DNA from: a virus
Taxonomy: Duplodnaviria > Caudoviricetes
Reading direction: 5' to 3' (one strand)
Length of the DNA stretch: 64,000 nt
Virus record (IMG/VR): IMGVR_UViG_3300037424_000993
Location: 1 to 64,000 of that record
Shown: piece by piece, positions 1 through 64,000 of the stretch
Layout of the letters: every line of letters starts with the position of its first letter
Numbering within the stretch: the stretch's first letter is position 1
Notes under the pieces: generated by a model
What the model was told of the DNA's origin: nothing
Databases searched by the model: none
Seen by the model: the letters and a program-made list of their open reading frames with translations, nothing else
Program-made: the position numbers and the translations under genes

Positions 1-289
1 TGCGAAACAACAACCCTGGACGCGCTCCGAGCGACTGTTTGCGTATCAAAGAACCCCAAAACTTTGCAGCTTCTCTCGATAGCCTTGCCCGAAGTTGGCG
101 CATGGTCTCGCTGTGAGCTGTTAGCGGTGGGGCTTCGGGCCCAGGTGCATTGATTACGATCCACTCCCGCCTTGTGTTGGGCGTCGTGTCGCCACCGCGC
201 CCGCAGAATGAGCAGTACACTCCGGGCACTCCACATCCAGTGCCGCAGTAGTGGTACTGGACAGTTGGTCCGTTGCTAATGGCAATCAC
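1..289 (-). CDS. Hypothetical protein, runs off window edge
   Basis: GTG at 289 overlaps the upstream TGA; the frame stays open to position 1; Cys-rich N-terminus. Confidence 0.35.
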   Translation of the reverse strand, partial: MIAISNGPTVQYHYCGTGCGVPGVYCSFCGRGGDTTPNTRREWIVINAPGPEAPPLTAHSETMRQLRARLSREAAKFWGSLIRKQSLGARPGLLFR

Positions 290-486
290 ATCGCCCTCCA
301 ACACCCCTGGCACAACACCCCAACCAGCCTACCGCCTCGCCACAATAGCGCACGGTCGCTGTTCTGCCGTTGGGGCCTGCGGCAGAGGAAGCACGGGTGA
401 GTTCCGAGGCGCGGGCGCGGGTGGTTGAATTCGGATGGGTGGGGTTTCGCATTACGTCTCCTAGTTGTCCCAGAGTTCTTCGTCAT
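286..486 (-). CDS. Small CxxC...CxxC protein
   Basis: CFLC and CQGC motifs; stop overlaps the next start; start uncertain. Confidence 0.35.
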   Translation of the reverse strand: MTKNSGTTRRRNAKPHPSEFNHPRPRLGTHPCFLCRRPQRQNSDRALLWRGGRLVGVLCQGCWRAM

Positions 487-1501
487 CGGTTCCGTTTTCG
501 CGCGCCATCTCGTCCGCCATCTGCTCTAAGCGTTCTTGTTCAGCGTCCTTCACTGCGTCGAAACAAGCGGAGTTATCGTCCCACTTCATAGAGTAGAAAC
601 GCTTCGCCACACCGTTCTTCACCTTGTCGAGTAGTACGGCGCGCTTTCCTGGTTCCACTCGCCACCCTCCGTGCTTGCTCTTGATGCCGTTCTCGGGCAC
701 GAAACCTAAAGCCACAACTTCCGCTGCGTTCGATACGTCGCGCGAGTCGCGAATCGAGTGCTTATCGGGATGCTTCTTGCCGCCCTTTGCGTCGCTGACC
801 GTGATCTGACTGTAGATGACACCAGCAATGTTCTCGCTCTTGACCGCATCAGTGAGCACGCGGGCTATATACGTTAGCGAATTGCGTCGGTCCTGTTGTG
901 CCCTTTGGTTGTCGAATGCCTGAAGGTAGTCGTAGAGCACAAGATCGATCTTCTCGAGCCGGATCAATTTCTTAACCTGCTGCCCTGCCCATTCTGCGCT
1001 CTTGCCACGAGCGTCGAGGAACACCGGAACGTCTTCGGATACTGCTGCTACTCGTGCCACCTGCGCTTGTTCGTAGTCATTGAGGTTTTTCAATAGCAGC
1101 CGTGACGCATTCACGCGGGAACGCCGGCACATCAAACGATCGCCGTAGAGCGATTCTGCGTCTTCCGCAGACACGATGAGACACCGTTTGCCAGCTTTAA
1201 TATTCTCGTCAACGAGCATCACGCCGAGAGAGCTCTTGCCCCAGCTGGTGTCAGCTCCAAACACCCAAACGAATCCAGGCATGACGCCGCCGGTGTCGTT
1301 GTCGATTTCAGCGTGCCCGAACGTGCACACCTTTACTCGCTCTGACTTTGCCCGTTCTTCGGCGCCCTGCAACAGCTGACGAACCGTCAATAGACGCTTC
1401 GCGTCGTCGTCGGCTCTGCGCGCTGCATCTGTTATTGGTACGAGCTTACCGCCTACTCCGCCAGATTGGTGCTGCTCTGCCAGGTCTTTCTCGTTGCTCA
1501 C
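461..1501 (-). CDS. DnaB-like replicative helicase (ATPase domain)
   Basis: Walker A GADTSWGKSS, Walker B LVLYDYLQ, IYSQ motif; follows the primase. Confidence 0.85.
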   Translation of the reverse strand: MSNEKDLAEQHQSGGVGGKLVPITDAARRADDDAKRLLTVRQLLQGAEERAKSERVKVCTFGHAEIDNDTGGVMPGFVWVFGADTSWGKSSLGVMLVDENIKAGKRCLIVSAEDAESLYGDRLMCRRSRVNASRLLLKNLNDYEQAQVARVAAVSEDVPVFLDARGKSAEWAGQQVKKLIRLEKIDLVLYDYLQAFDNQRAQQDRRNSLTYIARVLTDAVKSENIAGVIYSQITVSDAKGGKKHPDKHSIRDSRDVSNAAEVVALGFVPENGIKSKHGGWRVEPGKRAVLLDKVKNGVAKRFYSMKWDDNSACFDAVKDAEQERLEQMADEMARENGTDDEELWDN

Positions 1502-2529
1502 GCGCTAGCCCTCCATCGCCACAGCTTTCGCTTTGGCCCAAGTGTTTCTTCGATCGCATCCGCGTACCGATCACCAGCGTGGTCGTTGTCGGTAGCTATT
1601 GCCACGCTGGTTCCGGCAGGAACAGCTCGCGCAAAGTCCTGCGTCCAGCTACCAGAACCAATCCCAATAACGGCCACGCCAGGGCGCCACGACGTGCACG
1701 CTACCAAAAAGTCCGGTTCACCTTCGACTATGACGAGTTCAAGCGGGCATACCTGACGACGCAGCATCCCAAGAGCCATGCGGTTTGCGAGAACCAGTCC
1801 AGACGCCTTACGCCCCGCCGGGGGAAGACGTTTCGGCGTGTCCCCTTCGATGACGCGCCACGCGCGCACGCTCTTAAACACGCCACAATGATCAAATACC
1901 CGAAGCAGCACCCGGTGCCCCGTACGTGTCCAAGGCTTACCACGATAGCGCGCCCACTCCGGAAGTTCAGTCCCGTCTGGTATCGATCGAGCCAAGTCGC
2001 GCAAACTAACCTCTACAGGATCGATCTTCCGTTTGACGAGCACCCGCGATCCGTCGCGGTCATCCTCCACTGGTACACTCGTGGACCAGAGCTCTTCGAG
2101 TTCTGCGGATTCCGGATACTCGGGGTCAGGTACGGGTGCCGGGACTGGGACGGGCCGCCGTTCGAGTGGGACATCGTCCGGGCGTCTGAGCTGGTAGGCC
2201 AACTCAAGAAGCCCTGCCGCCTCAGCCCCAGCGATCAGCACCTCGCGAAATTGGTCACCGCGCGTCGATAGACCGTGCACCATCGCGATGACGCCGATCG
2301 CGTCCGCAGACCAGTCGCAACTGAAACACCGAGCTCGCGCCGTTCCGTCCGGCCCCCTCGAGATGCTACAGCTTGGGTCGCGGTCGCCGTGAGCTGGGCA
2401 GCACACTAGTACGTATCCGTGCTGTGGCTTAGCGCCTTTCTCGAGACCCATAACGCGCACCAAGCGCATAGGGTCACTTAGCGCGTTTCGAATGTCGCGC
2501 ACAGCTTCCGAGAATTCGATCCGTGTCAC
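1498..2529 (-). CDS. DNA primase-like protein (Zn-binding + TOPRIM)
   Basis: CPAH...CFSC zinc finger; VEGEPD and DNDHAG TOPRIM motifs. Confidence 0.85.
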   Translation of the reverse strand: MTRIEFSEAVRDIRNALSDPMRLVRVMGLEKGAKPQHGYVLVCCPAHGDRDPSCSISRGPDGTARARCFSCDWSADAIGVIAMVHGLSTRGDQFREVLIAGAEAAGLLELAYQLRRPDDVPLERRPVPVPAPVPDPEYPESAELEELWSTSVPVEDDRDGSRVLVKRKIDPVEVSLRDLARSIPDGTELPEWARYRGKPWTRTGHRVLLRVFDHCGVFKSVRAWRVIEGDTPKRLPPAGRKASGLVLANRMALGMLRRQVCPLELVIVEGEPDFLVACTSWRPGVAVIGIGSGSWTQDFARAVPAGTSVAIATDNDHAGDRYADAIEETLGPKRKLWRWRASA

Positions 2530-3296
2530 GCGGTTGCCCTCCCGGTTTCGTCGACTTCGATGGCTCCGTCGGTGTCTTCCACCGGATCAAGACTTGCCAG
2601 AATTTCTCGTCGCCTCCGAGGATCTCGCCACGAACCACGGACAACCTTGATCACTGTCGTTCGCCACTGCTCAGCGAAGCGCTCGGTGCCAGGTGACGCT
2701 GGCTCAGCCACCCAGTCAGCGACTGCCCGGTCCACGAACTCACGTGGCGCCATCAGGTCAACTTCGAGTTGCCTCTTGTCGCTTTCAGTTAGCGGGTCGG
2801 TTTCTGGCTTCGAAACCCTGAGGGGGGTAGGGGGGTGATCATGATCACCTGGATCGGGATCGGGATCGGGATCGGGGTTGAAATTCGCTTGGATGTTTGC
2901 TTCCGGAGTGCTTGGTGTTTGCTCAAGCAATTGCTTGGACGTTTGCTTGCGTTTTGCTGACCGTTTTCCACCTCGTTTGCCTGCCTCTGACCTTGCTTTT
3001 TTGATTGCCTCCGCCCTGTCCGCGCTGATGTTCCACTCCAAGAAATCATGAATCATCCAGCCGCTTTCCGTCTCTTCCCAGAGTCCGCGATCAACAAGTT
3101 GATCGATTGCGTTAGCTAGTGCCTTGCCGCGCGGTACAGATGGCCAGGTTTGCGGCAACTCACGGTCGACTCGGCCATCGGTCCCGTTCGCGCAACATTC
3201 CAAGAGGCCGGTAACGTGTAGACGCCAGACACGGTCGTGAAGCGGAGCGACCTTACGGTGCCTGTGGAACCGGTCATCGAGACGAAGCCAGCTCAA
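2526..3296 (-). CDS. Phage replication initiator-like protein
   Basis: MSWLRLDDRFHRHRKV N-terminus typical of phage initiators; PD-repeat linker; internal iterons; TTG start after GGAGGG. Confidence 0.7.
   Translation of the reverse strand: MSWLRLDDRFHRHRKVAPLHDRVWRLHVTGLLECCANGTDGRVDRELPQTWPSVPRGKALANAIDQLVDRGLWEETESGWMIHDFLEWNISADRAEAIKKARSEAGKRGGKRSAKRKQTSKQLLEQTPSTPEANIQANFNPDPDPDPDPGDHDHPPTPLRVSKPETDPLTESDKRQLEVDLMAPREFVDRAVADWVAEPASPGTERFAEQWRTTVIKVVRGSWRDPRRRREILASLDPVEDTDGAIEVDETGRATA
2887..2948. repeat. Three iteron-like direct repeats GCTTGG(A)YGTTTGCT, candidate origin
   Basis: Copies start at 2887, 2910 and 2933 (23-bp period) inside the initiator gene. Confidence 0.6.
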
Positions 3297-3796
3297 ACCG
3301 CTGCCCTCCATTGAACACGATTGCACGCGTGCGCCCAGTCCTCTGCAGGGTCGTAGTCTCCGACGTGGGCGTTTCCCCAGCCGTCTCCGCATGCCCTGCA
3401 GCGCCACGACAGCTCACGGCAAAGCACCGAGACCTCGCCACAGGATAGGCACCTGAAAAGCTCTGCCTGGCCCCACAACGGCTCGCCATCGTGCCACTCA
3501 AGCAGGCGACCGACCTCAGGTGTCCGATTCGGAGCGCAGAGTATCAACGCCTCGCGATTCCACCCGGACACCTCAACCTTGGATTCGGCGAGTGCTACCT
3601 CCTCCACTGGGCCCTTGATCTCGAGGAGCAGTGGACCGGCAGGGAATCGCACGATGAAGTCAGGTATGTATCCCTCAAGATCCACGGGTTCGTATTCCCA
3701 ATTCCAACCGACCCGCTCAAAGAACGCAGCGAACGCTGCCTCTGTGCGGCTTCGAAAATTGACACCCTCGTAGGTTGTTGGAATTCCCTTAATCAC
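3293..3796 (-). CDS. PD-(D/E)xK nuclease-like protein
   Basis: FRSRTEA..WEYEP..YIPDF..LLEIKG; GTG start after GAGGAGG. Confidence 0.7.
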   Translation of the reverse strand: MIKGIPTTYEGVNFRSRTEAAFAAFFERVGWNWEYEPVDLEGYIPDFIVRFPAGPLLLEIKGPVEEVALAESKVEVSGWNREALILCAPNRTPEVGRLLEWHDGEPLWGQAELFRCLSCGEVSVLCRELSWRCRACGDGWGNAHVGDYDPAEDWAHACNRVQWRAAV

Positions 3797-3980
3797 GTTT
3801 ACCTCCTCGCGCACACCGCGCCGAACAATGCTCTCGCCCATGCGTCGCCCGGATGCCGCCAAACCGCCTCCCGCATACGACCCAGGCAGGCCAGGTGGAG
3901 CAGACGGGCGTCTCGACGGTGAGAGCCTGATAGCCGAGTTGCCGAAGCAGCTCGGGTGTGTATGTGATACCGTGGCTCAT
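3789..3980 (-). CDS. Small hypothetical protein
   Basis: ATG overlaps the ruvC-like stop; its stop overlaps the next start region. Confidence 0.45.
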   Translation of the reverse strand: MSHGITYTPELLRQLGYQALTVETPVCSTWPAWVVCGRRFGGIRATHGREHCSARCARGGKRD

Positions 3981-4459
3981 CGTCTCGCCCCTGGCTGCGT
4001 CGCCCCGGCAATAGCAATCGCTATCGAATCGCTGCGGTCCAGCCCGATACGCTCCGGAACACCGCGGACCATCCGCTTCACCCATTCGCGGACTTGCCGT
4101 TTGCTGGACCGTCCTGACCCAGTGATGCGCTTTCGCCAAGTTGCCGGCATGACCTCGACGAACGGGATGCGGCGTTGTGTGGCGAAGAGCTGGACGGCGC
4201 CGTTGACCCGCAGGATGTCAGCCGACCCATACTGGCTTTTTACGCCGCCCTTGGCCGCCCCCGGGGTGAACATCCAGCTGACGTTTTCGGTCGAGCAGCA
4301 TTTCACGTCGAATGGACAGTCTGCGAGGTATGACATCAGGTCATCCAGTGATCGCAACACAGGACTGTCGAGCAGGGCCCAGCCCTTCGACGACCGCTCG
4401 ATGATGCCGACGGCTGGGCTCGATAGGCCCGGGTCGGAGCCTAGGGAAATGAAACTCAC
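3977..4459 (-). CDS. RuvC-like Holliday junction resolvase
   Basis: LGSDPGL (motif I), STENV, P..W+K..TGSG..SK, DRSDSIAIA. Confidence 0.8.
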   Translation of the reverse strand: MSFISLGSDPGLSSPAVGIIERSSKGWALLDSPVLRSLDDLMSYLADCPFDVKCCSTENVSWMFTPGAAKGGVKSQYGSADILRVNGAVQLFATQRRIPFVEVMPATWRKRITGSGRSSKRQVREWVKRMVRGVPERIGLDRSDSIAIAIAGATQPGARR

Positions 4460-5472
4460 GCTGGCTCCTTGAGCATCTCAAACATATCAACCTGTCGCGC
4501 CGGCTCTGGCTTGATGCACGCCGGGCTGAACCAGATGCACTCAAGATCAGTCGTTTCCTTGCCCGCGTATGTGCTTGCACCGCGTGACCACTGGACAGCG
4601 TCCCACCCGGGCAAGTCGTAGTCACCGACGTGGCCGCAGATGGCCACGCGCAAACCGGCATTATCTCGAGCCCAGGAGGCAACCTCGTCAGCAACGGGGG
4701 CTGAGTCGCCGTACAGTTTTTCATATCCGCAATAGGGAGGATCGAGAAACACTGCCGTTTTTTTGCCGCCGTAGTGACTATTTAGGCACCGATCCCAGTT
4801 ACCGTGAACAACGCGAACCCGCCCGAGTCGAGCAGCTAATTTCGTGAGCGCCACGTGAGCAGCAGCGCCGCCGCTGGTCAGATAACCCCTACCGGCGTCG
4901 CTAACGTGAGGGACCTTACCGAGCGCTTGGACACCCCTACCGGCGTTGCTAACGTGAGGGACCTGACCGAGCGCTTGGACGCCCATACCGGCGTCGCTAA
5001 CGTGAGGGACCTGACCGAGCGCTTGGACGCCCACGCCGGCGTTGGTAACCTTGAACCAGTCACACCATCCGGACCCGATCCAGCAGCATTGTCCCCAGAG
5101 CCACCACCCGGCAACCTGAGGATCCCCGGGCCACTCCGGATCTTGAAGAGCATCAGCGAGCCTATCCCGTTGCTCCATGAGCCACCGATGTCTGGCACCC
5201 AGGTCAACGTGACTGACTGGATAATCAGCGTGTTCCGCTACCGCTTCCGGTTGATACTTTGTGGCTCGCCAGAAGTTTGCAACGAAACCGTTAGCGTCAC
5301 CGATTACCTCCAGCTCAGCCTCGCGTGGCGCCGCTAGCAGCATGGCAGCACTGAAGCAGAACGGCTCGATATAGTGCTTCGGTTTACCGAGACGCTGCCA
5401 AACTAGACCAGTAACGAGACGCTTACCTCCAAATGCAGGGAATGGTGCTTTCATGGTTGATCGCTCGCTCAC
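4456..5472 (-). CDS. DNA adenine methyltransferase (Dam/D12-like) with internal tandem repeat
   Basis: PFPAFGGK, YIEPF, C-terminal FLDPPY. Confidence 0.85.
   Translation of the reverse strand: MSERSTMKAPFPAFGGKRLVTGLVWQRLGKPKHYIEPFCFSAAMLLAAPREAELEVIGDANGFVANFWRATKYQPEAVAEHADYPVSHVDLGARHRWLMEQRDRLADALQDPEWPGDPQVAGWWLWGQCCWIGSGWCDWFKVTNAGVGVQALGQVPHVSDAGMGVQALGQVPHVSNAGRGVQALGKVPHVSDAGRGYLTSGGAAAHVALTKLAARLGRVRVVHGNWDRCLNSHYGGKKTAVFLDPPYCGYEKLYGDSAPVADEVASWARDNAGLRVAICGHVGDYDLPGWDAVQWSRGASTYAGKETTDLECIWFSPACIKPEPARQVDMFEMLKEPA
4886..5043. repeat. In-frame 48-bp tandem repeat (about 3.3 copies, 16 aa each)
   Basis: Units start at 4890, 4938, 4986 and 5034; they encode (N/D)AGxGVQALG(Q/K)VPHVS. 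Confidence 0.9.
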
Positions 5473-6017
5473 TCCGCCACCTCGCGAAACTCTCGCCTCA
5501 AACGAAGCCTAGAGCTCGCCCTCTCTTCAATTTGCCTCGCCCGCTCGCGTGTAACCGCCATGGCCTCCCCAACCTCGTCAAGCGTCATCCCGCCGCGCTG
5601 AGCATGGTCAAGCGCGCAATTGCCGCGGCGCCACTTGTCGATGTCCTCGCTGCCATACACAAGCGTGATGGTCCCGTTGCGCGGGTTCACGTCGACCGCT
5701 AGGTTCCATTTGCAGGTCGCGAAAGGGCAGGGTCGAGGCGAGGTGAAGCAGCCAAGTCGCGTTTCGGGGCGCTCTGAAGGCCCAAGTAGTGCCAACGACC
5801 GGCGCGCTTGCGCCTTTTCGGCCAGCGTTGCGCGAGTCGTGCGGATCGTGCGACTGACTTGGGACTGTCGCGGTCGTTTGTCGCGGTATGAGAGGCGTTC
5901 GCAGTGGATGCATCGGGCCTGCCTTCCGTCGCGCCCCTTGCGGTTCTTGTAGTATTCCTTTAGCGGCCTGGGGATTCCGCAGCGGGAGCAGGGTTTGGTC
6001 TTTAGGGGTGGCGTCAT
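5469..6017 (-). CDS. Zn-finger plus sigma-70 region-4-like HTH protein
   Basis: CSRC...CIHC at the N-terminus; MTLDEVGEAMAVTRERARQIE at the C-terminus. Confidence 0.75.
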   Translation of the reverse strand: MTPPLKTKPCSRCGIPRPLKEYYKNRKGRDGRQARCIHCERLSYRDKRPRQSQVSRTIRTTRATLAEKAQARRSLALLGPSERPETRLGCFTSPRPCPFATCKWNLAVDVNPRNGTITLVYGSEDIDKWRRGNCALDHAQRGGMTLDEVGEAMAVTRERARQIEERASSRLRLRREFREVAE

Positions 6018-6775
6018 ACTGGCACCTCGAACAGAGAGCGCGTGAACGACCCAGCAGCGTCGACAAATTTTTGCTCAAGCTCCCACCCGACGAATCGTCG
6101 CCCTTCCGTTGTGGCAGCTCGACCGGTACTCCCGCTACCAGCGTACGGATCGGCTACCAGGTCACCACGGCTGGAGTACGTGCGAACCAGGTGCGCTAGT
6201 AAACCCTCGGGCTTTTGCTGGGGGTGCACGCGCTTACCGTGTCGGTTGTTAGGCACGCAGGGGAAGTCCAGGACGCTGACGGGGAAGCGGTCCATCTCAC
6301 CAGCGCGGGACCTAGTTGCCTTTGCGCCTTTCCCATAGTTGGCGCCATGGTTCGATTTCAGGTCGTCGCCGAGCCTGGGACGATTCGCAGAAATCGGAAC
6401 CGCACCCGTCCACATCTGCGGGTGGTATGCGCCCTTCTCACGCCAGAATACCAGCACGAACTCATGTGCGCGCAGAGGGCGACTCTCCGCGTTGTAGAAA
6501 CCGGTCGCTAGACTCTTCCTCCACACCAAGTCATACCGGTACGCCTCCGGTTCGACCTCGATCGCCCGCATCGCGAACTTGAGACTCGAAGCCATGAGCA
6601 CCGCAATCCCTGTCGGCTTGAGCGCGTGCCAGACGGCTGGGAAAAGAGCGTCCAGGTCAGCCTGCTTGTCGAATGGGGCAGCTGTCTCTCCCGATGGTAA
6701 ATCGCTCAGCACTAGGTCCACGGAACCAGCCTCAAGCGCAGCAAGGCCCAATGGGCCGTCCCCGAGGTGAATCAC
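6014..6775 (-). CDS. N6/N4 DNA methyltransferase, beta class
   Basis: Motif IV-like DLPS, HPQQKP, motif I DPYAGSGST, GWEL. Confidence 0.8.
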   Translation of the reverse strand: MIHLGDGPLGLAALEAGSVDLVLSDLPSGETAAPFDKQADLDALFPAVWHALKPTGIAVLMASSLKFAMRAIEVEPEAYRYDLVWRKSLATGFYNAESRPLRAHEFVLVFWREKGAYHPQMWTGAVPISANRPRLGDDLKSNHGANYGKGAKATRSRAGEMDRFPVSVLDFPCVPNNRHGKRVHPQQKPEGLLAHLVRTYSSRGDLVADPYAGSGSTGRAATTEGRRFVGWELEQKFVDAAGSFTRSLFEVPV

Positions 6776-7359
6776 TCAGCCGCCCTTTCCGCAGTATGCT
6801 CTTCGACCACATCGCTAGCTCTAACCTGCTCCAAAGCCTCCGCCGCAGGCGCCTCGTGGCCCCACCGATCCCACCCTTCACGTGCCTGCCGAGCAAACAT
6901 TTCGAGATAGGGACCCTTCGACCGTTGCTCAATCAACTCGTACGCCTCCGGTGGCTTGCGCGAATGCACACGCTCCCGCATGCCAGTCTCCAGCACGCTC
7001 GTTAGCGACTTGGTTTCAGTGCGCACTGCCACGCCGGAGCCGCGTACAAAGAACAGCAAGAGCTCGTGCTTCCCTCGGAAATACTGGCCCAAACCAGCGC
7101 GCGGCTTGGGCCACACCACGTTTGTTACGTAGCGAAACCCGAGGGCACCACCAAGCCAGAGGCCGTCTGGGAGGTAATTGTTGCTCACCCACATGTAGAG
7201 GTGTGCGTTAGGCGCTGGACGCCAGACACCAGAGCCGATGATTACGCTAGGCATGTCGCGCACATTGAGCAGCGAGTAGTGCCGGTCAGCTCCGCGCTTG
7301 ATTTTGCCGCCGCCACGCTCTGGCCACGGCGGGTCAAGTAGCGTTGTTGAGTAGCTCAC
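6772..7359 (-). CDS. MT-A70 family adenine methyltransferase
   Basis: LDPPW, HSRKP, LEMFAR, WGHEA motifs. Confidence 0.88.
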   Translation of the reverse strand: MSYSTTLLDPPWPERGGGKIKRGADRHYSLLNVRDMPSVIIGSGVWRPAPNAHLYMWVSNNYLPDGLWLGGALGFRYVTNVVWPKPRAGLGQYFRGKHELLLFFVRGSGVAVRTETKSLTSVLETGMRERVHSRKPPEAYELIEQRSKGPYLEMFARQAREGWDRWGHEAPAAEALEQVRASDVVEEHTAERAAE

Positions 7360-7862
7360 AGCCCACCAACCTTCTCTCGCAGCCGAACAATCTCCTCAGC
7401 GAGCACCACCCGGACCGGGCGCGAATCGGTCGGTGACAACGACGCCAACAACCGCTCCAGCGTCCCTATCTCAGTCGCGAGCAGCAGTCTGTTCAGCTCC
7501 TCACCGTTGACGCCGTTCTCAGCGTTGCGGGTCAAGCCAGGATACTCGCTGCGTTCCAGCAGGTGCCAACGTTGCGCGTGCGGCCGTTTTGCCATCTTTT
7601 CAGCATCCTGCGCGAGAAACCGGGCCAACGTTTCGGGGCTTATCCCGCTCTCGATCTCAACCACATCGACCATTGCATCCGGGTCCCACTGCGCGAAGTT
7701 GTGCGACTCAAACATCACCTGAATTTGCTGACCGCAGCGTGTCCAGCCGCGGGTCGCTATCTCGTTCACAAATGGCTCACCGCCATTAATCGTACAGTAA
7801 ATGCCGTGATTGTACGGCGTCACGTCGATTGCGCGTTTCTGAACGATTGTTGGCTCACTCAC
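7356..7862 (-). CDS. Hypothetical protein
   Basis: ORF in the coupled operon; GTG at 7862 overlaps the upstream gene end. Confidence 0.55.
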   Translation of the reverse strand: MSEPTIVQKRAIDVTPYNHGIYCTINGGEPFVNEIATRGWTRCGQQIQVMFESHNFAQWDPDAMVDVVEIESGISPETLARFLAQDAEKMAKRPHAQRWHLLERSEYPGLTRNAENGVNGEELNRLLLATEIGTLERLLASLSPTDSRPVRVVLAEEIVRLREKVGGL

Positions 7863-8040
7863 GATGCACCTCACTTTCCCGCCGCGCCTCAACCGCAGCA
7901 GCATATCTCTCCAAAAGCACGCAAGCCGGCACGCGCCTGTCTTCGCCGTCGTCAAGCAGGACGCCCAGCTCTCTCACGACAGCTAGGCGCTGAGCATCAG
8001 TTAGCTCAGTGTGACGTACTAGCGGGTGGTGCACGGTCAC
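7855..8040 (-). CDS. Hypothetical protein
   Basis: GTG overlaps the HNH stop (GTGA). Confidence 0.45.
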   Translation of the reverse strand: MTVHHPLVRHTELTDAQRLAVVRELGVLLDDGEDRRVPACVLLERYAAAVEARRESEVHRE

Positions 8041-8450
8041 TGAAACAACTCCCCGCAAGCCTTGCGGCTTCGCCGTGTATTCGCGGCCTCGCGCTGGTGG
8101 TGCTCCCGGTCGTGCGCCAGGTGACAGCGCTGGCAGAGCGCCCTGAGGTTGTCGTCGCGACAGTCCGACGGGTCGTGGTTCGTATGTGACACGGTCAGCA
8201 CCACGCGCACCGGCTTACCCGTGAATTCCCCGTACCAAGTGCCGAGCTCTTCACCTGTCTCTGCGTTGCAGATCATAAGGTCATCCCGCTGATACGTGCC
8301 CGCGTCGTTTCCTGTGCCGCGTAGAATAGTCTCGCCGTTCTTGGCCCCGCACTGCTCGCACTTGTTGCCAGCACGCTCGTTCCGGATGCGCAGCGAGATG
8401 CGCTTCCAGTCCTTGGGATAACGCGCGCGGTTTTCTGGTTTTATGGGCAT
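8037..8450 (-). CDS. HNH endonuclease
   Basis: CEQC, LTVSHTNH, NLRALCQRCH. Confidence 0.85.
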   Translation of the reverse strand: MPIKPENRARYPKDWKRISLRIRNERAGNKCEQCGAKNGETILRGTGNDAGTYQRDDLMICNAETGEELGTWYGEFTGKPVRVVLTVSHTNHDPSDCRDDNLRALCQRCHLAHDREHHQREAANTRRSRKACGELFQ

Positions 8451-9028
8451 TACACCTCCAAGTCCGGGATCTCCGGTGCGGCCAAGCGCCGCTCTTCCGC
8501 AGCCTTCGCAAGGTCGACCAGCTTCCGTACGCGCTCTGCGAATTCGTGGTCGTGCACCATGCGACGCGCGACGTTGCGCTCGGCGGACATCACGGTTGTG
8601 TGGTCAAATCCGAGCGCAAACCCAATCGACGGGAAGCTCCAGCGGGGCACGCTCCCGTGCCGCGACACGTAAAACATCACATGTCGCGGCTCGATGAGCT
8701 CCTTGAAGCGACGACCCTCGAGCAAGTGATCGCTACCTAGCGCGTAGGCGTCGGCGACGATGTACGCGATATGGAGCGCGCGCTGGCGCAGCGGTGACTG
8801 CTCTGGTGAAAGCATGGCCCGCTTCTCGCGCTTGTAGTCCGTGCGTTTCCTGACCGCGCCAGGGTGGTCAACGTAGGGGCGCGAGATGTGCGTCGGGTCC
8901 TGATGGATCAGCGCCTTCGGTCGGAGTGGCCGAAGCGCTCCGAGCCCGTCGTAGTGGCGACAGGTCGACACCACACACTGTCCATCGAGCATGTCGTGTT
9001 CGCAGCGTTCGTTGACTGCCTGTGTCAT
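8450..9028 (-). CDS. Protein with DnaA C-terminal (domain IV) HTH
   Basis: RHVMFY..SFPSIGFALGFDHTTVMSA matches the DnaA_C RDHTTV signature. Confidence 0.75.
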   Translation of the reverse strand: MTQAVNERCEHDMLDGQCVVSTCRHYDGLGALRPLRPKALIHQDPTHISRPYVDHPGAVRKRTDYKREKRAMLSPEQSPLRQRALHIAYIVADAYALGSDHLLEGRRFKELIEPRHVMFYVSRHGSVPRWSFPSIGFALGFDHTTVMSAERNVARRMVHDHEFAERVRKLVDLAKAAEERRLAAPEIPDLEV

Positions 9029-9378
9029 GAAGCACTCACTTTCTTGAACTCGATTCGGTTGACGATGGTCGACGGCTCGCACCCTTTCGCGCGATTCGCT
9101 TTGCAGAAAAACTCGACGAACTCGGTGGGCGTCATCTCCGGAAACCCCTCGCGCCTGACATCGTCAGTCGTGATCGCGTCGAGACGTTCACCGCGGGCCG
9201 AGATGCACACACACTCGCCGAGCACTACCTGCTTCTCACCCTTCTTGAGGCCCTGACCTTTCTCGATACCAAGGAAGTGTTCCTCGGGCTGAATGCCCCA
9301 TTGTCCGAGTCGCCTCGTTACGTCCTTGGAGCCGTCAAGGAACTGGCGCTTGGTCAGGAAGAACGACATTCGCCTCAC
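9025..9378 (-). CDS. ASCH/PUA-like domain protein
   Basis: GSKDVTRR and DVRREGF motifs. Confidence 0.7.
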   Translation of the reverse strand: MRRMSFFLTKRQFLDGSKDVTRRLGQWGIQPEEHFLGIEKGQGLKKGEKQVVLGECVCISARGERLDAITTDDVRREGFPEMTPTEFVEFFCKANRAKGCEPSTIVNRIEFKKVSAS

Positions 9379-9584
9379 GACTTCAACTCCAGAATCTCAA
9401 ACTCGCTGAAGTGACCGTACGCACGCAGGTGCTGCTTCCAGACCTCCCACGCCGTTGTGCCGCCTAGCAAAGCGTGCACGAACTTGCCGCCGACGGGAGC
9501 CCCGTCGCGACGTCGGCAGCGCCATGACACGACGGCGCCGGCCGGGCGTGATACGTGAGCGTACTCTGGCGGTTCGTTTACCAT
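9375..9584 (-). CDS. Hypothetical protein
   Basis: Stop overlaps the next start. Confidence 0.5.
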   Translation of the reverse strand: MVNEPPEYAHVSRPAGAVVSWRCRRRDGAPVGGKFVHALLGGTTAWEVWKQHLRAYGHFSEFEILELKS

Positions 9585-9599
9585 ACTCTTTCACCTCTG

Positions 9600-10151
9600 T
9601 TATCTGATCGGGAACGGCTTCAGTTTTGCGCTCAGGAAAAGCGGGTGCGAAGGGCTTCCGTCGGAGTTGAGCTTGAGCGCATAAGGCACTCTGCCGGCGG
9701 CTCGGATTAGATCGAGTGTCGGCTGCCCCATCGCGCCTCCGAGTCCGCCCCATCCGCAAACGATCACCTCGGCGGATGACACGAGTAGTCCTAGATGCTC
9801 ATGGTTTCTTGGCCCAATGGCGCGCGGGTCCGGCGGCAGCAGTTTTGGATCTGTCTCCCTCCACGCTCTCACGTTCGCCGTAACTGACCAGCCAAAGTCC
9901 CAGTCTCGGCAGAAGTTCCTCCACCGCGTCAGGGTCGGGTCCAACTTGTCAGCGGTTGCCGTGCTCGGGTTCGCGAAGATGCCGAGGCACATCCGATCGT
10001 TGTCCAGTCCCGTGGGCCACCAGAGCTGGTAGCGATACCGACGACCACGGCAAGCGTCTACTGTGCACTCTGTGTGCTCTTCGCAGTCGGAGAAAACGGC
10101 CAAGGTACGGCGCAGATTGAACAGTTGCGTTTGAGCGGCGAGGTCGATCAT
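9600..10151 (-). CDS. DUF1643 family protein
   Basis: NPSTA...DPT, WGG, GSPSHPL motifs. Confidence 0.8.
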   Translation of the reverse strand: MIDLAAQTQLFNLRRTLAVFSDCEEHTECTVDACRGRRYRYQLWWPTGLDNDRMCLGIFANPSTATADKLDPTLTRWRNFCRDWDFGWSVTANVRAWRETDPKLLPPDPRAIGPRNHEHLGLLVSSAEVIVCGWGGLGGAMGQPTLDLIRAAGRVPYALKLNSDGSPSHPLFLSAKLKPFPIR

Positions 10152-10249
10152 CGTGCCTTCCTCCTGTCCAGCCAAGCCAACAGCAGAAACATCCCTAGAC
10201 ACGCGGCGTAGAGAGCGAGGGTGAGGTCTTGCCAGGTCCAGTCACCCAT
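10148..10249 (-). CDS. 33-aa membrane peptide
   Basis: ATG after GAGGAG; hydrophobic core LTLALYAACLGMFLLLAWL. Confidence 0.55.
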   Translation of the reverse strand: MGDWTWQDLTLALYAACLGMFLLLAWLDRRKAR

Positions 10250-10535
10250 TGCGCAACTCCTCAACAAGCTCAGCGATCGAGAACCTAACGACCCCCTTTC
10301 TGCACGCCCAGCACGACAGTGGCCCAGACCCGTCCTCCGAGCCGTTGCCACCACACTCGCTGCATGTCTGGACTAACCCCTCGTCCCACCAGAGTCCACC
10401 GTGACCCGTAATACGCCCGACAGTATCGCAAGCGCTCTCCAGTAGCTCGTAGCTGCGCTCAGACACCTTGTCAGCACACCACGCCACGCCATATAGGGCG
10501 TACAGCGCTGCAATGGTAGTAAGGCGGTTACTCAC
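10242..10535 (-). CDS. CxxCxGxG Zn-finger protein, paralog A
   Basis: CSECGGNG and CWAC; N-terminus similar to the next gene. Confidence 0.65.
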   Translation of the reverse strand: MSNRLTTIAALYALYGVAWCADKVSERSYELLESACDTVGRITGHGGLWWDEGLVQTCSECGGNGSEDGSGPLSCWACRKGVVRFSIAELVEELRNG

Positions 10536-10815
10536 GTCGCAACTCCTTTGCTAGTTCGGCAGGGGTGATCCACTCGTGTCCAGGCCCGCCGCAAGCGCCG
10601 CACCAATCGTCGCCGAAATGCCTGCAAACGCCGGAACCATTGCAAGCGCTGCACGGCCTTTCCGCTGTGGGATAGTGACCGTCCGCTGGGCTCCAATGAC
10701 GGTCCGGCACCAGCGCTACGAGCGAACGATGTGCCCCGTTCAGCACCTGGATTGCCGTCCACGTAACTCCGTGGATAGCGTACAGCGCTGCAATGGTGGG
10801 GAGGCGGTTAAGCAT
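10528..10815 (-). CDS. CxxCxGxG Zn-finger protein, paralog B
   Basis: CSACNGSG and CGACGGPG; MLNRLPTIAALYA resembles MSNRLTTIAALYA. Confidence 0.65.
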   Translation of the reverse strand: MLNRLPTIAALYAIHGVTWTAIQVLNGAHRSLVALVPDRHWSPADGHYPTAERPCSACNGSGVCRHFGDDWCGACGGPGHEWITPAELAKELRRE

Positions 10816-11116
10816 TGCGCAACTCCTCACACCCAGGCGCTTCGCACCCTTCTACGTCGCACTCGTCAGGACAACTCTCGCAGCGCGGCTTGGGCAGTGG
10901 TCCGATCAGGACGTCGCCACAATGCCAACATGAGGGGTCCGCGCTCCCTTGCGCTTTGATAGCCGCCGCAAGCTCGTCGGCATTGCGCTCGAGAATGCGG
11001 GCTTGAACAAGCGATGTGTCCGCAAACAGTGAGGTACGCGCTATGTGCCGGTAATTGGCAGCCTCACCTCTCCACGTGCGCACCAGGTCAGCGGGGAGTG
11101 TCGTTTTGTTACTCAC
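10808..11116 (-). CDS. Hypothetical Cys-rich protein
   Basis: CWHC, CESC; GGAG RBS. Confidence 0.6.
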   Translation of the reverse strand: MSNKTTLPADLVRTWRGEAANYRHIARTSLFADTSLVQARILERNADELAAAIKAQGSADPSCWHCGDVLIGPLPKPRCESCPDECDVEGCEAPGCEELRNA

Positions 11117-11702
11117 CGCGCAACTCCTTCGCCGCTTCGGTTGCCGCGGCTGCTAACGCCTCCAACTTTTCCGCGAGTTCGATGCGGGCGAACATGGGCG
11201 CACCGTAGCTCTCGAGCACAACCCGGTCACCGTCAGGGAAGCACGACTCAGTTAGCGATTGCTCGCGTTGCTCAACGCCCGCTTTCGGCCGCTCTATCTC
11301 CGCCTTGGCTTCGTCGAGCTGTGCCGCTAGCTTAAATATCGACTCGAGGGACAGCGTGTAGTTAGCCTGTTTAAGTTCAGCGACGGCTCCCTCACAAGAC
11401 TCGTACGGCCCGCACGAACCTTCCTCAGGGTACTCGCTATCCCAAAATACCCACCCTTCGTCGGTATGATCTAGCTCTGCCTCGTCGAGCTTGGCATTGG
11501 TCTCCGCCGCCTGCTCGGGTTGCTTGGGCTTGTGGCACTCACAGGGGCACGGCGTGGTTTTGCAGTACGCTCCCAAACTGCACTTTGGACAGGGCAGGGG
11601 GCATTGAGTACAATTTCGCGTCGTGACCCACTCATCGTGGTTTTCGTCAATAAACGACACACGGTGACTGTCCTTGCAGTGGTCGCATACGGGCTTAGGC
11701 AT
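11109..11702 (-). CDS. Cys-rich plus coiled-coil hypothetical protein
   Basis: Several CxxC pairs at the N-terminus; heptad-like C-terminus. Confidence 0.6.
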   Translation of the reverse strand: MPKPVCDHCKDSHRVSFIDENHDEWVTTRNCTQCPLPCPKCSLGAYCKTTPCPCECHKPKQPEQAAETNAKLDEAELDHTDEGWVFWDSEYPEEGSCGPYESCEGAVAELKQANYTLSLESIFKLAAQLDEAKAEIERPKAGVEQREQSLTESCFPDGDRVVLESYGAPMFARIELAEKLEALAAAATEAAKELRGE

Positions 11703-11907
11703 TGTCGCCCCCTTGAACGCTCGAGAAGTAGCCGCCTATCGCGTGGTTGAGCTGAAGCGACAGTTGTCGCCAGTTTCCGGCTATGGCCCACCACCATCGG
11801 GCCTCCCATGGCTGCCTCCGGAGCGCCCGAGCAACGATGTGCTGCGAGTACGGGTAGCCGACGAAGGCCCAGCGTCGGAGTGCTTTGCGAGCGATGCGGC
11901 GGTTCAC
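11695..11907 (-). CDS. Hypothetical protein
   Basis: GTG overlaps the upstream TGA. Confidence 0.45.
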   Translation of the reverse strand: MNRRIARKALRRWAFVGYPYSQHIVARALRRQPWEARWWWAIAGNWRQLSLQLNHAIGGYFSSVQGGDNA

Positions 11908-12119
11908 TGGGTGCCGCCTTTCCCCGGCAACCACCACCTGCCACGCCTCGCGCCAGGCCACTTGACGACGCGGAGCGCTCCGCAGTCGAGGCACCACTCA
12001 GTCACGATCGGTCTAGCAGACGGAGCGCCATGGACTAGGACAACGCTACCGGGGGTCCAGATACCACGAGTGCCACTCGGCGCGAGGTAGCGGGAGCGCT
12101 TGTGTCGGCATCGGCTCAC
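11904..12119 (-). CDS. Hypothetical protein
   Basis: Fills the gap between coupled ORFs; CLDC motif. Confidence 0.45.
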   Translation of the reverse strand: MSRCRHKRSRYLAPSGTRGIWTPGSVVLVHGAPSARPIVTEWCLDCGALRVVKWPGARRGRWWLPGKGGTQ

Positions 12120-12550
12120 GAGGCACCGCCTTTCCGCGGAGGCCACGGATTGACCCGCACAGCTCCCCTGTATTGCCCGTAGTGAATAAGGCAAAGGTGA
12201 CGATCCTCGCCTACTTCATGAGCGCAGTCGGGACACAGCGGAGCGTCGCAGGTTTTCCCGCCGCCCATTGGGTAATCGCAGAGCAGATCGGCAAAGTAGC
12301 CGCAGGTGCAAACGTCGAGCTCGCCAGGCTTGAAGCTGCCACAGATGAACATCTCAGCGCCGCCGCCTGCCATTGTTTTCTCTCTTGCAATCTGGACTTC
12401 CAAAATCTCCTTTGGAGTGCGCGTTACAAGCTGCCCTTTCACAACGTGACGCTTCTCGCTCTCGGAGGCCGGGTAACCATGGCCCCATCCCAATGCCTCT
12501 TTGGCTTCGTACAGAGACGAAGGGCGCGACTTGCCTTTCAGGCAGGTCAC
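12116..12550 (-). CDS. Zn-finger hypothetical protein
   Basis: CTCG..LCD..CDAPLCPDC..LCLIH; GTG overlaps the integrase stop. Confidence 0.6.
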   Translation of the reverse strand: MTCLKGKSRPSSLYEAKEALGWGHGYPASESEKRHVVKGQLVTRTPKEILEVQIAREKTMAGGGAEMFICGSFKPGELDVCTCGYFADLLCDYPMGGGKTCDAPLCPDCAHEVGEDRHLCLIHYGQYRGAVRVNPWPPRKGGAS

Positions 12551-14010
12551 TGGGCGCCTCCGGAGCAGGCTGTGATGCCCCACTTCTGACCGGGGATAAC
12601 CTTGAGTCGGTGGGCTGTCTTGACGAGCCCCCGCAGAGGTGCCAAATACTGGGTGCGGATCCCACTATGGCCAGTATTCGCGTGCTCTAGCGAGTCTCCG
12701 CGAGGCGAAAACTCCGAAAACCCTAATAGTTGTAGCCGAAACCTGACCCTTGAGGTGCTAGTGGGGTAACTCCCGTGGAGGTTCGAGTCCTCTCCTTCGC
12801 ACTGCAGGAAAACAGCTACTTTAGGGCGGCCCGCGCACACCCCGAAAACGCGCTTTTCGACGCCGCCCCCAGTATCGCCCCCACTATTGCCGCTCACCAG
12901 GTCGACCACTTCGGCGGCCTGCTTCTCGTCGGCGTGGCTGTAGCGATTGGTCGTGCTCGCCTGCTTGTGGCCCACCAGGAAACCCACGCCCAGGGTCCGG
13001 CCGCCGCTTTGGTCCATTAACTCGGTGGTCCGAGCATGGCGCATATCGTAGGCCTTCACCCGGCTGGCGATGTGCTCGGGGATGCCGGCGGCCCGAGCCG
13101 CCTGCCTGAGCGACGTGCGGTAGTCTAGTGTCCGGACCAGCTGGCCCCCATTCCGGAGCTGCCCGAGCCGGTGGATCTCGGCGTGGTAGCAGCCCTCGAG
13201 CAGTTCGCACGCGTGCGGGCTCAAAGGCACCTTTCGCTCCCAACGATTTTTATCGACATCCTCAGTCACGTCGAGGTGGCGCTGGCCCGGGTGCCAGTGG
13301 GTGCCAACGCGGAAGCCATCCCAGAATCCCGGGCGTAGCGCCGTCTCGAACATCAGCGCGAAGTAGGGCCGGAGCGGCCATTGCTCGCCGCTCTTTCGGT
13401 TTTTGCGGCAAAGGTCGGGAAGGTGCGGAATCAGCTGGCGTGCCGTCGCCGCGGTGAATCCCTTGGTCCAGCCGCTCGGCGCTTGCTTAGCCTTGGTACC
13501 CAAGCTCTTGTGCGGGCGGTCAGGGAAGCGTGGGATCTGCCCGATCCAGCTCTTGATTTCAGCGAACTTCAACACCTGCATCAAAGTGCTCAGCTCCTTT
13601 TGCACCGTGCTGTACCGGACGCGCTTCAGGCGCTCGGATTGGTACGATGCGAGCGCTCCGCGCGTGACGTCGCACAGCCGCTTGAATCGCGGCAAAAGGT
13701 GCACGCGCAGATGAATCTTTCGCAGGTTCGCTGTTCGCTCCGTGATTTCACCACCGGACTTTTCGGCCAGGTACGCCGCTGCCACCTCCGACAGTTTCGC
13801 TGTCGGATCGTTGCCTGTCTGAACCTCGTTTTTCCACTGTCCGGAGTAGACCCAGTCGAGCCGATCCGCCTTCCACCGCGTAGCGCGCGCCAGATCGTCC
13901 GCTGGAATGACGGCCGTCTTGAAGTCGTGTCTCGTGCCCTCGTGCGTAAATCGCAAGCGCCACCATTTGCCGGTGTGCGTAAGCTGCGGATCGCCAGGCT
14001 TGCGCGCCAT
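12547..14010 (-). CDS. int: Tyrosine integrase containing attP in its 3' coding region
   Basis: TALRPG (R), YDMRHAR (RH), LVGHKQASTTNRY (H/Y); adjacent excisionase. Confidence 0.92.
   Translation of the reverse strand: MARKPGDPQLTHTGKWWRLRFTHEGTRHDFKTAVIPADDLARATRWKADRLDWVYSGQWKNEVQTGNDPTAKLSEVAAAYLAEKSGGEITERTANLRKIHLRVHLLPRFKRLCDVTRGALASYQSERLKRVRYSTVQKELSTLMQVLKFAEIKSWIGQIPRFPDRPHKSLGTKAKQAPSGWTKGFTAATARQLIPHLPDLCRKNRKSGEQWPLRPYFALMFETALRPGFWDGFRVGTHWHPGQRHLDVTEDVDKNRWERKVPLSPHACELLEGCYHAEIHRLGQLRNGGQLVRTLDYRTSLRQAARAAGIPEHIASRVKAYDMRHARTTELMDQSGGRTLGVGFLVGHKQASTTNRYSHADEKQAAEVVDLVSGNSGGDTGGGVEKRVFGVCAGRPKVAVFLQCEGEDSNLHGSYPTSTSRVRFRLQLLGFSEFSPRGDSLEHANTGHSGIRTQYLAPLRGLVKTAHRLKVIPGQKWGITACSGGAQ
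12645..12888. repeat. Five arm-type integrase site candidates, (C/G)CCA(G/C)TAT, flanking the att core
   Basis: 12645-12653 (inverted), 12661-12669, 12670-12678, 12868-12876, 12880-12888. Confidence 0.65.
12749..12801 (+). other. attP core = 3' half of tRNA-Leu(GAG)
   Basis: Anticodon loop TTGAGGT, stem strand GCTAG, long variable arm, T-arm GGAGG-TTCGAGT-CCTCT, acceptor strand CCTTCGC-A. The 5' tRNA half is absent. Confidence 0.9.
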
Positions 14011-14274
14011 TTAGGCTGCCCCTTCGAGTTCGGCTGCAATGTCCGCAATCTGCTTGCTCGAACGCACGAGGGCGCGCGCCTTCCTGCGGCGCTGTTTAGC
14101 CACAGTGGGCGTATGCGCGTGCTCGGTCATGTAGGCGTCCAGCTCGCTCGGTTTGAACATTGGTTTGCGTCCGATCATGTGTCGTTCGATCTTGGGGTAC
14201 ACGTGCTTACGGAACGTGGTGGGGCTCACCCGTAGATAGCGGGCCGCCTCCTCGAGCGTTAGGTACGGGCTCAT
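14011..14274 (-). CDS. xis: Excisionase / MerR-like HTH
   Basis: YLTLEEAARYLRVSPTTFR...FKPSELDAYM; directly upstream of int. Confidence 0.8.
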   Translation of the reverse strand: MSPYLTLEEAARYLRVSPTTFRKHVYPKIERHMIGRKPMFKPSELDAYMTEHAHTPTVAKQRRRKARALVRSSKQIADIAAELEGAA

Positions 14275-14298
14275 CAGTTGCCGCCTCGGTCGTCAGGG

Positions 14299-15258
14299 TC
14301 ACCACTGCTCTTGCAGTCGTGCCCCGCTCTCACCGTGCTGGCCAGGCTTGCCCCACAGGGGCACGACCTTCGTTCGCTCTTCGATCTCATCGCAGACGCC
14401 GCGGAACGCGTCCTTGACTGTCTGCCTGATGCGATGGAGCTCGACGAAGAAGCGGACCTGCCCGCCGCTCACCCGGTAACGCAGCCGCACCGGAAGCACG
14501 TAGGAACGCGCGGCATACTCAAATATCGGCAGCTGGATCAGGAACAGGCTCGGCACCTTGACCTTGCCTCCGCCCCCGTCCTTGTGCTCTTCGACGAACG
14601 TCAACGTGCGCTCGCCGCTGTTGGTATTCGCTCTGTCGACGACCTTGCCCGTCGAGTGAATCTCGAGCCCTCCCGAGAGGGCGAGCACGTCTTGCGGCGA
14701 TGCGATGGCCACGCCGAGTTTCGTAGCGAACGCCTGCGCATTTTGCGCGACCTGCGCGACTTCCGGATTGACCACGTCGACCACGTCGACGAAGCGCTCG
14801 TCAAGGAACAGTGCGAACTCATCGACCGTGAAACCCAGCTTGCGATCCTGCGCTCGCTGCCAAGCCAAATACTCGTCCGAGAACGGCAGCGGCATGTGCG
14901 CGCCGAACGCCTCGAAGCGCGCCTCGCCATCGGGGCCGCCTCGGTGGGCGTCGTAGAGCGCTGTCACAGCTGGCGCATCGCGATCGAGGAATACCAGCGA
15001 GTGATCGTCCTTGAACTTGTTCACGTGCTCACAGAACGAGTCCAGGTCGCTAAGCGTGTAGATGCCCGTGCGACGCTCAGGCTCGGTGCGCAGTTCGTCC
15101 AGGAACGGCTTGAGCGATTGGAGCCGCATCCCAGCCGGGACGCATGCCACGTTGCACTCGGCGCTGGTGCCTCGAGCTGCGGTCAAGGTTTCCGGCTTGA
15201 AGCCGTCTTTGAATAACTGCGCAGCGGCAGCGGTTTCGGAAGCTGTATTATTTGCCAT
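14299..15258 (-). CDS. DUF2303 (YfdQ-like) protein
   Basis: LDSFCEHVNK, FALFLDE, LPIFE..LRYR pattern. Confidence 0.75.
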   Translation of the reverse strand: MANNTASETAAAAQLFKDGFKPETLTAARGTSAECNVACVPAGMRLQSLKPFLDELRTEPERRTGIYTLSDLDSFCEHVNKFKDDHSLVFLDRDAPAVTALYDAHRGGPDGEARFEAFGAHMPLPFSDEYLAWQRAQDRKLGFTVDEFALFLDERFVDVVDVVNPEVAQVAQNAQAFATKLGVAIASPQDVLALSGGLEIHSTGKVVDRANTNSGERTLTFVEEHKDGGGGKVKVPSLFLIQLPIFEYAARSYVLPVRLRYRVSGGQVRFFVELHRIRQTVKDAFRGVCDEIEERTKVVPLWGKPGQHGESGARLQEQW

Positions 15259-15295
15259 CTATTATGGTCCTTTCCCCGGCCAAATGCCGTGTGAA

Positions 15296-15688
15296 TCAGT
15301 TGAGTTTTTCGTCCTCGGCCTCGGCGAGAACGCGGGCATCCTTGTCAAACAGGTCTTCTTGGTGCATCTCTGGCGTGCTTTGGAGACGCCCGCCTTTGCC
15401 TACGAAGAACGTCGTTGCTGCCCGCTTCTTCGTCGGGAGCTTGCTAGTCAGCTTGTATTTCAGCTGGACCACGCCCTTTGCGTTGACCTCCGGCGATAGC
15501 ACCAGGGTCACCGCACCGCCGCCGATCGTGCCGTCCTTGAGAGACGCCTCGACCTTGCTCGCGCGGATCACTTCGCGCAGCATTCGTTCTGCTTCCCACG
15601 GCAGGTCATCGATGCGCGACAGCGTGTCGAGGAACTCTTTCCCGTCGTCTTCCTGCTCGGCCAATATCTCGTCTGTGCTCTTTGCCAT
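15296..15688 (-). CDS. Hypothetical protein (usual partner upstream of DUF2303)
   Basis: GGAG RBS; VTLVLS..KLP..FF pattern. Confidence 0.65.
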   Translation of the reverse strand: MAKSTDEILAEQEDDGKEFLDTLSRIDDLPWEAERMLREVIRASKVEASLKDGTIGGGAVTLVLSPEVNAKGVVQLKYKLTSKLPTKKRAATTFFVGKGGRLQSTPEMHQEDLFDKDARVLAEAEDEKLN

Positions 15689-15756
15689 GCGTGAAACTCC
15701 TAAACTAGCCGCTAACCGCGGCCGGAAAGATTGCGCCGCTCCCGGGCGGCCGTTAG

Positions 15757-16106
15757 TGGACCCGCTGGGAATCGAACCCAGGTCCGCGAAGCCTACAAGC
15801 CATCGTCGTCCACATGCTTGGTCGAGGTACGGTCGGCTAGCCTCGACAGCCGTTGACGCCAGGGGGTCGGCGCCTCCACCACCCGCTATTTCTCGCTGGT
15901 CGCTCGCGGGATTGTTACCAGCCAGCCCGTGTGGTGACGCCGCTGAGATACTCGGGCTCCTTGCCCAGCGACGGCTTAGGCCGCTTGCGCGACTTCGGCG
16001 ATTGCGTTGGTATTCGCAATTGGAGTTGCTCATTTGGTCAAGCCGGTACGAGCGCCGGCTGCATGCACGATGACCCTTCGATTCCACGTCGAAACCATTC
16101 GGGCCC
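15757..16106 (-). ncRNA. ssrA: tmRNA, tag peptide ANTNAIAEVAQAA*
   Basis: 5' GGGCCCGAATGGTTTCGAC; 3' CTGGGTTCGATTCCCAGCGGGTCCA; acceptor stem with G3.U70; GCATGC/GCATGT helix; tag ORF 16017-15976. Confidence 0.95.
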
Positions 16107-16113
16107 AGAACGG

Positions 16114-16187
16114 TTGCGGGAGCCCGATTTGAACGGGCAACCTCTTGGTTATGAGCCAAGCGAGCTACCGGATTGCTCCATCCCGCA
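16114..16187 (-). tRNA. tRNA-Met(CAT), initiator-like
   Basis: Complete cloverleaf of 74 nt; anticodon loop CTCATAA; T-loop TTCAAAT; A11-U24; CCA not fully encoded. Confidence 0.93.
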
Positions 16188-16329
16188 GTTGCACGGTGCC
16201 CACCGGCCGCCATGGCAACCGGTGAGCTGGGCATCTGCCCGGAGACGCCCGTGCGCGCCCCTTCGTTCTCTGTTTTTACAAATAGGTGTGCTTGGATCGG
16301 CGTTTGCCGTCCGTTAGTCTGGAACTGGG

Positions 16330-16524
16330 TTAGCCGGTTGGTACCCGGACAACCCGCTTGTCGTTGAAGTACTCCCAGGGAAGCGTCTTCCCGTCGCGAT
16401 CGAGTCCGCGCGGCTGAATCGCAATACTCGTCGTTCCGTCCAGGTACGTGATCGCGGCAACGGCTGTGCCCGTGTATCCCGTGATCCTGTCCGTGACCTT
16501 GTCGCCTAACTCGATGTCTCCCAT
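16330..16524 (-). CDS. Small phage protein
   Basis: IELGDKVTDRITGYTGTAVA; GGAG RBS. Confidence 0.7.
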   Translation of the reverse strand: MGDIELGDKVTDRITGYTGTAVAAITYLDGTTSIAIQPRGLDRDGKTLPWEYFNDKRVVRVPTG

Positions 16525-16731
16525 TGCTTTCTCCGTTTCCTTCCTCGAACGGCGTTAGCCGTCCGTTAGTAGCGCCGCCCGGTATCCCCCAGGCGGCCAA
16601 AGGGGCCGGTACCCGCCGGCACGGTCCAGACGGATCAATGCCCCGACGCTCTTGCGCGAGCAACGGTGACTCCCCGGATGGATTTAGTAGTCTGGTCACT
16701 TGCGCTGCCCTTCCGGCAATTCCCTGCCATT

Positions 16732-16941
16732 TCACGCCGCCGCCTCCCGCAGCATCTCCCGCAGCCGCAACACAGCAGCATGCGGCACCGGCGTCTTGCC
16801 AGCCTCCCAACGACGTAGAGTACGGTGTGAGCACTCGAGGTGATTCGCCGCGGCGAGCTCAGCCATGATGCCGCGACCGAATACTTGGAGGCGTAGAGCG
16901 CGGAATTCGCGGGCAGCGCGGTAGTGGATGGGGATTGTCAT
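16732..16941 (-). CDS. XRE-like HTH protein
   Basis: MAELAAA..SHRTLRRWEAGKTPVP. Confidence 0.7.
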   Translation of the reverse strand: MTIPIHYRAAREFRALRLQVFGRGIMAELAAANHLECSHRTLRRWEAGKTPVPHAAVLRLREMLREAAA

Positions 16942-17246
16942 CGTTTCGCCTCTCTCTGCCGGTACGCCTCCAACAGCGAATCCTTGATTTCCAGAGCTTC
17001 ATCAGCGATGCGCAGCTGACGCTGAAGCTGCGCGACTTCGTCAGCTAGCTTGTTCAGCTCGACAACGACCCAGCTCCAGTCGCGCACGAAGGTGTTGTCC
17101 TCCGGCTCGCCCCTGTCCGCGCCGAGCTCGCGCAAGGTGCCGTCGGGCATGCGCTCGCAGAGTGAGGAACGCTCAGATTCTGAGTAGCCGAGCAGCTTCG
17201 CGGATTCGCGCGGGTTGAGGACTGTGAAGCGGGGGGTAGGGGTCAT
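16938..17246 (-). CDS. Hypothetical protein
   Basis: Coupled by overlaps on both sides; coiled-coil C-terminus. Confidence 0.55.
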   Translation of the reverse strand: MTPTPRFTVLNPRESAKLLGYSESERSSLCERMPDGTLRELGADRGEPEDNTFVRDWSWVVVELNKLADEVAQLQRQLRIADEALEIKDSLLEAYRQREAKR

Positions 17247-18088
17247 AGTCCCGAGCCTTTCGGCCACGTTCGCCCGCAGCGCGGGCAATAATGAAGCCCG
17301 TAAGATGTCCTGCTAACAAACTCGCCGCAGTGGCTGCACTCTCTTCCTCCGCTCATCTGAGGCCGTATCGCGTCGTCTGCTACTAGCAGTTTCATTGCTC
17401 TAGCAATTTTGCGGAGCGCCGTGGCCTCGATATGCCGAACGGCTTCCCTGCTACGACCTATCGAGGTACCCACTTGCTCCAGCGTCTGAGGAGCAATCCA
17501 GCACTCATGAATTTCCATGTCGACGCAGTCGAAGCAAACCGGCTCAATACATGAGAGACAGCCGAAGCCGGTCGTGAAAAGCGCGTCGCACGTAATGCAC
17601 TTGTATTGATAGTCTTTCGGGGCCTGAAGTTGCCGCAGCGGCGACGAAGAGAATGGACTTGCTTCTTCGACATCGTTTGCTTGCGCGAACGAGACAGGAA
17701 GCGCCAAGTCGATCGTGACGCCTAGGTTTTCAGCGCAACGGTCAGCTATGTCGGACTTGTGCCTTTCGTCACTCCATCGCGAATACAGCGCACCAGTGGC
17801 GTCGAACATGAGCGCAAACCCAGAGCGGAAGTTGGCGCGCGTCCTGGCCCACCGAGCACTGGCACACTCAGAGCACATGGACTCGCGACCGTCGTAGGCT
17901 GCGCGGTTCAAATAGGCAACGGCGCGAATGGCCCACCTGCCGCACTCGCACTGCAGCAGCCACCGATTGCCGCTCTCGGTACGCTCCGCACAGCGGACAG
18001 CGGTCAGCAGTCCAAACTTGCGCCCGGTGATGTCGTGACCCTTGCCGATTGGCGACTCTTCGGGCAACCGCTGGCAGATTGCCATCAT
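17243..18088 (-). CDS. Multi-domain protein with sigma-70 region-4-like HTH and Zn ribbons
   Basis: DITGRKFGLLTA..WLLQCECG N-terminus; TLEQVGTSIGRSREAVRHIEATALRKI; CSHC/CPRC. Confidence 0.65.
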   Translation of the reverse strand: MMAICQRLPEESPIGKGHDITGRKFGLLTAVRCAERTESGNRWLLQCECGRWAIRAVAYLNRAAYDGRESMCSECASARWARTRANFRSGFALMFDATGALYSRWSDERHKSDIADRCAENLGVTIDLALPVSFAQANDVEEASPFSSSPLRQLQAPKDYQYKCITCDALFTTGFGCLSCIEPVCFDCVDMEIHECWIAPQTLEQVGTSIGRSREAVRHIEATALRKIARAMKLLVADDAIRPQMSGGRECSHCGEFVSRTSYGLHYCPRCGRTWPKGSGL

Positions 18089-18939
18089 GCCTCCGCACCC
18101 GTCGTTGGTTCAGGCAACAGAAAGTTCAGCTGCAGCATCTTGCGGCCAAACTTGTGGTCAAACTTCGCCCAGAACTCTTCCTTGCTGCCGACCGTTTCGG
18201 CGATTGTCGTGATGCTCGGTATTGCGCCGCGCAGACGTTCGCGAGCTACCGGCTGCAGGAACTGGTGATGGTTCGCGCCGAACTTAGGATCCGGATTGCG
18301 CTCCTTGAGTATCCGGTAAACGTCTGCTCCGAGCAGCGTCTTGTAGATCCGCTCGTAGGTGCTCGCTAGCCAGGCCGGTTGGGCTCCGCCGTCCCATAGC
18401 TCACCGTGCAGCTTGCACATGGCCCGCACGAAGTCTCGGGGCCACATCAGATCCCATTCGCAGCTGGTCAGGGCCAACACCTGCCGCGCGAGCCACGGAA
18501 TGTTCTGCTCGCGCTCGTAGGCCTCCTTCGCCGCCAGGAACACATGGATGATGGCCCACAGCAGGGCGTTGGCTGTCTTCGTCTCCGACTTGGCCGTAAC
18601 GAAGAGCGCCTCGTCCATCTTCAGCCAGTATTCGGTGACGGGGTATTCTCGATATGCCGGCTTACCGTCTGCCGTTTTTGCGCCAGTTCTTTGGCGCCCC
18701 ACCGTGGGGCGGCTAAAAACACTCGGCAATTCGCCATCTTTTTTGAGGCGTTCAATCAGCTCACGGATTTTCCTTGGCCGCTCGAATCCAAGGCGTTTCG
18801 CAAGCTCGACGTCAAGAACGCGACGCTCTTCATCGTCGAAGCCGTGAACACCGATCGGCCACTCGAGGAAGCGGACTACGGTGATTCGGTCAGACTTGAC
18901 CGTGTCACCGGCGGCGTTAGTGGCGATTGTGTGGCTCAT
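18085..18939 (-). CDS. Antirepressor-like protein with P63C-type C-terminus
   Basis: LAKRLGFERPRKIRELI N-terminus; LKERNP..HHQFL C-terminus; next to the repressor. Confidence 0.7.
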   Translation of the reverse strand: MSHTIATNAAGDTVKSDRITVVRFLEWPIGVHGFDDEERRVLDVELAKRLGFERPRKIRELIERLKKDGELPSVFSRPTVGRQRTGAKTADGKPAYREYPVTEYWLKMDEALFVTAKSETKTANALLWAIIHVFLAAKEAYEREQNIPWLARQVLALTSCEWDLMWPRDFVRAMCKLHGELWDGGAQPAWLASTYERIYKTLLGADVYRILKERNPDPKFGANHHQFLQPVARERLRGAIPSITTIAETVGSKEEFWAKFDHKFGRKMLQLNFLLPEPTTGAEA

Positions 18940-19175
18940 GCGTCGGGCTCCTCGGTGTCAGGAGCCGGGCCCAAGACTGGCTCGGTCCACTCAAGCATCG
19001 GGATCCCCAGCATCTGCTCAATCTGAGCCATCAAGTCGGCTGACGGCCGACCGATTCCCATCACCCACTTGCTTACCGCTTGCGGGGAAACCCCTAGTTT
19101 TTGGGCTAACTCGGACTGCGACATGACCTTTGGCCGAAGCGCCTCCGAGAGCCGCCTCGAGGCGATGCTCTGCAT
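18936..19175 (-). CDS. Cro/CI-like XRE HTH repressor (79 aa, no peptidase domain)
   Basis: MSQSELAQKLGVSPQAVSKWVMGIGRPS. Confidence 0.85.
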   Translation of the reverse strand: MQSIASRRLSEALRPKVMSQSELAQKLGVSPQAVSKWVMGIGRPSADLMAQIEQMLGIPMLEWTEPVLGPAPDTEEPDA

Positions 19176-19183
19176 GAGTAGGG

Positions 19184-19217
19184 TACTCTTACAACCGTAA
19201 GCGTAACCTGTCAACCG
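19184..19217 (-). promoter_or_regulatory. Leftward promoter/operator (copy 1 of the 34-bp inverted repeat)
   Basis: TTGACA-17bp-TAAGAG; exact reverse complement of 19261-19294. Confidence 0.75.
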
Positions 19218-19260
19218 TCTATTTTGAGTCGCCTACTATCGACACGAGACCAGGAACTCT

Positions 19261-19294
19261 CGGTTGACAGGTTACGCTTACGGTTGTAAGAGTA
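19261..19294 (+). promoter_or_regulatory. Rightward promoter/operator (copy 2 of the 34-bp inverted repeat)
   Basis: TTGACA-17bp-TAAGAG containing the palindrome CTTAC-N4-GTAAG. Confidence 0.75.
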
Positions 19295-19299
19295 ACCGT

Positions 19300-19464
19300 A
19301 TGACCTGGACACAACTCACGCTGCACCTACCGGGCGGCATCCGGCTGGAGCTACTCAGCCTGTACCGTCCCCCAACCAAATGCCCGACTCTCCCGCCGCC
19401 AGCGGTCATTGAGACGCAGGGCAAAACGCTCGCGGACATCATCCCCATCCGGCGGGCCTCGTGA
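19300..19464 (+). CDS. Small hypothetical protein, probably leaderless
   Basis: ATG lies 7 nt after the -10 box; stop overlaps the next GTG. Confidence 0.5.
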   Translation: MTWTQLTLHLPGGIRLELLSLYRPPTKCPTLPPPAVIETQGKTLADIIPIRRAS

Positions 19465-19670
19465 GCACCTACACCCCCGGCGACGCCGCCGAATACGGCT
19501 GCCTGTCCTGCGGCAAGCTGCCCCCCGTCCGCGGCTCGGCAAGCGCCAGCTACTGCTCGCTCGAGTGTCTCCACGACGGTGAGCATTCTGGCGACTCCTG
19601 CGAAGACTGTCCGGACTGTCGCGAGATTCGCGGCGAGGACGACATTGCGGACGAGCGAGGTGCAGCGTGA
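19461..19670 (+). CDS. Cys-rich hypothetical protein
   Basis: CLSC, YCSLEC, CEDC. Confidence 0.55.
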   Translation: MSTYTPGDAAEYGCLSCGKLPPVRGSASASYCSLECLHDGEHSGDSCEDCPDCREIRGEDDIADERGAA

Positions 19671-19888
19671 CCGCCCTCGACTCACCCCTCAATGATTCGC
19701 GAGATGCGTTCCGACTCAACGTGAAGGCAGACATCGACCGCGCAGCGCGCGAAAACGCGGAGCTTGCCGCGGCGTTGCAACGCGCCTGGGAGCGCGGCGA
19801 CGTTGAGCAGGCCAAATGGCTGCTGGAGAGGCAAGTCCAGAAGGTGACGACGCTGCAGCTGAATCTGTTCACTCCGGAGGCACCATGA
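19667..19888 (+). CDS. Hypothetical protein
   Basis: Coupled ORF. Confidence 0.55.
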   Translation: MTALDSPLNDSRDAFRLNVKADIDRAARENAELAAALQRAWERGDVEQAKWLLERQVQKVTTLQLNLFTPEAP

Positions 19889-20328
19889 GCCACATCGAAG
19901 GCACGTTCGAGTGGGTGAAAGGTGTTCGCGTCGACTGGTTCGTTGAGATCGATCCAGACGACGACCCCAAGCGTCCCAACGTAGGATTCAGACTCCGTTA
20001 CGCTGATTTGTCCGACGACGAGCAGCCCACTGGGGAGCAGTGCAAACTCGACCCGGCCAGCGGCGACTTGATCGACTGGCCTTTTTGGGGAGGCCCGATG
20101 CTCGAGCTCCAAGACATGCTGCGGGACTCGATTGGCGAGACACTGTCGGTGTGCCCGGTTTGCGATGAGCTGGTGTGTACCACCGCGCACCAAGGCTGCT
20201 GCTCTAGCGACTGCCTAACGACATTCTGCGAGCGCTCGCACGAGGCGTTCTGCGAGGACTGCTATGGTGGGTCTGGACCCGTGACGGCGCAGGAGCGGTG
20301 GGACGCGGTACGGAGGGAGAAGCTATGA
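19885..20328 (+). CDS. Hypothetical protein with Cys cluster
   Basis: GGAGG RBS; CPVC, CCSSDC. Confidence 0.6.
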   Translation: MSHIEGTFEWVKGVRVDWFVEIDPDDDPKRPNVGFRLRYADLSDDEQPTGEQCKLDPASGDLIDWPFWGGPMLELQDMLRDSIGETLSVCPVCDELVCTTAHQGCCSSDCLTTFCERSHEAFCEDCYGGSGPVTAQERWDAVRREKL

Positions 20329-20600
20329 TTCCGCGAAGCGCTTGCGTCGGCTGCCGCGACAACTTCTACAACGGCCCCATGGGCGACAATGGCCGCTGCT
20401 GGCACGCAAAGAGCGGCAAAATGCAAACGCGCTATCGGATTTACAGTCATGTGCGTCCGACTGAGCCCTATGCATTTCATGAGATGCGCGTGCCTAGTTG
20501 CTACGGCGAGCGCGGGGCTGTCTTTTACAATGTGCTGCCCAATGTCGTCTCGCTCAAAAACGTGGTTCGCAGCAAGCGCATCGACAAGGAGTCCAAGTGA
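20325..20600 (+). CDS. Hypothetical protein
   Basis: ATGA overlap; CVGC motif. Confidence 0.55.
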   Translation: MIPRSACVGCRDNFYNGPMGDNGRCWHAKSGKMQTRYRIYSHVRPTEPYAFHEMRVPSCYGERGAVFYNVLPNVVSLKNVVRSKRIDKESK

Positions 20601-20881
20601 GCTGGCAGCGCGGAGACCGAGTCTGGTACGAGCCGAGCGAGAGCATCCGCTTCGCTGGGATTGTGCTGGGTGATGGCAGCTGCGCGGGTTCGGTGCGGAT
20701 GCTGTTGACAGGGCACTATTTCCGTTGGCGCTGGGTCAACTCCGCGCGATGCGGAGGACCGACTCCGCCGCCGTTCAAGAACGATGTAGCTCCAGCGATT
20801 GGCGCGGAGCGTCTTTGTGTTCGCGAGTGCTACCTCAGCATGGACGCCGAGTTCAGCAAGCGGGAGGAAACCGATGGCTAA
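20597..20881 (+). CDS. Hypothetical protein
   Basis: GTGA overlap; GGAG RBS. Confidence 0.5.
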   Translation: MSWQRGDRVWYEPSESIRFAGIVLGDGSCAGSVRMLLTGHYFRWRWVNSARCGGPTPPPFKNDVAPAIGAERLCVRECYLSMDAEFSKREETDG

Positions 20882-21044
20882 CTGCGAACACCCACGCATC
20901 ACGCCCGCGCTCTACGCCGACTCGCCGCGCGCAGATCGCGAGCTCGTGCGGGTTCGCTGCGTCGACTGCGGGCAGTCGTGGCTTGAGTGCACGATGGGCG
21001 AGCGTAAGCGGCGGCGTAACGGGACTGTTGAGGTGCGGCCGTGA
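20874..21044 (+). CDS. Small Zn-ribbon protein
   Basis: GGAGG RBS; CEH and CVDC. Confidence 0.5.
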   Translation: MANCEHPRITPALYADSPRADRELVRVRCVDCGQSWLECTMGERKRRRNGTVEVRP

Positions 21045-21328
21045 CTCCCCAACCCACAACCCCAGCAGGCCACCGCGCCCTAGCCGACGTCGACGGCCCG
21101 CGGTCGCGCGCAAAGAGCTACTTCGCCGAACTCATGGGCAGCGAACTCACGTCGGAGATGTGCTTCGCCACCCGCGTCGTTTGGGCTCTCGAGGGGCACG
21201 AGTTGGACGCGAGGACTCGGCGCTGGCTTGAGGCGCTAACGGTGAGTTTTGACGTTGAGAGAAGGCTAATGGCGGCTGTCGCGCTCGGGCTGATCCGGGG
21301 TGATGGGCGCAGGAGAGTAGTACGGTGA
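21041..21328 (+). CDS. Hypothetical protein
   Basis: Coupled ORF. Confidence 0.5.
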   Translation: MTPQPTTPAGHRALADVDGPRSRAKSYFAELMGSELTSEMCFATRVVWALEGHELDARTRRWLEALTVSFDVERRLMAAVALGLIRGDGRRRVVR

Positions 21329-21993
21329 AAGACTTTTTCAGAAAACAATGGGACCAGGTGCCCACGGTGTGGATCGATACAGAAACGACTGGCGTCGTTG
21401 CTGGCGTTGATCGCGCGTGCCAGGTTGGTCTGGCGAGATTCGAGAACGGCAAGTGCGTTGACTCGAACGTATGCGAGATCAACCCTGGTATCCCGATCCC
21501 GCCAGAGGCCACCGCGATTCACGGCATTGTAGACGCTCAAGTTGCTGGCGCTCCGACTATCGCGGAGTTTTTTGCAGACCCGCGCACGGTTCAGTTGCTC
21601 GAAGGTGCACAGCCCGCTGCATACAACGCACCTTTCGACCGGCAATTCGTTCCACCGTTCGGTGACTGGACCTGGCCATGGCTCGACTCATTGTCGATCG
21701 TTCGTGTTTCGGATCGGTTCGCCAGCGGAAAGGGTCGCCACAAGCTGGAAGCGGCGTGTCAACGCCACGGCGTAGCATTACCGAACGCGCATGATGCCGG
21801 TTCTGATGCGCGCGCCGCTGGAGAGCTGTTCTATGTCCTGGTGCCGAAGCTAGCAGGACTGGAGCGCATCGCGGTCAGCTCTGACTGTTCGCTCGGCTGG
21901 CTTCTCTCGTGGCAGCGCCACCGTGAAGCTGACGAGTGGTTCCGATTTCACGAGTGGCTTAGCAGGCAGCCGCCGATGGACGGTGCAGCATGA
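21325..21993 (+). CDS. DnaQ-like DEDDh 3'-5' exonuclease
   Basis: IDTETTG, AYNAPFD, HDAGSDA. Confidence 0.9.
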   Translation: MKDFFRKQWDQVPTVWIDTETTGVVAGVDRACQVGLARFENGKCVDSNVCEINPGIPIPPEATAIHGIVDAQVAGAPTIAEFFADPRTVQLLEGAQPAAYNAPFDRQFVPPFGDWTWPWLDSLSIVRVSDRFASGKGRHKLEAACQRHGVALPNAHDAGSDARAAGELFYVLVPKLAGLERIAVSSDCSLGWLLSWQRHREADEWFRFHEWLSRQPPMDGAA

Positions 21994-22925
21994 CAGCAGC
22001 ACAGCAGACAGGACGCCCGTACGTCGTGATCGGTTCCGCCGAAGATGCCGACTGGCACAACGCTAGGCGCGGCGGCATAGGCGCCAGCGAGATTGCCGTC
22101 GTCATGGGCGAGTCTCAGTGGCAATCGATTTTGGAGCTCTACTACAAGAAAACCGGCGAGTACTCACCGGAAGAGACCGACGAAAGCGAGTGGCTGCTGT
22201 GGGGCAGAAAGCTTGAGGATGCGATCCTTTCCGAGCTGTTCGAGCGCGCAGGCGCCACGTGCGACAGCACGCAGCCTCACCTGCGCAGCACGGTGCACCG
22301 TTGGTGTCTCGCTACTCCTGACGCTATGACAACGCACGGAGAGCCAGTGGAGGCGAAAAACATAGCATGGGGCTATGACCCAATGGAATGGGCCGAGCGC
22401 ATCCCAGAGAAGTACTACCTACAGACCCAGCAGCAAATGCTGGTCACCGGCGCCAATCGTTGCCTGTTCGGCGCGCTGCTTTGGGGCTCCAAACTGATCT
22501 GGGAATGGGTGCCACGAGACGAGGCAACGATCGCGCGCATCATCGATGCTGGGTCCGCGTTTTGGTCTCGGGTGCAACGCCGTGACCCACCGCTGAGCGA
22601 CGGTCACCCGGGCGCGCGCAAGGTGCTGGGCATCCGCGCAAACGTTGATGAGGATGTCGAGTTGTACGAGCCAGAGATCGAGGAAATGCTAGCGTCGTAC
22701 GAGAACAGCAACACGGACTTGAAGGACTTGCGCGGACAAGTGCGCAGGCTCGAAAAGCAGCGTGACGCCTCAATGGACGCCATCGCGCAGAAGATGGGCT
22801 CATCCCGCAAAGGGTACACCGCCACCGGTTGGTCATTCCGATGGGAAACGGAAGAACGCCGCGGTTACACCGTAGAACCCAAGACGATCGAACGATTCAA
22901 AATCAAAGCGCCAAAGGCGCAGTAA
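21990..22925 (+). CDS. YqaJ-like viral recombinase exonuclease
   Basis: WHNARRGGIGASE, WGRKLE, ATPD, VEAK, Y..QTQQQM. Confidence 0.9.
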   Translation: MTAAQQTGRPYVVIGSAEDADWHNARRGGIGASEIAVVMGESQWQSILELYYKKTGEYSPEETDESEWLLWGRKLEDAILSELFERAGATCDSTQPHLRSTVHRWCLATPDAMTTHGEPVEAKNIAWGYDPMEWAERIPEKYYLQTQQQMLVTGANRCLFGALLWGSKLIWEWVPRDEATIARIIDAGSAFWSRVQRRDPPLSDGHPGARKVLGIRANVDEDVELYEPEIEEMLASYENSNTDLKDLRGQVRRLEKQRDASMDAIAQKMGSSRKGYTATGWSFRWETEERRGYTVEPKTIERFKIKAPKAQ

Positions 22926-22934
22926 GGGAGAGCA

Positions 22935-23831
22935 ATGGCAGCAGTTAAAACACAGCGCAACGGAGAGATCGTGCGCAATGGGAACAGCGGAGGCAGTGGC
23001 GGCGCAGAAGTCGGCCTCGCTAAGTTCGTCGAGAATCACGCGCAGGACTTCGCGCGAGTTCTGCCCAAACACATGACGCCTGACCGCATGGTGCGCCTTG
23101 CGGTTAGCGCCGTTCGCACAACTCGCCACCTCGACAAGTGCACTGTTCCAAGTTTCGCGGGCGCCATTATGGCGTGCTCAACGTTAGGGCTGGAGCCCAA
23201 CACGCCGCTCGGCCACGCGTATTTGATTCCCTTCAAGAACAACAAGAAGGGGGGAATTTACGAGTGCCAACTTATCGTTGGGTACAAGGGTCTTACAGAG
23301 CTCATGTATCGGTCTGGCATCGTGGCTAGTGTAAAATGCAATGCTGTGTTCGAGGGCGACGAGTTCAGCTACGAGCTGGGGCTGCATCCCGACATCATCC
23401 ACCGGCCACACTCGGAGGCTGGTCGTTGCGACCCCAACAAACTCACGCACGTCTACCCGGTTGTGCAGCTGCGAGAAAAGGGGCTGGAGCCAATATGGGA
23501 TGTGCTCAGCCGTGACCAGATCGAGCAACGCCGAAGGCGCAGTCGCGCCAGCGGAAGCGGTCCGTGGGTCACTGACTACGAGGCAATGGCGAAGAAAACG
23601 GGCATTCGCTCGATCGCGACGTGGGTGCCTAGCAGCGCTGAAAGAACAGCCCCGCTCGCGGCTGCCATAGGCTACGAAGAAGCCAACGAACGTGGCCAGG
23701 GGCAGCGTGCAATCGCCGCTCTCGGGGACGCGGCGCAAGAGGCGCTCTACGACCTGGGAGCGTTCCCGACGGAAGACGATGAGGATGAGGAACACGAAGC
23801 CCCGTCACGCGAACCCGGGGAAGAGGGATAG
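22935..23831 (+). CDS. recT: RecT single-strand annealing recombinase
   Basis: LGLEPN.LGHAYLIPF, IVGYKG, MAKKT.IR. Confidence 0.92.
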   Translation: MAAVKTQRNGEIVRNGNSGGSGGAEVGLAKFVENHAQDFARVLPKHMTPDRMVRLAVSAVRTTRHLDKCTVPSFAGAIMACSTLGLEPNTPLGHAYLIPFKNNKKGGIYECQLIVGYKGLTELMYRSGIVASVKCNAVFEGDEFSYELGLHPDIIHRPHSEAGRCDPNKLTHVYPVVQLREKGLEPIWDVLSRDQIEQRRRRSRASGSGPWVTDYEAMAKKTGIRSIATWVPSSAERTAPLAAAIGYEEANERGQGQRAIAALGDAAQEALYDLGAFPTEDDEDEEHEAPSREPGEEG

Positions 23832-23836
23832 ACTGC

Positions 23837-23887
23837 GCCCGCCCTGCCGCCTCACCACCCCCATCGGCAGGGCGGGCCTTATTTTTG
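23837..23887 (+). terminator. Intrinsic terminator after recT
   Basis: 13-bp stem GCCCGCCCTGCCG/CGGCAGGGCGGGC followed by CTTATTTTTT. Confidence 0.75.
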
Positions 23888-23895
23888 GAGAGAAC

Positions 23896-24525
23896 ATGAG
23901 CAAGAAAACATCGGCCGAGACCGAGCCTAAGCTAGTGCTGGATCCCACAAAACCCGCCCGAAGCGCTCAAGCTCACCGACGCTCTCATTGCTGCAGAGCG
24001 GGAAACGAGGGAGAAATGACCGACAAGTCCGTCATCCGCGCTCACCTAGAGTGCGCCCAGAAGGGTTATGCGGTGCATGTTACGTGCCTCGGCCCGGCTA
24101 CGTGGAGCGACGAAACCGAGGACTACTACTGTCATCGGTGCGCTAAGCGTGTGCCGTTCGGGCTCGTGTGCGATCCCCCTGGGCACGACTACTACGAGCG
24201 TGATGTTGCGTATTTGCTGGAGCTGCTCGAGGCAGAGCGCCGGGCGAACGCGCATGCAATCGCGGAGCTGTGCGGGCAGGTGAATTCGCTGCGTGACTGC
24301 GGACAGGACCGCGTCTGCGCTACTCCTCCAGGCTGCTGTAGGCACTGGGAGGAGCGCAACAGGGAGCTCGTTGGGCAACTCGAAAACGCTCTGGACGCCT
24401 CTAACGAAGGCGCTTGGATGGCGCGTGCCCTTGATGCCGAAAGAGAACTTGCTGCCGGTCGCAGCGAGGCCGATCGGTTGACCACTTCCCTGCGTCTCGC
24501 CAACGAAGCCCCGCGCAGTAGGTGA
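23896..24525 (+). CDS. Hypothetical coiled-coil protein
   Basis: GGAG RBS; alternative start at 24016. Confidence 0.55.
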   Translation: MSKKTSAETEPKLVLDPTKPARSAQAHRRSHCCRAGNEGEMTDKSVIRAHLECAQKGYAVHVTCLGPATWSDETEDYYCHRCAKRVPFGLVCDPPGHDYYERDVAYLLELLEAERRANAHAIAELCGQVNSLRDCGQDRVCATPPGCCRHWEERNRELVGQLENALDASNEGAWMARALDAERELAAGRSEADRLTTSLRLANEAPRSR

Positions 24526-24526
24526 T

Positions 24527-24778
24527 TTGATGACCCGCCACACGCTCAACATCGACGGTTGGCAGCTCGAGTACAACGACTACGAAGGGCTCGTCGGCTC
24601 CACCAGAATCAGCTCCGCAAATGGCGATGTCGACGTGGATATGGAAGACGACCTCGTGCACATCGAGTGGACCGAGAGCACTGATTATTGCTATGGCGCA
24701 GCAACGCGCTCGGTCCGTGTCCCCGTTGCCGTCTTAGAGCAGCTGCTGGAGTGGAGGCGCGGCGATGCCCAACGCTGA
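24527..24778 (+). CDS. Hypothetical protein
   Basis: Operon position. Confidence 0.55.
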   Translation: MMTRHTLNIDGWQLEYNDYEGLVGSTRISSANGDVDVDMEDDLVHIEWTESTDYCYGAATRSVRVPVAVLEQLLEWRRGDAQR

Positions 24779-24965
24779 ATCAATCCGCCCACCACTCCCC
24801 GAAGTGACCCGTAAACTCAGGGAGCACTTGGACCGGCACCAGGACGCTCTACTCCACGCCCAGGCCATCCGGCGCGAGCACTCATCAGAGCGGCAGTTGC
24901 TCCGGGAGGCCATTAGCGACCTGCGACGTTGGCGGGAAAGCCAGGCTGGCGCACGCCAGACCTGA
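24765..24965 (+). CDS. Hypothetical protein
   Basis: Overlaps the upstream gene end; GGAGG RBS. Confidence 0.5.
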   Translation: MPNAESIRPPLPEVTRKLREHLDRHQDALLHAQAIRREHSSERQLLREAISDLRRWRESQAGARQT

Positions 24966-25062
24966 ACGCCCCATCAGCACAAATCCCACGCAATTCCGGG
25001 GCGATGTCGATTTGTTGAAATAGCCCTGGACTGTCCGTACGCCGTACGTAATACTGTATCTC

Positions 25063-25395
25063 ATGACACGGACGGAACACAGGGCGCGCAAAAACCGGGA
25101 GAGCCTGAGCAAGAGGCTCGGCAAGACCGGTCGCCAAATCAAGGCCCGCGACGCTCACCGCTGTGTCTACTGCGGGGCCTCCCATGACGGGATGCACCTT
25201 GACCACCTGACCCCCCGCTCCAAGGGTGGGGAGGACACACCGCAGAACTTGGCCACTGCCTGCCGACGCTGCAATTGCGCGAGGCAGAACATGACCTTGG
25301 CCCAGTGGGCAGCATATGCTCAGGTCAAATTCGGCCTCGTTTTCACTGCCCGTCAAATCCGCGGCCAAGCCCGCAGGAGGCTGCCAGCATGCTGA
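25063..25395 (+). CDS. HNH endonuclease
   Basis: CVYCG, LDHLTPRSKGG, NLATACRRCN. Confidence 0.88.
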   Translation: MTRTEHRARKNRESLSKRLGKTGRQIKARDAHRCVYCGASHDGMHLDHLTPRSKGGEDTPQNLATACRRCNCARQNMTLAQWAAYAQVKFGLVFTARQIRGQARRRLPAC

Positions 25396-25610
25396 TCAAG
25401 GACACCAAACTCACGGCCCAGCTGATCCGCTGGCTGCGGCAGTCGCACGACGACGGACAACCCGAGCTAGCGGTCCGTTACGTGGGGACCGGCGTGCACA
25501 CAGACGTCGAAGTGCTCCGGCAAGACGGCTCGGAGCCCAGTGAGACAGAGACACTCGAGATTCAGGCGCGGATGGCCGCGCATGCAGTAACCAACAGGAG
25601 AGACCGATGA
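25389..25610 (+). CDS. Hypothetical protein
   Basis: GGAGG RBS; coupled. Confidence 0.55.
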   Translation: MLIKDTKLTAQLIRWLRQSHDDGQPELAVRYVGTGVHTDVEVLRQDGSEPSETETLEIQARMAAHAVTNRRDR

Positions 25611-25849
25611 ACAGCATTGCAGACCGCATCAATCACCAGGACGCGCAGATATTGGCTCAGCACCCGACTGTAGTGCGTCGCGTCGAGAGTCACGGGACGA
25701 TCTACGAGATGCGCCTAAGCGACGATGGCGATGCCATCCTGACATTCGGAGGACGTCTCTTGATCGGACCAAGTTCTCGAGAGTACGTCGAGTCTGCCGG
25801 GCGGGTGTATCTAGATACTAGTTGGAGCGTCGATCTGCCGCTGTCTTGA
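25607..25849 (+). CDS. Hypothetical protein
   Basis: AGGAG RBS; coupled. Confidence 0.55.
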   Translation: MNSIADRINHQDAQILAQHPTVVRRVESHGTIYEMRLSDDGDAILTFGGRLLIGPSSREYVESAGRVYLDTSWSVDLPLS

Positions 25850-25938
25850 CCGCTCCCCTGCCGCTCACTTCGGTCTGCGGTGGTGATAGCGGACATTGAT
25901 GGACAGAGCCCCCTTGGGGGCGGAAAGTGAGATTGATA

Positions 25939-26625
25939 ATGCAATCAAACACGAAACACTCAGCCGAGTGGCTACAACATTCGGCGGTCGAGGCGGGGCA
26001 AGCCCTCCGCGAGGCGGAGTATCAGGCACAGCGGGCAGCGCTGCTCGTCGGCAGCGTCTGCGTTGGATGCGACGACTACTCGTCCCAGTTTTTTAGGCTC
26101 GATCGCCGGCCGCCGGCCGAGCTGCAATCACCCACATCATTCGAGCGCTGCAGTCTACACAGGCTGCCGGACGGCGATTGGCTGGAGATTCTCCGGGGCA
26201 GCGCGTCGTGGGTGCGGCACACGTACGACCGCAGTTATGCGCTCGACCGAGCTCGCCGCAGGCAGATCGGCGGGTACGTGCTTCGCAGCGATGTCGCAGC
26301 GGCGTGCCGCGCTGTTATTGAGGCCGGGGCGAACCAGCTCAAAGTGTGTACGATCTGGGGTCACAACGCTTTTTCTGACGGCTCGCACGTAGCCAGTTAC
26401 AGCGCTGAGCGCTCGCTATACGCAGACGAGAAGGCTCAAGAGTGGATTGCATGTCTGCGCGAAGCGCGTGATATGCACCCCGGCAGCCATGGCGTGATAG
26501 ACGCAGCTATCGCCGCACTGAGCACCCCGGATGCGCTTCGCGCCTACCCCGCTCCCATTGACGCGGAGTTGTGTGCCCTGATTCGAGAGCTTGAAGCTGA
26601 CCTCGACGAGTCAGCGACAGCCTAA
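25939..26625 (+). CDS. Hypothetical protein
   Basis: Follows repeat copy 1. Confidence 0.6.
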   Translation: MQSNTKHSAEWLQHSAVEAGQALREAEYQAQRAALLVGSVCVGCDDYSSQFFRLDRRPPAELQSPTSFERCSLHRLPDGDWLEILRGSASWVRHTYDRSYALDRARRRQIGGYVLRSDVAAACRAVIEAGANQLKVCTIWGHNAFSDGSHVASYSAERSLYADEKAQEWIACLREARDMHPGSHGVIDAAIAALSTPDALRAYPAPIDAELCALIRELEADLDESATA

Positions 26626-26731
26626 GAACTCTACCCGGGCGCCTCAATGGGGCGCCTCTGTAGTGGACTTAGACGGCCCGACGATTCCCACGATTGAGCC
26701 CCCTTGGGGGCGTAAAAGGACTCATAGAATC

Positions 26732-26920
26732 ATGACAAAATCAACCCGCTTCGAGCTCCGCTTGACACCCGAAGAGTTCGCCCGCTGGAACGACACCGCC
26801 GAGTCCGAGGGTCGCACGCTGGCCGGCTGGGTCCGCTGGGTGTGCGGTCAATACTCAGCAAAATCAAGGGGTTCGAAGAAATCGACACGGCGGACGAAGA
26901 AAGTGTCCCGAGGGGCTTGA
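26732..26920 (+). CDS. Ribbon-helix-helix-like DNA-binding protein
   Basis: TRFELRLTPEEFARW..AESEGRTLAGWVR; follows repeat copy 2. Confidence 0.65.
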   Translation: MTKSTRFELRLTPEEFARWNDTAESEGRTLAGWVRWVCGQYSAKSRGSKKSTRRTKKVSRGA

Positions 26921-26944
26921 CTGTACGGACAATATCCGTATACT
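26917..26944 (+). promoter_or_regulatory. Sigma-70-like promoter with overlapping palindrome
   Basis: TTGACT-16bp-TATACT; TACGGA-N5-TCCGTA; ATG 7 nt after the -10 box. Confidence 0.6.
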
Positions 26945-26951
26945 GTACAAC

Positions 26952-27206
26952 ATGAGCAACGCAGCAATCCCCCAGACAATCGAAGCAGCCATCTCAGCCC
27001 TTGTAGACCAGGACGCGGCCAAATGGGGCGAGTCGGAGCGCGAAGCCAGCCGAGCGCACCACGCTAACCGTACCTACGGCCTGGCGCTCAATGAGCTAGC
27101 GAATCGCGCCTTCATGGCCGACTCGCCCGGCGCTGCCGACCTGGCCAAGGCAGCCAAAAAAGCGCTCACCAGATCCGATCGGGCCGTGCTCCGTGCGGCC
27201 AGATAA
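26952..27206 (+). CDS. Hypothetical protein, probably leaderless
   Basis: No SD sequence; promoter immediately upstream. Confidence 0.6.
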   Translation: MSNAAIPQTIEAAISALVDQDAAKWGESEREASRAHHANRTYGLALNELANRAFMADSPGAADLAKAAKKALTRSDRAVLRAAR

Positions 27207-27232
27207 ACCCCAAGAAAGGTAGGACTACCAAC

Positions 27233-27514
27233 ATGAAATCGTATCCCGAGTGGCTGCAACATTCAGCGGTCGAACTGGAGTCCTGGGAAGACGCGGCAGC
27301 CCAAGCCGGCGATGCTGCGACAATGCTGATTGCTGGCATAGCGCGAGGCTGTCCCGCACGCGGCCTGCTCGGTATGACCGCGGAAGATGTCGAGCGCGAG
27401 TGGCCGACCGTTACGGACTCGTCGTCGGGCGACGAGATAGTTGCATTATTGCGGTCGCCTGCACAGGCGTTAGCGATTGCTGAATCGTGGGGATCACCAT
27501 ACCCGATCGACTGA
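27233..27514 (+). CDS. Hypothetical protein
   Basis: AGGA RBS; shares EWLQHSAVE with the gene at 25939. Confidence 0.6.
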   Translation: MKSYPEWLQHSAVELESWEDAAAQAGDAATMLIAGIARGCPARGLLGMTAEDVEREWPTVTDSSSGDEIVALLRSPAQALAIAESWGSPYPID

Positions 27515-27558
27515 GCGGCGATCCAAGAGCCCCCTTGGGGGCGGAAAGTGAGAGAATT

Positions 27559-27891
27559 ATGAGCGAAACTGAGGTACCCGCGAGCCCTAGCAGGTTAGCT
27601 GCCGTCGTTCGGGGATACAGTTGCGCAGCGACGGACGCTGCCTGGCGCGCTGCTATAAATCGGTGGTTTGCCGGTCGGTGTGCGAATGGCATCACGTACC
27701 CAGAGTCCGTGTTTGCGTTGCGCGAGGGGCTGGCGTGGGCGCGCCCCGGGGAGGCCCCTCCGGATAGCGTGCACCGATACATGCGAGGATGGCATGAGGC
27801 GTCTAGATGGCGTGGCGGAGGCATGGCCCCAGAGGACGTATTGAGAGCGATCGCGGCTAACGCGGGCCCGGATGGGCCCCGACCCACTTGA
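27559..27891 (+). CDS. Hypothetical protein
   Basis: Follows repeat copy 3. Confidence 0.55.
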   Translation: MSETEVPASPSRLAAVVRGYSCAATDAAWRAAINRWFAGRCANGITYPESVFALREGLAWARPGEAPPDSVHRYMRGWHEASRWRGGGMAPEDVLRAIAANAGPDGPRPT

Positions 27892-27951
27892 TGCCTTCGA
27901 GCGATTCCCACAATTGAGCCCCCTTGGGGGCGTAAAAGGACTCATAGAATC

Positions 27952-28206
27952 ATGACAAACCCAATGAACAAACGAGCAAAACGCGCGGCAGACGCTGCAG
28001 CAGCAGAGCGCGATCGCATCGATCACGGCCCGGGCAGCGAGGGCCAATGGAAGCACGACAATGCGGCTCACAACGCGCAGGGGCGTGCAGAGCAAGAACT
28101 AGGGCTCCAGCTTGATTGCGATGAGCAGGCGGCCGACGAAGCGGAGCATGCCGCGTTTCTCGCGGAATTCGAACTCGAAAAGCGCCGCGCAAGCCGCTCG
28201 CGCTAA
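27952..28206 (+). CDS. Hypothetical protein
   Basis: Follows repeat copy 4. Confidence 0.6.
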   Translation: MTNPMNKRAKRAADAAAAERDRIDHGPGSEGQWKHDNAAHNAQGRAEQELGLQLDCDEQAADEAEHAAFLAEFELEKRRASRSR

Positions 28207-28362
28207 CGCTCTCCCCACTGCCGCACAGGCAGCTTAGAAATGCTGGGTGTTGTTTTCACTCACTGCCGAATAGGCAGCTAGCAGTAGCGGGCCCGGATGG
28301 GCCCCGACCGACTTGATACTACAGTCGCTATTGAGCCCCCTTGGGGGCGGAAAGGAACGAGA

Positions 28363-28701
28363 ATGATTGACCAGCTTCAAGCCCGCATCCAATACTACCG
28401 CGATCTTGGCGCGCGATACTCTGCCCGCACGACCGGGCTGTCTGAGATCGCGCTCCGTGAGAGAGACCACGTGTTCGTGCGTGCCTCTGGTCGCCGGGGC
28501 GCCGCGTCGAGAATCTTGGACGCAGCTGCTGCGGCCGACGAACCGTTGCGCACCGGCATGATCGAAGCCGCTCGGATCGTCCTGGACTCTATCGACGAGC
28601 TCGGGATGCAGGACGGTTTACCATCCCAGGAAACGCTGGATCGCGAAACCGCGGCCGCTCAGCGGGTACTGACGAAGGCGTCAGGATATGTCGAGGACTG
28701 A
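28363..28701 (+). CDS. Hypothetical protein
   Basis: Follows repeat copy 5. Confidence 0.6.
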   Translation: MIDQLQARIQYYRDLGARYSARTTGLSEIALRERDHVFVRASGRRGAASRILDAAAAADEPLRTGMIEAARIVLDSIDELGMQDGLPSQETLDRETAAAQRVLTKASGYVED

Positions 28702-28768
28702 GCTCCCGCTCCATCCTGGCCGTCGCCAGGCCCATTGCCCCGGAAGGGCCCAGAAAGGACGAACCACG

Positions 28769-29044
28769 ATGAGCAAACATTTGGAGCGAGCAGTGGAATT
28801 AGGCGTAGAGGCCCAGTTCCACGCCGCGCTAAAGTGGACCGACGAAATGGCCCGCACTGCGCAGGGAAAACCTTGCCAACTTTGCGCGCTTACGAGGGTC
28901 CGCAATAGCGCAGACACTCTTGCGGTGGTCGTCGGCTTCGGCGCAGACGGTGGCGGTCAAGCAACCCTGCTGGCTGTGTGCGCGACGTGCGCGCGCGGCC
29001 ACAACGTTGTGGCGCGCCAAGCAGTCGGCGCGGTGGAATTGTGA
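28769..29044 (+). CDS. Hypothetical protein with CxxC pairs
   Basis: AAAGGA RBS; CQLC, CATC. Confidence 0.55.
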   Translation: MSKHLERAVELGVEAQFHAALKWTDEMARTAQGKPCQLCALTRVRNSADTLAVVVGFGADGGGQATLLAVCATCARGHNVVARQAVGAVEL

Positions 29045-29146
29045 TGCGCGGCCCCTGGTACCTCACCTGCCCAACAAAATGACGAAAGCCCCCGAGCCGC
29101 TGGGGCAGGGGGGCGAGAGAGCTGGGTAATTAATGTGAGTGGTATA

Positions 29147-29227
29147 CTACCGTCCACCCCACGTCAGCGCGACACCGAACACTATCGCAACGATGAGCCC
29201 GCTCAGCAGCACGTCGTCGACTATCAT
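29147..29227 (-). CDS. 26-aa membrane peptide
   Basis: MIVDDVLLSGLIVAIVFGVALTWGGR; ATGA overlap. Confidence 0.45.
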   Translation of the reverse strand: MIVDDVLLSGLIVAIVFGVALTWGGR

Positions 29228-29310
29228 CGTCGTATCCGCAACGTCATTGCCAGCAAAGCCAACGGAAACGCGATCAACACACACCGCGCCCAGAAATCGA
29301 ACTCGCTCAC
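29224..29310 (-). CDS. 28-aa membrane peptide
   Basis: MSEFDFWARCVLIAFPLALLAMTLRIRR; GTGA overlap. Confidence 0.45.
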   Translation of the reverse strand: MSEFDFWARCVLIAFPLALLAMTLRIRR

Positions 29311-29855
29311 TGTCTCACCTGCCACCAGTGCCGGCCTCTCTTGAGCGCCCACCCCTTGCCGAGGTGTGGCGAGTTGTGCTGCGGGTTGCAGCTGTGCCCG
29401 GTGCCGTAGCCAGCGAATACGGCGCCCATGGCCCACGCTGACGGCTCTGGTCGGTAGTAGAGACAGCGCTCCCAGTGCTGCGCCAGGTGCTCATAGACGG
29501 CCCTGACGCATGCCCGCGTAGCCTCCAGCGACGTGCCGATTAGGGACTCGTCGCCGTGCCGTATTTGGCCCAAGCAGACGCTCTGGCCGCGGTCCCCACG
29601 TCGACTTCCGTCGTGGACCTCAAGCCTCCACCGTCCTGACTCGTGGCGCGTCACAACGTAGCCCGCCCAGGCGCGATCCGCAGCCGACCAGCCCCAGCCG
29701 TCCTCTAACTCGATAGCCTCGACGGCCAGCGCTGTCGCGATCGTCTCGTAACGCTGTTGGCGCTCGCAGGGCGACTCAGGGTCTTCACCTGGCGGATACC
29801 AGGGGCCAGAGGCTGCAAGCGCCGTCGCGAGTATTGCGGCGGCTAATTCTGACAT
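29307..29855 (-). CDS. Putative lytic transglycosylase (lysozyme fold) with hydrophobic N-terminus
   Basis: RHES candidate catalytic Glu; GDRGQSVCLGQI resembles the SLT motif; Ala-rich N-terminal segment. Confidence 0.6.
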   Translation of the reverse strand: MSELAAAILATALAASGPWYPPGEDPESPCERQQRYETIATALAVEAIELEDGWGWSAADRAWAGYVVTRHESGRWRLEVHDGSRRGDRGQSVCLGQIRHGDESLIGTSLEATRACVRAVYEHLAQHWERCLYYRPEPSAWAMGAVFAGYGTGHSCNPQHNSPHLGKGWALKRGRHWWQVRQ

Positions 29856-29862
29856 AGGTAAG

Positions 29863-30345
29863 CTATAACGGGTTGATGCCCCGTGGCAGAGGCTTCACTT
29901 CGACGTCGACTTTCGACACCGGCGGAGTCTGCGACTGACTGATCACCTTGCGTCCCTGGTCGACGCCTGGGAGCTTGACCTCGCCGTTGGGATGCGTTGA
30001 CCATGCCGAGCCCGTCGCTTCGCGGAATGACTCGCACGCCTCGAGGTGCTGTCGGTGCGTGTCGATTAGCTCGTTCAACTTCGCGCGCGTCGCGGCGTTC
30101 TCATCGGCGATTCGCTCAATCTCTTTTGTTGGACGCAGGTCCTTGATGATCGTCGAACACGCTACGCCGAAACCGCCGATCACTGGCAGCACGGCGCACA
30201 CGAGCCCGAACCATTTGAGCATCGTCTTGCTCGGCTCCCACAGCTTTGAGCGCCGAAAATTGGGAATGGGCGCTTCGCCCTGCAACGACTCGGGCGGCAG
30301 CGTCGTGCCGAGCTTCGCCCCCAGCACAACTTTTCTGCCAGGCAT
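29863..30345 (-). CDS. TM plus coiled-coil protein (lysis accessory?)
   Basis: WFGLVCAVLPVIGGFGVAC followed by heptads. Confidence 0.55.
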   Translation of the reverse strand: MPGRKVVLGAKLGTTLPPESLQGEAPIPNFRRSKLWEPSKTMLKWFGLVCAVLPVIGGFGVACSTIIKDLRPTKEIERIADENAATRAKLNELIDTHRQHLEACESFREATGSAWSTHPNGEVKLPGVDQGRKVISQSQTPPVSKVDVEVKPLPRGINPL

Positions 30346-30348
30346 ACG

Positions 30349-30723
30349 CTATCTCGTAGGAGGCTCTGACGCGCGCCCCTCCAGCGCCTCTACACGCAGC
30401 CGCAGAGCACTGTGGTCTTCGCGCAGCGCACGATGGTCTTCTCGTAGTCTCTCGATTGCCAGCTTCTGACGGACCTGCTCTTCGTTGAGCCGCACCTGAC
30501 GCTGCTGTATCTCGAGCGCCATCGTCGTGATGTTCGAGAGCCTGGATTTCACCGACCGCTCGACATTTTCGATCGAGCCGCGCAGGCTTGTCAGTCCACC
30601 GTCGACCATGAGCGATAACTGAGCAACCTCGCTCAGTACGTCCCCGATATCTGGCAGCGGCTTCTCGGTGCGTGGCACAGTTGGGCTCTCGTTGAGTTTC
30701 AGCTTCTCGCTGTCGTCCACCAC
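30349..30723 (-). CDS. Coiled-coil protein
   Basis: LREDHRALREDHSALR heptad repeat. Confidence 0.6.
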   Translation of the reverse strand: MVDDSEKLKLNESPTVPRTEKPLPDIGDVLSEVAQLSLMVDGGLTSLRGSIENVERSVKSRLSNITTMALEIQQRQVRLNEEQVRQKLAIERLREDHRALREDHSALRLRVEALEGRASEPPTR

Positions 30724-32027
30724 TCTGCCTCCGCTTGCTCCATCGTGAGCGTGACTAGTGTTTCCACGTGCCGGCGATCGGCGTCTGTGATCTCGGGAGC
30801 CGCTGGCTCGTCGACTGGCGGCTGTTCCTGCTCTTGCTCCGGCTGCGGGTAGCTCACGAAACCAAGTAGCCGCGGATGGTCGTATTCAGTACGTTGCACA
30901 CGCCACGCGCCGCCGGGGCCTTCGTTGGCGCCTATGTTTTCGTAGTCGGCCGCGCCGACATCAGAGACGCGGTCAACGTGGCCCCACCATGACGTTTCGG
31001 GGCGCCCCGGCTGGCTGCGGTCGTAGATTGCCAGGTCTCCGACTCGAGGCCGCCAGCCCGCTAGCACGCGCTCTCTGGACACCCAAGTGCCCGATTCGAC
31101 GGCGTCTGCCATCAGCTCTTTAGCGCCAGCGCGATGCCGGTGGGGCAACGGCTCGTCCGGCTTAGCGCAGGCAAACGCAGCCGCACACTGGGCAGCGGCG
31201 CAATGGTTGCCCGAGAATTTGGAGCCGAGAAAACCGATCAGTCCGTTGCGTTCGCACTTCTCGAACCATGCCGATTTGGTCGCTGCGCTTGGCGGGTTCT
31301 CCCGCATCATCTGACCGCGACACCACTCGACGGCGAGCTCGCCAACGCCGTTCGGGCGCGTATCGTCGCCCCACGCTGGCGGCGCGGGAGTCGTGTCGCG
31401 CACGACATCGACCACGGGAGCAACCCACAGCCTGGCGGCTTCAACGCCAACGATCATTTGCTGACGCGAGTGCGCAGGTCCGTCAACACCGTCCGCTGCA
31501 ATCACGTGTAAACCCTGCTCGTGCACGCTCGATCGGGTATCGTCGCGCTTCAGACCCAGCCGCGCCAGCAGATGGTTCGCCGTGGCTCGCGTCGACTCGT
31601 ACGGCGGCACAATCTGTGAGTGCGTGAGAACGAACACTTTCCGCCCAGCCAACGCCTCTTTTGCGTAGACGGTAGGACCCGCAAGACCTTCTGCGTTGTC
31701 GGCGCTAGCATGCAGTCCGTCGACAAGCATCACCGCTGCGCACCGCCGTCGAGCATCAGGGTCGCGCAGGTAGTAGCGCACCGCCCAGCAGCCAGCGCTG
31801 AACCCCATTAGAATAACCGGGGTATCCGGCGCGGTACCGGGGGCGTAGCGCTCGATCAGTCTGTCTAACGTTGGGCACTTTCGAGCTAGACCTTTGCGCT
31901 CTGCGTACGCTTCCGAGAACTCCCCGGCGTAGATGCGCTTGACGCGCGAAACGTCGAGTCCGAAGGCGTCCGCGTACTTCGCTACGGCGTCCGGGTGGGT
32001 GTGGATTAGTAGTGCTATCGGTTTCAC
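30699..32027 (-). CDS. Putative endolysin: alpha/beta-hydrolase domain plus CHAP-like domain
   Basis: N-terminal GFSAG nucleophile elbow and LVDGLH; C-terminal NHCAA, GDLAIY, WGHVDRV, GANE. Confidence 0.65.
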   Translation of the reverse strand: MKPIALLIHTHPDAVAKYADAFGLDVSRVKRIYAGEFSEAYAERKGLARKCPTLDRLIERYAPGTAPDTPVILMGFSAGCWAVRYYLRDPDARRRCAAVMLVDGLHASADNAEGLAGPTVYAKEALAGRKVFVLTHSQIVPPYESTRATANHLLARLGLKRDDTRSSVHEQGLHVIAADGVDGPAHSRQQMIVGVEAARLWVAPVVDVVRDTTPAPPAWGDDTRPNGVGELAVEWCRGQMMRENPPSAATKSAWFEKCERNGLIGFLGSKFSGNHCAAAQCAAAFACAKPDEPLPHRHRAGAKELMADAVESGTWVSRERVLAGWRPRVGDLAIYDRSQPGRPETSWWGHVDRVSDVGAADYENIGANEGPGGAWRVQRTEYDHPRLLGFVSYPQPEQEQEQPPVDEPAAPEITDADRRHVETLVTLTMEQAEAEWWTTARS

Positions 32028-32422
32028 TCAAGTTCGTCCATTCTCCAAACATGTCTGCCGTCCGAGAAAAAGATCAGACGGCTCGGAAACTCGCGCTTCG
32101 CTCTGCGTGCTAGCTCGATTGCCAGGCGCCAGGTCGGCGCTCGCCATTCGTTGTGCCACTTGCCTCCGTAGCTGACGGCTGCGACGTAGTAGCCCTCTCC
32201 GTTGGCTAGAACACTGCGCCCCTTAGTCAGCGCAGGACGTTGCCCACTCCGCGACTTCGTTCGTGTACCCGACTGGGTTCGCTTTGGTTGGCGCGATCTG
32301 TTGTCCCGTGTAGGCATAAACACCCGGGAATCCGTTGGCGCAACCAACACCATGCGACACGATTCCGATCCGCAAACCGTCCAGCACCATGGGGCCTCCG
32401 CTGTCACCTTGGCACGAACCAC
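32024..32422 (-). CDS. Possible small protein; start uncertain
   Basis: Only the 3' ~200 nt are free of overlap with the protease gene. Confidence 0.3.
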   Translation of the reverse strand: MVRAKVTAEAPWCWTVCGSESCRMVLVAPTDSRVFMPTRDNRSRQPKRTQSGTRTKSRSGQRPALTKGRSVLANGEGYYVAAVSYGGKWHNEWRAPTWRLAIELARRAKREFPSRLIFFSDGRHVWRMDELE

Positions 32423-33296
32423 GACCGACCACGTCGGCGCAGATCATCCTCGGTGTTAGCGTGCCGTAGAAGTCATCGCACTTGGACTGAATTACGATCG
32501 GGTTGCTGACTTTGAGCAGAACCGGCGAGACGGCGCCGCCGCTTGAAGTTCGACCCCATCCCCATTGGCTCACTGTAAGCGGCTTGCCGTCGGGACCAAT
32601 GACTTCACCCTCGTGTAACTCCAGCGACGGAGTGTCCGGAGGCACATCAGGCAACCAAATCAGAGCAACGTCCCAATCGAAGGTTCTTGGGTCGTAACGC
32701 TGGAACACGTTGCCATCTGCGTCCTCGCGACCAGCAAGCATCACGTCCGCAGTCCCTACCTCGTATTCGAGTCCCTCGAGCGTTCGCAGGTCCTTGCGTC
32801 CAATCACGGCGCGAAAGCGACTGTAGACAACCATGCAATGCGCGGCAGTCAACACCCAGCGCCCCCGGTAGAGAGCACCGCCGCAAAAGTGGCCACCCGT
32901 TGGGGTCTGCAACGAGACCATCCAAGGGGCTTCGTCGGGCAGGGCAGGGGTGCCGCCGACGATGCGCGACTCTGGCAAGGGGCGCTCTACGCGGCCCACT
33001 GACGGTCTGACGAAGACGCACCGAGCCGCTGGCCCCTCCGGAAGCGTGCCGGCGTCAGGCGGGCTCGTTGGCGGTGCCGGCGCCGTTGTAGCAGTGGATG
33101 TTGGTGGCGGCTGCGGCGGCTGCGGCGCCGTCGGTACCGGAGCAGGCTCGACCGGTACCGGCGTGCAGCTGCTGCAGGTGTAGACTGCGCCAGAAAACGC
33201 CACCGCTCCGCTGACAACCGAGATTGTCATCAGCCGCTTACGCCCGGCCGGCGTGCCCCCGACGATTCCCAGGAGGGCCAGGAAGGTGACAATCAC
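32223..33296 (-). CDS. Trypsin-like (S1A) serine protease with membrane anchor and Pro-rich linker
   Basis: IVGG, CGGAL, VLTAAHC, DVALI, CQGDSGGP: complete His/Asp/Ser triad. Confidence 0.93.
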   Translation of the reverse strand: MIVTFLALLGIVGGTPAGRKRLMTISVVSGAVAFSGAVYTCSSCTPVPVEPAPVPTAPQPPQPPPTSTATTAPAPPTSPPDAGTLPEGPAARCVFVRPSVGRVERPLPESRIVGGTPALPDEAPWMVSLQTPTGGHFCGGALYRGRWVLTAAHCMVVYSRFRAVIGRKDLRTLEGLEYEVGTADVMLAGREDADGNVFQRYDPRTFDWDVALIWLPDVPPDTPSLELHEGEVIGPDGKPLTVSQWGWGRTSSGGAVSPVLLKVSNPIVIQSKCDDFYGTLTPRMICADVVGRGSCQGDSGGPMVLDGLRIGIVSHGVGCANGFPGVYAYTGQQIAPTKANPVGYTNEVAEWATSCAD

Positions 33297-33988
33297 AGTA
33301 GCTCCGGAACCTCGACCGGCGACGAGTCACCGACCGCTAGACGACCCGTTGCTGGTGGAACGACGTGCCGGCCCTTGCTGCCCCATCCCAGCTCTTTGAG
33401 CAGGCCCGCCACTTCGCGCACGAGCTCGGCGCCCGAGTTGTAGGTCTCTTTGCCTTGGTCGACGGCTGCATCGCCTTGGCGAGCCAGCGTTTCCGCCTGT
33501 GACAAGAACTCCGACGATCGACCCAACAGGTCAGCAATCTTGCTGACAACATCCTGCGGCAGCCCAGGGGCCGCTTCGAGCCAGACGCGAAAGCGCGTGA
33601 CGGCACGCTGCGCGACCTGGATGAGCTTAATCAGCGTGTCAGCGCTGACCGGGACAGACCCGAGCAAGCCCGCGCATCCGCTTACCAGCGGTAGACACGC
33701 CAAGGACGCCAAACCCGCCAACGTCGCTCGCTTGACGCTATCCACTCCAGATCTCCCCGTCTTTGGGTCGACCCCAGCAGCGCGCGCGGTCTCGGGACCA
33801 ACAACGTTGCGTCGCACCCACCACGCTGCAACGAGCGGCAGAACAACGGTGGCGACTTGGCTCACGAGATCAACGATGGCCTGACTCTGCTCATCGCTCA
33901 GCTTCACGCCGAAACGCTGCAGCAGCACTAGGATTGCCGCGACCAGGGCGACAAGCGCGCCCGCTTTGATTGCTGGTTCGTTTTTCAT
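33293..33988 (-). CDS. Holin-like membrane protein with downstream lipobox-like segment
   Basis: Two N-terminal TM helices; third hydrophobic stretch ending LVSGC; GGAG RBS. Confidence 0.55.
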   Translation of the reverse strand: MKNEPAIKAGALVALVAAILVLLQRFGVKLSDEQSQAIVDLVSQVATVVLPLVAAWWVRRNVVGPETARAAGVDPKTGRSGVDSVKRATLAGLASLACLPLVSGCAGLLGSVPVSADTLIKLIQVAQRAVTRFRVWLEAAPGLPQDVVSKIADLLGRSSEFLSQAETLARQGDAAVDQGKETYNSGAELVREVAGLLKELGWGSKGRHVVPPATGRLAVGDSSPVEVPELL

Positions 33989-34098
33989 TGTGCTTCTCCG
34001 TGTTTGCCCGCACCCCAGCAGAGAACGCACCGATTCCGTCACACGGAGGGACAGGGCCAGTGCGCTCGCTGCTGGGGTTTGGGGTGTAGATGTTTGGG

Positions 34099-34536
34099 CT
34101 ACGAAATCGTGCCGGTGAGTTCGCCCGCTTGGAACCGCGGCTGGATGCCATTGCTCACAGCGAGCGAGGAGTCGAGCGCTCCCGCAAACAGGATGACTCC
34201 CGCGCCGGAAGCGAGCGTACCAATCGAGAAATGCGTGAGCGTTTCCGAGCCACCACTCGCCTCCGGGAACAGGTTTTCTGCCGCATTCTCGAATCCGCCA
34301 GTCCCATCGGCAGCCAGTGTCCACTGGTCCGAGTCGCGGTCTACCTGCAGGCGCGCGTAGCTCGGGTACGCGGCTTCGCTCGTCGTCTGATCTCCCGCCT
34401 CTGGATCTGCGGTGTGCAGCGCCAGGTAAAGCGATTCGAGCGGGGTTGTCGCGTCGTTTTCCGCGAGATCTGCAATTGCTGTCCCGTGCAGAAGCAGCGC
34501 CGCAACGCTGTCTGCCATGCTGTCGCCAAAGCCCAT
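34099..34536 (-). CDS. Virion/tail-associated protein
   Basis: LYLALHTADP..SEAAYPSYAR motif seen in phage tail modules. Confidence 0.65.
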   Translation of the reverse strand: MGFGDSMADSVAALLLHGTAIADLAENDATTPLESLYLALHTADPEAGDQTTSEAAYPSYARLQVDRDSDQWTLAADGTGGFENAAENLFPEASGGSETLTHFSIGTLASGAGVILFAGALDSSLAVSNGIQPRFQAGELTGTIS

Positions 34537-34551
34537 GTGAGTATCTCCTGT

Positions 34552-34839
34552 TCAACTCGGCGCGCAGACCCGTATGCGAATCGCGCGCTCGTAACTACGT
34601 CCTTCAGACGTGGTGATTCTGTTCGATGCCAAATACACGTTCTCTGGCAAACCGCCACCCAGCGTGATGGCGGTAGCCGTCGTCCCCTGATCGGTGGCGA
34701 CCTCGGTGATCCCAGAGTCCACGACCCACTCCGATGTCACGATCGTCTCATCCGCTTCAAGCAGTCGAGAGTACGAAATCGGATAGTCCAGCTCTTCCCA
34801 GGGCGTCTTGACGAATGTCTTGATGACTTTGCAGCTCAT
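34552..34839 (-). CDS. Tail-fibre adaptor-like protein
   Basis: KTPWEELDY..W, GG..Y..NRITTSEGRSYER pattern. Confidence 0.6.
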   Translation of the reverse strand: MSCKVIKTFVKTPWEELDYPISYSRLLEADETIVTSEWVVDSGITEVATDQGTTATAITLGGGLPENVYLASNRITTSEGRSYERAIRIRVCAPS

Positions 34840-36644
34840 GCGCTCGCCGCTCTCGATTCTGGTGGGGTAACCGCAACTCTCGACTCGCTTGGCACAGCCG
34901 CAAGGCGCGACTCTGGCGCTGCTATTGACACGCGCGGGTGTCCCGCTTCGATCTGATAGCTGCCGGGATTGAGCGTGCCGCTGAGCGTTGCGGAGCAAGC
35001 GGCCGTGCCGGACATGTTGCCGTGGGCCGTCAGTGTGCCGGTAAGAGTGCACGAGGCATCCACCGTGCCGACCATGCGGCCCTGTGCTGCGCCGTCGTCA
35101 AGCGTGCCGCTCAGGGTAGCGGAACAGCTAATAGCGCCGGACAGGTTCGCATAGGCCGTCAACTCGCCAGCCACGGAGCAAGCGACCGCGGTGGAGCCTG
35201 AGAGATTACCGAGGGCCGTGAGAGAGGCGCTCACTGCTTGCTGGGCCGCTATCGCTCCGCTGAGGCGACCGAGCGCAGCCAGTGTGCCTGTGAGCGTCGC
35301 TCCCGCTACAACGGCGCCGGTCATGGCCCCAGGGGCAGCGTTGGCATCGTCGAGGCTGCCGGCGAGGGTAGCCCCAGCATCGACCGCTCCGCTCAGGTTT
35401 CCGAGCGCGGTAAGGCTGCCCGTTAGCGTCGCTGAGCATTGGGCGGCGCCTTCGAGGCGACCGACAGCGCTGAGCGTGCCCGATGCGGTGCACTCCGCGG
35501 CCGTGGTGCCCGTGAGATTGCCGTAGGCCGTTAGAGCGCCAGCTAGCTCCGCCTGGGCCTGCGCAGCGCCAGCTAGAGAGCCCAGCGCCGTCAGATCGCC
35601 CTGAACTGTGGCCTGCGCAGGCGCAGTGCCCGTGAGCGACCCAAGCGCGGTAAGTGACCCCTGGACCGAGGCAGACGCGGCGACGGCGCCTGACATGTTG
35701 CCGTGCGCCGTGAGGGTAGCCGCTAGAGTCGCTTGACAGCTCGCGGCACCCGACAGGTTGCCGAATGCTGTTAATTCGCCAGCGATGCTCGCTGAGCATG
35801 CCGCAATGCCGCTCAGCCCGCCTAGCGCCGTGAGCGTGCCCGTCGCCGCGCATTGCGCCGACACCTGACCCGAGATGTTGCCCAGACCCGAGAGTGTGCC
35901 GGAGAGCGTTGCGGCCGCGGCAACGGTGCCCGCCATGTCGCCGCCGCTTGCGGCCTCCTCAAAATCCGGATCATCCGCAGCGTCGAGAGTGATGCTGCCA
36001 CTCCCAAACACCGTCAAGTCGGCCGCTGACGAGGAGCCGTCGACGCCGATATCCGTGTTGCTCAGGCAGTCATTGTAGAAGCCGGCGAGATCAAACCCTT
36101 GCTCACGATAGTCGCACGCCGCCTGAATGTTCGCGCGCGCCTCCGCAAGGTCTGCAGCACCTCCCGGGCGCGCAGAAAACCCTAGCTCGATAACGCCATA
36201 ACGGTGTCCGCCGCGGGCCGCGAACGGTAACCCAGCGACGTAACCCACGAGACCAACTATCGCTGGAGTGAATGAAATCGCAGCAAGAGACGACGGGGTA
36301 TTCCACGAGCCGCCAACCTCGCGCCAACCCACGTGCACGCCGGAACTGTCGGAGATGATGTAAACGTCATGCCACGTCGCAGGGCTGCCCCCAAACAGCA
36401 CGACCTCTGTATCAACTCCAGAGGTGTTATTGCGCAACGTGAGCCCCGCCGAGCCATAAAGGAACAGCGCCTCCGAGTCCGTTTCGTCTGTCACATCGGC
36501 GATAGCGAACGGCCGTAAATAGAAGCGGTAGTCGTCAGAGCGCCACCGCATGCGGAAGAACCAGTTTTGGATCGACGGCAAACTTGCCGTGCGGCTCATG
36601 CCAACTTGCGCACCAAAACCGCAATTGAAGTCGACGCAAGTCAC
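34836..36644 (-). CDS. Virion protein: lectin-like N-terminus plus sixteen 20-aa repeats
   Basis: Consensus GNLSGAxxxxATLxGxLTAx repeated. Confidence 0.7.
   Translation of the reverse strand: MTCVDFNCGFGAQVGMSRTASLPSIQNWFFRMRWRSDDYRFYLRPFAIADVTDETDSEALFLYGSAGLTLRNNTSGVDTEVVLFGGSPATWHDVYIISDSSGVHVGWREVGGSWNTPSSLAAISFTPAIVGLVGYVAGLPFAARGGHRYGVIELGFSARPGGAADLAEARANIQAACDYREQGFDLAGFYNDCLSNTDIGVDGSSSAADLTVFGSGSITLDAADDPDFEEAASGGDMAGTVAAAATLSGTLSGLGNISGQVSAQCAATGTLTALGGLSGIAACSASIAGELTAFGNLSGAASCQATLAATLTAHGNMSGAVAASASVQGSLTALGSLTGTAPAQATVQGDLTALGSLAGAAQAQAELAGALTAYGNLTGTTAAECTASGTLSAVGRLEGAAQCSATLTGSLTALGNLSGAVDAGATLAGSLDDANAAPGAMTGAVVAGATLTGTLAALGRLSGAIAAQQAVSASLTALGNLSGSTAVACSVAGELTAYANLSGAISCSATLSGTLDDGAAQGRMVGTVDASCTLTGTLTAHGNMSGTAACSATLSGTLNPGSYQIEAGHPRVSIAAPESRLAAVPSESRVAVTPPESRAASA
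34960..35943 (-). repeat. Degenerate 60-bp (20-aa) coding tandem repeat, 16 units
   Basis: Counted in the translation; two short interruptions (NAAP, AAQ). Confidence 0.8.
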
Positions 36645-37126
36645 CGAACTGGAGCCTCAGCACCTGCCTGAGCAGCGCTCCGCAGTAGTACCGGCGGCAA
36701 CAGCGCATCACCGGCCGGGTTGAGTCTGTGTCGCCATGTCTCTTCGTCGTCGGTGCTCGTTATTACGGTCGCGTCCCACGCTTCGCCGGCAGGAGCTATC
36801 GCAATCTTCATCAGCTGGTGCGAAGCGGTATCTGCCCATGCCAGTATCAGCGCTCGTGCGGCGGCGAATCTATCAACCACGTCGCTGGGTCGGAGTGGTC
36901 CAGCCGCGATGGCGTATTCCTGCGCCGTGCCGGGGAATCCAACGAACACCTTCGTTTCGCGCTGGCGTACCTCGGTGCCTCCGGAGGGCGCCTCGACGAC
37001 GCGCACGGTACGGAATTCGGCCACGTCCTGCAGTACTACCTCGGCTCGTATGCGGGAGTGTTCTGCCGCAAACACGCCGTTGTCTGGATCGTGAACGGCT
37101 GAAATGAGCTCTGCAAAAGTTGCCAT
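36641..37126 (-). CDS. Hypothetical protein
   Basis: Late operon; GGAG RBS. Confidence 0.6.
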   Translation of the reverse strand: MATFAELISAVHDPDNGVFAAEHSRIRAEVVLQDVAEFRTVRVVEAPSGGTEVRQRETKVFVGFPGTAQEYAIAAGPLRPSDVVDRFAAARALILAWADTASHQLMKIAIAPAGEAWDATVITSTDDEETWRHRLNPAGDALLPPVLLRSAAQAGAEAPVR

Positions 37127-37128
37127 GT

Positions 37129-37773
37129 TTACTCCACCGGCAGCATCGGTACGCGCGGCCTAGCGCATTGAATCACCTTCTCAGTCACCCACGGGTTGCG
37201 GCACCCGGAGATGTAGCGCGCCAGCGCATCGGAGAGCATGTAGAGCGATGGCGTCGCAATCATGAGAGGTTCAGATTCAGCGCCCCAAAACCTCGCCCAG
37301 TCAGAAGCCCCCTCGCGCACTCCGGAGCGCCAGCGGCACGGGCACTTGTCCCAATCGCGATCGATGCCCTTGTTTTTGCAGCCGGCAACCGGAGCCGAGA
37401 CTTTGAGCAGCTGCTGCTTGCCGTCACACGCCATCTCCCACGGTCCGATAATGACGACCATGCGGCGAGGGTCCGGGTACTCAATGCGCCCGCACTCGCC
37501 CACGCCGTCGGGAAACAGGTCGCGAAGGCATTGCTGCGTCGACTCGACAACAAAGTCCAGCTTGGCCTCGTCCAGACTCTGCCGCGCATGGTAGCGCACT
37601 CCGCCCGGCGTAGTCCTGAGGGTCCTGAGGGTCCCGTAGCTCTCAGGGAAGTCGCCGCTGTACGCCAGAGCGGTGCGCTCTGCTCGTGTGCGGGCGCAGC
37701 TGAGCGCCAGCAATGCAATGGCGAGCCCGATCCACCTGAGACGGCGGCGCACCCAGTATCGGAGGCGCCTCAT
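37129..37773 (-). CDS. Putative lipoprotein
   Basis: Arg-rich N-terminus, hydrophobic stretch, LALSC lipobox. Confidence 0.6.
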   Translation of the reverse strand: MRRLRYWVRRRLRWIGLAIALLALSCARTRAERTALAYSGDFPESYGTLRTLRTTPGGVRYHARQSLDEAKLDFVVESTQQCLRDLFPDGVGECGRIEYPDPRRMVVIIGPWEMACDGKQQLLKVSAPVAGCKNKGIDRDWDKCPCRWRSGVREGASDWARFWGAESEPLMIATPSLYMLSDALARYISGCRNPWVTEKVIQCARPRVPMLPVE

Positions 37774-38168
37774 GACCGCCCCGCAACGCCGTCAGTAGTC
37801 TCGCGCCCCAACCCTAGCGGCGCGGGCCCACCCATCTCGACTGCCTGACCGATCAGCACAGCGAGCGCAGCACGCTCTTGACCCGTTAGCCGCTGCTCGC
37901 CCTGGGGTCGTCCCGCGTCTATAGGGATTTCCGATTCGAAATCGGTAACGTCAATTTCGAAGCTGGTGCCACCAATCGACACCACGTCAACGTGAAACGC
38001 TGTCCAGCCGGGCTTGGTTTCGCCAAATGCCGGGGGTGTGCTGAGGTCAACGTTGTGCACTCCTTGGCCGTAATTGGTCCCTGCCGCCGGGTAGCCCAAT
38101 ATGCGGGCTCCAAGGTCGCGCGCTGTTATGCAGTCGTCAGCAGTACTGGATGTGAGTATCTTTGCCAT
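37770..38168 (-). CDS. Hypothetical protein
   Basis: Coupled ORF in the tail module. Confidence 0.55.
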   Translation of the reverse strand: MAKILTSSTADDCITARDLGARILGYPAAGTNYGQGVHNVDLSTPPAFGETKPGWTAFHVDVVSIGGTSFEIDVTDFESEIPIDAGRPQGEQRLTGQERAALAVLIGQAVEMGGPAPLGLGRETTDGVAGRS

Positions 38169-40948
38169 TACGCAGTTAGCCCGAAGGTTGCCTCAAGGTC
38201 GGCGATGACAGCGGCATGGTCGGGCGCTCCAAGCCGAGTGTTGTAGATGATCATTTCCGCTAACTGCCCAGTAAAGGCCAGGTCGGTCCCCGCGTCAGCA
38301 TTGTCCCCTATCGTCAGGGTGTTCGCCGGATCGCTCGTCCCATACGCTACCCCGTCCGCCGCTTCGTCTTCGCCATTACAGCGCGCAACGACGTGATTCG
38401 GCGAACCGCCATCGGAAAACAACATGCTACTAATCACGGATGTAGCATCAGGAACAGAGCCGGCAGATGTTTCGATGTCTACCTCTGCGGCGCCGCCCTC
38501 ATCCCTAATGAGCCAACGGCAATTGCCGCCGCTCTCACTAATGATCGACAACCCTCGCGCGCCAGCGGTGCCCGTTGAGAGTATGCGGGAGAAACTTGCC
38601 GAGTCCCCATCGGAACGAAACACGAGGAAGACTGTGCACCCGGAACCATCATGAAGAAACGTCCACTCGCTAGCCGCGTCGTCGCTGACTAGTTTCTGAC
38701 GCGCTGAACCGGTAAAGTCGACGGAATCTAGGCCGTTAAAGTTTGCATCATCCTCTATGAGGAGTGGTTGGTTAGGCGCGCTGGCCTGAGAAAATGTCCT
38801 ATTGGTTGAATCCTGTGAGGTCCATGTAGTAACGGCGCTGCCGTCGAGCGTGTAGCCAAACCCTGCCCGAAGCCACGTGTGAAGTCCGGTGGTTGGAATG
38901 TTGCGGGCAGCACCACTCGCAGCCGGACCCACTCCCCCCAGCGTAAACCCCATTTTGAGCGACATCATACCGAGCATTCTCCTGCGTTGTGCGCGCTCGA
39001 CGAGCTGGCGCTGATAAGTGGTTGGGGCGGAGTCGTAGACAGCTAGCTCGATGCCTGCAAAATCACCCTCTGTAGAACCTGGGATCGACCAGAAAAAGTT
39101 GTCGGTCGTGAGAGACCGGTTTGAGGTGGTGTCGAGGTCCGCCACACCGTCAATCCAGGTCAAAATGTCAACGCCGTCAGTCGTGACGTAGCTGTGGGTG
39201 TGGGGGCGCACGTCGGCGGAAGCCCCCGCAAAGTTATCGGTCGCGCCGCCATTGTCGCGCCTCAGAAAGCGCCATCTGCTAGCGGCTTGGTCAACGCCCT
39301 CGAACGAGCCGCCGCCCGCTCCCCACAGTTGCCACAGCCACGACGCATTTCCGCTAGTGTTGAGCTCCGACATGAGCGAGGTGGCAATCACACAGCGCGC
39401 AACCTGTCCCGTCAGAGCAGCGCCCACCGCGGGGCACTCGAAGTATTGACCCGTGCTCTCGTGCAGAACACACGGCGTCCCGCGGAATGCCGTGCTCTCA
39501 GCGACGTATCCCGGATCTGTTGAAACAACGTCGATGTCTTGTTGCTCAGGGCTGAGGTCCTGCAGAGCGGTCACGGCGCCGCCGCTCTCGGTGACGCCGT
39601 CGTCGTAGCGGGTCCAAAGGATGTTGCCGGGGATGGAGCCGCTGGTAGCGTTCTGAGCTTCGAACTCTTCGATGGCTCGCTCGTCCTCGTCGTCCGTGAG
39701 TCGCGCCTCATAAATCGCGATGTCCGCGATGTAGCCGTCGAAGCCCGTGCCAATCGTCAGGGTCTGCTCTGGGTCTCCGGAGGCGCTTGAGTAGTCGACG
39801 TTGGCAACGGACAGCGTTTCGCCGCCCACTGTGCCGACGAAGTCCGCGGTCCCATTGTCCTGGAATCGCAGGCTCGTGCAGTACAGCGTTGAGTTGGGAA
39901 GCGTCCCGTTTGCCGTCACCTCCAGCACGATCGAGGCTGCCACGGTATCCTCGAGCACGACCACGCCATGAGCGTTCGTCGCGTCGTACAAGAACACGAA
40001 GCCCGTGTCCCCGCCGTCTGTGCGCGTACCTAGGATGGTTTCGTTCCCGCTGCCGCCCGTTGTGGGAAGCCACGCAAACTCGATGGTCGCCCCGGAGCCA
40101 TCATGGAGAAACTCCCATGTGCTAGCAGCGTCGTCGCTCACTAGCTCCTGGCTGCCAGAGAATCGGAGAACGCGGCGCCCGTTGCAGGCGCGCACTCCCA
40201 TCGGGCGCGCGTAGGGCTGATTCGCTGGAGTTTCCTGAGAGAACGTGCGTCCTGTGCGGCGGCAGGTCCACTTGGCGACCTTGCCGTTGAGCACTTGAGC
40301 CTCGGCGAGGTATACGACATTTCCAACGCCGTTCAGGACAGTGCCGCCGTTGCTGTCAACCAGCTGGATTCGAATCGTGCGAGACGCCGCCGCTGGCAAC
40401 TCGAACTCGCAGATCGAATACCCATTGTGCTGACCCTCGGCGCCGCCGCCTGAGCCAATGCTCCCTGCCACGAGGTCCGGAGGCGGGTACGTGACGCGCG
40501 CCTCGATCACGTCCGACCCAACATCACCCAGGACCGCGGCCGTATCGGTAGACTGCGCCTCGATCCAGACGTCCGTGTCAGCGTCGTTCGGATCGAATAT
40601 TCGTACCCACTGCGTACTGGCCGCCTTAACGATCACGCGAAATGTGCACGGTAGCGCACTGTCCACATTCGCTACGGCGCTCTCGATGTAGACGTCGGAG
40701 CTGTTCGTGACTGAAGCGCTCTCGTTGAGCTGCAATGGGTCGTTGCCATCGTACTTGTGCACGCTCACTGGCTCGGCGAGCGCATCAGTGCCCTCGGTCC
40801 AATCGGTGCCAGCGCCGGCAATCAACGCCTCCACCGTCGGATCGTTGAACGTGTAGTACTGCTCGTGAACAAAGATGTCCGTATGCAACGCACGGTAGGG
40901 GAGCAGCCGATTCACCGCGGGCTGGTAGAGCCCGATCAGCGCGCTCAT
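38168..40948 (-). CDS. Large receptor-binding/tail protein with repeated LamG/concanavalin-like domains
   Basis: Duplicated LVSDDAASxWxFLHDGSG segment; F.G.IA(D/E)..IY..RL domain endings. Confidence 0.7.
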   Translation of the reverse strand: MSALIGLYQPAVNRLLPYRALHTDIFVHEQYYTFNDPTVEALIAGAGTDWTEGTDALAEPVSVHKYDGNDPLQLNESASVTNSSDVYIESAVANVDSALPCTFRVIVKAASTQWVRIFDPNDADTDVWIEAQSTDTAAVLGDVGSDVIEARVTYPPPDLVAGSIGSGGGAEGQHNGYSICEFELPAAASRTIRIQLVDSNGGTVLNGVGNVVYLAEAQVLNGKVAKWTCRRTGRTFSQETPANQPYARPMGVRACNGRRVLRFSGSQELVSDDAASTWEFLHDGSGATIEFAWLPTTGGSGNETILGTRTDGGDTGFVFLYDATNAHGVVVLEDTVAASIVLEVTANGTLPNSTLYCTSLRFQDNGTADFVGTVGGETLSVANVDYSSASGDPEQTLTIGTGFDGYIADIAIYEARLTDDEDERAIEEFEAQNATSGSIPGNILWTRYDDGVTESGGAVTALQDLSPEQQDIDVVSTDPGYVAESTAFRGTPCVLHESTGQYFECPAVGAALTGQVARCVIATSLMSELNTSGNASWLWQLWGAGGGSFEGVDQAASRWRFLRRDNGGATDNFAGASADVRPHTHSYVTTDGVDILTWIDGVADLDTTSNRSLTTDNFFWSIPGSTEGDFAGIELAVYDSAPTTYQRQLVERAQRRRMLGMMSLKMGFTLGGVGPAASGAARNIPTTGLHTWLRAGFGYTLDGSAVTTWTSQDSTNRTFSQASAPNQPLLIEDDANFNGLDSVDFTGSARQKLVSDDAASEWTFLHDGSGCTVFLVFRSDGDSASFSRILSTGTAGARGLSIISESGGNCRWLIRDEGGAAEVDIETSAGSVPDATSVISSMLFSDGGSPNHVVARCNGEDEAADGVAYGTSDPANTLTIGDNADAGTDLAFTGQLAEMIIYNTRLGAPDHAAVIADLEATFGLTA

Positions 40949-41343
40949 GCTCGAACCCCGTAGACCCACCCATCGCGCTCATACTCACGAGCGAACCCGC
41001 GCTCAGCGTAGCGATGCCATCGCTCGGGTTTCACCGAGGTCTTGATTGGCTTACCTATCAGACTGGCGAACGCATCCCGCGTAGCTCCGAGCTCTGCGAA
41101 CACACCCGCACCGCGATACGCCGGCCTCACATAGGCGCAATCGTACCAGACGGCCGCGCCTCGGTCGCTCAGTGAGCAGAACCCCAGCACCTCTCGCCCT
41201 CCACCATTGATCGCGACGAACCACACCGAGCCCGGCTGACTGAAGAGTGGCCCGCCCACGTCCCGAACCACCTGACGCGAGCAAAAGAACTCGCCGATGC
41301 TGCGCCAGGGCTGTTGAGCGTGCGCGATGGTATCGATGATCAT
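40945..41343 (-). CDS. GNAT family acetyltransferase
   Basis: YVRPAYRGAGV (motif A); YAERGF. Confidence 0.75.
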   Translation of the reverse strand: MIIDTIAHAQQPWRSIGEFFCSRQVVRDVGGPLFSQPGSVWFVAINGGGREVLGFCSLSDRGAAVWYDCAYVRPAYRGAGVFAELGATRDAFASLIGKPIKTSVKPERWHRYAERGFAREYERDGWVYGVRA

Positions 41344-43046
41344 GCGTCTACCGTGACGACGGTTCGCCGCTCAACCTTGACCGACCACCGAACTTTGCGA
41401 TCAGAGGCTTTGCCGCCAACCGTAGGCTGACAGGTGATGTATTGATTACCAGTGTCCTCAGCAAACTGCATGTCCAGCCCGCTCGTGGTAGCGGCGCCAG
41501 AGCTCAACACCTCGCCAAGCTCCACGTCTTCGCCGGAACGACGGCGGGCGGGAACCAAATATTTCCCATTCTCGTCAATGCTTCCGTCGTTGGTTTCCAC
41601 GGTAACGTGGAACTCGTAAGTGAACCCTTCCGACAGCGCGACTGCGTTACCCGCCTTGTCGCGAAGCAGCGAACTCGCCGCTGGTGAATCCGCGGTGTCG
41701 ACCTCGACGCTGAACGAGTCGACTGTTTCAGCCTGCGCGTATTGAGTCGTGTGGCGGATTCGGCTAACGGCTGTGCCTTCGCGCTCGACCTCCTCATAGG
41801 TTGCCCCAGCGCCGTCCGCGTCGGTTCTTGTGCGGCGCGTGAGCACGTCGCCGGTGGCCGTCTCGTCCCAGAGCTTTTCGTTCGTGCCAGCGCCGGACTC
41901 GAAGTGTTCGAGCGGCGCATCCGTGAGCCTCAGGTCTTGACTGACTTCAACTTGCGCTGAGGTGACGGATACAACGACTGCACCGCCTGCGAGGATATCG
42001 ACGTTCGTTAGCGCTCTGACAGTAGCCGTCGGGACGGTCGAACCTCCCCACTCGGCAGTGTCTGTGCCAGCCGCGCCCCACGAAAAGAAACGGTGATTCG
42101 CGTTGTCAGCGTTGTTCCTGCCGTTCCCGCTGTGGTTGTGAGGCACGCGGTAGTTGCCGGTTGTCGCGACAACACCGAAAAACGCTAGCGATGAAAACCC
42201 AGCTATCGACGTCCAACCCGACACGTTGCCCGAGTCGTCCTCGGTTGCCGAGGACATCTGCGTAGCGCGGCCACTAGTGCCGTCGAATCGTACTAGGCGG
42301 TTGTCGGCAACGGCTCCGGGGGCGAGGGTGTACTGGGTGTGAGGATCGCCTGTTGTGAGACCGGTAAGCGAGTTGTGTGCGTGGTTGTGGCTGGTATCCG
42401 ACTTGTTGCCCAGAGCCGCGTCTACCCCGATAAAGTGCCCACCAATCGTGCTCGAATCCGGCGTGTAGTTGGTGGGGCTAGCGGCGTAGGCGAGGTTGCC
42501 GCCGTCGAGTGCGTCTCCACCGCCGTCTTCGTGAGTGGAGGCGTGGGCGTTCGGATCGCGCGGGTCGCCTGAATCGTCGAGCGTTGCGTCAGTAACGATT
42601 GCGTTCAGTTCGGCAAGCGTGGAGAAGGAGGTGCCGGCAGGCAGATTGCCGATCTCGGTGTACTTCTTGCTGTCGCCGTCTTCGCTGTCCTCGATCAGCA
42701 CCTTGTCGGCGCTGACTGGCGCTGCCTTCTCGGCGATTGCGGCGATTTCGCCAGCTACGTTGTCGTGGATGGCGTCGGTGTCCGATCCCGCACCGCCGCC
42801 GACCGTGATCCAAGACGACCCGTCCCAGATCGACAGCACCCCCGTGTCGGTAGCGAAGTAGGTGTCGAAGACGATCGTACTCGACGCAGGTCTAGCTGCG
42901 GCTAGCCCGTAGTTTTTCCACAGCGTTGACGCGACGATATCGATCAGTGCCTGACCAACGCGCGCGGCCGTGTTCGCGCCAGCGCTGGTCTCATCATGGA
43001 TAACGTCGGCAGCTGCGTCCGCTGTTGGTCGTGATACTTCAGCCAT
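41340..43046 (-). CDS. Tail fibre protein
   Basis: HASTH, HNH, GDPHTQY fibre-type motifs; follows the baseplate gene. Confidence 0.7.
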   Translation of the reverse strand: MAEVSRPTADAAADVIHDETSAGANTAARVGQALIDIVASTLWKNYGLAAARPASSTIVFDTYFATDTGVLSIWDGSSWITVGGGAGSDTDAIHDNVAGEIAAIAEKAAPVSADKVLIEDSEDGDSKKYTEIGNLPAGTSFSTLAELNAIVTDATLDDSGDPRDPNAHASTHEDGGGDALDGGNLAYAASPTNYTPDSSTIGGHFIGVDAALGNKSDTSHNHAHNSLTGLTTGDPHTQYTLAPGAVADNRLVRFDGTSGRATQMSSATEDDSGNVSGWTSIAGFSSLAFFGVVATTGNYRVPHNHSGNGRNNADNANHRFFSWGAAGTDTAEWGGSTVPTATVRALTNVDILAGGAVVVSVTSAQVEVSQDLRLTDAPLEHFESGAGTNEKLWDETATGDVLTRRTRTDADGAGATYEEVEREGTAVSRIRHTTQYAQAETVDSFSVEVDTADSPAASSLLRDKAGNAVALSEGFTYEFHVTVETNDGSIDENGKYLVPARRRSGEDVELGEVLSSGAATTSGLDMQFAEDTGNQYITCQPTVGGKASDRKVRWSVKVERRTVVTVDA

Positions 43047-43049
43047 CTG

Positions 43050-43856
43050 TTACTCGAACTCCACACTGAACGTGTCGTCGAACACGCCAAGGTCTTGCGT
43101 GTATGTGATCATCGTAACGAGCCATTGTTGCTGCGGGGACAGCTTCAGGATAAGTCGCTCAAACCGTGCACGCTGAGACTCGTTAAGCGTCGCGTCGTCC
43201 CCAAACGTTTCGGCGCCGAAGTAGAGAAAGTACGGCCACGTATCTGGGTCCTCAGGAATCGGTGGCGGCGCCACATCTCTCAGAGTCTTGTTGACGAGGT
43301 ACCGCGGATCGTTCGCAAGGAAACGGTTGCACTGTGGCTGGTTGTAAGCGGTCCCGAATTCATCCGCTCCGTATGGGGAACACTGTGGCTGATCGGGTAG
43401 CGCGTCTCCCGCCGCAAATGGCGGTCCCGACGTGTAGCCAGTACATTGGTAGGTGCCAACGGTTGGAATGTCTGTGTAGTCTCTTGGGTCGCGTGCAGTG
43501 ACCGGCGATAGCGACGACCACCACTCGTGCACGTATATATTTGTGAACCCAGCAGCATCCAGGACGCTCTTGATGTACGCGGGCGACTGCCCGCCCGTGG
43601 CTGCCCATTCACCCGCGAGCGCTAGCTGGCGCGTAGCAATATCGCCGTAGTCCTCAATGCCAAACTGACGCTCCCACTCTGCAAGCTCTCTGGTTGTGGA
43701 TGGGAATGCATCTTCCCAGATCTGATCGAGGTACAGGCGGATGGTCGCGGGCTGGAGCGCCAAGCCAGAAATGAACCGCCGCAGTGTCTTGTCGACGGTG
43801 ACACGCCAAGCTTTCGAGCGTGGGAGCAGATGTGTAATAGCACGGAAAAACAGCAT
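43050..43856 (-). CDS. Baseplate wedge protein (Mu gp48/DUF2313-like)
   Basis: LLPRSKAW, LAEWERQFG, GGQSPAY, LILKLSP. Confidence 0.75.
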   Translation of the reverse strand: MLFFRAITHLLPRSKAWRVTVDKTLRRFISGLALQPATIRLYLDQIWEDAFPSTTRELAEWERQFGIEDYGDIATRQLALAGEWAATGGQSPAYIKSVLDAAGFTNIYVHEWWSSLSPVTARDPRDYTDIPTVGTYQCTGYTSGPPFAAGDALPDQPQCSPYGADEFGTAYNQPQCNRFLANDPRYLVNKTLRDVAPPPIPEDPDTWPYFLYFGAETFGDDATLNESQRARFERLILKLSPQQQWLVTMITYTQDLGVFDDTFSVEFE

Positions 43857-43921
43857 GTTTTTGGTTTGAACAGGGGTTCAGCTTGACTTGCTTGTAAAGC
43901 GCAGCCGATCTTGGAGAGATT

Positions 43922-44470
43922 ATGGGAATTGAAAGATCAAGACTCCCGCGGTGGCTCAAGCTGCTTGGGATGGGTCTTGTTGGATTGTTCGCGTTAATGA
44001 GCACGCTCATCGTGATTGCTGCAATTGTCGCCAGCGTAACACCCGCCGAGCCTCCGCCTCAGACACTGGCAAGTGCCCGCCCCGCGATAGTGTCGGCGAG
44101 TCCCGTCCGGCTCAGTCCCGCACATAAGCAGGAGATGAACCCCTCATCCACTGCGACAAAGCCAGACGGAAACGGCAACGAAGCTCCGCCGCGCTGTGTG
44201 ATTCAGATCCCCAGGTCGCCCAAAATGGCAGTCCCGGCATTGCCTACCGAAGCGGGGCTAGATGAGTATTCAATCGCTGCATCTGAAGACGCTTCAGACC
44301 GTGACATGACACTGCTGCTCGTAGCCAACCGTGGCAAAGTTATCGACCCTGGAACACGATGCTCGTACATTGACGTGGGGCTAACTCGCTCCCATGTCAA
44401 AATGGTGGATGGAACTTTTGAGGGACAGAAGTTTTGGTTCCCAACCGAATGGACCCGGGGTGGCAAATGA
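43922..44470 (+). CDS. Moron gene 1: membrane-anchored protein
   Basis: Opposite strand to the late operon; GGAG RBS; N-terminal TM helix. Confidence 0.7.
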   Translation: MGIERSRLPRWLKLLGMGLVGLFALMSTLIVIAAIVASVTPAEPPPQTLASARPAIVSASPVRLSPAHKQEMNPSSTATKPDGNGNEAPPRCVIQIPRSPKMAVPALPTEAGLDEYSIAASEDASDRDMTLLLVANRGKVIDPGTRCSYIDVGLTRSHVKMVDGTFEGQKFWFPTEWTRGGK

Positions 44471-45189
44471 AAGCTCTTGAGAACTCTACGCTCGCGCTGC
44501 TCCTATTGTTCGGCTGTGGAAGCGAAGGGTCGCCACCCGTAGCGGGCAGCACAATTGATGGCACTGTCGCCGGCAACACTTCTGCGCGCTCTGCTGGAGG
44601 CGCATCAGCGGATACCGTGTCTACCGATGCGGTCACCGTGGCGTCCGTGGGTGGCACCGGACCAGAACTGACGACCGACTCCACCAGCGGGAGCAGAGAC
44701 ACGACGTCGTCCAACTCGACAGATACAGCATCGGCGTCCACCGAAACAGCGTCCGGCGGCACCAGCGGCGCGACATCAGCAGTTGCGACATCGGCAGGCG
44801 GCGGATCAACCGGCAGGGCCGACACGGTCAACACGGTTTCCGTAGGTGGCTCCGGAGGATCCGGCGGGACCGCGACATCATCGCAGTCGGCAACAACTAC
44901 TGGCGCAGGTGGCGAGGGCGGTGCCCCAATTGAAGATTGTGAGTGCGATTCTGGACCATGCTGTGACGGGTGCGCCTATCTGCCATTTGGCACTGTGTGC
45001 GCCATTCACCAACCGTATTACGCCTTTTGCTATGAGAGCAGCATATCCATCGACTACCAATATGTTTTCTGCTCTGGCGAGTCGCCAGATTGCGACGGAC
45101 ATACGCATCACACTCGCAATACATTCGGCTCCTGCCCGTCCGGAGAAATGTGCGTACCCGACAGCGCCCTAGGCGCTCACTGCGAATGA
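44467..45189 (+). CDS. Moron gene 2: lipoprotein with S/T/G linker and Cys-rich C-terminus
   Basis: LLLFGC lipobox; CECDSGPCCDGC..C..CSGESPDC; ATGA coupling. Confidence 0.75.
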   Translation: MKALENSTLALLLLFGCGSEGSPPVAGSTIDGTVAGNTSARSAGGASADTVSTDAVTVASVGGTGPELTTDSTSGSRDTTSSNSTDTASASTETASGGTSGATSAVATSAGGGSTGRADTVNTVSVGGSGGSGGTATSSQSATTTGAGGEGGAPIEDCECDSGPCCDGCAYLPFGTVCAIHQPYYAFCYESSISIDYQYVFCSGESPDCDGHTHHTRNTFGSCPSGEMCVPDSALGAHCE

Positions 45190-45194
45190 CTCCG

Positions 45195-45902
45195 CTATCC
45201 GACTCTCACAATGCTCAGCCGGTTGTTGTCGCCACCAGAAAACGCCATGTCCCCAGATGAGTTAGCGCGAACCCTGATCGGCTCGGTCGGCGGGTCCGAA
45301 ATATCGAAGACCGCTGATCCTGCTACGCCTACCCCTTGTGCTGGGTCGGCGTTGAACCGCATTGATTCAGCAAAGAACATTCTCACCCCTCCCATGTACG
45401 CCCCCAGGAGCAGCCTGATTGGGTCCACGACGGATGTCGTCGTGACCCGCGCAACAATCGACACCAGGTAGCGACCAGCTTCGGTGACCGTTACCGTGCC
45501 CCCTCCACTCAGAACAATGTCAGCGTCCGCGAAATCCTCAGCAAGCGCGACAATGTCATTGTCGCTGTAGCCGCTTCCCGACATGACATAGCGCGCCGAT
45601 CCAGCGGTAACCTTTGGGGCTGCTGCTGCAACAGCTTCTGTCTCGGCTAACGATGTTGCAATGGATTTGATTGCATCCAGATATTGCGAGACGCCAGCGG
45701 TGTCCGGGGTGCCGCTTGGTGACACTTGCACAGCGTCTAGCAGAGCCTGCTGAAAACCCCATATATCGTTGACTACCTGCGCCTCCAAAGGAGTGCCGCT
45801 ACCGTCCCCTGCGACTGTCACATTGCGAGCTTTGCCGCGCGGGTAATCCGGGTCTCCAATGATCACCTGTCCTGGGTAAAGTGCGGAGGGGTCGATTGCC
45901 AT
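45195..45902 (-). CDS. Short tail-fibre-like protein
   Basis: GTPLEAQVVNDI fibre-type N-terminus; beta-rich (C1q/BclA-like) C-terminus. Confidence 0.6.
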   Translation of the reverse strand: MAIDPSALYPGQVIIGDPDYPRGKARNVTVAGDGSGTPLEAQVVNDIWGFQQALLDAVQVSPSGTPDTAGVSQYLDAIKSIATSLAETEAVAAAAPKVTAGSARYVMSGSGYSDNDIVALAEDFADADIVLSGGGTVTVTEAGRYLVSIVARVTTTSVVDPIRLLLGAYMGGVRMFFAESMRFNADPAQGVGVAGSAVFDISDPPTEPIRVRANSSGDMAFSGGDNNRLSIVRVG

Positions 45903-45909
45903 GTTTTCC

Positions 45910-47127
45910 TCAGATGTAGAGCGGGTCGCCGTCCAACTTGGTTTTTTCGCCGGGCTCCAAAGTTGCGGCCGAACCAGGTACCGGCGTGCCACCAACTGTT
46001 AGCTCAACATCAAGCACGGTGCCGGCAGCTGCGCTAACGATGTTGTCTACTATGCCAGCGATGGCGGCTCGCGTTACGCGGTCCCTCCTGGGCAGCACCG
46101 ACAGTCCTACGATGTAGGGCTCGCGCGAAAGAAAGTACTCGGAGAGCCCAGCTTTTAGCGCTTCCTTAGTTCCGGCAGCGTCTTCCGGCACATCGAAACC
46201 TGTAATGGTCACCCCGTATGCCGTGCGCAATATTGGGTAGTAATTCACCAGTGCGTTGGCTGGGCGCCGCGTGGGGATGCCGCCGACATCAAGATCGACA
46301 ACGGCCTTCACTGCTGCGAGTTCACCCGTCGGGACTGGCCCCGGGGTACCAGTCGCGACGCCATCGGGGGACACGGAACTCTCCACATACAAGTCCACCT
46401 GCCCCGGGCTATCGCTCGTGTACGGGTACACGCTCGCGATGCCCGCTGCCTCTTCGCCCCACTGCTGGTAGTCCGCATAGGCACCGCCCTGGGGTCGCTT
46501 CTGGAACTTCTGCACGATGCGGGCCCGGTATTGGGCTTCAGTCTCACCGTCCTCGCCATTTACAACTTGAGCCGTGACCGTGGCCACGCGCGAGACATTT
46601 GGTAGCGGACTCGAGAACTCCAGCTCATCACCGACGAGCAGGTTGCCAATCTCGCCAGCGCCGCCGTTGCCGCTTGGGTCAGCGACAGCCCGCACATCCA
46701 CCGTCTTGGTGGCGGCATCGAGCGTCACCGGGGCGAGCGTGAAGTAGGTGACCTGAGTGCTCGGATTCACCAGCAGTGACTGCGCCGGCAGCGTATCTGT
46801 TTGGTTGGTGACCGTGATCTGAATCGTAAACTCGCCGCGCGTCGCTGGCTCCGGGTCACCGACTCCGATAAGGCGACCCCACTCGACCAGCGGAGTGACA
46901 ACCTTTCCGTTGATGGTCGTAGGACGGAACGACGCGTGAGCGACGAATAGGTTCAAAAAGATTGTGCCGCCGTACTTGTACAGCAGCATAAACACGCCCG
47001 CGAGCGCGGCGGCGAGCACGCGCGTGAACGCCTTGGGCAGCAGCGGAATGGTCGTCGACAGCTCCGCCTCTACCTGAGAGACGATCTGATTGCGCACATC
47101 GACTGTTGTTGGAACTGCTAATGCCAT
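45910..47127 (-). CDS. Baseplate J-like protein (Mu gp47)
   Basis: GEDGETEAQYRARI..PQGGAYADYQQW. Confidence 0.88.
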   Translation of the reverse strand: MALAVPTTVDVRNQIVSQVEAELSTTIPLLPKAFTRVLAAALAGVFMLLYKYGGTIFLNLFVAHASFRPTTINGKVVTPLVEWGRLIGVGDPEPATRGEFTIQITVTNQTDTLPAQSLLVNPSTQVTYFTLAPVTLDAATKTVDVRAVADPSGNGGAGEIGNLLVGDELEFSSPLPNVSRVATVTAQVVNGEDGETEAQYRARIVQKFQKRPQGGAYADYQQWGEEAAGIASVYPYTSDSPGQVDLYVESSVSPDGVATGTPGPVPTGELAAVKAVVDLDVGGIPTRRPANALVNYYPILRTAYGVTITGFDVPEDAAGTKEALKAGLSEYFLSREPYIVGLSVLPRRDRVTRAAIAGIVDNIVSAAAGTVLDVELTVGGTPVPGSAATLEPGEKTKLDGDPLYI

Positions 47128-47130
47128 GCG

Positions 47131-47565
47131 TTACGTGCCCCAGGGGATGGGCGGGAACTGAAACGGAATCACTCGACCGTCGACCTCGGCAAACACATCG
47201 AGCTGCACTGTTCTGAGCGCAGGCATGCGCGCGCGCGCGGCCACGAACGTCGCTACACCGGTCTCGGTCGCCCACGCTAAGTCTTGGTTCGCCGCCTCTT
47301 CCAGCTTGCGAAGGTTGGCTGTCGTGGCTGGCATCGAGCGAATAACGGACTGCGTGCGGCTGCGGTAACGTCGCGTTGGCTCGCCTTCGATCAGATTGCC
47401 CCACCACTGTTTAGTGAGCGTGGCATCGCTGCCATCGTCGTCATCGTTGCCGCCGAAAAGCGAGAGGTAGAACGCGCTCGAAAGGCCGTCGTCGGTGACG
47501 AGCTGACCATTCGAAAGGCGAATGTCGCCGTCGTCTTGGGACTGAAAGATTTGAACGTCGGTCAC
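47131..47565 (-). CDS. Baseplate protein (Mu gp46-like)
   Basis: YLSLFG, WWGN, RSR, EEAANQDLAW. Confidence 0.8.
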   Translation of the reverse strand: MTDVQIFQSQDDGDIRLSNGQLVTDDGLSSAFYLSLFGGNDDDDGSDATLTKQWWGNLIEGEPTRRYRSRTQSVIRSMPATTANLRKLEEAANQDLAWATETGVATFVAARARMPALRTVQLDVFAEVDGRVIPFQFPPIPWGT

Positions 47566-47849
47566 CAGAGAACCAGCACGCGCGTCACGGTGGTCGACGC
47601 TCGGATAGCGAAGATGCCCAGCGTGAGCGGGATGTTTTTCGATTCAAGCAAGTTGCCGGAATAGGTCTCATCGCCGTACTTTGTGGACAGCGTGAGCGCA
47701 CCGGAGCCGGCTTCCAGGACCCACAATTGGCGAGCGCTCTTGCCGCTTGGCCCGGCTGCGACAAGGTCGATGTCCTCTGCAAAAGACGCGTACTCCTTTG
47801 CGAAGATTCCGACGTATTCGTCTGTGTTGATCTGATCTTCGTCTGCCAT
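47562..47849 (-). CDS. Hypothetical protein
   Basis: GGAG RBS. Confidence 0.55.
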   Translation of the reverse strand: MADEDQINTDEYVGIFAKEYASFAEDIDLVAAGPSGKSARQLWVLEAGSGALTLSTKYGDETYSGNLLESKNIPLTLGIFAIRASTTVTRVLVLW

Positions 47850-47850
47850 T

Positions 47851-48291
47851 TTAGCTCCAAGGCACCGGCGCTCCACCACCTGACGGCGTCGCGGTACCCG
47901 TGCGTGCCCACGTGTCTATTGCCGTCGCGTACTTCTGCGCCGCGGCAGCGTGCGTCTCCGGAAACGGAGGCGCGAATAGTGTCGCGAACCCCACCGGGGA
48001 GGGCGGCGGGGTCGCGACGAACGCAGGCGCCATTCCGGTGCCTACGGTTGTCGCAAAAGCCTGGAACGCTGCATCCATTGGTGACGCGGCATCCTCGGTG
48101 CCGAACGCGCTTGCCAGAGCGCCTGCTAGCGTCGCCTGGGCCGCGCTGACCGTCGTGGATGCCGGGACTACCCCGGAGGCGTAAGCGCCCACGGCGTCCG
48201 CCCAGGCTTGCCCGCACTCGGCCACAGTGGCCGGCGGGGAGGCGAACAGGGATTCAAGGTCTGATTGGAGACCGGGTGCACTCAGAGGCAT
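47851..48291 (-). CDS. Hypothetical Ala-rich virion protein
   Basis: Coupled to the spike gene. Confidence 0.6.
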   Translation of the reverse strand: MPLSAPGLQSDLESLFASPPATVAECGQAWADAVGAYASGVVPASTTVSAAQATLAGALASAFGTEDAASPMDAAFQAFATTVGTGMAPAFVATPPPSPVGFATLFAPPFPETHAAAAQKYATAIDTWARTGTATPSGGGAPVPWS

Positions 48292-48770
48292 TAGGCGCTA
48301 GGCGTTGGCGGACCCGTCGGTCCGGTGGCTGAGGGGTGAACATGCAGGTCGAGCGACACACCGAGAGCCGTCTGGACGTCGCCAGTAATCGTGATAGTGG
48401 CGCCGTTGATCTCGCAGCTCCCGTCTGGGTTCATCTTGCCGGAGCCAGCGGCGTTCGAGAATTCGATCGTGCCGTCGCCCTGCAGGTGGACCTCGGCAAC
48501 GATGACACCGGCCGGGTTGCGCGCGTAGAACCGGAACTCGCCAGGCTCTGCCGTGGCGTCATTCTGGGTGTCCTGATAGCCGCTGACTTGTTGGGCACCG
48601 GTACCGGTCGAGTCTTCAATTGCAGCCGTGTCGCCCGGCAGCGGAGGCGCATCGACGCCGGCCGAGTCGTAGTGACCAGCGGTGAAGATTTCGCCGCCGC
48701 CGACGTCAACCTTGGTCTCTGGTCCGCTTTCGGTCACCTCGTAGTCGAGGACTTCGCCTAGGCGTCCCAT
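48291..48770 (-). CDS. Baseplate spike (Mu gp45/gpV-like)
   Basis: PLPGD, GEFRFY, C-terminal LDLHVH metal-binding HxH. Confidence 0.8.
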   Translation of the reverse strand: MGRLGEVLDYEVTESGPETKVDVGGGEIFTAGHYDSAGVDAPPLPGDTAAIEDSTGTGAQQVSGYQDTQNDATAEPGEFRFYARNPAGVIVAEVHLQGDGTIEFSNAAGSGKMNPDGSCEINGATITITGDVQTALGVSLDLHVHPSATGPTGPPTPSA

Positions 48771-49885
48771 TAGAGCGCCCCCAAAACTTCGTCCTCGATC
48801 GACAGCCCGCCGATGCCGAGCGATAGACCCTCGTCCCAAGGAAGACTCTCGGGGCTTTCACCCGAAAACGCGCCAGGCATGACCAGGTTAAGCGATGCCG
48901 TCTGCGAGTCCGCGGATGCCTTCAGCTTCACGTGGCGGATGAGGAACTCATACGGCTCGTAGATCATCATGTCCGGGCAATGCAGCTCGATCGTGGTGTT
49001 GGGTCGAAACAGGTTGCCTTTCGGATCTCTCCACGTCGGCAAATCCTCGACGTCCACCGCCGCCATATTTGCGAACATTCTGCCTAGCTTTGCCCTGACC
49101 GCGTTGGGCGCGTCGCCGGGCTCTGTGTCTTGGAGCTTGAACGCCATCGGCCTGAGCACGTTGGTCAGCCACGGATTGCGCTCGCGAAACTTGCTGCCCT
49201 TTTTCTTGCGCGTCCGCGGACAGAACCCGGTCATCTCGCTGAAGTAATCCTGCGAACTGAAAGCAGCCTTCACCGTTCCTGCCGGGCGATTCTCGAGTCG
49301 CGCAACGGGGCTGCCAGTGGTGACCGATCGCCAGCACAACAGGGCACCTGCCTCGGTACTGGAAAGCACGAAGTTCCTCTGTTTTGCCAGCTCGATCAAA
49401 AACGAGAGCGGCTTCTTGTCGACTTCGAGAGCCTCCTTTTTGAAAGCCGCTCCCGTGTCAATGCGCACATCAGAGTCTAGTTCGAACGGACCAAGCAGCG
49501 TGCTCATGATCTGCACGAAGGTCTGCTTGTTGAACTCGAGCGGCACCGAGTCGCCTGGCATCGTGCAGTCGCCCAGCACGCCAGGGAGTGAGTAGCCAGC
49601 GATTGCTACCGTGCTGCCGTCAGCGTTGCTCTCTGGCGCGATGTCTACCACCGTGCCGGTGAACAACGGCTCGCCGCCCAGATGCACCTCAAGAGACTTG
49701 TATTTGAAGGGGCGGAATATCTCCCGCAGATCGTGCCGGCTCGAGTCCCACGGCGCCTGAAGTTCGACGGTGGAGATTGTATCGAGCGAAAGCGTGACCT
49801 TCACCTCGGTCCAATATCGAAGCTCCTGGTCATCAATGATGACCGTGACCTCGTCCGGATCCTTCGGCTTGAGCAGAGACAACAT
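48770..49885 (-). CDS. Baseplate hub (Mu gp44/P-like)
   Basis: WTEVKVTLSLD, LFTGTV, L.DC; gene order. Confidence 0.8.
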   Translation of the reverse strand: MLSLLKPKDPDEVTVIIDDQELRYWTEVKVTLSLDTISTVELQAPWDSSRHDLREIFRPFKYKSLEVHLGGEPLFTGTVVDIAPESNADGSTVAIAGYSLPGVLGDCTMPGDSVPLEFNKQTFVQIMSTLLGPFELDSDVRIDTGAAFKKEALEVDKKPLSFLIELAKQRNFVLSSTEAGALLCWRSVTTGSPVARLENRPAGTVKAAFSSQDYFSEMTGFCPRTRKKKGSKFRERNPWLTNVLRPMAFKLQDTEPGDAPNAVRAKLGRMFANMAAVDVEDLPTWRDPKGNLFRPNTTIELHCPDMMIYEPYEFLIRHVKLKASADSQTASLNLVMPGAFSGESPESLPWDEGLSLGIGGLSIEDEVLGAL

Positions 49886-49888
49886 GCT

Positions 49889-51244
49889 TCACGCGTCCGG
49901 GTAGTAGACGATGAGCTTTTTGCGTGGCAGCTCCAGCACCTCGTCCCCGGTCAAGTTGTTCGTCTGGATCATGAAGTCCAGTCGCTCATCAACCTGCCCG
50001 TAAAGCTCCGCGCACAGATCGACAATCGTACGCGGACGGTCGAGCACGATCTGACGCTCTGGAATGAGCGTGAACGAGATGTCGATAAGTCGACCTGCGG
50101 CCAGCGCCACTGCAGACTGCAGCTGCTGGAAGCTGTCGCCTTGGTCGACCTGGAAGGCTCCGATTTCGGCAGCGCCCTCTAGCGCCTCGAACCCACCGTC
50201 ACGCCACGCCACGAGCGCCGCCATCTGCGCAAGCACCTGCTCCGCCGCTGCGATCGCCTGAGGGCGCGTTTCATACTGGGTCTCTAGCGTCGTCGCAACA
50301 GAGCTCGCTACCGCGCTGGACGCGAACAAGTCGGCCACGTGCCAATCGTTAGCTATCTGCGTCGTGCGCACCGCTAGTGCAGTGCCAGCCGCCAACGCTT
50401 CACCTGGTGTGCCCGCCGCTGACTCGAAGATACTGTTCGCTAGATTACGGTAAGCATCAAGACGAGAAAGGATGCCGTCTATCGCGCGCGCAGGTGCGCG
50501 CACGAGGTTGACGCATTGGCGCGCGAGCAAAAGCGGCTGCCCGACAAGCACGTCCAAGCCGAAGTTGATCGTGCTCTGGATGTCCGCGAACTCCCGCCGG
50601 ACGCTAGCGACAGAGTCGCTGGCTTGCTTCAGAGCGGCGCTGGTTTCGCGCAGAAACTTTTTGATCGCGCTCTTCATGTTGGCGCGCTCAATGGCGCCAG
50701 CAAGGCTCGTGCTGTCAGAAAACTGTTGTGCCGCTGCGACGTCGAACCCGAGTATCGATGCTTGAATCTCGCTGCGCGGGTCGCCGAGAGCTGACGGGTA
50801 GACCGCCCCCAGCGTCGTCAGAAACGTGACTTCAACGATCGACTGATTCGCCTCTTCCTTCAGATCGTCGCGTCGAGTGACGGTTCCGAACGGCACAACG
50901 TCTGGAATCGTGCCGTAGAGCGGATGCTCAAGCTTGCCGATGCCCGGCTCCAGTAGCGCCGCTTCGAACGCGCTGGCCTCCAGGTCACAGTTCTTTCCGT
51001 TGAAGTAACAGCGCAGTGGATATCGCCGCTCGCTGTATCCCTTCTGTTGCACATACGCACCGTTCACCCCGGGGAAGGTGAAGACGGTGCCGCGCTTGTC
51101 GAAGTTGCGGGAAACGCTCTCCCACTGAAACAGAATACGCGTGCCAGTGGGCGAGATATAGGCGCCCTCCTCTATGCGGTCTTCCCACGATGCACCGAAC
51201 AGATCGAGCAGACCGGCAATGCCGGGCGGGACGAAGCCTGCCAT
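49889..51244 (-). CDS. Mu gp43/N-like DNA circularisation/tail protein
   Basis: G.LEHPLYG, IVEVTF, C-terminal LYG..N..I. Confidence 0.8.
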   Translation of the reverse strand: MAGFVPPGIAGLLDLFGASWEDRIEEGAYISPTGTRILFQWESVSRNFDKRGTVFTFPGVNGAYVQQKGYSERRYPLRCYFNGKNCDLEASAFEAALLEPGIGKLEHPLYGTIPDVVPFGTVTRRDDLKEEANQSIVEVTFLTTLGAVYPSALGDPRSEIQASILGFDVAAAQQFSDSTSLAGAIERANMKSAIKKFLRETSAALKQASDSVASVRREFADIQSTINFGLDVLVGQPLLLARQCVNLVRAPARAIDGILSRLDAYRNLANSIFESAAGTPGEALAAGTALAVRTTQIANDWHVADLFASSAVASSVATTLETQYETRPQAIAAAEQVLAQMAALVAWRDGGFEALEGAAEIGAFQVDQGDSFQQLQSAVALAAGRLIDISFTLIPERQIVLDRPRTIVDLCAELYGQVDERLDFMIQTNNLTGDEVLELPRKKLIVYYPDA

Positions 51245-53496
51245 TAGAGCCCCCCACTGGGCGGCACGTGGATACGCCCACTACGGGGCTGTTTGTCGAC
51301 AGACACCACGCCAGGCGGAGCGTTGACGTTGAGTTCGCCGAACCAGTCGCCGCCGCCCGCTCCGCTCCCAGCGAGTTCCTCTGCCATTTGTCGTGACCCG
51401 CGCTCTTGCGGGCCAACCGGAGCCGGCTCTGTCCTACTCGCCAATGCCTGACGCTCCTTCGAGCGTTTGATCGCTTGCTCGTTTTGGAATGCGTCAACGG
51501 CTTCAAATGGGTCGAACGTGCCGCGCTTCCACATTTCGCCGATGGTACCGGTAACGCCGAGACCCTCGGTTTCCGACGCTAGCTTGTTCGCTTGATCCAT
51601 CGCCAGCATGACCGCGCCAACTGCAGCTGCAGCAGCTCCCGCGCTGACAGCTAGCGCTTTCATTGCCGCGGCTCCTGCAGTGGTTGCTGCGGTACCGGCT
51701 ACTGTGGCGGCCGTTGCCCTGCCTCTGGCAATCGCGTAGATGTTGGTTGCAGCTGTGCCCAGTCCAGTAGCCGTGTTAAGCGCGATCTGTGCGACCTTGC
51801 GCGCCACCGTTGCCACGGTGTCAGCAATCGTCTTGACCGTGCTTCCAGACGTCGCGAACGAATATGCCGCAACCAAAGCGGCTCCGGCTTTTGATACCAG
51901 GTTGAACGCCGTGTGCGCCGCGTTTCGCGCCCAGGTTGCCACGGTGTTCGCGCCGCTGGCCGCAGTCGACGCAATGGTTGTTGCGGTGACCCGCGATGTT
52001 GCCAATTGCGCCAGGGCTAGAGCAGCATTCATAACCTTGGTAGCGGCCACCTTTGCCCACGTTGCGACCGTGGACGCGACCACAACTGCAGTATTGGCGA
52101 TGACCGCTGCCGTACGTGCAACAATTTGGCTGGTAAATATGCGCCCCACCACCGCTGCGGCCTTGGTGGCTATCTCGAACGCAGCGACCGCAACGCTGGC
52201 CACCTTTACTGCAGCCGCGAAAGTGTAGAACACGGCAAGCCCGACACCGATCCGCTTTGCCCACTTGGCGATCTCTGGCAGCTTCTTCTTGGTGTCGTTC
52301 ACAAAGTCGACGAACTTTGACGTAATGAGCTGTTCATTCTCTCCTACCCACTTCGTCATGCCCTGCACCAGACCACGCAGTGGAGCGCCCTGGGTCTCGA
52401 ACAGCTTCACCTTCACGGCATCGACAGCGGACCCTAGCAACGTCATGTCGCCCTTGAAGTTGTCCATTTTCAGGGCCGCCATCTTCTTAGCTGCTCCCTC
52501 GGCGTTCTGAAGCTGATCGGTAAGCGTCGTAAGTTTTCCGCTCTCAAACAGATCCTTCAGGTTCGCTGCTGCCTTCTGCCCGCGAAGCCCAACGAGGTCC
52601 GCCAAAAATGCTACTTGATCGAAGTTGCCGCCGGCCTTGTTGGACGCAATTGAGATCTGCTCAATCACTTTCTGCAGCGGCAGCATATTGCCCTTAGCAT
52701 CCTTGAACGACACCCCGAACTTTTTCATTTGTGCGGCGACCGCTGCCGGTGGCTTGGCAAGCTTCGTCAGCATCGTGTTCATGGCGGAACCGGCGACGCT
52801 CGCATCTAGGCCAACGTCCTGGAGCGCAGCGACGCCAGCCACGGCGCTCTCCAGTGGCACGCCTAGCTGCCGCGCCGTCGACGCAACATTGCGCATCGAC
52901 TCGCCAAGGCTACCGATCGAGCTATTCGTCTTCGAGCTTGCCAGAGCAAGAACGTCGGCGACGCGTGTTGCCTCGCTTGTCTCCAGCCCCATGCCTTTGA
53001 GCACATTGGAAACGTGGTCCGCAACCTCTGCCATCTCCAATCCGGAAGCCGCCGCGGCGTCCAACACGCCGGAGACACCACTCAAGATCTCTTCGTTCTT
53101 GAATCCAGCGCGCGCCATGATTTCCATGGCGTTCGCTGCTTCACTCGCCGTGAACTTGGTGGTTGCGCCAAGCTCTTTTGCCTTGTTTTCCAGACTTGAT
53201 ATCTGGTCGCGCGTCTGGAGCCCAACGGCGCCAACGGCGGTGATCGCTTCTTCGAAGTCAGCCCCGGCATCGATGACACTCTTCGCAACAACTCCGCCAG
53301 CAGCGGCTGCGGCTGCAGCGCCAACGGCAACGCGCTTGAAAGCGTTGTGCATCGCACCGGCGGCAGCGTCGGCTTTGCGTAGCCCGGATCGCAAGCCACG
53401 AGCGAAGCGCTTAAAGCGCCCCTCCATGCTGGCAACCGTGCGATTGAACTTCGCAGCGTTCGCGGTAAACCGTGCTTCGAGCGAAAATCTGGACAT
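51244..53496 (-). CDS. Tape measure protein (TP901-type core)
   Basis: AKELGATTKFTASEAANAM..LARAG; Ala-rich. Confidence 0.9.
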   Translation of the reverse strand: MSRFSLEARFTANAAKFNRTVASMEGRFKRFARGLRSGLRKADAAAGAMHNAFKRVAVGAAAAAAAGGVVAKSVIDAGADFEEAITAVGAVGLQTRDQISSLENKAKELGATTKFTASEAANAMEIMARAGFKNEEILSGVSGVLDAAAASGLEMAEVADHVSNVLKGMGLETSEATRVADVLALASSKTNSSIGSLGESMRNVASTARQLGVPLESAVAGVAALQDVGLDASVAGSAMNTMLTKLAKPPAAVAAQMKKFGVSFKDAKGNMLPLQKVIEQISIASNKAGGNFDQVAFLADLVGLRGQKAAANLKDLFESGKLTTLTDQLQNAEGAAKKMAALKMDNFKGDMTLLGSAVDAVKVKLFETQGAPLRGLVQGMTKWVGENEQLITSKFVDFVNDTKKKLPEIAKWAKRIGVGLAVFYTFAAAVKVASVAVAAFEIATKAAAVVGRIFTSQIVARTAAVIANTAVVVASTVATWAKVAATKVMNAALALAQLATSRVTATTIASTAASGANTVATWARNAAHTAFNLVSKAGAALVAAYSFATSGSTVKTIADTVATVARKVAQIALNTATGLGTAATNIYAIARGRATAATVAGTAATTAGAAAMKALAVSAGAAAAAVGAVMLAMDQANKLASETEGLGVTGTIGEMWKRGTFDPFEAVDAFQNEQAIKRSKERQALASRTEPAPVGPQERGSRQMAEELAGSGAGGGDWFGELNVNAPPGVVSVDKQPRSGRIHVPPSGGL

Positions 53497-53499
53497 GAG

Positions 53500-53790
53500 C
53501 TAGCGGCGTCGGCGCCCCAAATGACGATAGGGCCGAAGCGAATTGTTCGCCTCGGCCCTCTGGTAGTGCTTTTTCAATGTCTTCCGCAGTCCGTTGTAGA
53601 AGAAGCGAATATCGCTCACCGTCAACGTGCGTGGATCCGGCAGCCCCGGGTAGTCCATGCAAATCTGCAGGAGCATGTCACGGTGCACATTTGCGGCCGT
53701 GTTTAAGCTGCGCTTTGCGGCGCCCGTTCCTTCGCTTGGCAGTCGCACGTCGTGTCCGCCTTGAATAAGCGTGTCGACTGTTAGTCCAAA
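53500..53790 (-). CDS. -1 frame extension of the tail assembly chaperone
   Basis: The -1 frame is open from the slippery site to the stop at 53500. Confidence 0.7.
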   Translation of the reverse strand, partial: FGLTVDTLIQGGHDVRLPSEGTGAAKRSLNTAANVHRDMLLQICMDYPGLPDPRTLTVSDIRFFYNGLRKTLKKHYQRAEANNSLRPYRHLGRRRR

Positions 53791-54188
53791 AAAAGGTTAG
53801 CCAGCGCCAGGCATAGGTTGAAGTCGCGCATGCGCAGCCTAGAGATTTCTCCGCCCATAAGACGGGTCATCGAGTGCGCGACAGCCACTGTTTTGCTGAT
53901 GTCACCTTCGAACTTGTCGGCCGCCATAAAGTCCGCGCCAGTCGCCTCGTGGAACGTGATCGCCGTCACCCCTTTTGGCGGATTCTCCGGGGTAAACGTC
54001 GGCGTTCCGTCGTCGGCAATAACGAGCGTACCTGCCACAATAGCGTCGACAGCCTTCTTCCTGCGATCAGCAAACTGCTTCTTGTCGGCTACCGACATCT
54101 TGCTTTCGTCAATGTCAACGCGCCGAGCCGCGCACATGCGCTCGAACTCTGCCAGCGCCACTTCGGGCGCGACTCTCTCATCAGCCAT
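53781..54188 (-). CDS. Tail assembly chaperone
   Basis: Between tube and TMP; ends in the slippery site. Confidence 0.75.
   Translation of the reverse strand: MADERVAPEVALAEFERMCAARRVDIDESKMSVADKKQFADRRKKAVDAIVAGTLVIADDGTPTFTPENPPKGVTAITFHEATGADFMAADKFEGDISKTVAVAHSMTRLMGGEISRLRMRDFNLCLALANLFLD
53787..53793 (-). promoter_or_regulatory. -1 ribosomal frameshift slippery site T TTT TTG
   Basis: CTT TTT TTG GAC TAA at the chaperone 3' end. Confidence 0.75.
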
Positions 54189-54219
54189 AGTTCCTCCCTG
54201 TGGCTTTGGGTGTTATGGG

Positions 54220-54603
54220 TTACTGCTGCTCCAGCCCGCCTGGTCCGGAGAGACTCAGGGAAGCGGTAGTGTTTTGCGTGCTACGCTGGACCTCAGCGGA
54301 GACCGTTCCGCGCGCTTGCCAGGTGACCCCGGACGCCATCGTGATTTCGATCGGGACCCAGTCCTTTTCGGCTGAGATTTCCTGAAGAAATTCCTGGTCC
54401 GCGCGGTTGTCGTCGATCTCGACGGACAGCCCGTCAATCATCCACGGCACGCGCGTCAAAATCTTGCGCGCAGTGCCGTCACCGTTGGCTTGCACCTCGG
54501 CCTCGAAACCGCCGGTTTTGGTGTTTGCGTCCGCGTCCGCAGCCACGGGGAAGAGTCGCCCGCGGATGCCAATCGATTCGATCGACCCACCGATTGCAGT
54601 CAT
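54220..54603 (-). CDS. Tail tube protein
   Basis: Directly after the sheath; beta-rich, 127 aa. Confidence 0.7.
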   Translation of the reverse strand: MTAIGGSIESIGIRGRLFPVAADADANTKTGGFEAEVQANGDGTARKILTRVPWMIDGLSVEIDDNRADQEFLQEISAEKDWVPIEITMASGVTWQARGTVSAEVQRSTQNTTASLSLSGPGGLEQQ

Positions 54604-54695
54604 GTGCCGTTACCTTTTCCTGTGCAGAAGGCGCACGTCTCCCGGCCCGCTCGCGCAGCTAGGCGCTCGGGCTAGTTACGTGAGCGAGTGATGAG

Positions 54696-56168
54696 TTAGG
54701 CGGCTTGTGCCTGCCCGGTGAAGAAACTCCAGAACAGAGTGACGCTCTTGATCTTGGTGTTGCCCGAGATGAACACGGGAACTTCCAGATCGAGGCGCTT
54801 CGGGTTCTGACTGTTGATGCCAGCCGTGATCAGCTTTTTGCTCGCCTTGGTGTTGACCAAGATGGCAAACAGTCCGAGCTGGTCAACGATGCCCGCCGCC
54901 GCGCTTTTCGCGCTCTTTGGCTTGCGAGCATTCGGGTTGACCGTGGGTTGATCGTCTGGAATCAACGGAGCACGCGCCCAGCCGGCAGAGGTGAACTCGA
55001 GCTCCAGGTTATAGAGCGTGTTCCAAATCTTCATCAGGTCGACCACGTCGCGATAGGGCGGCGGGTTCTCACCGGTGGGGTGATAGAACGTGACCACATC
55101 CTCAATGCGCACGACGTTGTCAACGACCTGACTCGTGCTGGAGCCGCCCTTGATGGCTTGATCGCGAGTCGCCCAGCTCCACTGCTCGCCGTCTTCTCCC
55201 GGGAGAATACCCGGCGCCTGCAAGCCAACGTAGTCGGTGGGCGGGTTGTTGTTGGCGATGGGCGCCATTTGAGCGACCATCTCCGCGGCAATCACAAAGG
55301 GCAGCGTGGGCGAACCGGGCGCCACCAGTTGCGAGTTGATGCGGTCTGTTTTGCGGGCATCTGGCACCGTGATAGCAGTAGCGACATCCGTTTCCGCGTC
55401 GCCGTTGAAGACCACGAGCGGGCGCCGCACGAGCTGATCCCAGCGAGCCTCGCCCCACACCTGGAACTTGCCCAGCGTCACCGTGTCCGTAGACTCCATG
55501 GCGTTGATAGCCATTGTGATCCAGCGGTTGCCGACCTTCGCCAGAGCATCGTCAACGTCCGGATTGTTAGTGCCGCCAGTGGGCTGAGTGAGCGCGAACA
55601 CGACGCCAACATCCTCGTCCGGGATGACCTCGACAACGATACCGTCTGCGCTCGCGCCCTCCCACTTGGAGGTCAGCGTCATGTCGGTGGTGTTGTCTGC
55701 TGCAATCACCGGCATCAGCTCCACCGCGTTGACCGCGGCAATCATGTCCGTGATCACAGTCGCTGGAACGACCACGCCAGACGCCACGTTGAACGGCTCA
55801 GAGAGCACGCCGCCGATGCGCAGGCGATAGCTGGAGGTCTTAGTGGCGGTCCCCGATGGGGTCACGTCGCCGACTGAAGGGGTGCCAGACGCGTCATCCG
55901 AAAGTGGGTAAACCCACACAGGGATGGATCCCACGCGCGGCTTGAGTTTCCGAACGATGTGATGGATCGGGCTGCCCGCGCCGTACTTGGCGCCGGCATC
56001 ATCGCCGCTAGTCGCCTGCCACGCGTCCTCGCTGTAGGTAGCCGCCGATGCCCCTTGTGCAAAGACAGCGATTTGCTGCGGCAAGAACTGCGCGGTCGCT
56101 CCGCGCAAGTCCAAATACTGCACGTCGATGCCGGTCACACTGGCGACGGCGGATGCGTCAATAGCCAT
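54696..56168 (-). CDS. Tail sheath protein (Mu gpL-like)
   Basis: G.GS..H, GTNNPD..DAL, QAIKGGSST, TFY, YRDV motifs. Confidence 0.88.
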   Translation of the reverse strand: MAIDASAVASVTGIDVQYLDLRGATAQFLPQQIAVFAQGASAATYSEDAWQATSGDDAGAKYGAGSPIHHIVRKLKPRVGSIPVWVYPLSDDASGTPSVGDVTPSGTATKTSSYRLRIGGVLSEPFNVASGVVVPATVITDMIAAVNAVELMPVIAADNTTDMTLTSKWEGASADGIVVEVIPDEDVGVVFALTQPTGGTNNPDVDDALAKVGNRWITMAINAMESTDTVTLGKFQVWGEARWDQLVRRPLVVFNGDAETDVATAITVPDARKTDRINSQLVAPGSPTLPFVIAAEMVAQMAPIANNNPPTDYVGLQAPGILPGEDGEQWSWATRDQAIKGGSSTSQVVDNVVRIEDVVTFYHPTGENPPPYRDVVDLMKIWNTLYNLELEFTSAGWARAPLIPDDQPTVNPNARKPKSAKSAAAGIVDQLGLFAILVNTKASKKLITAGINSQNPKRLDLEVPVFISGNTKIKSVTLFWSFFTGQAQAA

Positions 56169-56219
56169 GCTACTGGTTTCCCTTCGATTGATTTTCCCCG
56201 CGCGCGGGCGGGCCCGTGG

Positions 56220-57215
56220 CTACGGGGTAACTGTCGAGTTGTTCGTGACTGCGAACTGGTGCAGGCTGGCTACGGGGTTACCGTCCGCGCCTGAGAATTT
56301 GATGGGTGCGGCGCCGGGCACGTAGTCCAGCAGCACCGTTTCGCCTTCGAGGATTGGCGTGTCGACTGTGAGCGTCACATCAGATCCCGCGACTCCCACA
56401 GCATTAACCACTGACTCTGTGCCTGTGAGCGTGTACGCGGCTGCAGCCGCAACGCTGCCCGTATCGAGCGCGTCGTAGTAGGTGAGCGTGATAGTCAGAC
56501 CGTCCGCCGAAACAACGGCGCTGTCTGGTTGGAGACCAAAGCTGCCGCGCACGAATACCTCGCCGGAGTCGTCGCGCTCAATCGTGGCTGCCACGAGTTC
56601 AAGCGGCTGCCCCTCGACCTGCGGCGAGAACTCTGAGAATTCGACTGCGAACGCGATGCGGGCCGCCACGATTTTCTGAATCGGTCGCCCCTCAATTTGA
56701 GGCTGAAACATGGTGATAGAGCGCACCATGCGCCGCCAAACAATCTGGTCGCTCCCTCGGGGAAATCCCAGGTAGGTGTAGTGCGCAGCCATCAAGAAGC
56801 GACGCACAAGACGAACCGCCCGCTGGCACTCTTTCGATGCACGCAGATCTGCCGGGGTGTGCCCCTGGCTATCTCCGATGCTGACGCCGTAGCCGTAGCA
56901 GTCGACGTTATAGGTCGCGGCCAGCTTCTGGCGCGCCACAGTATTGGAGGCGCGATCGTCCGTGCTGGCGCTGTCGAAGCACACGCTCACAATCGGAGAG
57001 GCGTCTGCCGTGGGGTCGTCGGTCGTGTTCAGCCAGTCTTCCCATGGGTTGGAGCGCTCGAGAAAAACTCGCAGCTTCCACTCGTCGGGGTCTTCATTGG
57101 CAACGACGGCTAGCGATTGCTGCATCGCCGACTCCACCGCCAAGATCTCAGCAATCTTGTCCCTGACGATTTCGAAGTTGTCTTGCCCCGTCGTGAGGCT
57201 TTCGATCAGTGCCAA
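56220..57215 (-). CDS. Neck/tail-terminator-like protein with C-terminal SwmB-like domain
   Basis: Position before the sheath; C-terminus GLTITLTY..VTLTV..V.LDY..GNPVASL..VTN. Confidence 0.6.
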   Translation of the reverse strand: MALIESLTTGQDNFEIVRDKIAEILAVESAMQQSLAVVANEDPDEWKLRVFLERSNPWEDWLNTTDDPTADASPIVSVCFDSASTDDRASNTVARQKLAATYNVDCYGYGVSIGDSQGHTPADLRASKECQRAVRLVRRFLMAAHYTYLGFPRGSDQIVWRRMVRSITMFQPQIEGRPIQKIVAARIAFAVEFSEFSPQVEGQPLELVAATIERDDSGEVFVRGSFGLQPDSAVVSADGLTITLTYYDALDTGSVAAAAAYTLTGTESVVNAVGVAGSDVTLTVDTPILEGETVLLDYVPGAAPIKFSGADGNPVASLHQFAVTNNSTVTP

Positions 57216-57218
57216 CGC

Positions 57219-57599
57219 TTACGCCTGGTAGGCCTCGAGCCTGCACACCACGAGCCCGATGGCTCGGTCCGGTTGGCTCTCGATGATCTTGAACGTGTAG
57301 GGGTTCCCGTTGATGTCCGCGAACTGCACCAGCCACGGAAACCTATCCGTCTCTGCCACGTTGATAGGGATCCCGAGACCTGCCGCTGACAACGCCGCAA
57401 TGCGGATTGCTACGGAAGCTGTCCGACCGCTAACGGCCTGACCCGTCTCGGGGTCAATGGAGTAGGCAACGTCCGTGGAGAGGCCCGTCAGGTCCGCGCT
57501 GGTGCCAGCCGGGTCAGTGATCGTGATGGCCCAACCGAAGCCGTCCAAGTCCTCCACGATAGTCGCGAGGTCCTGGGCGGCTTGCTCGCGCAGGCTCAT
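57219..57599 (-). CDS. Head-tail joining protein
   Basis: Position; beta-rich; PDRAIG..L motif. Confidence 0.6.
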   Translation of the reverse strand: MSLREQAAQDLATIVEDLDGFGWAITITDPAGTSADLTGLSTDVAYSIDPETGQAVSGRTASVAIRIAALSAAGLGIPINVAETDRFPWLVQFADINGNPYTFKIIESQPDRAIGLVVCRLEAYQA

Positions 57600-58078
57600 C
57601 GCTTGACGACGTACCCGCTCTTGACGAGGTGATCGATCTGCGCCTGCCCGTTCGCCACGTCGGACGCCTTGATCTCCTCACCCGGGCCGAGGACGCCGCG
57701 ACGACATGTCAGCGACCTGCCCTTAGCGACCACGTAGGGCGCTTTGGGTTTTACGCCCTTGGGTTGCACCTTTGGCGGTGGCCCACCCTTGGAACCATCA
57801 CTGGCGCCGTCTATGGGCGGGCGCGGAGACTTTTCCGGAGGAGGCGGGGGAGCCGCGGCTGCGGGCGCCGGAGAGGGCTTCAACTCCTCGCCGGGCTGGA
57901 GCTCGCCAGCAACGATACCGGGCGCCGGAGAGGACTTTGCAGCTGCCGATCGGCGCTTCTCCAGGTTCGCCACGAGCTCCGTCAGGGCCTGGTTGTTCAG
58001 GCCCTTGGTGTCGACCGAGAGACCGAGCTCTTTTCCAAGAGCGTCGGCCTGCTCGCTCAGTTCGCGATTGCTAGCCAT
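57596..58078 (-). CDS. HeH/Rho-N-like helical domain plus Pro-rich linker protein
   Basis: ELSEQADALG..GLNNQALTEL; directly after the capsid gene. Confidence 0.55.
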   Translation of the reverse strand: MASNRELSEQADALGKELGLSVDTKGLNNQALTELVANLEKRRSAAAKSSPAPGIVAGELQPGEELKPSPAPAAAAPPPPPEKSPRPPIDGASDGSKGGPPPKVQPKGVKPKAPYVVAKGRSLTCRRGVLGPGEEIKASDVANGQAQIDHLVKSGYVVKR

Positions 58079-58079
58079 A

Positions 58080-59165
58080 TTACGCCGTCACATCCAAGCG
58101 AGCGAAGGTGTCGATCGCGGTGGGGATGGTCAGCGGGCGCGTGCCAGCCGACACCATTAGATGCTCACCGTCCGGGGTGAACCATGCGTTAGTAGTGAGA
58201 TCGAGTCCTCGATCTCCGCTCGACATGCGCGCCGGCAGGAACGGCAGGGCCCGCGACTCGGGTCCGGTGATCCGGGGAATCGAGCCGAAGCTCAGGTCGA
58301 GACGCCCGGTCTCGCTCGTCATGATGACGTTGTCCGTGCTGATGTACGGAGTGGGCGTGCCGGTCTGTGGATCGTTGTACCAACCGTCGTACATCCACAG
58401 GCGGTACTCGTAGTGGTCGATCCAGATGTTGCCGCGGTAGCTCGCGCCTTGGCCGCGCGCCTCTGGGCGAATCTGCCCAATCTCCATGCGTCGATTGTCG
58501 AGCAGCGCCAGCACCTTTTCGTTGGCGGTGAACCGCTGCCATGCCGACTTTCCGAAATCGAGGTCGGTCGGCACGTGCTTGCCGTCGCGCCGCACAACGT
58601 CACCCAGTGCCGACAGGTCAGCGAGCGGGTCACCGCTCGTTCCGTCGAGCGCCCAGGTCGTTGATACCGTCGCCATGTGCGTGGCCTTCGCCTGAAAATC
58701 CAGGGTGTAGAGCGTCACGCCCGCGTCGTCGATCAGCGTCAGGGTGCCAGTCTGCAGCACCTGCGACGCCATGAGCTCGATCGATCGACGAATCTTACGC
58801 TCCAGCTTTCGGAAGACACGAAAGGCATCCTCACCAGCTGCGGCACCGAAATTCGGATCCTGAAACGGGTCAACTCCAGGGCGACGCTTGATCATGTCAT
58901 ACGCATGAATCGCGCCCTGTTCCTTGAAGATCGGCGGCACAAAGGACTTGTTCGTGTAGAGCGTGCTCTCGTTCATGCGCGCCCCTGCGGTCAGGTCTTG
59001 CACCACGATCGCAACGTCTTCGTCGTCGCGCATGATGTCGATTTCCACCTTTTCCGAGTCGTGGAAATTGCGCGGAGGGCTCCGGAAACGCCCGGCAAGA
59101 TGCAGCGGCGCCTGGGCTTCCTCCATGTACATCTCGATCATTCGGGTCGTACTGGTGTCGGACAT
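58080..59165 (-). CDS. Major capsid protein (lambda gpE family)
   Basis: FVPP.FKE, E.MASQVLQTG, YDGWY pattern; follows the decoration genes. Confidence 0.88.
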   Translation of the reverse strand: MSDTSTTRMIEMYMEEAQAPLHLAGRFRSPPRNFHDSEKVEIDIMRDDEDVAIVVQDLTAGARMNESTLYTNKSFVPPIFKEQGAIHAYDMIKRRPGVDPFQDPNFGAAAGEDAFRVFRKLERKIRRSIELMASQVLQTGTLTLIDDAGVTLYTLDFQAKATHMATVSTTWALDGTSGDPLADLSALGDVVRRDGKHVPTDLDFGKSAWQRFTANEKVLALLDNRRMEIGQIRPEARGQGASYRGNIWIDHYEYRLWMYDGWYNDPQTGTPTPYISTDNVIMTSETGRLDLSFGSIPRITGPESRALPFLPARMSSGDRGLDLTTNAWFTPDGEHLMVSAGTRPLTIPTAIDTFARLDVTA

Positions 59166-59312
59166 TGTCTTTTCCTTCGTGTTTTCTTGAAGACAGAGGA
59201 CGCACCTCTGCGCCCCCGCGGGCCGCGCATGCGCGAGCAGGGAATTTGTGATGCCCTAGTGTGGGCGGTTGATTAGTACAGCGTCGTCTCCGTTGCCGGG
59301 AACGCTGAGGGG

Positions 59313-60341
59313 TTACTGGTTGTCGAGTTGGGCGAGTTGCTGAACTGACGTCGGAACAATCCCGAAGTCGCGCAGCTGGTCGCGAACCACGGCGTCCACG
59401 TTGGAGTTGTCGCCGTCCGCATGAATGATGAGACGATCGCGATTGACCTCGCCCTCGCACAGAACGCGGACGCCCCATTTCGAAACGCTCTGAGTCACGA
59501 GAATGGTGAACTCGTCGCCGGTGTCGAAATCCTCATCACCGTCGGTGATAACCAGGCGCAAGCCGCCACCGGTGAACACCGTTTCTCCGCCAGCCGCTGC
59601 ATCCATGACGACCGAATCGCTGACCTCGGTGCCCTCTGGATCGGTGAGCGTGAACGTGCCGCCATCCGCCTCTTCCGCCGTAGCGGTGAGCACGTATGGT
59701 CCGAGTTTCACCGTTTCCGGGTCTGCCACCGTCGCTGCAACGGTCCCGTCGCCGGTGTTGCCACCGTCTGCCGTGACCGCAACGTCCAGCTGTCTGGCGC
59801 TCGTCACGTCGTACGTCAGCACGTACTTGGGGATTTCGAAGTCGTCGGATCCGTCTGGATCGAACGGCGCGACGTGCGCCGTAGTCTCGTCGCCGGTACC
59901 TTCGAGAGCCACAGTCAACGTGATGAAGTCGTTCTCATCGAAGTCAGTGGCGCCGTCGGTGACGGTGATTTGAAGACCGCCTAGCGTGAACACCGCAGAC
60001 TGTCCCGGGTCACCTGCCTCGAGCACTAGGTCACCGACAGGGTCGGAGTTCGGATCGACGAGCGAGAACGTTCCGCCATTGGCTGCCTCCGTGGTGCACG
60101 TTAGAACGTAGTCGCCGACAATGGCATCCGGGCTGACCACGATCGCAGTAACCGTACCGTCTCCGGTGTTGCCAGCGTCCGCTGCCACCGATACGGTGGG
60201 ATCCACCTCGGGCAGCTCGGTAGGGCGCGCCAGAATAGTGCCAGCCGCAACCGTGCCTTCCGACGGAAAGAACAAGCTCGCGTCGAAGAATCGACCGCCC
60301 TTGACCTCGATTGCACCGGTGTCGTTGTTAGTGACTTCCAT
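59313..60341 (-). CDS. Head decoration protein paralog with two inserted domains
   Basis: Shares AAGTILAR, VLTY, VNR.RLII and DQLRD.GIV with the next gene. Confidence 0.75.
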   Translation of the reverse strand: MEVTNNDTGAIEVKGGRFFDASLFFPSEGTVAAGTILARPTELPEVDPTVSVAADAGNTGDGTVTAIVVSPDAIVGDYVLTCTTEAANGGTFSLVDPNSDPVGDLVLEAGDPGQSAVFTLGGLQITVTDGATDFDENDFITLTVALEGTGDETTAHVAPFDPDGSDDFEIPKYVLTYDVTSARQLDVAVTADGGNTGDGTVAATVADPETVKLGPYVLTATAEEADGGTFTLTDPEGTEVSDSVVMDAAAGGETVFTGGGLRLVITDGDEDFDTGDEFTILVTQSVSKWGVRVLCEGEVNRDRLIIHADGDNSNVDAVVRDQLRDFGIVPTSVQQLAQLDNQ

Positions 60342-60346
60342 GACGC

Positions 60347-60751
60347 TTAGGCCTGATTGTCCAGCTCGGCGAGCTGTTCCACGTGGGACGCGACGATGCC
60401 GTAGTCGCGCAACTGGTCGAGCACGACTTCGTCAATGTTTTCGTCGGTGCCGTCCGCATCGATGATGAGACGCTTACGGTTCACGTGCCCCTTGATGAGC
60501 ACACGCGCCTTGACGTCGCCAGCGCCTGTGCGCTCGATGGCGTAGGTGAGCACGGCTTTGGGAACGCCGTTGCCGTTGGTGGACCCGCCGACGACGAACA
60601 GCACCAGCTTGTCGGTGGAGCTGTCGCGCGCCAGAATGGTGCCCGCCGCGAACACGTCGGTTCCCGCGAATGTTACGAGCTCGTCCTGCATGATCGCGCC
60701 TTCCAGCGCCACGCTGCCGAGATCGACATTCGTCGTAGTGATGTTTGCCAT
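60347..60751 (-). CDS. Head decoration protein (lambda gpD-like)
   Basis: Between protease and capsid; AAGTILAR. Confidence 0.75.
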   Translation of the reverse strand: MANITTTNVDLGSVALEGAIMQDELVTFAGTDVFAAGTILARDSSTDKLVLFVVGGSTNGNGVPKAVLTYAIERTGAGDVKARVLIKGHVNRKRLIIDADGTDENIDEVVLDQLRDYGIVASHVEQLAELDNQA

Positions 60752-60790
60752 TTCTGATGTTCCTTGGTGTGAGTCAGCGGGACTGGCGAA

Positions 60791-62101
60791 TTACAGCGTT
60801 TTGCCGCGTTTGGCTGCCATGAGAGCCGCAACCTCGTCGCCGAGATCCTTGCTCTCGCCACCCGATGCGGCAGCACCCTCGACTGCATCGCCGGCGGCGT
60901 CGGTCTCTTCCTGGCGCACGTTCTGATCGTGACGGTTCATCGCGGCCGACATGTATTCGGCGTGAATGTCTTCGTCGAGAACGCTGGCGCCCTCACGAAT
61001 CGCCTTGAACGCCACATCGCTAGCGCCGGTGGTGTCGGCCATCTTGAGATGCGCGGTGACGCGCTTGCGCTCGGCGGTGACGCCGGCTTCGCGCCCCTCT
61101 TCGGTGCCGTCCGCGAATCCCTTGTTTTTGCCTTCTGTGAACGCAGCGGCATAAACGTCAGGGTGCTGCGCCTTGAGAGTCTGAAGATCCATGGTCTTCT
61201 GTCCTTGTGATTGGGCCGCTACAGGCGCGGCGGGTTGTGCGGGCTCGTCACCCGAATTCTGCGAGTCGGATCGGATGGCCCGATCTTGCGTAACCATTCC
61301 TTCGGCCACCATCTGGTCGTATGCCGCTTGCGCCGCTTTGGGGACGGCGCGCAGCGACGGAGGCGCCTTGTCGATCATGCCGCGTTTCTTTGCGGTAGCC
61401 GCCACGAACACTGCGCCGCGACCGAAGTTTTCGTTCACGTCAGCGGTAGTGGTGCCACGTCCGCGCGCGATGGCTTCCGCGAACAGCTCGTGCAGCGCAT
61501 CGAGGTACTCTCGAATTACCGCCTTGCCCTCTTCGCTGGATGGGTCCGGGCGCTTGTCTGGGGCCTCGGTGCTGGTGATCTCAACCAGTTCTTCGTCGAC
61601 TAGGTAGGTCGCTACAACGCCAACGCTGCCGAATGTCGCGGCTGGGTTCGTGGCTTCGATCTTCCCACCAAGTGACGCGATGCCATAGGCGGCGGATGCT
61701 GCCAGGTTGGCACGTACGCTCTTCGGCTTTGGGAACGCGTCGAGCGCCGCGAACGTCTCGAACAACCCATCCACCTGACCGCCAGGCGAATCGATGTAAA
61801 GCACGATGCGCTTGACGCTTGGGTCTGCTGCCGCAGTTGCGAGTCCCGCGTTGATCTGGTCGTAGGTGGTTTGCTCGTACCCGAACAGCCAGAGCCAGAA
61901 GTCCATCGACTTCGTGAGCACTCCCTTGACCGAAATCTCCGCAACGTCTCCGGCTACCTTCAGCCCACGCGGACTGTCAACCGCACCAACAGAGGCGTCA
62001 ACGTGGGCCGAAAAGCGTGATAGCTGCTCGGCGCTGGCAGTGCCCGCAACCTTCAGTTTCGCGCGCAGTTCGCGCTCGAAGTTACGCTCCAGCAGCCACA
62101 T
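60791..62101 (-). CDS. S49 capsid maturation protease plus scaffold (lambda gpC-like)
   Basis: IDSPGG, AASAAYGIAS, GSVGV; charged C-terminal scaffold region. Confidence 0.9.
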   Translation of the reverse strand: MWLLERNFERELRAKLKVAGTASAEQLSRFSAHVDASVGAVDSPRGLKVAGDVAEISVKGVLTKSMDFWLWLFGYEQTTYDQINAGLATAAADPSVKRIVLYIDSPGGQVDGLFETFAALDAFPKPKSVRANLAASAAYGIASLGGKIEATNPAATFGSVGVVATYLVDEELVEITSTEAPDKRPDPSSEEGKAVIREYLDALHELFAEAIARGRGTTTADVNENFGRGAVFVAATAKKRGMIDKAPPSLRAVPKAAQAAYDQMVAEGMVTQDRAIRSDSQNSGDEPAQPAAPVAAQSQGQKTMDLQTLKAQHPDVYAAAFTEGKNKGFADGTEEGREAGVTAERKRVTAHLKMADTTGASDVAFKAIREGASVLDEDIHAEYMSAAMNRHDQNVRQEETDAAGDAVEGAAASGGESKDLGDEVAALMAAKRGKTL

Positions 62102-63827
62102 GCAAAATCGCCCTTCCTTCGGTGTCGTCGTCTTCCCGGTTCACATCTTCCGGGTCTTCGTCATCATCGCCGCGGTTTTGCGGTCTACCTGGTCCGCGCC
62201 CGCTTCCAGCGTCGCCCTCGACCGGTGCTTTCTTCGCGGCTTCGAGCTCAGCGATCGGCTTGTTCGCCTCCGCGAGCTGCGTGTTTTCCAGCAGCAACTG
62301 CTCGACATTCTTCGAGTACTTCGTGCCCGTAAGTTCGCGAGCTGCGCGCCCGCGCGTCATGAAGCCTTCAGCGATCATCTCGGCGTAACCGCGAACCAAC
62401 TTCGACAGGTCGACCGCCGGCTTGATGTTCCCGGCCCAATCGCATGACGTCCACGCGCCGTGGATGTCGTACTGCCTGGCGTTGCGCCAGGACTCGAGCA
62501 GCCTCGGCGCATCAATGCGCTTGTCGAGAGCCTCGCTCAAAAGCCAATCGTGATAGAGCGGTGTGCAGACAGCCCGCCCGAACCAGGTCCGCACCGGATT
62601 CAGGTACAGCTTGTATTCGTTGATCGCGGCCTGCGAAGCAGAGTAGTTCGAGCTGAACGACAGCAGCAAAATCTCGGGCGGAATGCCGTTGCCCCAAGCG
62701 ATGGCTGACACAATCGCGCGTTCGAATTCGCCGAACTTTTCGTCAGTTCCGTGCGACCGAAACCCCTTTGGTTCCTCGCCGACTTGGAGTTCGTCGACCA
62801 CGACACCAGGGTCGTAGTCGGCAACATTGAACCGGCGCGACTCTCCTGCGTTGTCGGTTGCAAGCTCTGTACGCAGAGCAATCCCGGCGCTCGTCAACGG
62901 ACGAGAACCAGGTTTCTCCTGGGTCTTCGTGACAACGATAGCGAACAGACCGTTGATCACTGCCTTGCGCAAAGCAGCATCGCGATACCGATCGATCTCT
63001 TTGATCGACTGCATCACGAGCGAGAGCAGCGGTTGCCCACGCACCTCGTCCATGCGCTTATCAGTGCCGTAGACCAGCCAAGCCAGCTTGCGTCCAGACT
63101 TCTCGCCCCAGGCGGGGAGCCGCTTGGATTCAAAGCCGAAGCCGTCTTTGGTCTCCTGGCGAACGTGGTAAGCGACGTGGCGCCCGTTGCTGTCGAGCTC
63201 CACACCGTGGACGATCCGGTTGCCATTCGGTAGGCGACCGAGTGCTCCGCTCAGTGGCGTTTGCACGTTGGCGCCGTTGATCAGCTGGATGCGAGGCAGC
63301 TTGGTTTTTGGGTCCTGGCGCTGGACGACCAAGACATCGCCGACCACCAGGGACTCTAAGCGAATGATGGCTTGCAGCTCACCGAACGTATGCTGCTCCA
63401 GGTGGTCGCAAAGCTTTGGGTTGTTCGCCCAGAGACTGAAGCGGTTCTCGACCGTCTCGCTCCACTGGTCGAGCGCGCCTCTCTGCAGACCGAGAAGCGA
63501 CTCTTCTGGCGTGGCCTCCAGGTGAAGGCCGACGTTAATCTCGTTGGTGACCATGCGGCGGATCAAGCCGCGTGCATAGAGATTGCGCTGGAACAAGTCG
63601 GCTGAGCGTGCCCGCAGCGTCCAGTAGTCCGTCCAAAGAAGGTTGGTGGCACCGAATCCGCCAGCGAACTTCTCACCGTCATGCCAAGCGTCGCGCACTG
63701 GCGCAGATCCGAGTGCTGACACTGGGATGATTGGCGCATCAGACGCAGGCTCTGGCGACCGCCGCCGCTTCGGCCGCGGACCAAAGCAGGCATCGAACAG
63801 GTCTGGTTTTTTTCTGAACAGACCCAT
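62082..63827 (-). CDS. Portal protein, lambda family
   Basis: RARSADL..N.YA, GVELD..GR..AYH, NYSASQ, WAG.IKP. Confidence 0.9.
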   Translation of the reverse strand: MGLFRKKPDLFDACFGPRPKRRRSPEPASDAPIIPVSALGSAPVRDAWHDGEKFAGGFGATNLLWTDYWTLRARSADLFQRNLYARGLIRRMVTNEINVGLHLEATPEESLLGLQRGALDQWSETVENRFSLWANNPKLCDHLEQHTFGELQAIIRLESLVVGDVLVVQRQDPKTKLPRIQLINGANVQTPLSGALGRLPNGNRIVHGVELDSNGRHVAYHVRQETKDGFGFESKRLPAWGEKSGRKLAWLVYGTDKRMDEVRGQPLLSLVMQSIKEIDRYRDAALRKAVINGLFAIVVTKTQEKPGSRPLTSAGIALRTELATDNAGESRRFNVADYDPGVVVDELQVGEEPKGFRSHGTDEKFGEFERAIVSAIAWGNGIPPEILLLSFSSNYSASQAAINEYKLYLNPVRTWFGRAVCTPLYHDWLLSEALDKRIDAPRLLESWRNARQYDIHGAWTSCDWAGNIKPAVDLSKLVRGYAEMIAEGFMTRGRAARELTGTKYSKNVEQLLLENTQLAEANKPIAELEAAKKAPVEGDAGSGRGPGRPQNRGDDDEDPEDVNREDDDTEGRAILHVAAGA

Positions 63828-63829
63828 GG

Positions 63830-64000
63830 TTACCAGTTCGGAACGATGCGAGTTGACGCGCCACAGAGACGCATCTCCAGCCACGCTAGTCGGTTTTCGA
63901 GCGAGTCTAGAACCAGGCGCAACGATCCGATCTGCTGCTTAGTGACAGTCTGTCGGGTTTGCCCCGTATCGAGCGAGTACTGGAGTACAGCGCCCGATGA
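63830..64000 (-). CDS. gpW-like head completion protein (5' end outside the window)
   Basis: Open frame ..QYSLDTGQTRQTVTKQQIGSLR..L..LE..; directly upstream of the portal. Confidence 0.65.
   Translation of the reverse strand, partial: SSGAVLQYSLDTGQTRQTVTKQQIGSLRLVLDSLENRLAWLEMRLCGASTRIVPNW

Follow-up and report, generated by a model that had tools for sequence, protein, structure and literature searches.

What becomes of a phage integrase when the site that it recombines lies within its own reading frame? The locus that raises this question belongs to the virus record IMGVR_UViG_3300037424_000993, which is 75,517 bp in length, carries direct terminal repeats and is rated 100% complete. The window analysed here is bases 1–64,000 of this record, with a GC content of 62%. 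Given the terminal repeats and the completeness of the virus genome, the DNA is not integrated, as a first-pass annotation of the locus had concluded, and the site itself carries only a partial tRNA, at which ARAGORN calls no tRNA gene. The best explanation of the locus, and one that we regard as probably correct as a whole, is that the attP of a free temperate phage lies inside int, that integration into a tRNA-Leu(GAG) gene shortens Int to 421 residues and cuts the operon, and that the host is a Polyangiaceae-like soil myxobacterium (Myxococcota). This explanation is carried by the anatomy of the site, an exact match in a host tRNA gene, the sequence of the junction, and natural integrated relatives in which int ends at a TAG codon.

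Architecture of the integrase

The int ORF (12547..14010, minus strand) comprises 487 codons, which encode a lambda-type tyrosine integrase core of residues 1 to ~376 and, beyond it, a 3' extension that crosses attP. The conserved part of the core, codons 1–370 (12901..14010, minus strand), is delimited by alignments A1 and A2, the AF2 model and its fold match. The Pfam family Phage_integrase (PF00589) spans residues 210–362 with a score of 32.9 bits against a cut-off of 27.1, and the integrase family phrog_1 matches Int with an E value of 5e-23. The catalytic residues are R226, K254, R324, H348 and Y357, the last being the catalytic Tyr within the motif NRYSHAD, and the position for His-I is occupied by Y321. 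All five catalytic residues are invariant in A1, while in A2 this is true of R226, K254 and Y357, and almost so of R324 and H348. The AF2 model, with pLDDT above 90 across most of residues 1–376, shows an arm-binding N-domain of three strands (residues 9–12, 17–23 and 26–32) and a helix (40–55), a core-binding domain and a catalytic domain, and full-length lambda Int (1z1b_B, E 4e-7) is the structure that it matches best. With the catalytic residues and a predicted arm-binding domain both in place, Int is, as modelled, a lambda-type heterobivalent tyrosine recombinase.

A tblastn search of a phage collection returned solely distant integrases of ~26–28% identity that align to residue ~370, with Mx8 absent from the matches, and a scan of viral contigs with the Int alignment yielded a single weak relative. 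Homologues of 370 aa end where the core ends, before attP, and have no tail.

Anatomy of the attachment site

The common core of attP (12749..12802, plus strand) is the 3' part of a tRNA-Leu(GAG), extending from C31 and the anticodon loop to A73 plus one nucleotide. In order, positions 12749–12801 of the plus strand hold C31, the anticodon loop TTGAGGT with the GAG anticodon at 12752–12754, the 3' stem strand GCTAG, the long variable arm, the T arm, the 3' strand of the acceptor and A73. Codons 403–421 of int read antisense through this core, and all catalytic residues, with the Tyr at residue 357, precede codon 403. The first-pass annotation had placed attP inside the int ORF, with an antisense 3' half of tRNA-Leu(GAG) at 12749–12801, downstream of all catalytic motifs and with five arm-type repeats on both sides. 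Each of these statements held, the identity block proving to be 54 bp long (12749–12802) without a mismatch. A reading of the fragment as tRNA-Ser(TGA) was ruled out, since the fragment carries A73 as its discriminator and is an exact match to a tRNA-Leu(GAG) that ARAGORN calls, which together identify it as Leu.

The entire attP spans ~242 bp, made up of three P-arm sites, the 54-bp core and two P'-arm sites, and is contained within the 117-codon 3' extension of int. The 64-kb window contains 13 copies of the motif CCASTAT, where 4.6 would be expected; of 100 shuffles, not one had as many. Five of the copies fall within the 242 bp around the core, at 12646–52 (minus strand), 12662–68, 12671–77, 12869–75 and 12881–87. 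These clustered repeats are the predicted arm-type sites flanking the core. The three repeats of the P arm (12646..12677), one inverted and two direct, would go to attR upon integration, and P-arm repeats are missing beside int in the integrated relatives L003 and L027. The P' arm (12864..12887, plus strand) consists of two direct repeats, CGCCCCCAGTAT and CGCCCCCACTAT, which read as NSGGDTGGG in the int frame; relatives carry the same pair at the same place, giving the ‘DSGxDSGG’ columns of A1.

Comparison of the free phage L022 with the 78%-identical integrated relative L003 showed that their similarity breaks off precisely at the core boundary on the loop side. The block of identity, which reaches from the loop to the tRNA 3' end and would restore the gene, assigns the site by its sequence to tRNA-gene integration at the anticodon-loop sublocation, class A of Islander, whose authors make an exception for integrases that extend across attP (PMC4383910).

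Reconstruction of the junction with the host tRNA

The proposal would have failed had no bacterial tRNA-Leu matched the core, but an exact match was found in an uncultured Polyangiaceae MAG, which has a full tRNA-Leu(GAG) gene with a 3' part identical to the attP core at 54 of 54 positions. The host gene had been anticipated to carry (C/T)TAGC as the partner strand of the anticodon stem, and not G29; the MAG gene has A29 and a 5' anticodon-stem strand of CTAGC, and, of the 10 tRNA-Leu(GAG) genes obtained from these hosts, 9 have this stem. The uncultured phage of 75 kb is now assigned both a host group, Polyangiaceae-like, and an exact attB.

On recombination with the tRNA-Leu(GAG) gene of the host, the 5' half of the rebuilt tRNA would come from the host and the 3' half, identical in sequence, from the phage. 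When attL was reconstructed with the MAG tRNA, int read ACC TCA AGC TAG and encoded 421 aa instead of 487, in agreement with the first-pass prediction of this junction and of the loss of 66 residues. Within the host-derived CTAGC strand, int runs in frame into TAG, so that the prophage would encode a 421-residue Int with the substitution R421S and without residues 422–487. The segment split off in this reconstruction (12547..12748, minus strand) comprises codons 422–487, the stop codon and the last base of codon 421. A decayed relative already sits in the matching MAG tRNA, the 3' half of which may therefore be element-derived; the junction stop derives from the host 5' half of the tRNA and not from the 3' half. 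A lysogen of exactly this phage was not found, the attL-specific pattern of host CTAGC, core and phage P' arm having no matches in metagenome contigs.

Integrated and free relatives

The reconstructed junction has natural counterparts. In the integrated relatives P0014 (L030) and P0091 (L038/L039), int ends at the DNA level with ACC TCA AGC TAG inside a full tRNA, and the C-terminus ‘STSS*’ occurs in seven cluster representatives. Relatives differ in which of two frames int uses to pass through the tRNA piece. In P0013 (501 aa) int is in the other frame and reads through the tRNA, and in P0005 (452 aa) it reads through a tRNA with the host stem CCAGC; frame-B relatives acquire long host-coded tails after integration. 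For the earlier proposition that prophage relatives keeping a full-length int would speak against the switch, the outcome was mixed, with P0014 and P0091 stopping at TAG and P0013 and P0005 reading through; none of the three refuting conditions named beforehand told against the present phage. Because relatives of both kinds exist, the stop is real but dependent on the frame and on the host stem, and a junction stop as a conserved design of the whole family is ruled out by the frame-B relatives and the CCAGC-stem hosts. The arrangement recurs in many relatives from myxobacterial metagenomes; antisense-tRNA peptides were identified in ~50 long-tailed homologues, and in about half of the long-tailed family members. 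For annotators, int lengths within this clade vary with the integration state, the reading frame and the host tRNA stem.

Genetic context of int

The int gene lies mid-way in a leftward early operon that includes a DUF2303 gene, an xis-like HTH gene, int and a downstream gene. The gene directly upstream of int (14011..14274, minus strand) is HTH_17/excisionase-like (Pfam PF12728; phrog_66 excisionase), and the downstream gene (12116..12550, minus strand) encodes a Cys-rich protein of 144 aa with no family match. The TGA stop of int overlaps the GTG start of this downstream gene as GTGA (12547..12550, minus strand), with GGAGG 7–11 nt upstream, inside the int tail. From xis to the downstream gene, the minus strand showed neither promoter-like nor terminator-like sites. 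Integration would cut this operon, separating the Cys-rich gene from xis-int and shifting the genes downstream of attP to the far end of the prophage.

An overlap of the int stop with the next start (ATGA, GTGA or TAATG) is present in five of the six free forms with DNA, namely this phage, L020, L022, L024 and L026, and is absent from the sixth, L025; the P0004 contig has one as well, judged solely by gene calls. In the 370-aa lineage, 270 nt separate the int stop from the downstream gene, without coupling, and coupling is therefore not obligatory.

Possible contribution of the tail

In the mechanism that we propose, Int421 would be fully catalytically competent and would act with the Xis-like protein in excision; a tail is entirely lacking from the 370-aa homologues. 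The residues lost on integration would be mostly disordered, DNA-constrained read-through, kept free of stops such that ribosomes may traverse attP and translation be coupled to the following gene, and any effect that they have on Int activity would probably be regulatory rather than catalytic.

It may be that the tail has no function as a protein, that selection acts only on the transit of ribosomes across attP (for coupling, or for avoiding polarity on the downstream early genes), and that tail loss leaves Int unchanged, the relevant effect of integration being the severed operon. We give this close to an even chance, if slightly below it. The stop/start overlap with a ribosome-binding site inside the tail, seen in the five free forms with DNA and in P0004 by gene calls, argues for such a role, as does the extension being without codon bias, with a GC3 of 0.60 against 0.84 in the int core. 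The two reading frames through the tRNA piece point the same way and, with the fall in GC3, rule out conservation of the whole tail as protein. The tail model is also mostly disordered, residues 377–458 and 473–487 lying below pLDDT 50, and the existence of the 370-aa homologues fits equally. However, the 370-aa lineage dispenses with the coupling as well as with the tail, and a C-terminal motif recurs among the free-form tails.

This motif, L-A-x-x-A-x-x-L-G-V/I/L, is weakly recurrent near the C-termini of free-form relatives and here falls at codons 459–468 (LVKTAHRLKV; 12607..12636, minus strand), the sole element of the tail modelled as a helix (block pLDDT 69). In a comparison of tail pairs, p≤0.05 was obtained in 14 of 55, and one and the same segment is hit in the matches of the P0001 tail to those of P0002, P0004 and P0007, each with p about 0.02. 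Together with the maintained openness of the extension, and an anatomy that matches IntP of Mx8, in which int acquires on integration a new 3' end whose properties are altered (PMC6070905), these observations are consistent with an Mx8-like activity switch. The tail, especially helix 459–468, would be needed for integration or would modulate it, such that Int487 favours integration and Int421 is integration-weak but excision-competent. We consider this switch possible but on the whole doubtful, as the 370-aa homologues have no tail, the motif is absent from the P0012 tail, the tails are alignable only in segments dictated by DNA sites, the GC3 of the tail is below that of the core, Int has no sequence similarity to Mx8 IntP, and the junction stop is not conserved, with frame-B relatives gaining host-coded tails instead.

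No conserved or tag-like C-terminus was seen among the free-form relatives. More distant family members possess a conserved, helical post-core domain of ~85 aa, for which Pfam holds no family in P0043, P0064, P0071 or P0024, and this domain and the weak helix motif suggest that the tail is not purely filler. On a bolder interpretation, which we would sooner doubt than accept, a large and previously undescribed clade of Myxococcota integrases keeps attP inside a translated int extension, with the helix and the ~85-aa domain as a removable regulatory module, and integration changes an Int proficient in integration to an excision-only one and uncouples a translationally coupled early-gene block. 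Were this so, recombination would record the prophage state at the protein level and at the operon level.

It is very improbable that the extension owes its open frame to chance in GC-rich DNA, with the functional end of Int near residue 370 and an ordinary attP beside int, for although the 62% GC, the non-coding look of its composition and the alignment of distant phage homologues only to residue ~370 would suit this, no stop codon occurs before 12547, the extension is open in six of six free forms with DNA despite a 1.4–6.2% chance of openness for each, int ends on the start codon of the next gene in five of them and, by gene calls, in the P0004 contig, and antisense-tRNA peptides occur in about half of the long-tailed family members.

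Comparison with known systems

In the Myxococcus phage Mx8, attP lies inside the integrase gene, with the forms IntP and IntX, as Tojo and co-workers in 1996 and Magrini and co-workers in 1999 reportedly described, and Mx9 has been reported to be similar. On integration of Mx8, 112 residues of Int are replaced by 13. Both Mx8 and the phage studied here have hosts in Myxococcota, and both use the antisense 3' part of a tRNA as attP core, located inside int after the catalytic Tyr (the Mx8 sequence was checked). The two integrases share the order of Tyr, a spacer of ~45–65 aa, the antisense tRNA piece and a tail of ~66–110 aa. The uoi gene of Mx8 and the xis-like HTH gene both immediately precede int and share its strand, with no sequence similarity detected between the two HTH proteins. 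In both phages integration alters the C-terminus of Int with the catalytic domain intact, which for the present phage is drawn from the reconstruction and the relatives.

The two systems differ in the target, tRNA-Leu(GAG) here and tRNA-Asp in Mx8, and in the core, which extends over 54 bp up to the anticodon loop here and is restricted to the T arm and acceptor in Mx8. Between int and the next gene there is a stop/start overlap here, whereas Mx8 has a gap of 48 nt. The host supplies an immediate TAG, so that the tail would simply be deleted, whereas that of Mx8 is replaced. Homology between Int and Mx8 IntP was not detected by BLASTP (E 6.8). Judged by its sequence, the arrangement is of the known Mx8 kind, in an integrase without detectable similarity to Mx8 IntP. 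So far, integrases that cross attP have been regarded as curiosities, familiar from Mx8 and SSV; the recurrence of the arrangement in many relatives of such an Int suggests a general way for myxobacterial phages and islands, by which integration rewrites int and severs an operon.

A further likeness is to the sib retroregulation of lambda, an RNA-level element (RNase III site) outside the int ORF and beyond attP. Integration separates sib from int, and Int expression therefore differs between phage and prophage. In both systems an element beyond attP that affects int is cut from it by integration; unlike sib, the element separated here is part of the int ORF together with the coupled downstream genes. 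In the integration-dependent immunity of the mycobacteriophages BPs and Brujita, attP lies in the repressor gene and the lost tail is an ssrA-like degradation tag (Broussard et al. 2013; PMC4557955). The present locus resembles these phages in having attP in a coding sequence and in a C-terminus that integration would shorten, marking the free versus the prophage state, but the gene that is cut is int rather than a repressor gene and the free-form C-termini are not tag-like, which sets it outside this type. In the ‘suicidal’ integrases of SSV-type archaeal viruses, attP likewise lies within the int ORF, and integration splits int into two inactive pieces (PMC7253208); here, by contrast, all catalytic residues are predicted to remain in one 421-aa product.

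Attachment site within the integrase reading frame

The phage record of 75,517 bp carries direct terminal repeats and is rated complete, with the window representing its bases 1–64000. Its integrase gene (int) runs from 14010 to 12547 on the minus strand and comprises 487 codons, with residues 210–362 matching Pfam Phage_integrase and further matches to PHROG integrase families. An AlphaFold2 model built with 24 relatives as input was confident for residues 1–376 and shows a three-stranded N-terminal domain plus helix, followed by core-binding and catalytic domains; the top fold match among solved structures was full-length lambda integrase (1z1b). The catalytic residues R226, K254, R324, H348 and Y357 vary little or not at all among relatives. 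An Xis-like HTH_17 gene matching phrog_66 is found in the same operon.

No tRNA was called by ARAGORN at 12749–12801 of the window. The plus strand can nevertheless be read there as the 3’ part of a tRNA-Leu(GAG), consisting of the final base of the anticodon stem’s 5’ strand, the TTGAGGT loop, GCTAG as the 3’ stem strand and a long variable arm, followed by the T arm, the 3’ strand of the acceptor stem and A73. This piece is antisense to int codons 403–421, with all catalytic residues upstream of it. The window contains 13 copies of the 7-mer CCASTAT (4.6 expected), and five of them fall in a 242-bp span around the core, three to one side of it (P arm) and two to the other (P’ arm). The first-pass annotation had placed an antisense tRNA-Leu(GAG) piece past the catalytic motifs, flanked by five arm repeats, and this was confirmed as written.

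Host site and reconstructed junction

When species-representative genomes were scanned with the Int alignment, most of the relatives that turned up belonged to Myxococcota MAGs (Polyangiaceae, Sandaracinaceae and ‘Myxococcales’). Of the more distant ones (27–56% identity), several adjoin a tRNA gene, Leu at four loci and His and Lys elsewhere. Comparison of the core with bacterial tRNA genes yielded an exact match: one uncultured Polyangiaceae MAG carries a full tRNA-Leu(GAG) whose stretch from anticodon loop to 3’ end is identical to the phage (52/52), within a maximal identity block of 54 bp (12749–12802). Among 301 sampled genomes of its class, only this one contained the exact stem-plus-core sequence, and four others contained it with one or two mismatches. 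The 5’ anticodon-stem strand of the matching host tRNA is CTAGC, exactly as had been deduced by base pairing. A CTAGC/GCTAG stem is present in nine of the ten tRNA-Leu(GAG) genes recovered from these hosts and CCAGC/GCTGG in the tenth. The matching tRNA (contig CAYMQT010000302.1, region 931–1548) is already flanked by a decayed relative, whose Int core is reduced to the C-terminal ~125 residues (56% identical) and which runs the full length of the tRNA in the other frame.

When the host left side was joined to the phage right side at the core, the int frame read ACC TCA AGC TAG. The junction product has 421 residues (Int421) and ends ...SYPTSTSS, compared with 487 in the free phage, with R421 changed to S and residues 422–487 gone. 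The finding is real: the predicted junction stop and loss of 66 residues were borne out with the real host tRNA, exact stem included. Because the phage copy of the tRNA 3’ part is identical, the tRNA is rebuilt unchanged. For the studied phage itself, truncation is predicted from this reconstruction and from the prophages of its relatives.

Integrated relatives cut at the same TAG

A search of 1.8 billion cluster representatives returned 821 relatives. The catalytic Tyr could be located in 159 retrieved proteins, 108 of which extend at least 40 residues past it, and peptide signatures of an antisense tRNA T arm were present in the tails of 50 of the 95 proteins with at least 45 residues after Tyr. 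Seventeen representatives read tRNA-Leu(GAG) in the same frame as the studied phage, and seven of these end exactly in ‘...STSS’ and a stop. Two were checked as DNA, P0014 (L030, a 143-kb contig) and P0091 (L038 and L039, contigs of 9 kb and 36 kb); in both, the ACC TCA AGC TAG end of int falls inside a complete tRNA-Leu(GAG) called by ARAGORN, and host genes follow. A free phage (L022, integrase P0003) and an integrated relative (L003, P0005) share 78% identity over 1,438 nt, and the similarity ends exactly at the loop end of the core, past which L003 continues with the tRNA-Leu(GAG) 5’ half and then host genes. Integrated relatives keep the two P’-arm repeats beside int and lack the P-arm repeats, as expected for attL.

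On a 279-kb JGI contig (L029, 10001–11040), integrase P0018 has the identical ...AGC TAG end. Past ‘ctagcgc’ the DNA departs from the tRNA sequence and no tRNA was called by ARAGORN; possible reasons are damage to the target, a tandem array or an identity block of greater length. Two integrated elements with Ints of this family have as cargo a Type ISP restriction-modification enzyme of ~1,690 aa (L029, 2326–7395; L030, 1020–6086), and in L029 the far side of int holds a DarT/Macro pair. The cluster representative P0001 differs from the window Int once near the C-terminus (R for G at residue 483) and comes from a 10.3-kb contig, which therefore represents a near-identical free-form phage copy in another assembly.

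Dependence of the stop on frame and host stem

The junction stop is contingent and is not a family design. The antisense stem-loop-stem CTAGC ACCTCAA GCTAG holds two TAGs in different frames, and relatives use two of the three frames through it, ‘CEGEDSNLHGSYPTSTS’ or ‘CAKERTRTSTGVTPLAPQ’. The second frame yields no junction stop, and integrated P0013 stays open across the entire tRNA, reaching 501 aa. Where the first frame meets a CCAGC host stem, TGG stands in place of the stop, and P0005 continues into host DNA to reach 452 aa. The claim of truncation, against which prophages keeping a longer int would speak, holds for P0014 and P0091, which end at the TAG, and fails for P0013 and P0005. 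In a third lineage of 370 aa (P0009–P0011; L002) the int stop precedes the arm sites, and attP lies downstream of int with a tRNA-Leu(CAG)-like core. Two small contigs of one ‘Pseudobdellovibrionaceae’ MAG (L002/L004, 4066–4333, and L005) carry near-identical 370-aa int genes with this core past the int stop; on the far side of attP the two contigs have different DNA.

The C-terminal extension

The 117 codons of the extension appear unlike typical coding sequence. Taken together, six free forms have a GC3 of 0.84 in the int core, 0.60 from there to the tRNA piece and 0.60 beyond it. Much of the amino-acid ‘conservation’ in the tail is set by DNA sites, ‘DSGxDSGG’ being the translated P’-arm repeat pair and ‘NTGHSGIRTQY’ the translated P-arm sites, and AlphaFold2 gave pLDDT below 50 for residues 377–458 and 473–487. 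The extension is open in 6/6 free forms, whose tails are no longer alignable, whereas shuffled flanks would leave it open with a chance of only 1.4–6.2% per genome. The stop codon of int shares bases with the start codon of the following gene on that strand (GTGA, ATGA or TAATG) in five of the six free forms with DNA, L025 lacking the overlap, and by gene calls also in the P0004 contig. The tail contains a purine-rich Shine-Dalgarno-like run (GGAGG in the studied phage, AGGAGG in L022), and no promoter-like or terminator-like site was found on the minus strand from xis to the downstream gene. We read these features as probable selection for ribosomes to pass over attP, in other words for translational coupling in a long leftward early operon. 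That the tail is otherwise neutral, its loss leaving Int activity unaffected, has a little under an even chance.

Eight free-form tails share a short motif, L-A-x-x-A-x-x-L-G-V/I/L, close to their C-terminal end. Above-chance resemblance between tails is confined to it (14 of 55 pairs at p ≤ 0.05), AlphaFold2 places the single helix of the tail there (residues 459–468, block pLDDT 69), and the motif argues for more than ribosome transit alone. In the more distant P0043, P0064 and P0071, a clearly conserved ~85-aa helical domain with no Pfam match follows the antisense-tRNA segment at the C-terminus, and the attP core seems to lie between two real protein parts. A regulatory role, in which tail loss changes Int activity as in Mx8, appears rather unlikely.

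Int421 is probably catalytically competent, since its catalytic domain is intact and 370-aa homologues exist. The prophage would express Int421 and the Xis-like protein (phrog_66) from the same operon for excision, and integration would relocate the coupled downstream genes to the other prophage end.

Relation to known systems

The arrangement is in kind already known from Mx8, whose int contains attP and acquires a new 3’ end on integration (PMC6070905); Mx8 and SSV are both named by Islander as having integrases that extend across attP (PMC4383910). Mx8 is the closest known case and has the same anatomy, its IntP containing an antisense tRNA T arm and acceptor (‘GVARSTGLEPV’) ~65 residues past the Tyr region and ~110 before the end, with the HTH gene uoi directly upstream of int. 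However, the two proteins have no detectable similarity, the target tRNA and the sublocation within it differ, and integration would end Int at an immediate host-supplied stop here, whereas in Mx8 it reportedly provides a short new tail. Integration does not split and inactivate this Int as it does the SSV-type integrases (PMC7253208). Integration-dependent immunity in BPs and Brujita, where the repressor gene is cut and an ssrA-like tag removed (PMC4557955), follows a related logic with a different gene cut. New here are an integrase family that shows no detectable similarity to IntP of Mx8, the donation of a stop by the tRNA stem, documented in natural prophages, the wide recurrence of attP within int in this clade, and the stop/start coupling of int to the next gene.

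Other RNA genes

A tmRNA is encoded at 15754–16187 on the minus strand (Rfam RF00023, 95 bits; ARAGORN tag ANTNAIAEVAQAA), with a tRNA-Met(CAT) a few bases upstream, and both lie in the same leftward operon as, and ahead of, the DUF2303 gene, xis and int. ARAGORN also called a tRNA-Arg(GCG) at 42481–42569 on the plus strand, which at 89 nt is unusually long for an Arg tRNA.

Follow-up and report, generated by a model that had tools for sequence, protein, structure and literature searches.

Introduction

Among 18,146 phage genomes, 402 (2.3%) have been recorded to carry a tmRNA gene, 133 of these being unique, without demonstrated function (PMC9004378). Their carriers include mycobacteriophages of cluster C, marine Melnitz-like phages and pelagimyophages, phages of Bradyrhizobium elkanii and huge phages (PMC9004378; PMC12656738; PMC7162821), and clusters of tRNA and tmRNA genes are a documented phenomenon in phages (PMC9004378; PMC12656738). 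The known phage tmRNAs are complete ssrA genes, often located beside tRNA genes, on phages that carry no smpB, and their function is presumed to rely upon the SmpB protein, the alanyl-tRNA synthetase (AlaRS) and the processing enzymes of the host.

The locus examined here, a tRNA-Met gene directly followed by a tmRNA gene, resembles these cases in all of the above respects. The statement in a preliminary description of the locus that tmRNA genes occur in few phages is a fair one given the figure of 2.3%. The locus differs from the known cases in its setting, a mid-sized (75.5 kb) temperate Polyangiaceae myovirus with only two convincing RNA genes, and in the tmRNA itself, which is a one-piece molecule with an unlisted tag ending in AQAA and for which no close relative was found in IMG/VR, 401 Myxococcota genomes or JGI metagenomes. 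Since phage tmRNAs are already known, the tRNA and tmRNA pair adds an unusual member to a known kind and does not constitute a new type of system. The initiator-type tRNA class described below is a more novel thread than the tmRNA.

Results

The phage genome and the surroundings of the RNA genes

The window, i.e. the whole stretch of DNA analysed, comprises bases 1–64,000 of the 75,517-bp IMG/VR virus record IMGVR_UViG_3300037424_000993. The record has direct terminal repeats, a CheckV completeness of 100% and structural genes for portal, head protease, major head, tail sheath and baseplate hub proteins. It is a complete temperate myovirus of 75.5 kb. Both RNA genes are on the minus strand, within an uninterrupted run of minus-strand genes ending in xis and int, in agreement with their earlier placement in a leftward gene run ahead of xis/int. 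Small regulators, including a HTH protein and a sigma-70 region 4 protein, come first on this strand and are followed by a 64-aa gene, the leader, the tRNA, the tmRNA, a 130-aa gene and the genes for DUF2303, the HTH_17 excisionase and the tyrosine integrase. The features, in this order, are as follows.

16188–16329, minus strand: non-coding leader, 142 nt, between the upstream ORF and the tRNA (RNA fold)
16112–16187, minus strand: initiator-type tRNA-Met(CAU), 76 nt (ARAGORN; Rfam; alignment with host initiators; match to the presumed metY)
16107–16111, minus strand: 5-nt spacer GUUCU, from the encoded CC of the tRNA to base 1 of the tmRNA (sequence)
15754–16106, minus strand: one-piece tmRNA (ssrA) (Rfam RF00023; ARAGORN, 15756–16106)
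15976–16017, minus strand: tag reading frame within the tmRNA (ARAGORN detail and sequence)
15296–15688, minus strand: phrog_204 protein, 130 aa, YfdP counterpart, the first gene downstream of the tmRNA (PHROGs)
14299–15258, minus strand: DUF2303 (YfdQ-like) protein (Pfam PF10065, 4e-37; phrog_210)
14011–14274, minus strand: excisionase-like HTH_17 protein (Pfam and PHROGs)
12547–14010, minus strand: tyrosine integrase (Pfam PF00589, phrog_1)

With phage genes on both sides and attP elsewhere, the cassette of tRNA and tmRNA sits in a bona fide phage genome. ARAGORN gave no other convincing RNA gene anywhere in the 75,517-bp record. The program also called an 89-nt tRNA-Arg(GCG) at 42481–42569 on the plus strand, antisense within a 568-aa ORF at 41340–43046 on the minus strand. 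Given this antisense location inside an ORF and the lack of an Rfam call at the gathering score, the tRNA-Arg is probably a false positive. SmpB (PF01668) is absent from the window, as had been noted previously, and also from the entire record, and no gene for a CCA-adding enzyme was found in the whole phage genome.

Strong structure is predicted for the 142-nt leader, whose folding energy of -61.7 kcal/mol (z -3.53) was equalled by 0 of 200 shuffled sequences. It contains a 13-bp hairpin, without a U-tract, which ends 10 nt ahead of base 1 of the tRNA. The leader (16188–16329) may act as a site of processing, as an attenuator or as a GC-rich terminator. Promoter scans and a terminator scan found no promoter-like and no terminator-like site around the cassette. 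On the other side of the cassette, the 68-nt trailer between the tmRNA and the ATG of the phrog_204 gene has no significant fold (z 0.45) and no terminator, and it runs into the ribosome-binding site of that gene (AGGAG, 8 nt ahead of the ATG).

The YfdP-YfdQ pair (14299–15688) is conserved in three distant phages (L168, L170 and L172), where YfdP also precedes DUF2303 and where the neighbours vary and include primase, sliding clamp and methyltransferase genes. These three distant relatives have no RNA genes at that position, which marks the cassette as an accessory insertion in the present lineage. One close relative was found, with a sheath protein 84% identical, as a 12-kb fragment without the cassette region. 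Searches of IMG/VR, the 401 Myxococcota genomes and the JGI metagenomes gave no close relative with the cassette. IMG/VR contains no close homologue of the neighbouring DUF2303 protein, for which the best match in the protein database is 40% identical.

Integration site and host

The probable attP core is a sequence resembling the 3′ half of a tRNA-Leu(GAG), on the plus strand at approximately 12757–12812 and thus within the 3′ end of int. A 40-nt stretch of this core is exact in five metagenome-assembled genomes (MAGs), all labelled as Polyangiaceae, Myxococcales or delta proteobacterium. On account of this exact match to the five MAGs, the host is very probably a soil myxobacterium of the Polyangiaceae and the phage very probably integrates into tRNA-Leu. 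Integration should rebuild the host tRNA-Leu since the attP core matches the host genomes exactly. The tmRNA gene is about 1.7 kb from int and, the attP being the tRNA-Leu fragment within int, the tmRNA is not the attachment site.

Two exact 40-nt copies of the att core were observed on one contig (CAWELQ010000018.1) of the candidate host G003; these copies (L004 and L006) may flank a resident element or may be two tRNA-Leu genes. The phage itself has two type I-F-like CRISPR repeats on the plus strand of the window, at 28213–28240 and approximately 28258–28284, about 17 nt apart and without a full array. The first of them scored 36 bits against the Rfam CRISPR-DR4 model (gathering score 35). 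The candidate host G003 has a 53-repeat CRISPR array whose repeat differs from the phage repeat at 2 of 25 positions, and 0 of 49 of its spacers match the phage. The phage repeats may represent either an RNA anti-CRISPR that mimics repeats or a mini-array.

Phages with an attP in ssrA, and those showing tRNA-dependent lysogeny (PMC10865867), are like the present phage in being temperate, in having a tyrosine integrase and in having tRNA-related sequence near int. They are unlike it in that here the attP is a tRNA-Leu 3′ half within int and a complete tmRNA gene lies well away from it. Two candidate explanations were rejected on these grounds. An attP in ssrA, or capture of the tmRNA by imprecise excision, was ruled out given the full-length tmRNA and the position of attP. 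[quoted passage not shown]

The tmRNA gene

The tmRNA gene matched RF00023 over the full model (1–374 of 374) at 95.2 bits, against a gathering score of 47, with an E value of 8e-36 (Rfam cmscan), and a search of the whole record gave this match again. ARAGORN agreed, and the complete 350-nt tmRNA with a G3.U70 pair and a tag, as first described, is thereby upheld. ARAGORN and Infernal had been named in the preliminary description among the means of checking the pair, and covariance-model matches were obtained for the tRNA as well as for the tmRNA, the tRNA matching RF00005 at 16114–16187 on the minus strand with 64.6 bits (Rfam cmscan). Both RNAs are far above the Rfam cut-offs over full models.

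The mature tmRNA probably extends from 16106 to 15757, i.e. 350 nt to the discriminator A. The 5′ GGGCCCG of its acceptor stem pairs with the 3′ CGGGUCC to give G3.U70, and the discriminator A is followed by C-U-A where CCA is expected. The tRNA ends with a discriminator A, CC and then G, so the earlier remark that neither RNA encodes a full CCA is correct. The T-arm of the tmRNA is CUGGG-UUCGAUU-CCCAG. Pseudoknot PK1 is present upstream of the resume codon; its stem AGCCGG/CCGGCU shows covariation (alignment columns 48–53 with 62–67) and its second stem, GCUC/GAGC, was located by inspection of the sequence. The location of a tRNA-Met(CAU) immediately upstream of the tmRNA, at 16112–16187, was also as described. 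The gap of 7 nt given for the pair holds with the tRNA ended at its discriminator (16114) and becomes 5 nt after the encoded CC, the span 15757–16187 covering the discriminator A of the tmRNA through to base 1 of the tRNA.

Four of the candidate host genomes have ordinary tmRNAs with the acceptor stem GGGGGCG and tags ANDNAVALAA or ANDNALVMAA. The phage tmRNA is 49–56% identical to these, whereas they are 64–87% identical to each other. The host tmRNAs score 95.3–133 bits with the covariance model, and the phage tmRNA (95.2 bits) is within this range, at its lower edge. Relative to the host tmRNAs, acceptor pairs 4:69 and 5:68 have changed from G:C to C:G in the phage and one T-stem pair has changed from C:G to U:A. 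An alignment of seven tmRNA sequences showed compensatory changes at 29 of the 58 pairs predicted; the phage RNA conforms to the fold, and all seven sequences have G3.U70. Given that the fold is kept through compensatory changes despite the low identity, the alignment argues that the tmRNA is a gene under selection for structure and not decaying passenger DNA. A recent capture of the tmRNA from the host was rejected on the low identity to the candidate host tmRNAs and on the following search.

A blastn search of the 401 Myxococcota genomes with the tRNA and tmRNA gave, among the matches listed, matches on the tRNA part only. When IMG/VR was searched for the tag and for the acceptor stem of the phage as patterns, no tmRNA sharing either was obtained. 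The acceptor stem was found at 12 loci of JGI metagenomes, which contain diverse tmRNAs with varied tags, and the best overall match to the tmRNA (L158, in JGI metagenomes) was approximately 66–69% identical.

The tag reading frame consists of a GCG resume codon, the 13 residues ANTNAIAEVAQAA and a UAA stop, which is within the loop of a GCGGC/GCCGU hairpin. Tags of tmRNAs usually end in a degron composed of a hydrophobic residue and two alanines, of the LAA, VAA or MAA type. The phage tag ends in AQAA as opposed to ALAA or VMAA in the candidate hosts, and ARAGORN reported ‘Tag not identified’. The unusual ending and its non-recognition by ARAGORN suggest that proteins carrying the tag may escape the usual degradation. 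The AQAA ending was also seen in two metagenome tmRNAs with the same acceptor stem (L162 and L164). The tag frame of L162 is, in addition, almost the same as that of the phage at its 3′ end, and the 401 Myxococcota genomes gave no tmRNA of the L162 type.

Two further loci were observed during these comparisons. L162 (Ga0315288_10008668, 1–12829) has its tmRNA, with the phage acceptor stem and AQAA tag, at one contig end, with neighbouring genes for an HNH endonuclease, a tRNA nucleotidyltransferase, NadE, PncB, an isochorismatase-family protein and a VWA protein; it could originate from a large phage or a bacterium. A second tmRNA-like gene is present in the candidate host MAG G004 (L013, C93:16642–16964; 101 bits; ANDNALALAA in the alignment). 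Its first bases are masked as N and it could be a second copy, part of an island or bin contamination.

SmpB is encoded in all four of the candidate host genomes tested. With SmpB absent from the phage, trans-translation with the phage tmRNA would thus depend upon the host. Some of the initiator tRNA and tmRNA genes of the candidate hosts also lack an encoded CCA, indicating that the host adds CCA itself. No tRNA-Met adjoins ssrA at the host loci inspected.

The tRNA is of the initiator type

The tRNA has a U1:A72 pair, an anticodon stem CUUGG/CCAAG with loop CUCAUAA, a T-loop UUCAAAU, a discriminator A and a D stem GAGC/GCUC, which gives A11:U24. Its sole significant match in each of four candidate hosts is the initiator tRNA, with C1xA72 and a GGG/CCC stem. 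The best match in E. coli, 81% identical, is the tRNA between argG and rimP, which we take to be metY in the metY-rimP-nusA-infB operon. There is a median of four matching places per E. coli genome, equal to the number of initiator genes. Identity to the initiators of Myxococcota is 76–85%.

The phage tRNA and the bacterial initiators (E. coli metY/metZWV among them) have in common the CAU anticodon, A11:U24, the anticodon loop, the T-loop and the discriminator A, the 7-nt anticodon loop CUCAUAA being the same in phage and host. They differ at two hallmark positions. Firstly, the phage has the weak Watson-Crick pair U1:A72 in place of the canonical C1xA72 of the candidate hosts. The pair U1:A72 is also found in native copies in two other Myxococcota genomes (G282 and G072). 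Secondly, the anticodon stem of the phage tRNA differs from UCGGG/CCCGA in the host by three compensatory double changes among five pairs. At positions 29–31:39–41, where initiators canonically have three consecutive G:C pairs, the phage tRNA has U29:A41, in place of G29:C41, followed by G30:C40 and G31:C39. Natural initiators without the first G:C pair exist, and E. coli initiator mutants with U1:A72 are said, in work by Seong and RajBhandary in 1987, to be able to act in elongation as well.

As U29:A41 leaves only two of the three hallmark G:C pairs, the phage tRNA is, from its sequence, best called ‘initiator-type’ and not a canonical tRNA-fMet. A reading of it as an elongator or an Ile2-type tRNA, suggested by the paired 1:72 and the weak stem, was dropped after the alignment with host and E. 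coli initiators and the 1:72 statistics of the viral class described below. The role in translation initiation proposed in the preliminary description is broadly right: the best matches are the host initiators and metY, but U1:A72 and U29:A41 depart from the canonical initiator and, with these two hallmarks missing, the role is not assured.

A virus-borne class with the same stem-loop

The 25-nt segment formed by the D-stem and anticodon stem-loop of the phage tRNA defines a virus-borne class of CUUGG/CCAAG tRNA(CAU). The exact 25-mer occurs in at least 116 IMG/VR contigs (L036–L151), on 95 distinct tRNA sequences among the matches listed, and in 0 of the 401 Myxococcota genomes. The acceptor and T arms differ freely between members. 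When 90 distinct members were parsed, position 1:72 was a mismatch in 64, a weak A:U pair in 19, G.U in 1 and G:C in 6, and the discriminator was A in 80. Judged by these counts, the 1:72 and discriminator profile of the viral class is initiator-like. Giant Caulobacter phages are among the carriers, with the gene annotated simply as tRNA-Met.

At 60 of the 116 listed loci the tRNA is the sole tRNA in the stretch fetched, and a tmRNA is nearby at five of the 116. At one locus, L047, a CAU tRNA is 7 nt upstream of a tmRNA but is not of the initiator type. A limited literature search found no paper describing a CUUGG-CUCAUAA-CCAAG tRNA class, which is weak evidence of novelty.

Discussion

The reading we favour, and consider probable, is that the phage carries two genuine accessory RNA genes which are under selection and which support the start of translation and the rescue of ribosomes with a phage-specific tag. 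What the analysis shows are the two genes, the way they fold, how far they have diverged from those of the host and the absence of phage-encoded partner proteins. We infer the expression, processing, charging and benefit of both RNAs along the following lines. Both would most likely be part of a long leftward transcript with yfdP, yfdQ, xis and int. Host RNase P would cut the 5′ ends, followed by 3′ trimming and addition of CCA by host enzymes. Host AlaRS would charge the tmRNA by way of G3.U70 and A73, and host MetRS would charge the phage tRNA. Host SmpB and EF-Tu would then deliver the charged tmRNA to stalled ribosomes, where it would add the phage-specific tag and release the ribosome. 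The phage tRNA would increase or safeguard the pool of initiator tRNA and, having U1:A72, may serve in elongation too. Between them, the two RNAs would allow translation to keep starting and ribosomes to be recycled during infection or lysogeny.

Phage tRNAs are known to evade anticodon nucleases (PMC10264068), and initiator tRNA is a target of VapC cleavage (Winther and Gerdes 2011, as cited in PMC12482277). The two RNAs could, along the lines of the preliminary description, be nuclease-insensitive substitutes for a host initiator tRNA and tmRNA cut by toxins or abortive-infection nucleases, for example of the VapC-type PIN family. The support for this is circumstantial: the phage anticodon stem differs from that of the host initiator at three of five base pairs, the tmRNA sequence is far from that of the host, and the 25-mer is frequent in IMG/VR and missing from the Myxococcota genomes. 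However, the published escape changes sit in the anticodon loop (PMC10264068), and the loop CUCAUAA is the same in phage and host. This identity weakens the argument for evasion, and we regard an anti-defence role as rather unlikely.

A role in the control of lysogeny is less likely again. Excision of the RNAs could separate and destabilise the yfdP-yfdQ-xis-int message, or tagging could tune the stability of a regulator. The location of the cassette is what speaks for this, as it is directly upstream of yfdP-yfdQ-xis-int with no terminator between and is preceded by the structured leader. Trans-translation has been described as acting in this way for some temperate coliphages, the development of a lambda-P22 hybrid and of Mu being dependent on tmRNA, as cited in PMC12656738. 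Against it, many phage tmRNAs are found in virulent phages without int (PMC9004378; PMC12656738), and the analysis found no regulator that has a candidate site for tagging.

The idea that the pair is passenger DNA, a host ssrA and its neighbouring tRNA acquired by imprecise excision or recombination and now neutral or decaying, appears very improbable. Prophage ssrA fragments arising from imprecise excision have been reported (PMC9004378), and the cassette is missing at the same position in the three distant relatives. However, the identity of 49–56% to the host tmRNAs, the lack of any match to the tmRNA part among those listed for the 401 Myxococcota genomes, the structure maintained by compensatory changes in both the tmRNA and the tRNA, an attP in tRNA-Leu and not in ssrA, and the absence of a tRNA-Met adjoining ssrA at the host loci inspected all count against it. 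Least probable of all is a link to integration, with attP in the 3′ end of the tmRNA or with the RNAs compensating for a host gene that integration destroys. In its favour are the frequent use of ssrA as an integration site, the proximity of the cassette to int and the existence of tRNA-dependent lysogeny in actinophages (PMC10865867). Against it, the tmRNA gene is full length and not a 3′ fragment, the attP core consists of at least 40 nt from the 3′ half of a tRNA-Leu and is exact in host genomes, and the phage tRNA is of the wrong isotype.

Returning to support of translation as the preferred role, the phage offers a clean experimental case, being a temperate phage of moderate size with only two convincing RNA genes and no accessory proteins, and having a tag which is distinguishable from the host tags by mass spectrometry. 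The practical gain is modest, namely better annotation, given that the plain label ‘tRNA-Met’ conceals the initiator type of the gene, and a case which lends itself to testing.

A tentative and bolder suggestion, to which we give limited credence, is that the tRNA is a member of a large, apparently undescribed virus-borne initiator class with an invariant stem-loop, possibly allowing escape from nucleases or altered handling by IF3. On the same tentative footing, the viral-class tRNA and the tmRNA with the AQAA tag may form a minimal two-RNA cassette giving the phage its own start and rescue steps. If true, viruses may carry an initiator which escapes stem-loop-directed nucleases such as VapC-type toxins or which is handled differently by IF3. 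The viral initiator-type variant could be used to test whether phage tRNAs exist to survive host tRNA nucleases.

Follow-up and report, generated by a model that had tools for sequence, protein, structure and literature searches.

Eight small genes (g1 to g8) and a gene remnant lie in a row within the window, a 64,000-nt stretch of viral DNA, at the far end of a rightward early operon (DnaQ-RecE-RecT-HNH) whose HNH endonuclease gene is placed 500 bp upstream of this array (Table 1). The genome is complete (75.5 kb) and belongs to a temperate myophage with a lambda-type portal, from soil or sediment. Its sole integrase (12547-14010), of the tRNA-Leu phage type (PHROG phrog_1, phrog_216), is encoded on the opposite strand, 12 kb from the array. 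The array is truncated at the gene remnant. A protein atlas search with the portal protein gave no clue to the host, and a megablast of the region against phages returned no close relatives.

Table 1. Features of the array and its upstream neighbourhood in window coordinates; L088, L089 and L090 are metagenome contigs.
Feature	Position	Strand	Description
RecE-like exonuclease and RecT-like annealing protein	21990..23831	+	Upstream of array, same operon; candidate recombination machinery
Connector copy 1	25906..25932	+	Core GAGCCCCCTTGGGGGCG 25906-25922, leader GAAAGTGAGA; g1 ATG 25939
g1	25939..26625	+	228-aa ORFan; rare family, 17 remote homologues
GC hairpin	26637..26656	+	GGGCGCC-N-GGCGCC past g1 stop, without U-tract
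Connector copy 2	26696..26722	+	Core 26696-26712, 3' leader GTAAAAGGACT; g2 ATG 26732
g2	26732..26920	+	62 aa, RHH-like, basic tail; two other genes instead in L088
Sigma-70-like promoter	26917..26944	+	TTGACT-16-TATACT; inverted repeat ACGGACA/TATCCGT between hexamers
g3	26952..27206	+	84-aa ORFan; own promoter, no connector
g4	27233..27514	+	93-aa ORFan; no connector in window
Connector copy 3	27527..27553	+	Core 27527-27543, 12 nt past g4 stop; g5 ATG 27559
g5	27559..27891	+	110-aa ORFan; 3' end encoded by GGGCCC hairpin unit
GGGCCC unit copy 1	27862..27892	+	Hairpin GGGCCC-GGAT-GGGCCC (-13.7 kcal/mol) and CGACCCACTTGAT; 24 nt before connector copy 4
Connector copy 4	27916..27942	+	Core 27916-27932; g6 ATG 27952
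g6	27952..28206	+	84-aa ORFan, directly 5' of CRISPR-repeat unit
Type I-F CRISPR repeat pair	28213..28285	+	Between g6 and g7; candidate crRNA-like anti-CRISPR RNA (CracrIF)
Repeat 1	28213-28240	+	25/25 to Rfam CRISPR-DR4 positions 4-28
Spacer	28241-28257	+	17 nt
Repeat 2	28258-28285	+	Degenerate
GGGCCC unit copy 2	28287..28317	+	16 nt before connector copy 5
Connector copy 5	28333..28359	+	Core 28333-28349, leader GGAAAGGAACGAGA; g7 ATG 28363
g7	28363..28701	+	112-aa ORFan; in window, L089 and L090, next gene differs in each
Connector copy 6	28737..28760	+	Degenerate; GCCCC-GGAA-GGGC then AGAAAGGA; precedes g8
g8	28769..29044	+	91-aa ORFan, CxxC...CxxC; other genes instead in L089 and L090
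Gene remnant	29044..29082	+	12 codons, MRGPWYLTCPTK*; longer in L089 (MRGPWYITRAAV...)

The original prediction described five copies of a palindromic motif, each shortly before an ATG and none noticed elsewhere in the window. All five copies and all five ATGs were located where they had been placed. The copies are exact 17-mers (GAGCCCCCTTGGGGGCG) on the + strand only, confined to 2.4 kb, and no further copy of the 17-mer was present in the window or in the whole 75,517-bp phage genome. A search with a 14-mer at up to two mismatches recovered the five known sites only, against 0.92 expected in shuffled sequences, and the observed count was reached in 0 of 100 shuffles. We refer to the core with its 3' leader as the connector; all copies lie within the early accessory region in one orientation. 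The core is separated from the ATG by 16, 19, 15, 19 and 13 nt in copies 1 to 5, whereas anything between 12 and 127 nt separates it from the preceding stop; the connector is therefore tied to the downstream start. Copies 1 and 3 are identical over 28 of 28 nt, and copies 2 and 4, for which a near-identical stretch of about 57 bp had been claimed, have 63 nt in common at 95% identity, extending through ATGACAAA. The L089 homologue of the degenerate sixth copy has an intact stem (GCCCC-GGAA-GGGGC). The GGGCCC-GGAT-GGGCCC element noted earlier upstream of copies 4 and 5 proved to be part of a second repeated unit of 31 nt (GCGGGCCCGGATGGGCCCCGACC[C/G]ACTTGAT), the two copies of which are 97% identical. 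Neither g3 nor g4 in the window is preceded by a connector, nor is one copy of g4' in L090; the connector is not obligatory for cassette genes.

Outside this phage the motif was rare. In IMG/VR the exact 17-mer had one match, unrelated and in single copy, and a looser pattern (GAGCCCCN{3,7}GGGGNGGAAAG) gave six single-copy matches in unrelated phages and no arrays; two of these six have 26 nt in common with the L089 variant. A scan of GTDB genomes yielded one chance match, in Azospirillum, which rules out a host REP element in the representative genomes. The RecT relatives recovered (at most 53% identity) were all without the motif, and no IMG/VR loci were found for g7 and a g1 homologue. A metagenome match (L087) was rejected, its palindrome being unrelated to the connector.

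Fifteen connector copies were available from four genomes, and the 5-bp stem GCCCC/GGGGC was kept in 97% of alignment cells. The loop varied (CTTG in ten copies, GGAA in three, GCGAA and CACGAA in one each), one closing pair was G-T (G-U in RNA), and all loop variants folded at -9 to -11 kcal/mol. A purine-rich SD followed, with the ATG 10-20 nt past the stem, in 15/15 copies. No covariation in the stem was seen among the 15 copies, and the invariant stem sequence could equally reflect protein recognition or homogenisation driven by recombination. As a CRISPR-repeat mimic the connector was discounted, since none of the copies matched CRISPR-DR or another family in an Rfam search at E up to 10; a likeness to type I-C or I-E repeats was dropped.

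The 13 cassette proteins are ORFans without Pfam or PHROG matches, save for a sub-cut-off Pfam score of g2. Codon differences between relatives were synonymous and non-synonymous at about 1:1 and included no frameshifts, and the cassette genes are therefore real; their divergence is unequal, with identities from 100% down to about 87%. The AF2 model of g1 was confident and matched no known fold. Its equal length (228 aa) suggested AcrIF24, which was rejected by BLASTP (E = 6) and by a PDB sequence search; by fold, no AcrIF24 structure was among the matches listed, and the best rows were unrelated (Foldseek E 0.39, VIA Z 5.5). One cassette had been predicted to encode an RHH-like protein. For g2 a NikA-like Pfam match (E 3e-4) and an AF2 monomer model, in which two helices (13-25 and 30-45) follow an extended N-terminus (pLDDT 71), are compatible with this, but the assignment is weakly supported, as the score of 21.3 bits falls under the 27-bit cut-off. 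PDB sequence searches with g2, g5, g6 and g7 returned nothing under E = 0.8. The ATG of g3 lies 7 nt past the -10 hexamer, and g3 is therefore probably leaderless. The N-terminus of g4 is copied from g1-like sequence (44 nt, 80%), and in relatives the N-terminus is shorter (MTHDELESW...) and occurs in three contexts different from this one. In some Logan runs g2, g4 and g8 had no cover, an observation left out of the evidence.

The unit between g6 and g7 scored 36.0 bits against Rfam CRISPR-DR4 at 28216-28240 (gathering threshold 35) and 19.4 bits at 28263-28279; its L090 homologue scored 37.7 bits. Over 61 nt (28217-28277) it is 79-81% identical to a unit 56 nt past the AcrIF24 gene of Pseudomonas phage LESphi3, and also to one 56 nt past the equivalent 687-bp gene of IME307. 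Like the CracrIF or Racr RNAs (10.1101/2024.10.29.618823; PMC10651486), it consists of two I-F repeat-like units on a phage, outside a CRISPR-cas locus and among small genes; no cas genes were present in the 75.5-kb genome map. Viral CracrIF spacers measure 17-21 nt, against 32 nt in crRNA (10.1101/2024.10.29.618823), and the 17-nt spacer in the window falls in this range, whereas that of L090 (27 nt) is of the size class of bacterial CreA/CreR. Unlike the acrIF24-linked unit of LESphi3, no AcrIF24 homologue adjoins the present one. The candidate decoy RNA may be a new, divergent example of RNA-based anti-CRISPR outside Pseudomonas-type phages. Because the array also encodes this candidate, we read the cassettes as anti-defence genes, and the array is probably an anti-defence island; the accessory, anti-defence character proposed earlier gains indirect support in this way, the 13 proteins themselves being ORFans.

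Gene order was compared between the window and three short metagenome contigs (L088, L089 and L090), with relatives of 113 kb, 33 kb, 8.7 kb and 6.1 kb left out. The three contigs contain segments 93-100% identical to single cassettes, in different orders and with five new genes added. With the motif given as [m] or [m*], the order is g1-[m]-g2-g3-[m]-g7-new-[m*]-new-[m]-g5-g4' in L090, g5-[m*]-g4'-[m]-g7-new in L089, and g1-[m]-two new genes-g3 in L088. Breakpoints sit at the motif, some of them beyond the hairpin in the SD leader, the GGGCCC unit (a breakpoint in L090 too) or the N-terminal codons. Flanks on the 5' and 3' sides of the core reassort freely: the L088 copy joins the 5' flank of copy 2 to the 3' flank of copy 1, and one leader (d) was found behind two different 5' flanks. 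Logan contigs from other runs break at connector copies, and three joints coincide with connectors. A fixed gene order among relatives was looked for and was found neither in the three contigs nor in the Logan contigs; the array is shufflable, as had been proposed, with other orders, replacements and chimeric leaders. As judged from these sequences, relatives that circulate together exchange, replace and reorder their cassettes at the connector.

We consider it probable (about 0.6) that the motif is a promoter-less connector of hairpin and SD that acts both as a translation-initiation module and as a patch of homology for recombination. The predicted GCCCC-loop-GGGGC hairpin (about -10 kcal/mol) is directly followed by the SD stretch and, 10-20 nt on, by the start codon. 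In the mRNA the hairpin may provide a protected, context-independent initiation region, or serve as an insulator or 5' stabiliser, so that any gene placed behind the connector would be expressed. Crossovers fall within the 17-28 nt of identity that connectors offer, and exchange may proceed by short-homology recombination through the RecE/RecT of the phage itself, with no dedicated site-specific enzyme. For recombination of the RecET type 17-28 nt is a short stretch, which counts against this route. The cassettes carried would, from their context, be anti-defence genes.

It is doubtful that the hairpins merely punctuate the transcript, as terminators or attenuators without a U-tract or as RNase processing sites, with shuffling a by-product of the repeats. 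The position of the hairpins would suit such a role, since they are intergenic, G+C-rich and co-oriented with transcription; the stem-loops of the PeSL (promoter-early stem-loop) modules of T4-type phages act as terminators (PMC2839356), and further G+C hairpins without a U-tract lie 3' of g1, g5 and g6. However, GGAAAG directly follows the connector hairpins, a T-run follows none of them, and a terminator scan reported none of the copies. Transcription stopped there would have no promoter downstream to restart it for the next gene, and the spacing is fixed to the downstream start, not to the upstream stop.

We also think it unlikely that the invariant hairpin is a specific tag read by a dedicated factor of phage or host, which would both switch on and mobilise anti-defence cassettes; such a factor could be a regulator that binds RNA, or a nuclease or recombinase specific for hairpins. 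If this were true, the array would be an integron-like platform for gene capture and expression in a phage, without the integron integrase.

A DNA operator is improbable. In this case GCCCCC-TT-GGGGGC would be bound by a dimeric repressor, either the RHH-like g2 or a prophage repressor, and the array silenced in the manner of the stoperators of cluster A mycobacteriophages; the inverted-repeat symmetry, the perfect conservation of five copies and the presence of an RHH-like gene within the array speak for it. Homologous copies in relatives, however, differ in the spacing of their half-sites (4 to 6 nt), a variation that a dimer could not accommodate on duplex DNA, and the turnover of the loop together with the one G-U pair fits a hairpin, not a double-stranded operator, as far as comparison of the copies can tell. 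The motif keeps a single orientation despite its nearly symmetric core and has no adjacent promoter. L088 is without g2 and yet keeps the motif, and the inverted repeat in the g3 promoter (26917-26944) is a better candidate site for g2.

Equally improbable is site-specific recombination, in which an extruded ssDNA hairpin would be the site of a dedicated enzyme, as for integron attC, or would be nicked by the nearby HNH endonuclease. An invariant stem with a free loop is what a protein-read hairpin would be expected to show, the breakpoints are very tightly placed, and the authors of the PeSL work raised the idea for GGGG...CCCC stems (PMC2839356). Breakpoints also lie outside the hairpin, however, a spread that fits homology-driven exchange, and neither the array nor its flanks encode an integrase of the IntI type, a transposase or an HUH enzyme. 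The Logan contigs showed no circular joints, a weak point, as assembled contigs cannot exclude circles.

Most improbable is that host or phage RNA polymerase starts at every copy, the motif being a promoter or enclosing one, which would make the cassettes independent units (true PeSL): the stem-loop of PeSL may lie between or over the -35/-10 boxes (PMC2839356), but a sigma-70-like consensus scan found no promoter at any connector copy and its only match in the array before g3, the sequence 5' of the core is not conserved between copies, any -35/-10 pair placed in the motif would have transcription begin inside the ORF, and no gene of the size of a phage RNA polymerase was seen in the genome map. 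Readings with TTGAGC or TTGGGG as -35 were rejected for inconsistent spacers and transcription beginning within ORFs, and an N4-type hairpin promoter for the absence of a giant virion RNA polymerase gene.

If the reading as a connector for both translation and recombination holds, known systems resemble it to different degrees. Integron cassettes are likewise promoter-less arrays of small genes with a folded inverted-repeat element as the point of exchange. Unlike integrons, the present array has no IntI integrase, attI or Pc, and unlike attC the connector stands at the 5' end of the gene with a ribosome site, is far shorter and is without extrahelical bases. The start-associated sequences (SAS) of cluster K mycobacteriophages, to which the motif had been likened, are also strictly oriented repeats just 5' of starts (mostly ATG) of non-structural genes and absent elsewhere in the genome. 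To this extent the analogy holds; beyond it, it is loose. The SAS is itself the ribosome site, a 13-bp, non-hairpin, asymmetric sequence of the GGGATAGGAGCCC type that includes the SD and lies 3-7 bp from the start (PMC3203893), whereas the connector, of different sequence, is a hairpin set 13-19 nt ahead of the start, and its SD is separate. SAS number 11-19 copies across half the genome, and the inverted repeats of ESAS do not support RNA pairing (PMC3203893). Their function is thought to concern translation initiation, and they stay with the gene family, a role in shuffling being undescribed (PMC3203893); the connector is confined to its array and is a shuffling site.

Of the known systems the PeSL cassette comes closest, minus its promoter. 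The PeSL of T4-type phages (PMC2839356, PMC4122927) are repeated intergenic stem-loop modules of polyC/polyG with an SD and start codon at the 3' end; they precede ORFans in a plastic region in which close relatives differ by gene insertion, deletion and replacement. To call the array an undescribed system, as had been suggested, is thus too strong, its behaviour being that of PeSL cassettes without the promoter. Unlike PeSL, the connector has no sigma-70 promoter, AT-rich upstream region or terminator tail, and its conserved part measures 17-28 nt (63 nt at most) against about 100 bp. Recombination between neighbouring PeSL modules gives mini-circles; among the joints listed for the Logan contigs of the connector array, no back-joints were present. 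The carriers differ as well, T4-type phages in one case and a temperate lambda-portal myophage with RecET in the other. The array displays at nucleotide resolution the turnover of accessory, probably anti-defence, genes in a temperate non-T4 phage. The connector could also serve as a handle for the discovery of such genes, those behind it in relatives being candidates. With one leader of 17-28 nt that would double as expression signal and crossover point, the array may broaden the PeSL concept to include a connector that has no promoter.

The original prediction placed five copies of a palindrome shortly before the start codons of small genes. The sites of this connector (a GCCCC-loop-GGGGC hairpin with an SD leader) and the ATGs given for them were checked and all held (see table); every copy is on the plus strand, and no further GAGCCCCCTTGGGGGCG copy was found elsewhere in the whole 75,517-bp genome. 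When 2 mismatches were allowed, shuffled sequences contained a mean of 0.92 sites per shuffle, and the observed count was reached in 0/100 shuffles. From the end of the core to the ATG (25939, 26732, 27559, 27952 and 28363) we measured 16, 19, 15, 19 and 13 nt, whereas the distance to the preceding stop codon was 57, 71, 12, 25 and 127 nt for copies 1-5. Spacing that is near-fixed to the ATG and variable to the upstream stop indicates that the element goes with the start that follows it. Over 28 nt, copies 1 and 3 were identical. The extended match proposed for copies 2 and 4 was confirmed (63 nt at 95%, reaching into the first codons), as was the GGGCCC-GGAT-GGGCCC unit, of 31 nt, preceding copies 4 and 5. 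A sixth copy, in degenerate form (GCCCC-GGAA-GGGC followed by AGAAAGGA), precedes g8, and no connector copy lies ahead of g3 or g4 in the window.

Features of the connector array and its surroundings
Feature	Position	Strand	Description
Inverted repeat, 37 nt	19181-19297		Arms 97% complementary, 43 nt between; start of plus-strand island
Connector core, GAGCCCCCTTGGGGGCG	25906, 26696, 27527, 27916, 28333	+	5 copies
g1	25939-26625	+	228 aa; AF2 model pLDDT 93.7, pTM 0.86
g3 promoter-like site	26917-26951	+	TTGACT-16-TATACT; inverted repeat between hexamers
Type I-F CRISPR repeat pair	28213-28285	+	Between g6 stop (28206) and connector 5
12-codon gene remnant	29044-29082	+	Same gene much longer in the related contig L089

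The stem GCCCC/GGGGC was retained in 97% of cells among 15 copies from four genomes, with loops of CTTG (10 copies), GGAA (3), GCGAA (1) and CACGAA (1), and one closing pair was G-T. CUUG and GGAA, the latter of the GNRA type, are both classic examples of stable tetraloops in RNA. All hairpin variants had folding energies of about -9 to -11 kcal/mol, and the hairpin was present in the centroid fold of every copy's context. No covariation was seen in the stem among the 15 copies, because the stem never varies. The palindrome might be read as a duplex operator; the loop length of 4-6 nt, the single orientation of all copies and the wobble closing pair favour a folded single strand over such an operator. 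A consensus scan found no sigma-70-like promoter at or near any copy, the sequence upstream of the core was not conserved between copies, and a T-run after the stem was absent. With no promoter site and no T-run, the element does not qualify as a promoter or as a canonical terminator, and it is predicted to combine a hairpin with a ribosome-binding leader. Within the mRNA, this hairpin would shield the ribosome site from whatever lies upstream, and it may give each cistron protection on its 5' side.

The genes of the array (g1-g8, 62-228 aa) belong to no PHROG or Pfam family, apart from a sub-threshold match of g2 to the NikA-like (RHH) Pfam family. In comparisons with relatives, codon differences were split about equally between synonymous and non-synonymous, and no frame was broken, indicating that these ORFs are real, fast-evolving genes. 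The relatives came from a metagenome scan for the motif plus AAA, which returned four contigs, three of them close relatives (L088-L090); L087 was rejected as a relative, its palindrome being unrelated. In L090, g1-connector-g2-g3 (93%) led directly to connector-g7 (97%), followed by a new 94-aa gene, a GGGCCC unit with a variant connector, and a new gene of 61 aa ending in a TGA stop within the next connector; the order ended with connector-g5 (99%) and the g4 body (100%) with another N-terminus and without a connector. L089 carried g5, a variant connector, g4' (the g4 body with a shorter N-terminus), a connector, g7, a new 164-aa gene and the long form of the remnant gene. L088 carried g1, a connector, two new 66-aa genes and g3, with g2 absent and g3 again placed behind a promoter-like leader of its own. 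The five new proteins of these contigs are likewise ORFans. Cassettes differed in their identity to the window, with values between 100% and ~87%, the pattern that a mosaic would give.

Around the connector core, 5' flanks (capitals) and 3' flanks (small letters) were seen in the combinations B-b, B-a, B-f, C-c, C-e, D-d, E-d and G-c, and this free combination places the crossovers inside the shared core. Logan contigs from four other runs broke at the copies, with three joints at connectors, one of which puts g4' in another context. The joint 27555>28332 (run X7) contains two full connectors 12 nt apart, and in L088 (475-545, minus strand) tandem hairpin-less half-leaders, CGGAAAGTGAGATGAGACCGATGA and then CGGAAAGTGAGACTAGACC-ATG, precede a new gene; both look like scars of cassette loss. 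The proposal of a shufflable array was thus upheld by three short relative contigs and the Logan contigs of four runs, which differ in gene order and have joints at connectors; the fixed gene order that would have spoken against it was looked for in L088-L090, and the orders differ. Sequence comparison has shown the connector to be a start-associated exchange point for cassettes. One GAGCCCCGCGAAGGGGTGGAAAGGAT copy each was also present in two otherwise unrelated viral contigs, L091 and L093 (IMG/VR records G002 and G003), identical across 26 nt to the variant connector of L089. This match is too long for chance, and transfer of the connector module between phage lineages is possible.

Cassettes would be exchanged by short-homology recombination. 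Breakpoints also lay in the SD leader, the GGGCCC unit and N-terminal codons, a spread more in keeping with homology than with cleavage at one site, and RecE and RecT are encoded 2-4 kb upstream of the array in the same operon. The N-terminal codons of g1 (25948-25991) and g4 (27230-27273), both on the plus strand, were 80% identical over 44 nt (EWLQHSAVE), and g4 of the relatives has a different, shorter N-terminus. These alternative N-termini indicate that recombination also swapped N-terminal coding segments.

The record, of which the window is the first 64 kb, has a 127-bp terminal repeat and is that of a temperate myophage, with genes for tail sheath, baseplate hub, tape measure, lambda-type portal (~50% identical to portals of phages of Gammaproteobacteria), head protease and integrase. 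The sequencing runs containing the stretch are soil and sediment metagenomes. A phage-borne tmRNA (15754-16187, minus strand; Rfam 95.2 bits) adjoins a tRNA-Met (64.6 bits). Apart from an island at ~19.3-29.1 kb, the genes are nearly all on the minus strand. The 37-nt inverted repeat sits where the rightward RecET/array operon diverges from a leftward HTH gene; it is a likely immunity switch, and array transcription would probably originate there. After it come genes for a DnaQ-like exonuclease, RecE, RecT and an HNH endonuclease. The array closes the series, and its distal end is truncated beside a convergent-operon hairpin (29085-29114).

The g1 family is rare, with 17 remote homologues among 1.84 billion representatives. 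The g1 model, although very confident, matched no PDB structure convincingly (best VIA Z 5.5); g1 may represent a fold or family that is new, within a probable anti-defence island. The g3 ATG lies 7 nt downstream of the -10 hexamer, and g3 is probably leaderless; in L088 (165-205, minus strand) g3 is preceded by a different site, TTGACC-17-TAGGTT, with the ATG at the same distance. By analogy with Aca-type anti-CRISPR control, the RHH-like g2 just upstream may be the regulator of g3.

The anti-defence context proposed for the array gained support from the linked type I-F CRISPR repeat pair. Repeat 1 (28216-28240) matched Rfam CRISPR-DR4 at 36.0 bits (gathering score 35) with 25/25 positions identical, repeat 2 (28263-28279) is degenerate, and the spacer (28241-28257) is 17 nt; L090 carries an equivalent pair (37.7 bits) with a 27-nt spacer. 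Spacers of viral Cracr units are 17-21 nt and those of bacterial CreA/CreR 23-27 nt; viral units often adjoin acrIF24, and acrIF24-linked units occur in Beta- and Gammaproteobacteria (Liu et al., bioRxiv 10.1101/2024.10.29.618823). With its repeats and short spacer, the pair has the form of the viral Cracr described there, and over 61 nt it shared 79-81% identity with units of the Pseudomonas phages LESphi3 and IME307. The LESphi3 unit follows, by 56 nt, a gene annotated AcrIF24, whereas no AcrIF24 homologue was found here. The pair is a candidate viral crRNA-like anti-CRISPR RNA, a new CracrIF example, and the phage host should carry a type I-F system. Since clustering with acr genes is known for Racr and SRU elements (PMC10651486), the array would, by analogy, most likely be an anti-CRISPR or anti-defence island.

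The suggested analogy with the start-associated sequences of cluster K phages (PMC3203893) held for start association and orientation and for nothing else. The cassette logic is also that of integron attC sites, which need IntI. The closest likeness is to the PeSL cassettes of T4-type phages, with which the connector has in common a G/C stem-loop, an SD and start at the 3' end, ORFan association and shuffling. The defining features of a PeSL, within ~100 bp, are a consensus sigma-70 promoter and terminator activity (PMC2839356, PMC4122927), whereas a sigma-70 promoter was looked for at the connector copies and not found. Of the original prediction, neither co-regulation nor an undescribed system gained support; judged from its sequence, the connector is a new form of PeSL that lacks the promoter, and the array provides an unusually clean demonstration of crossover inside such an element, with a linked member of the CracrIF kind.
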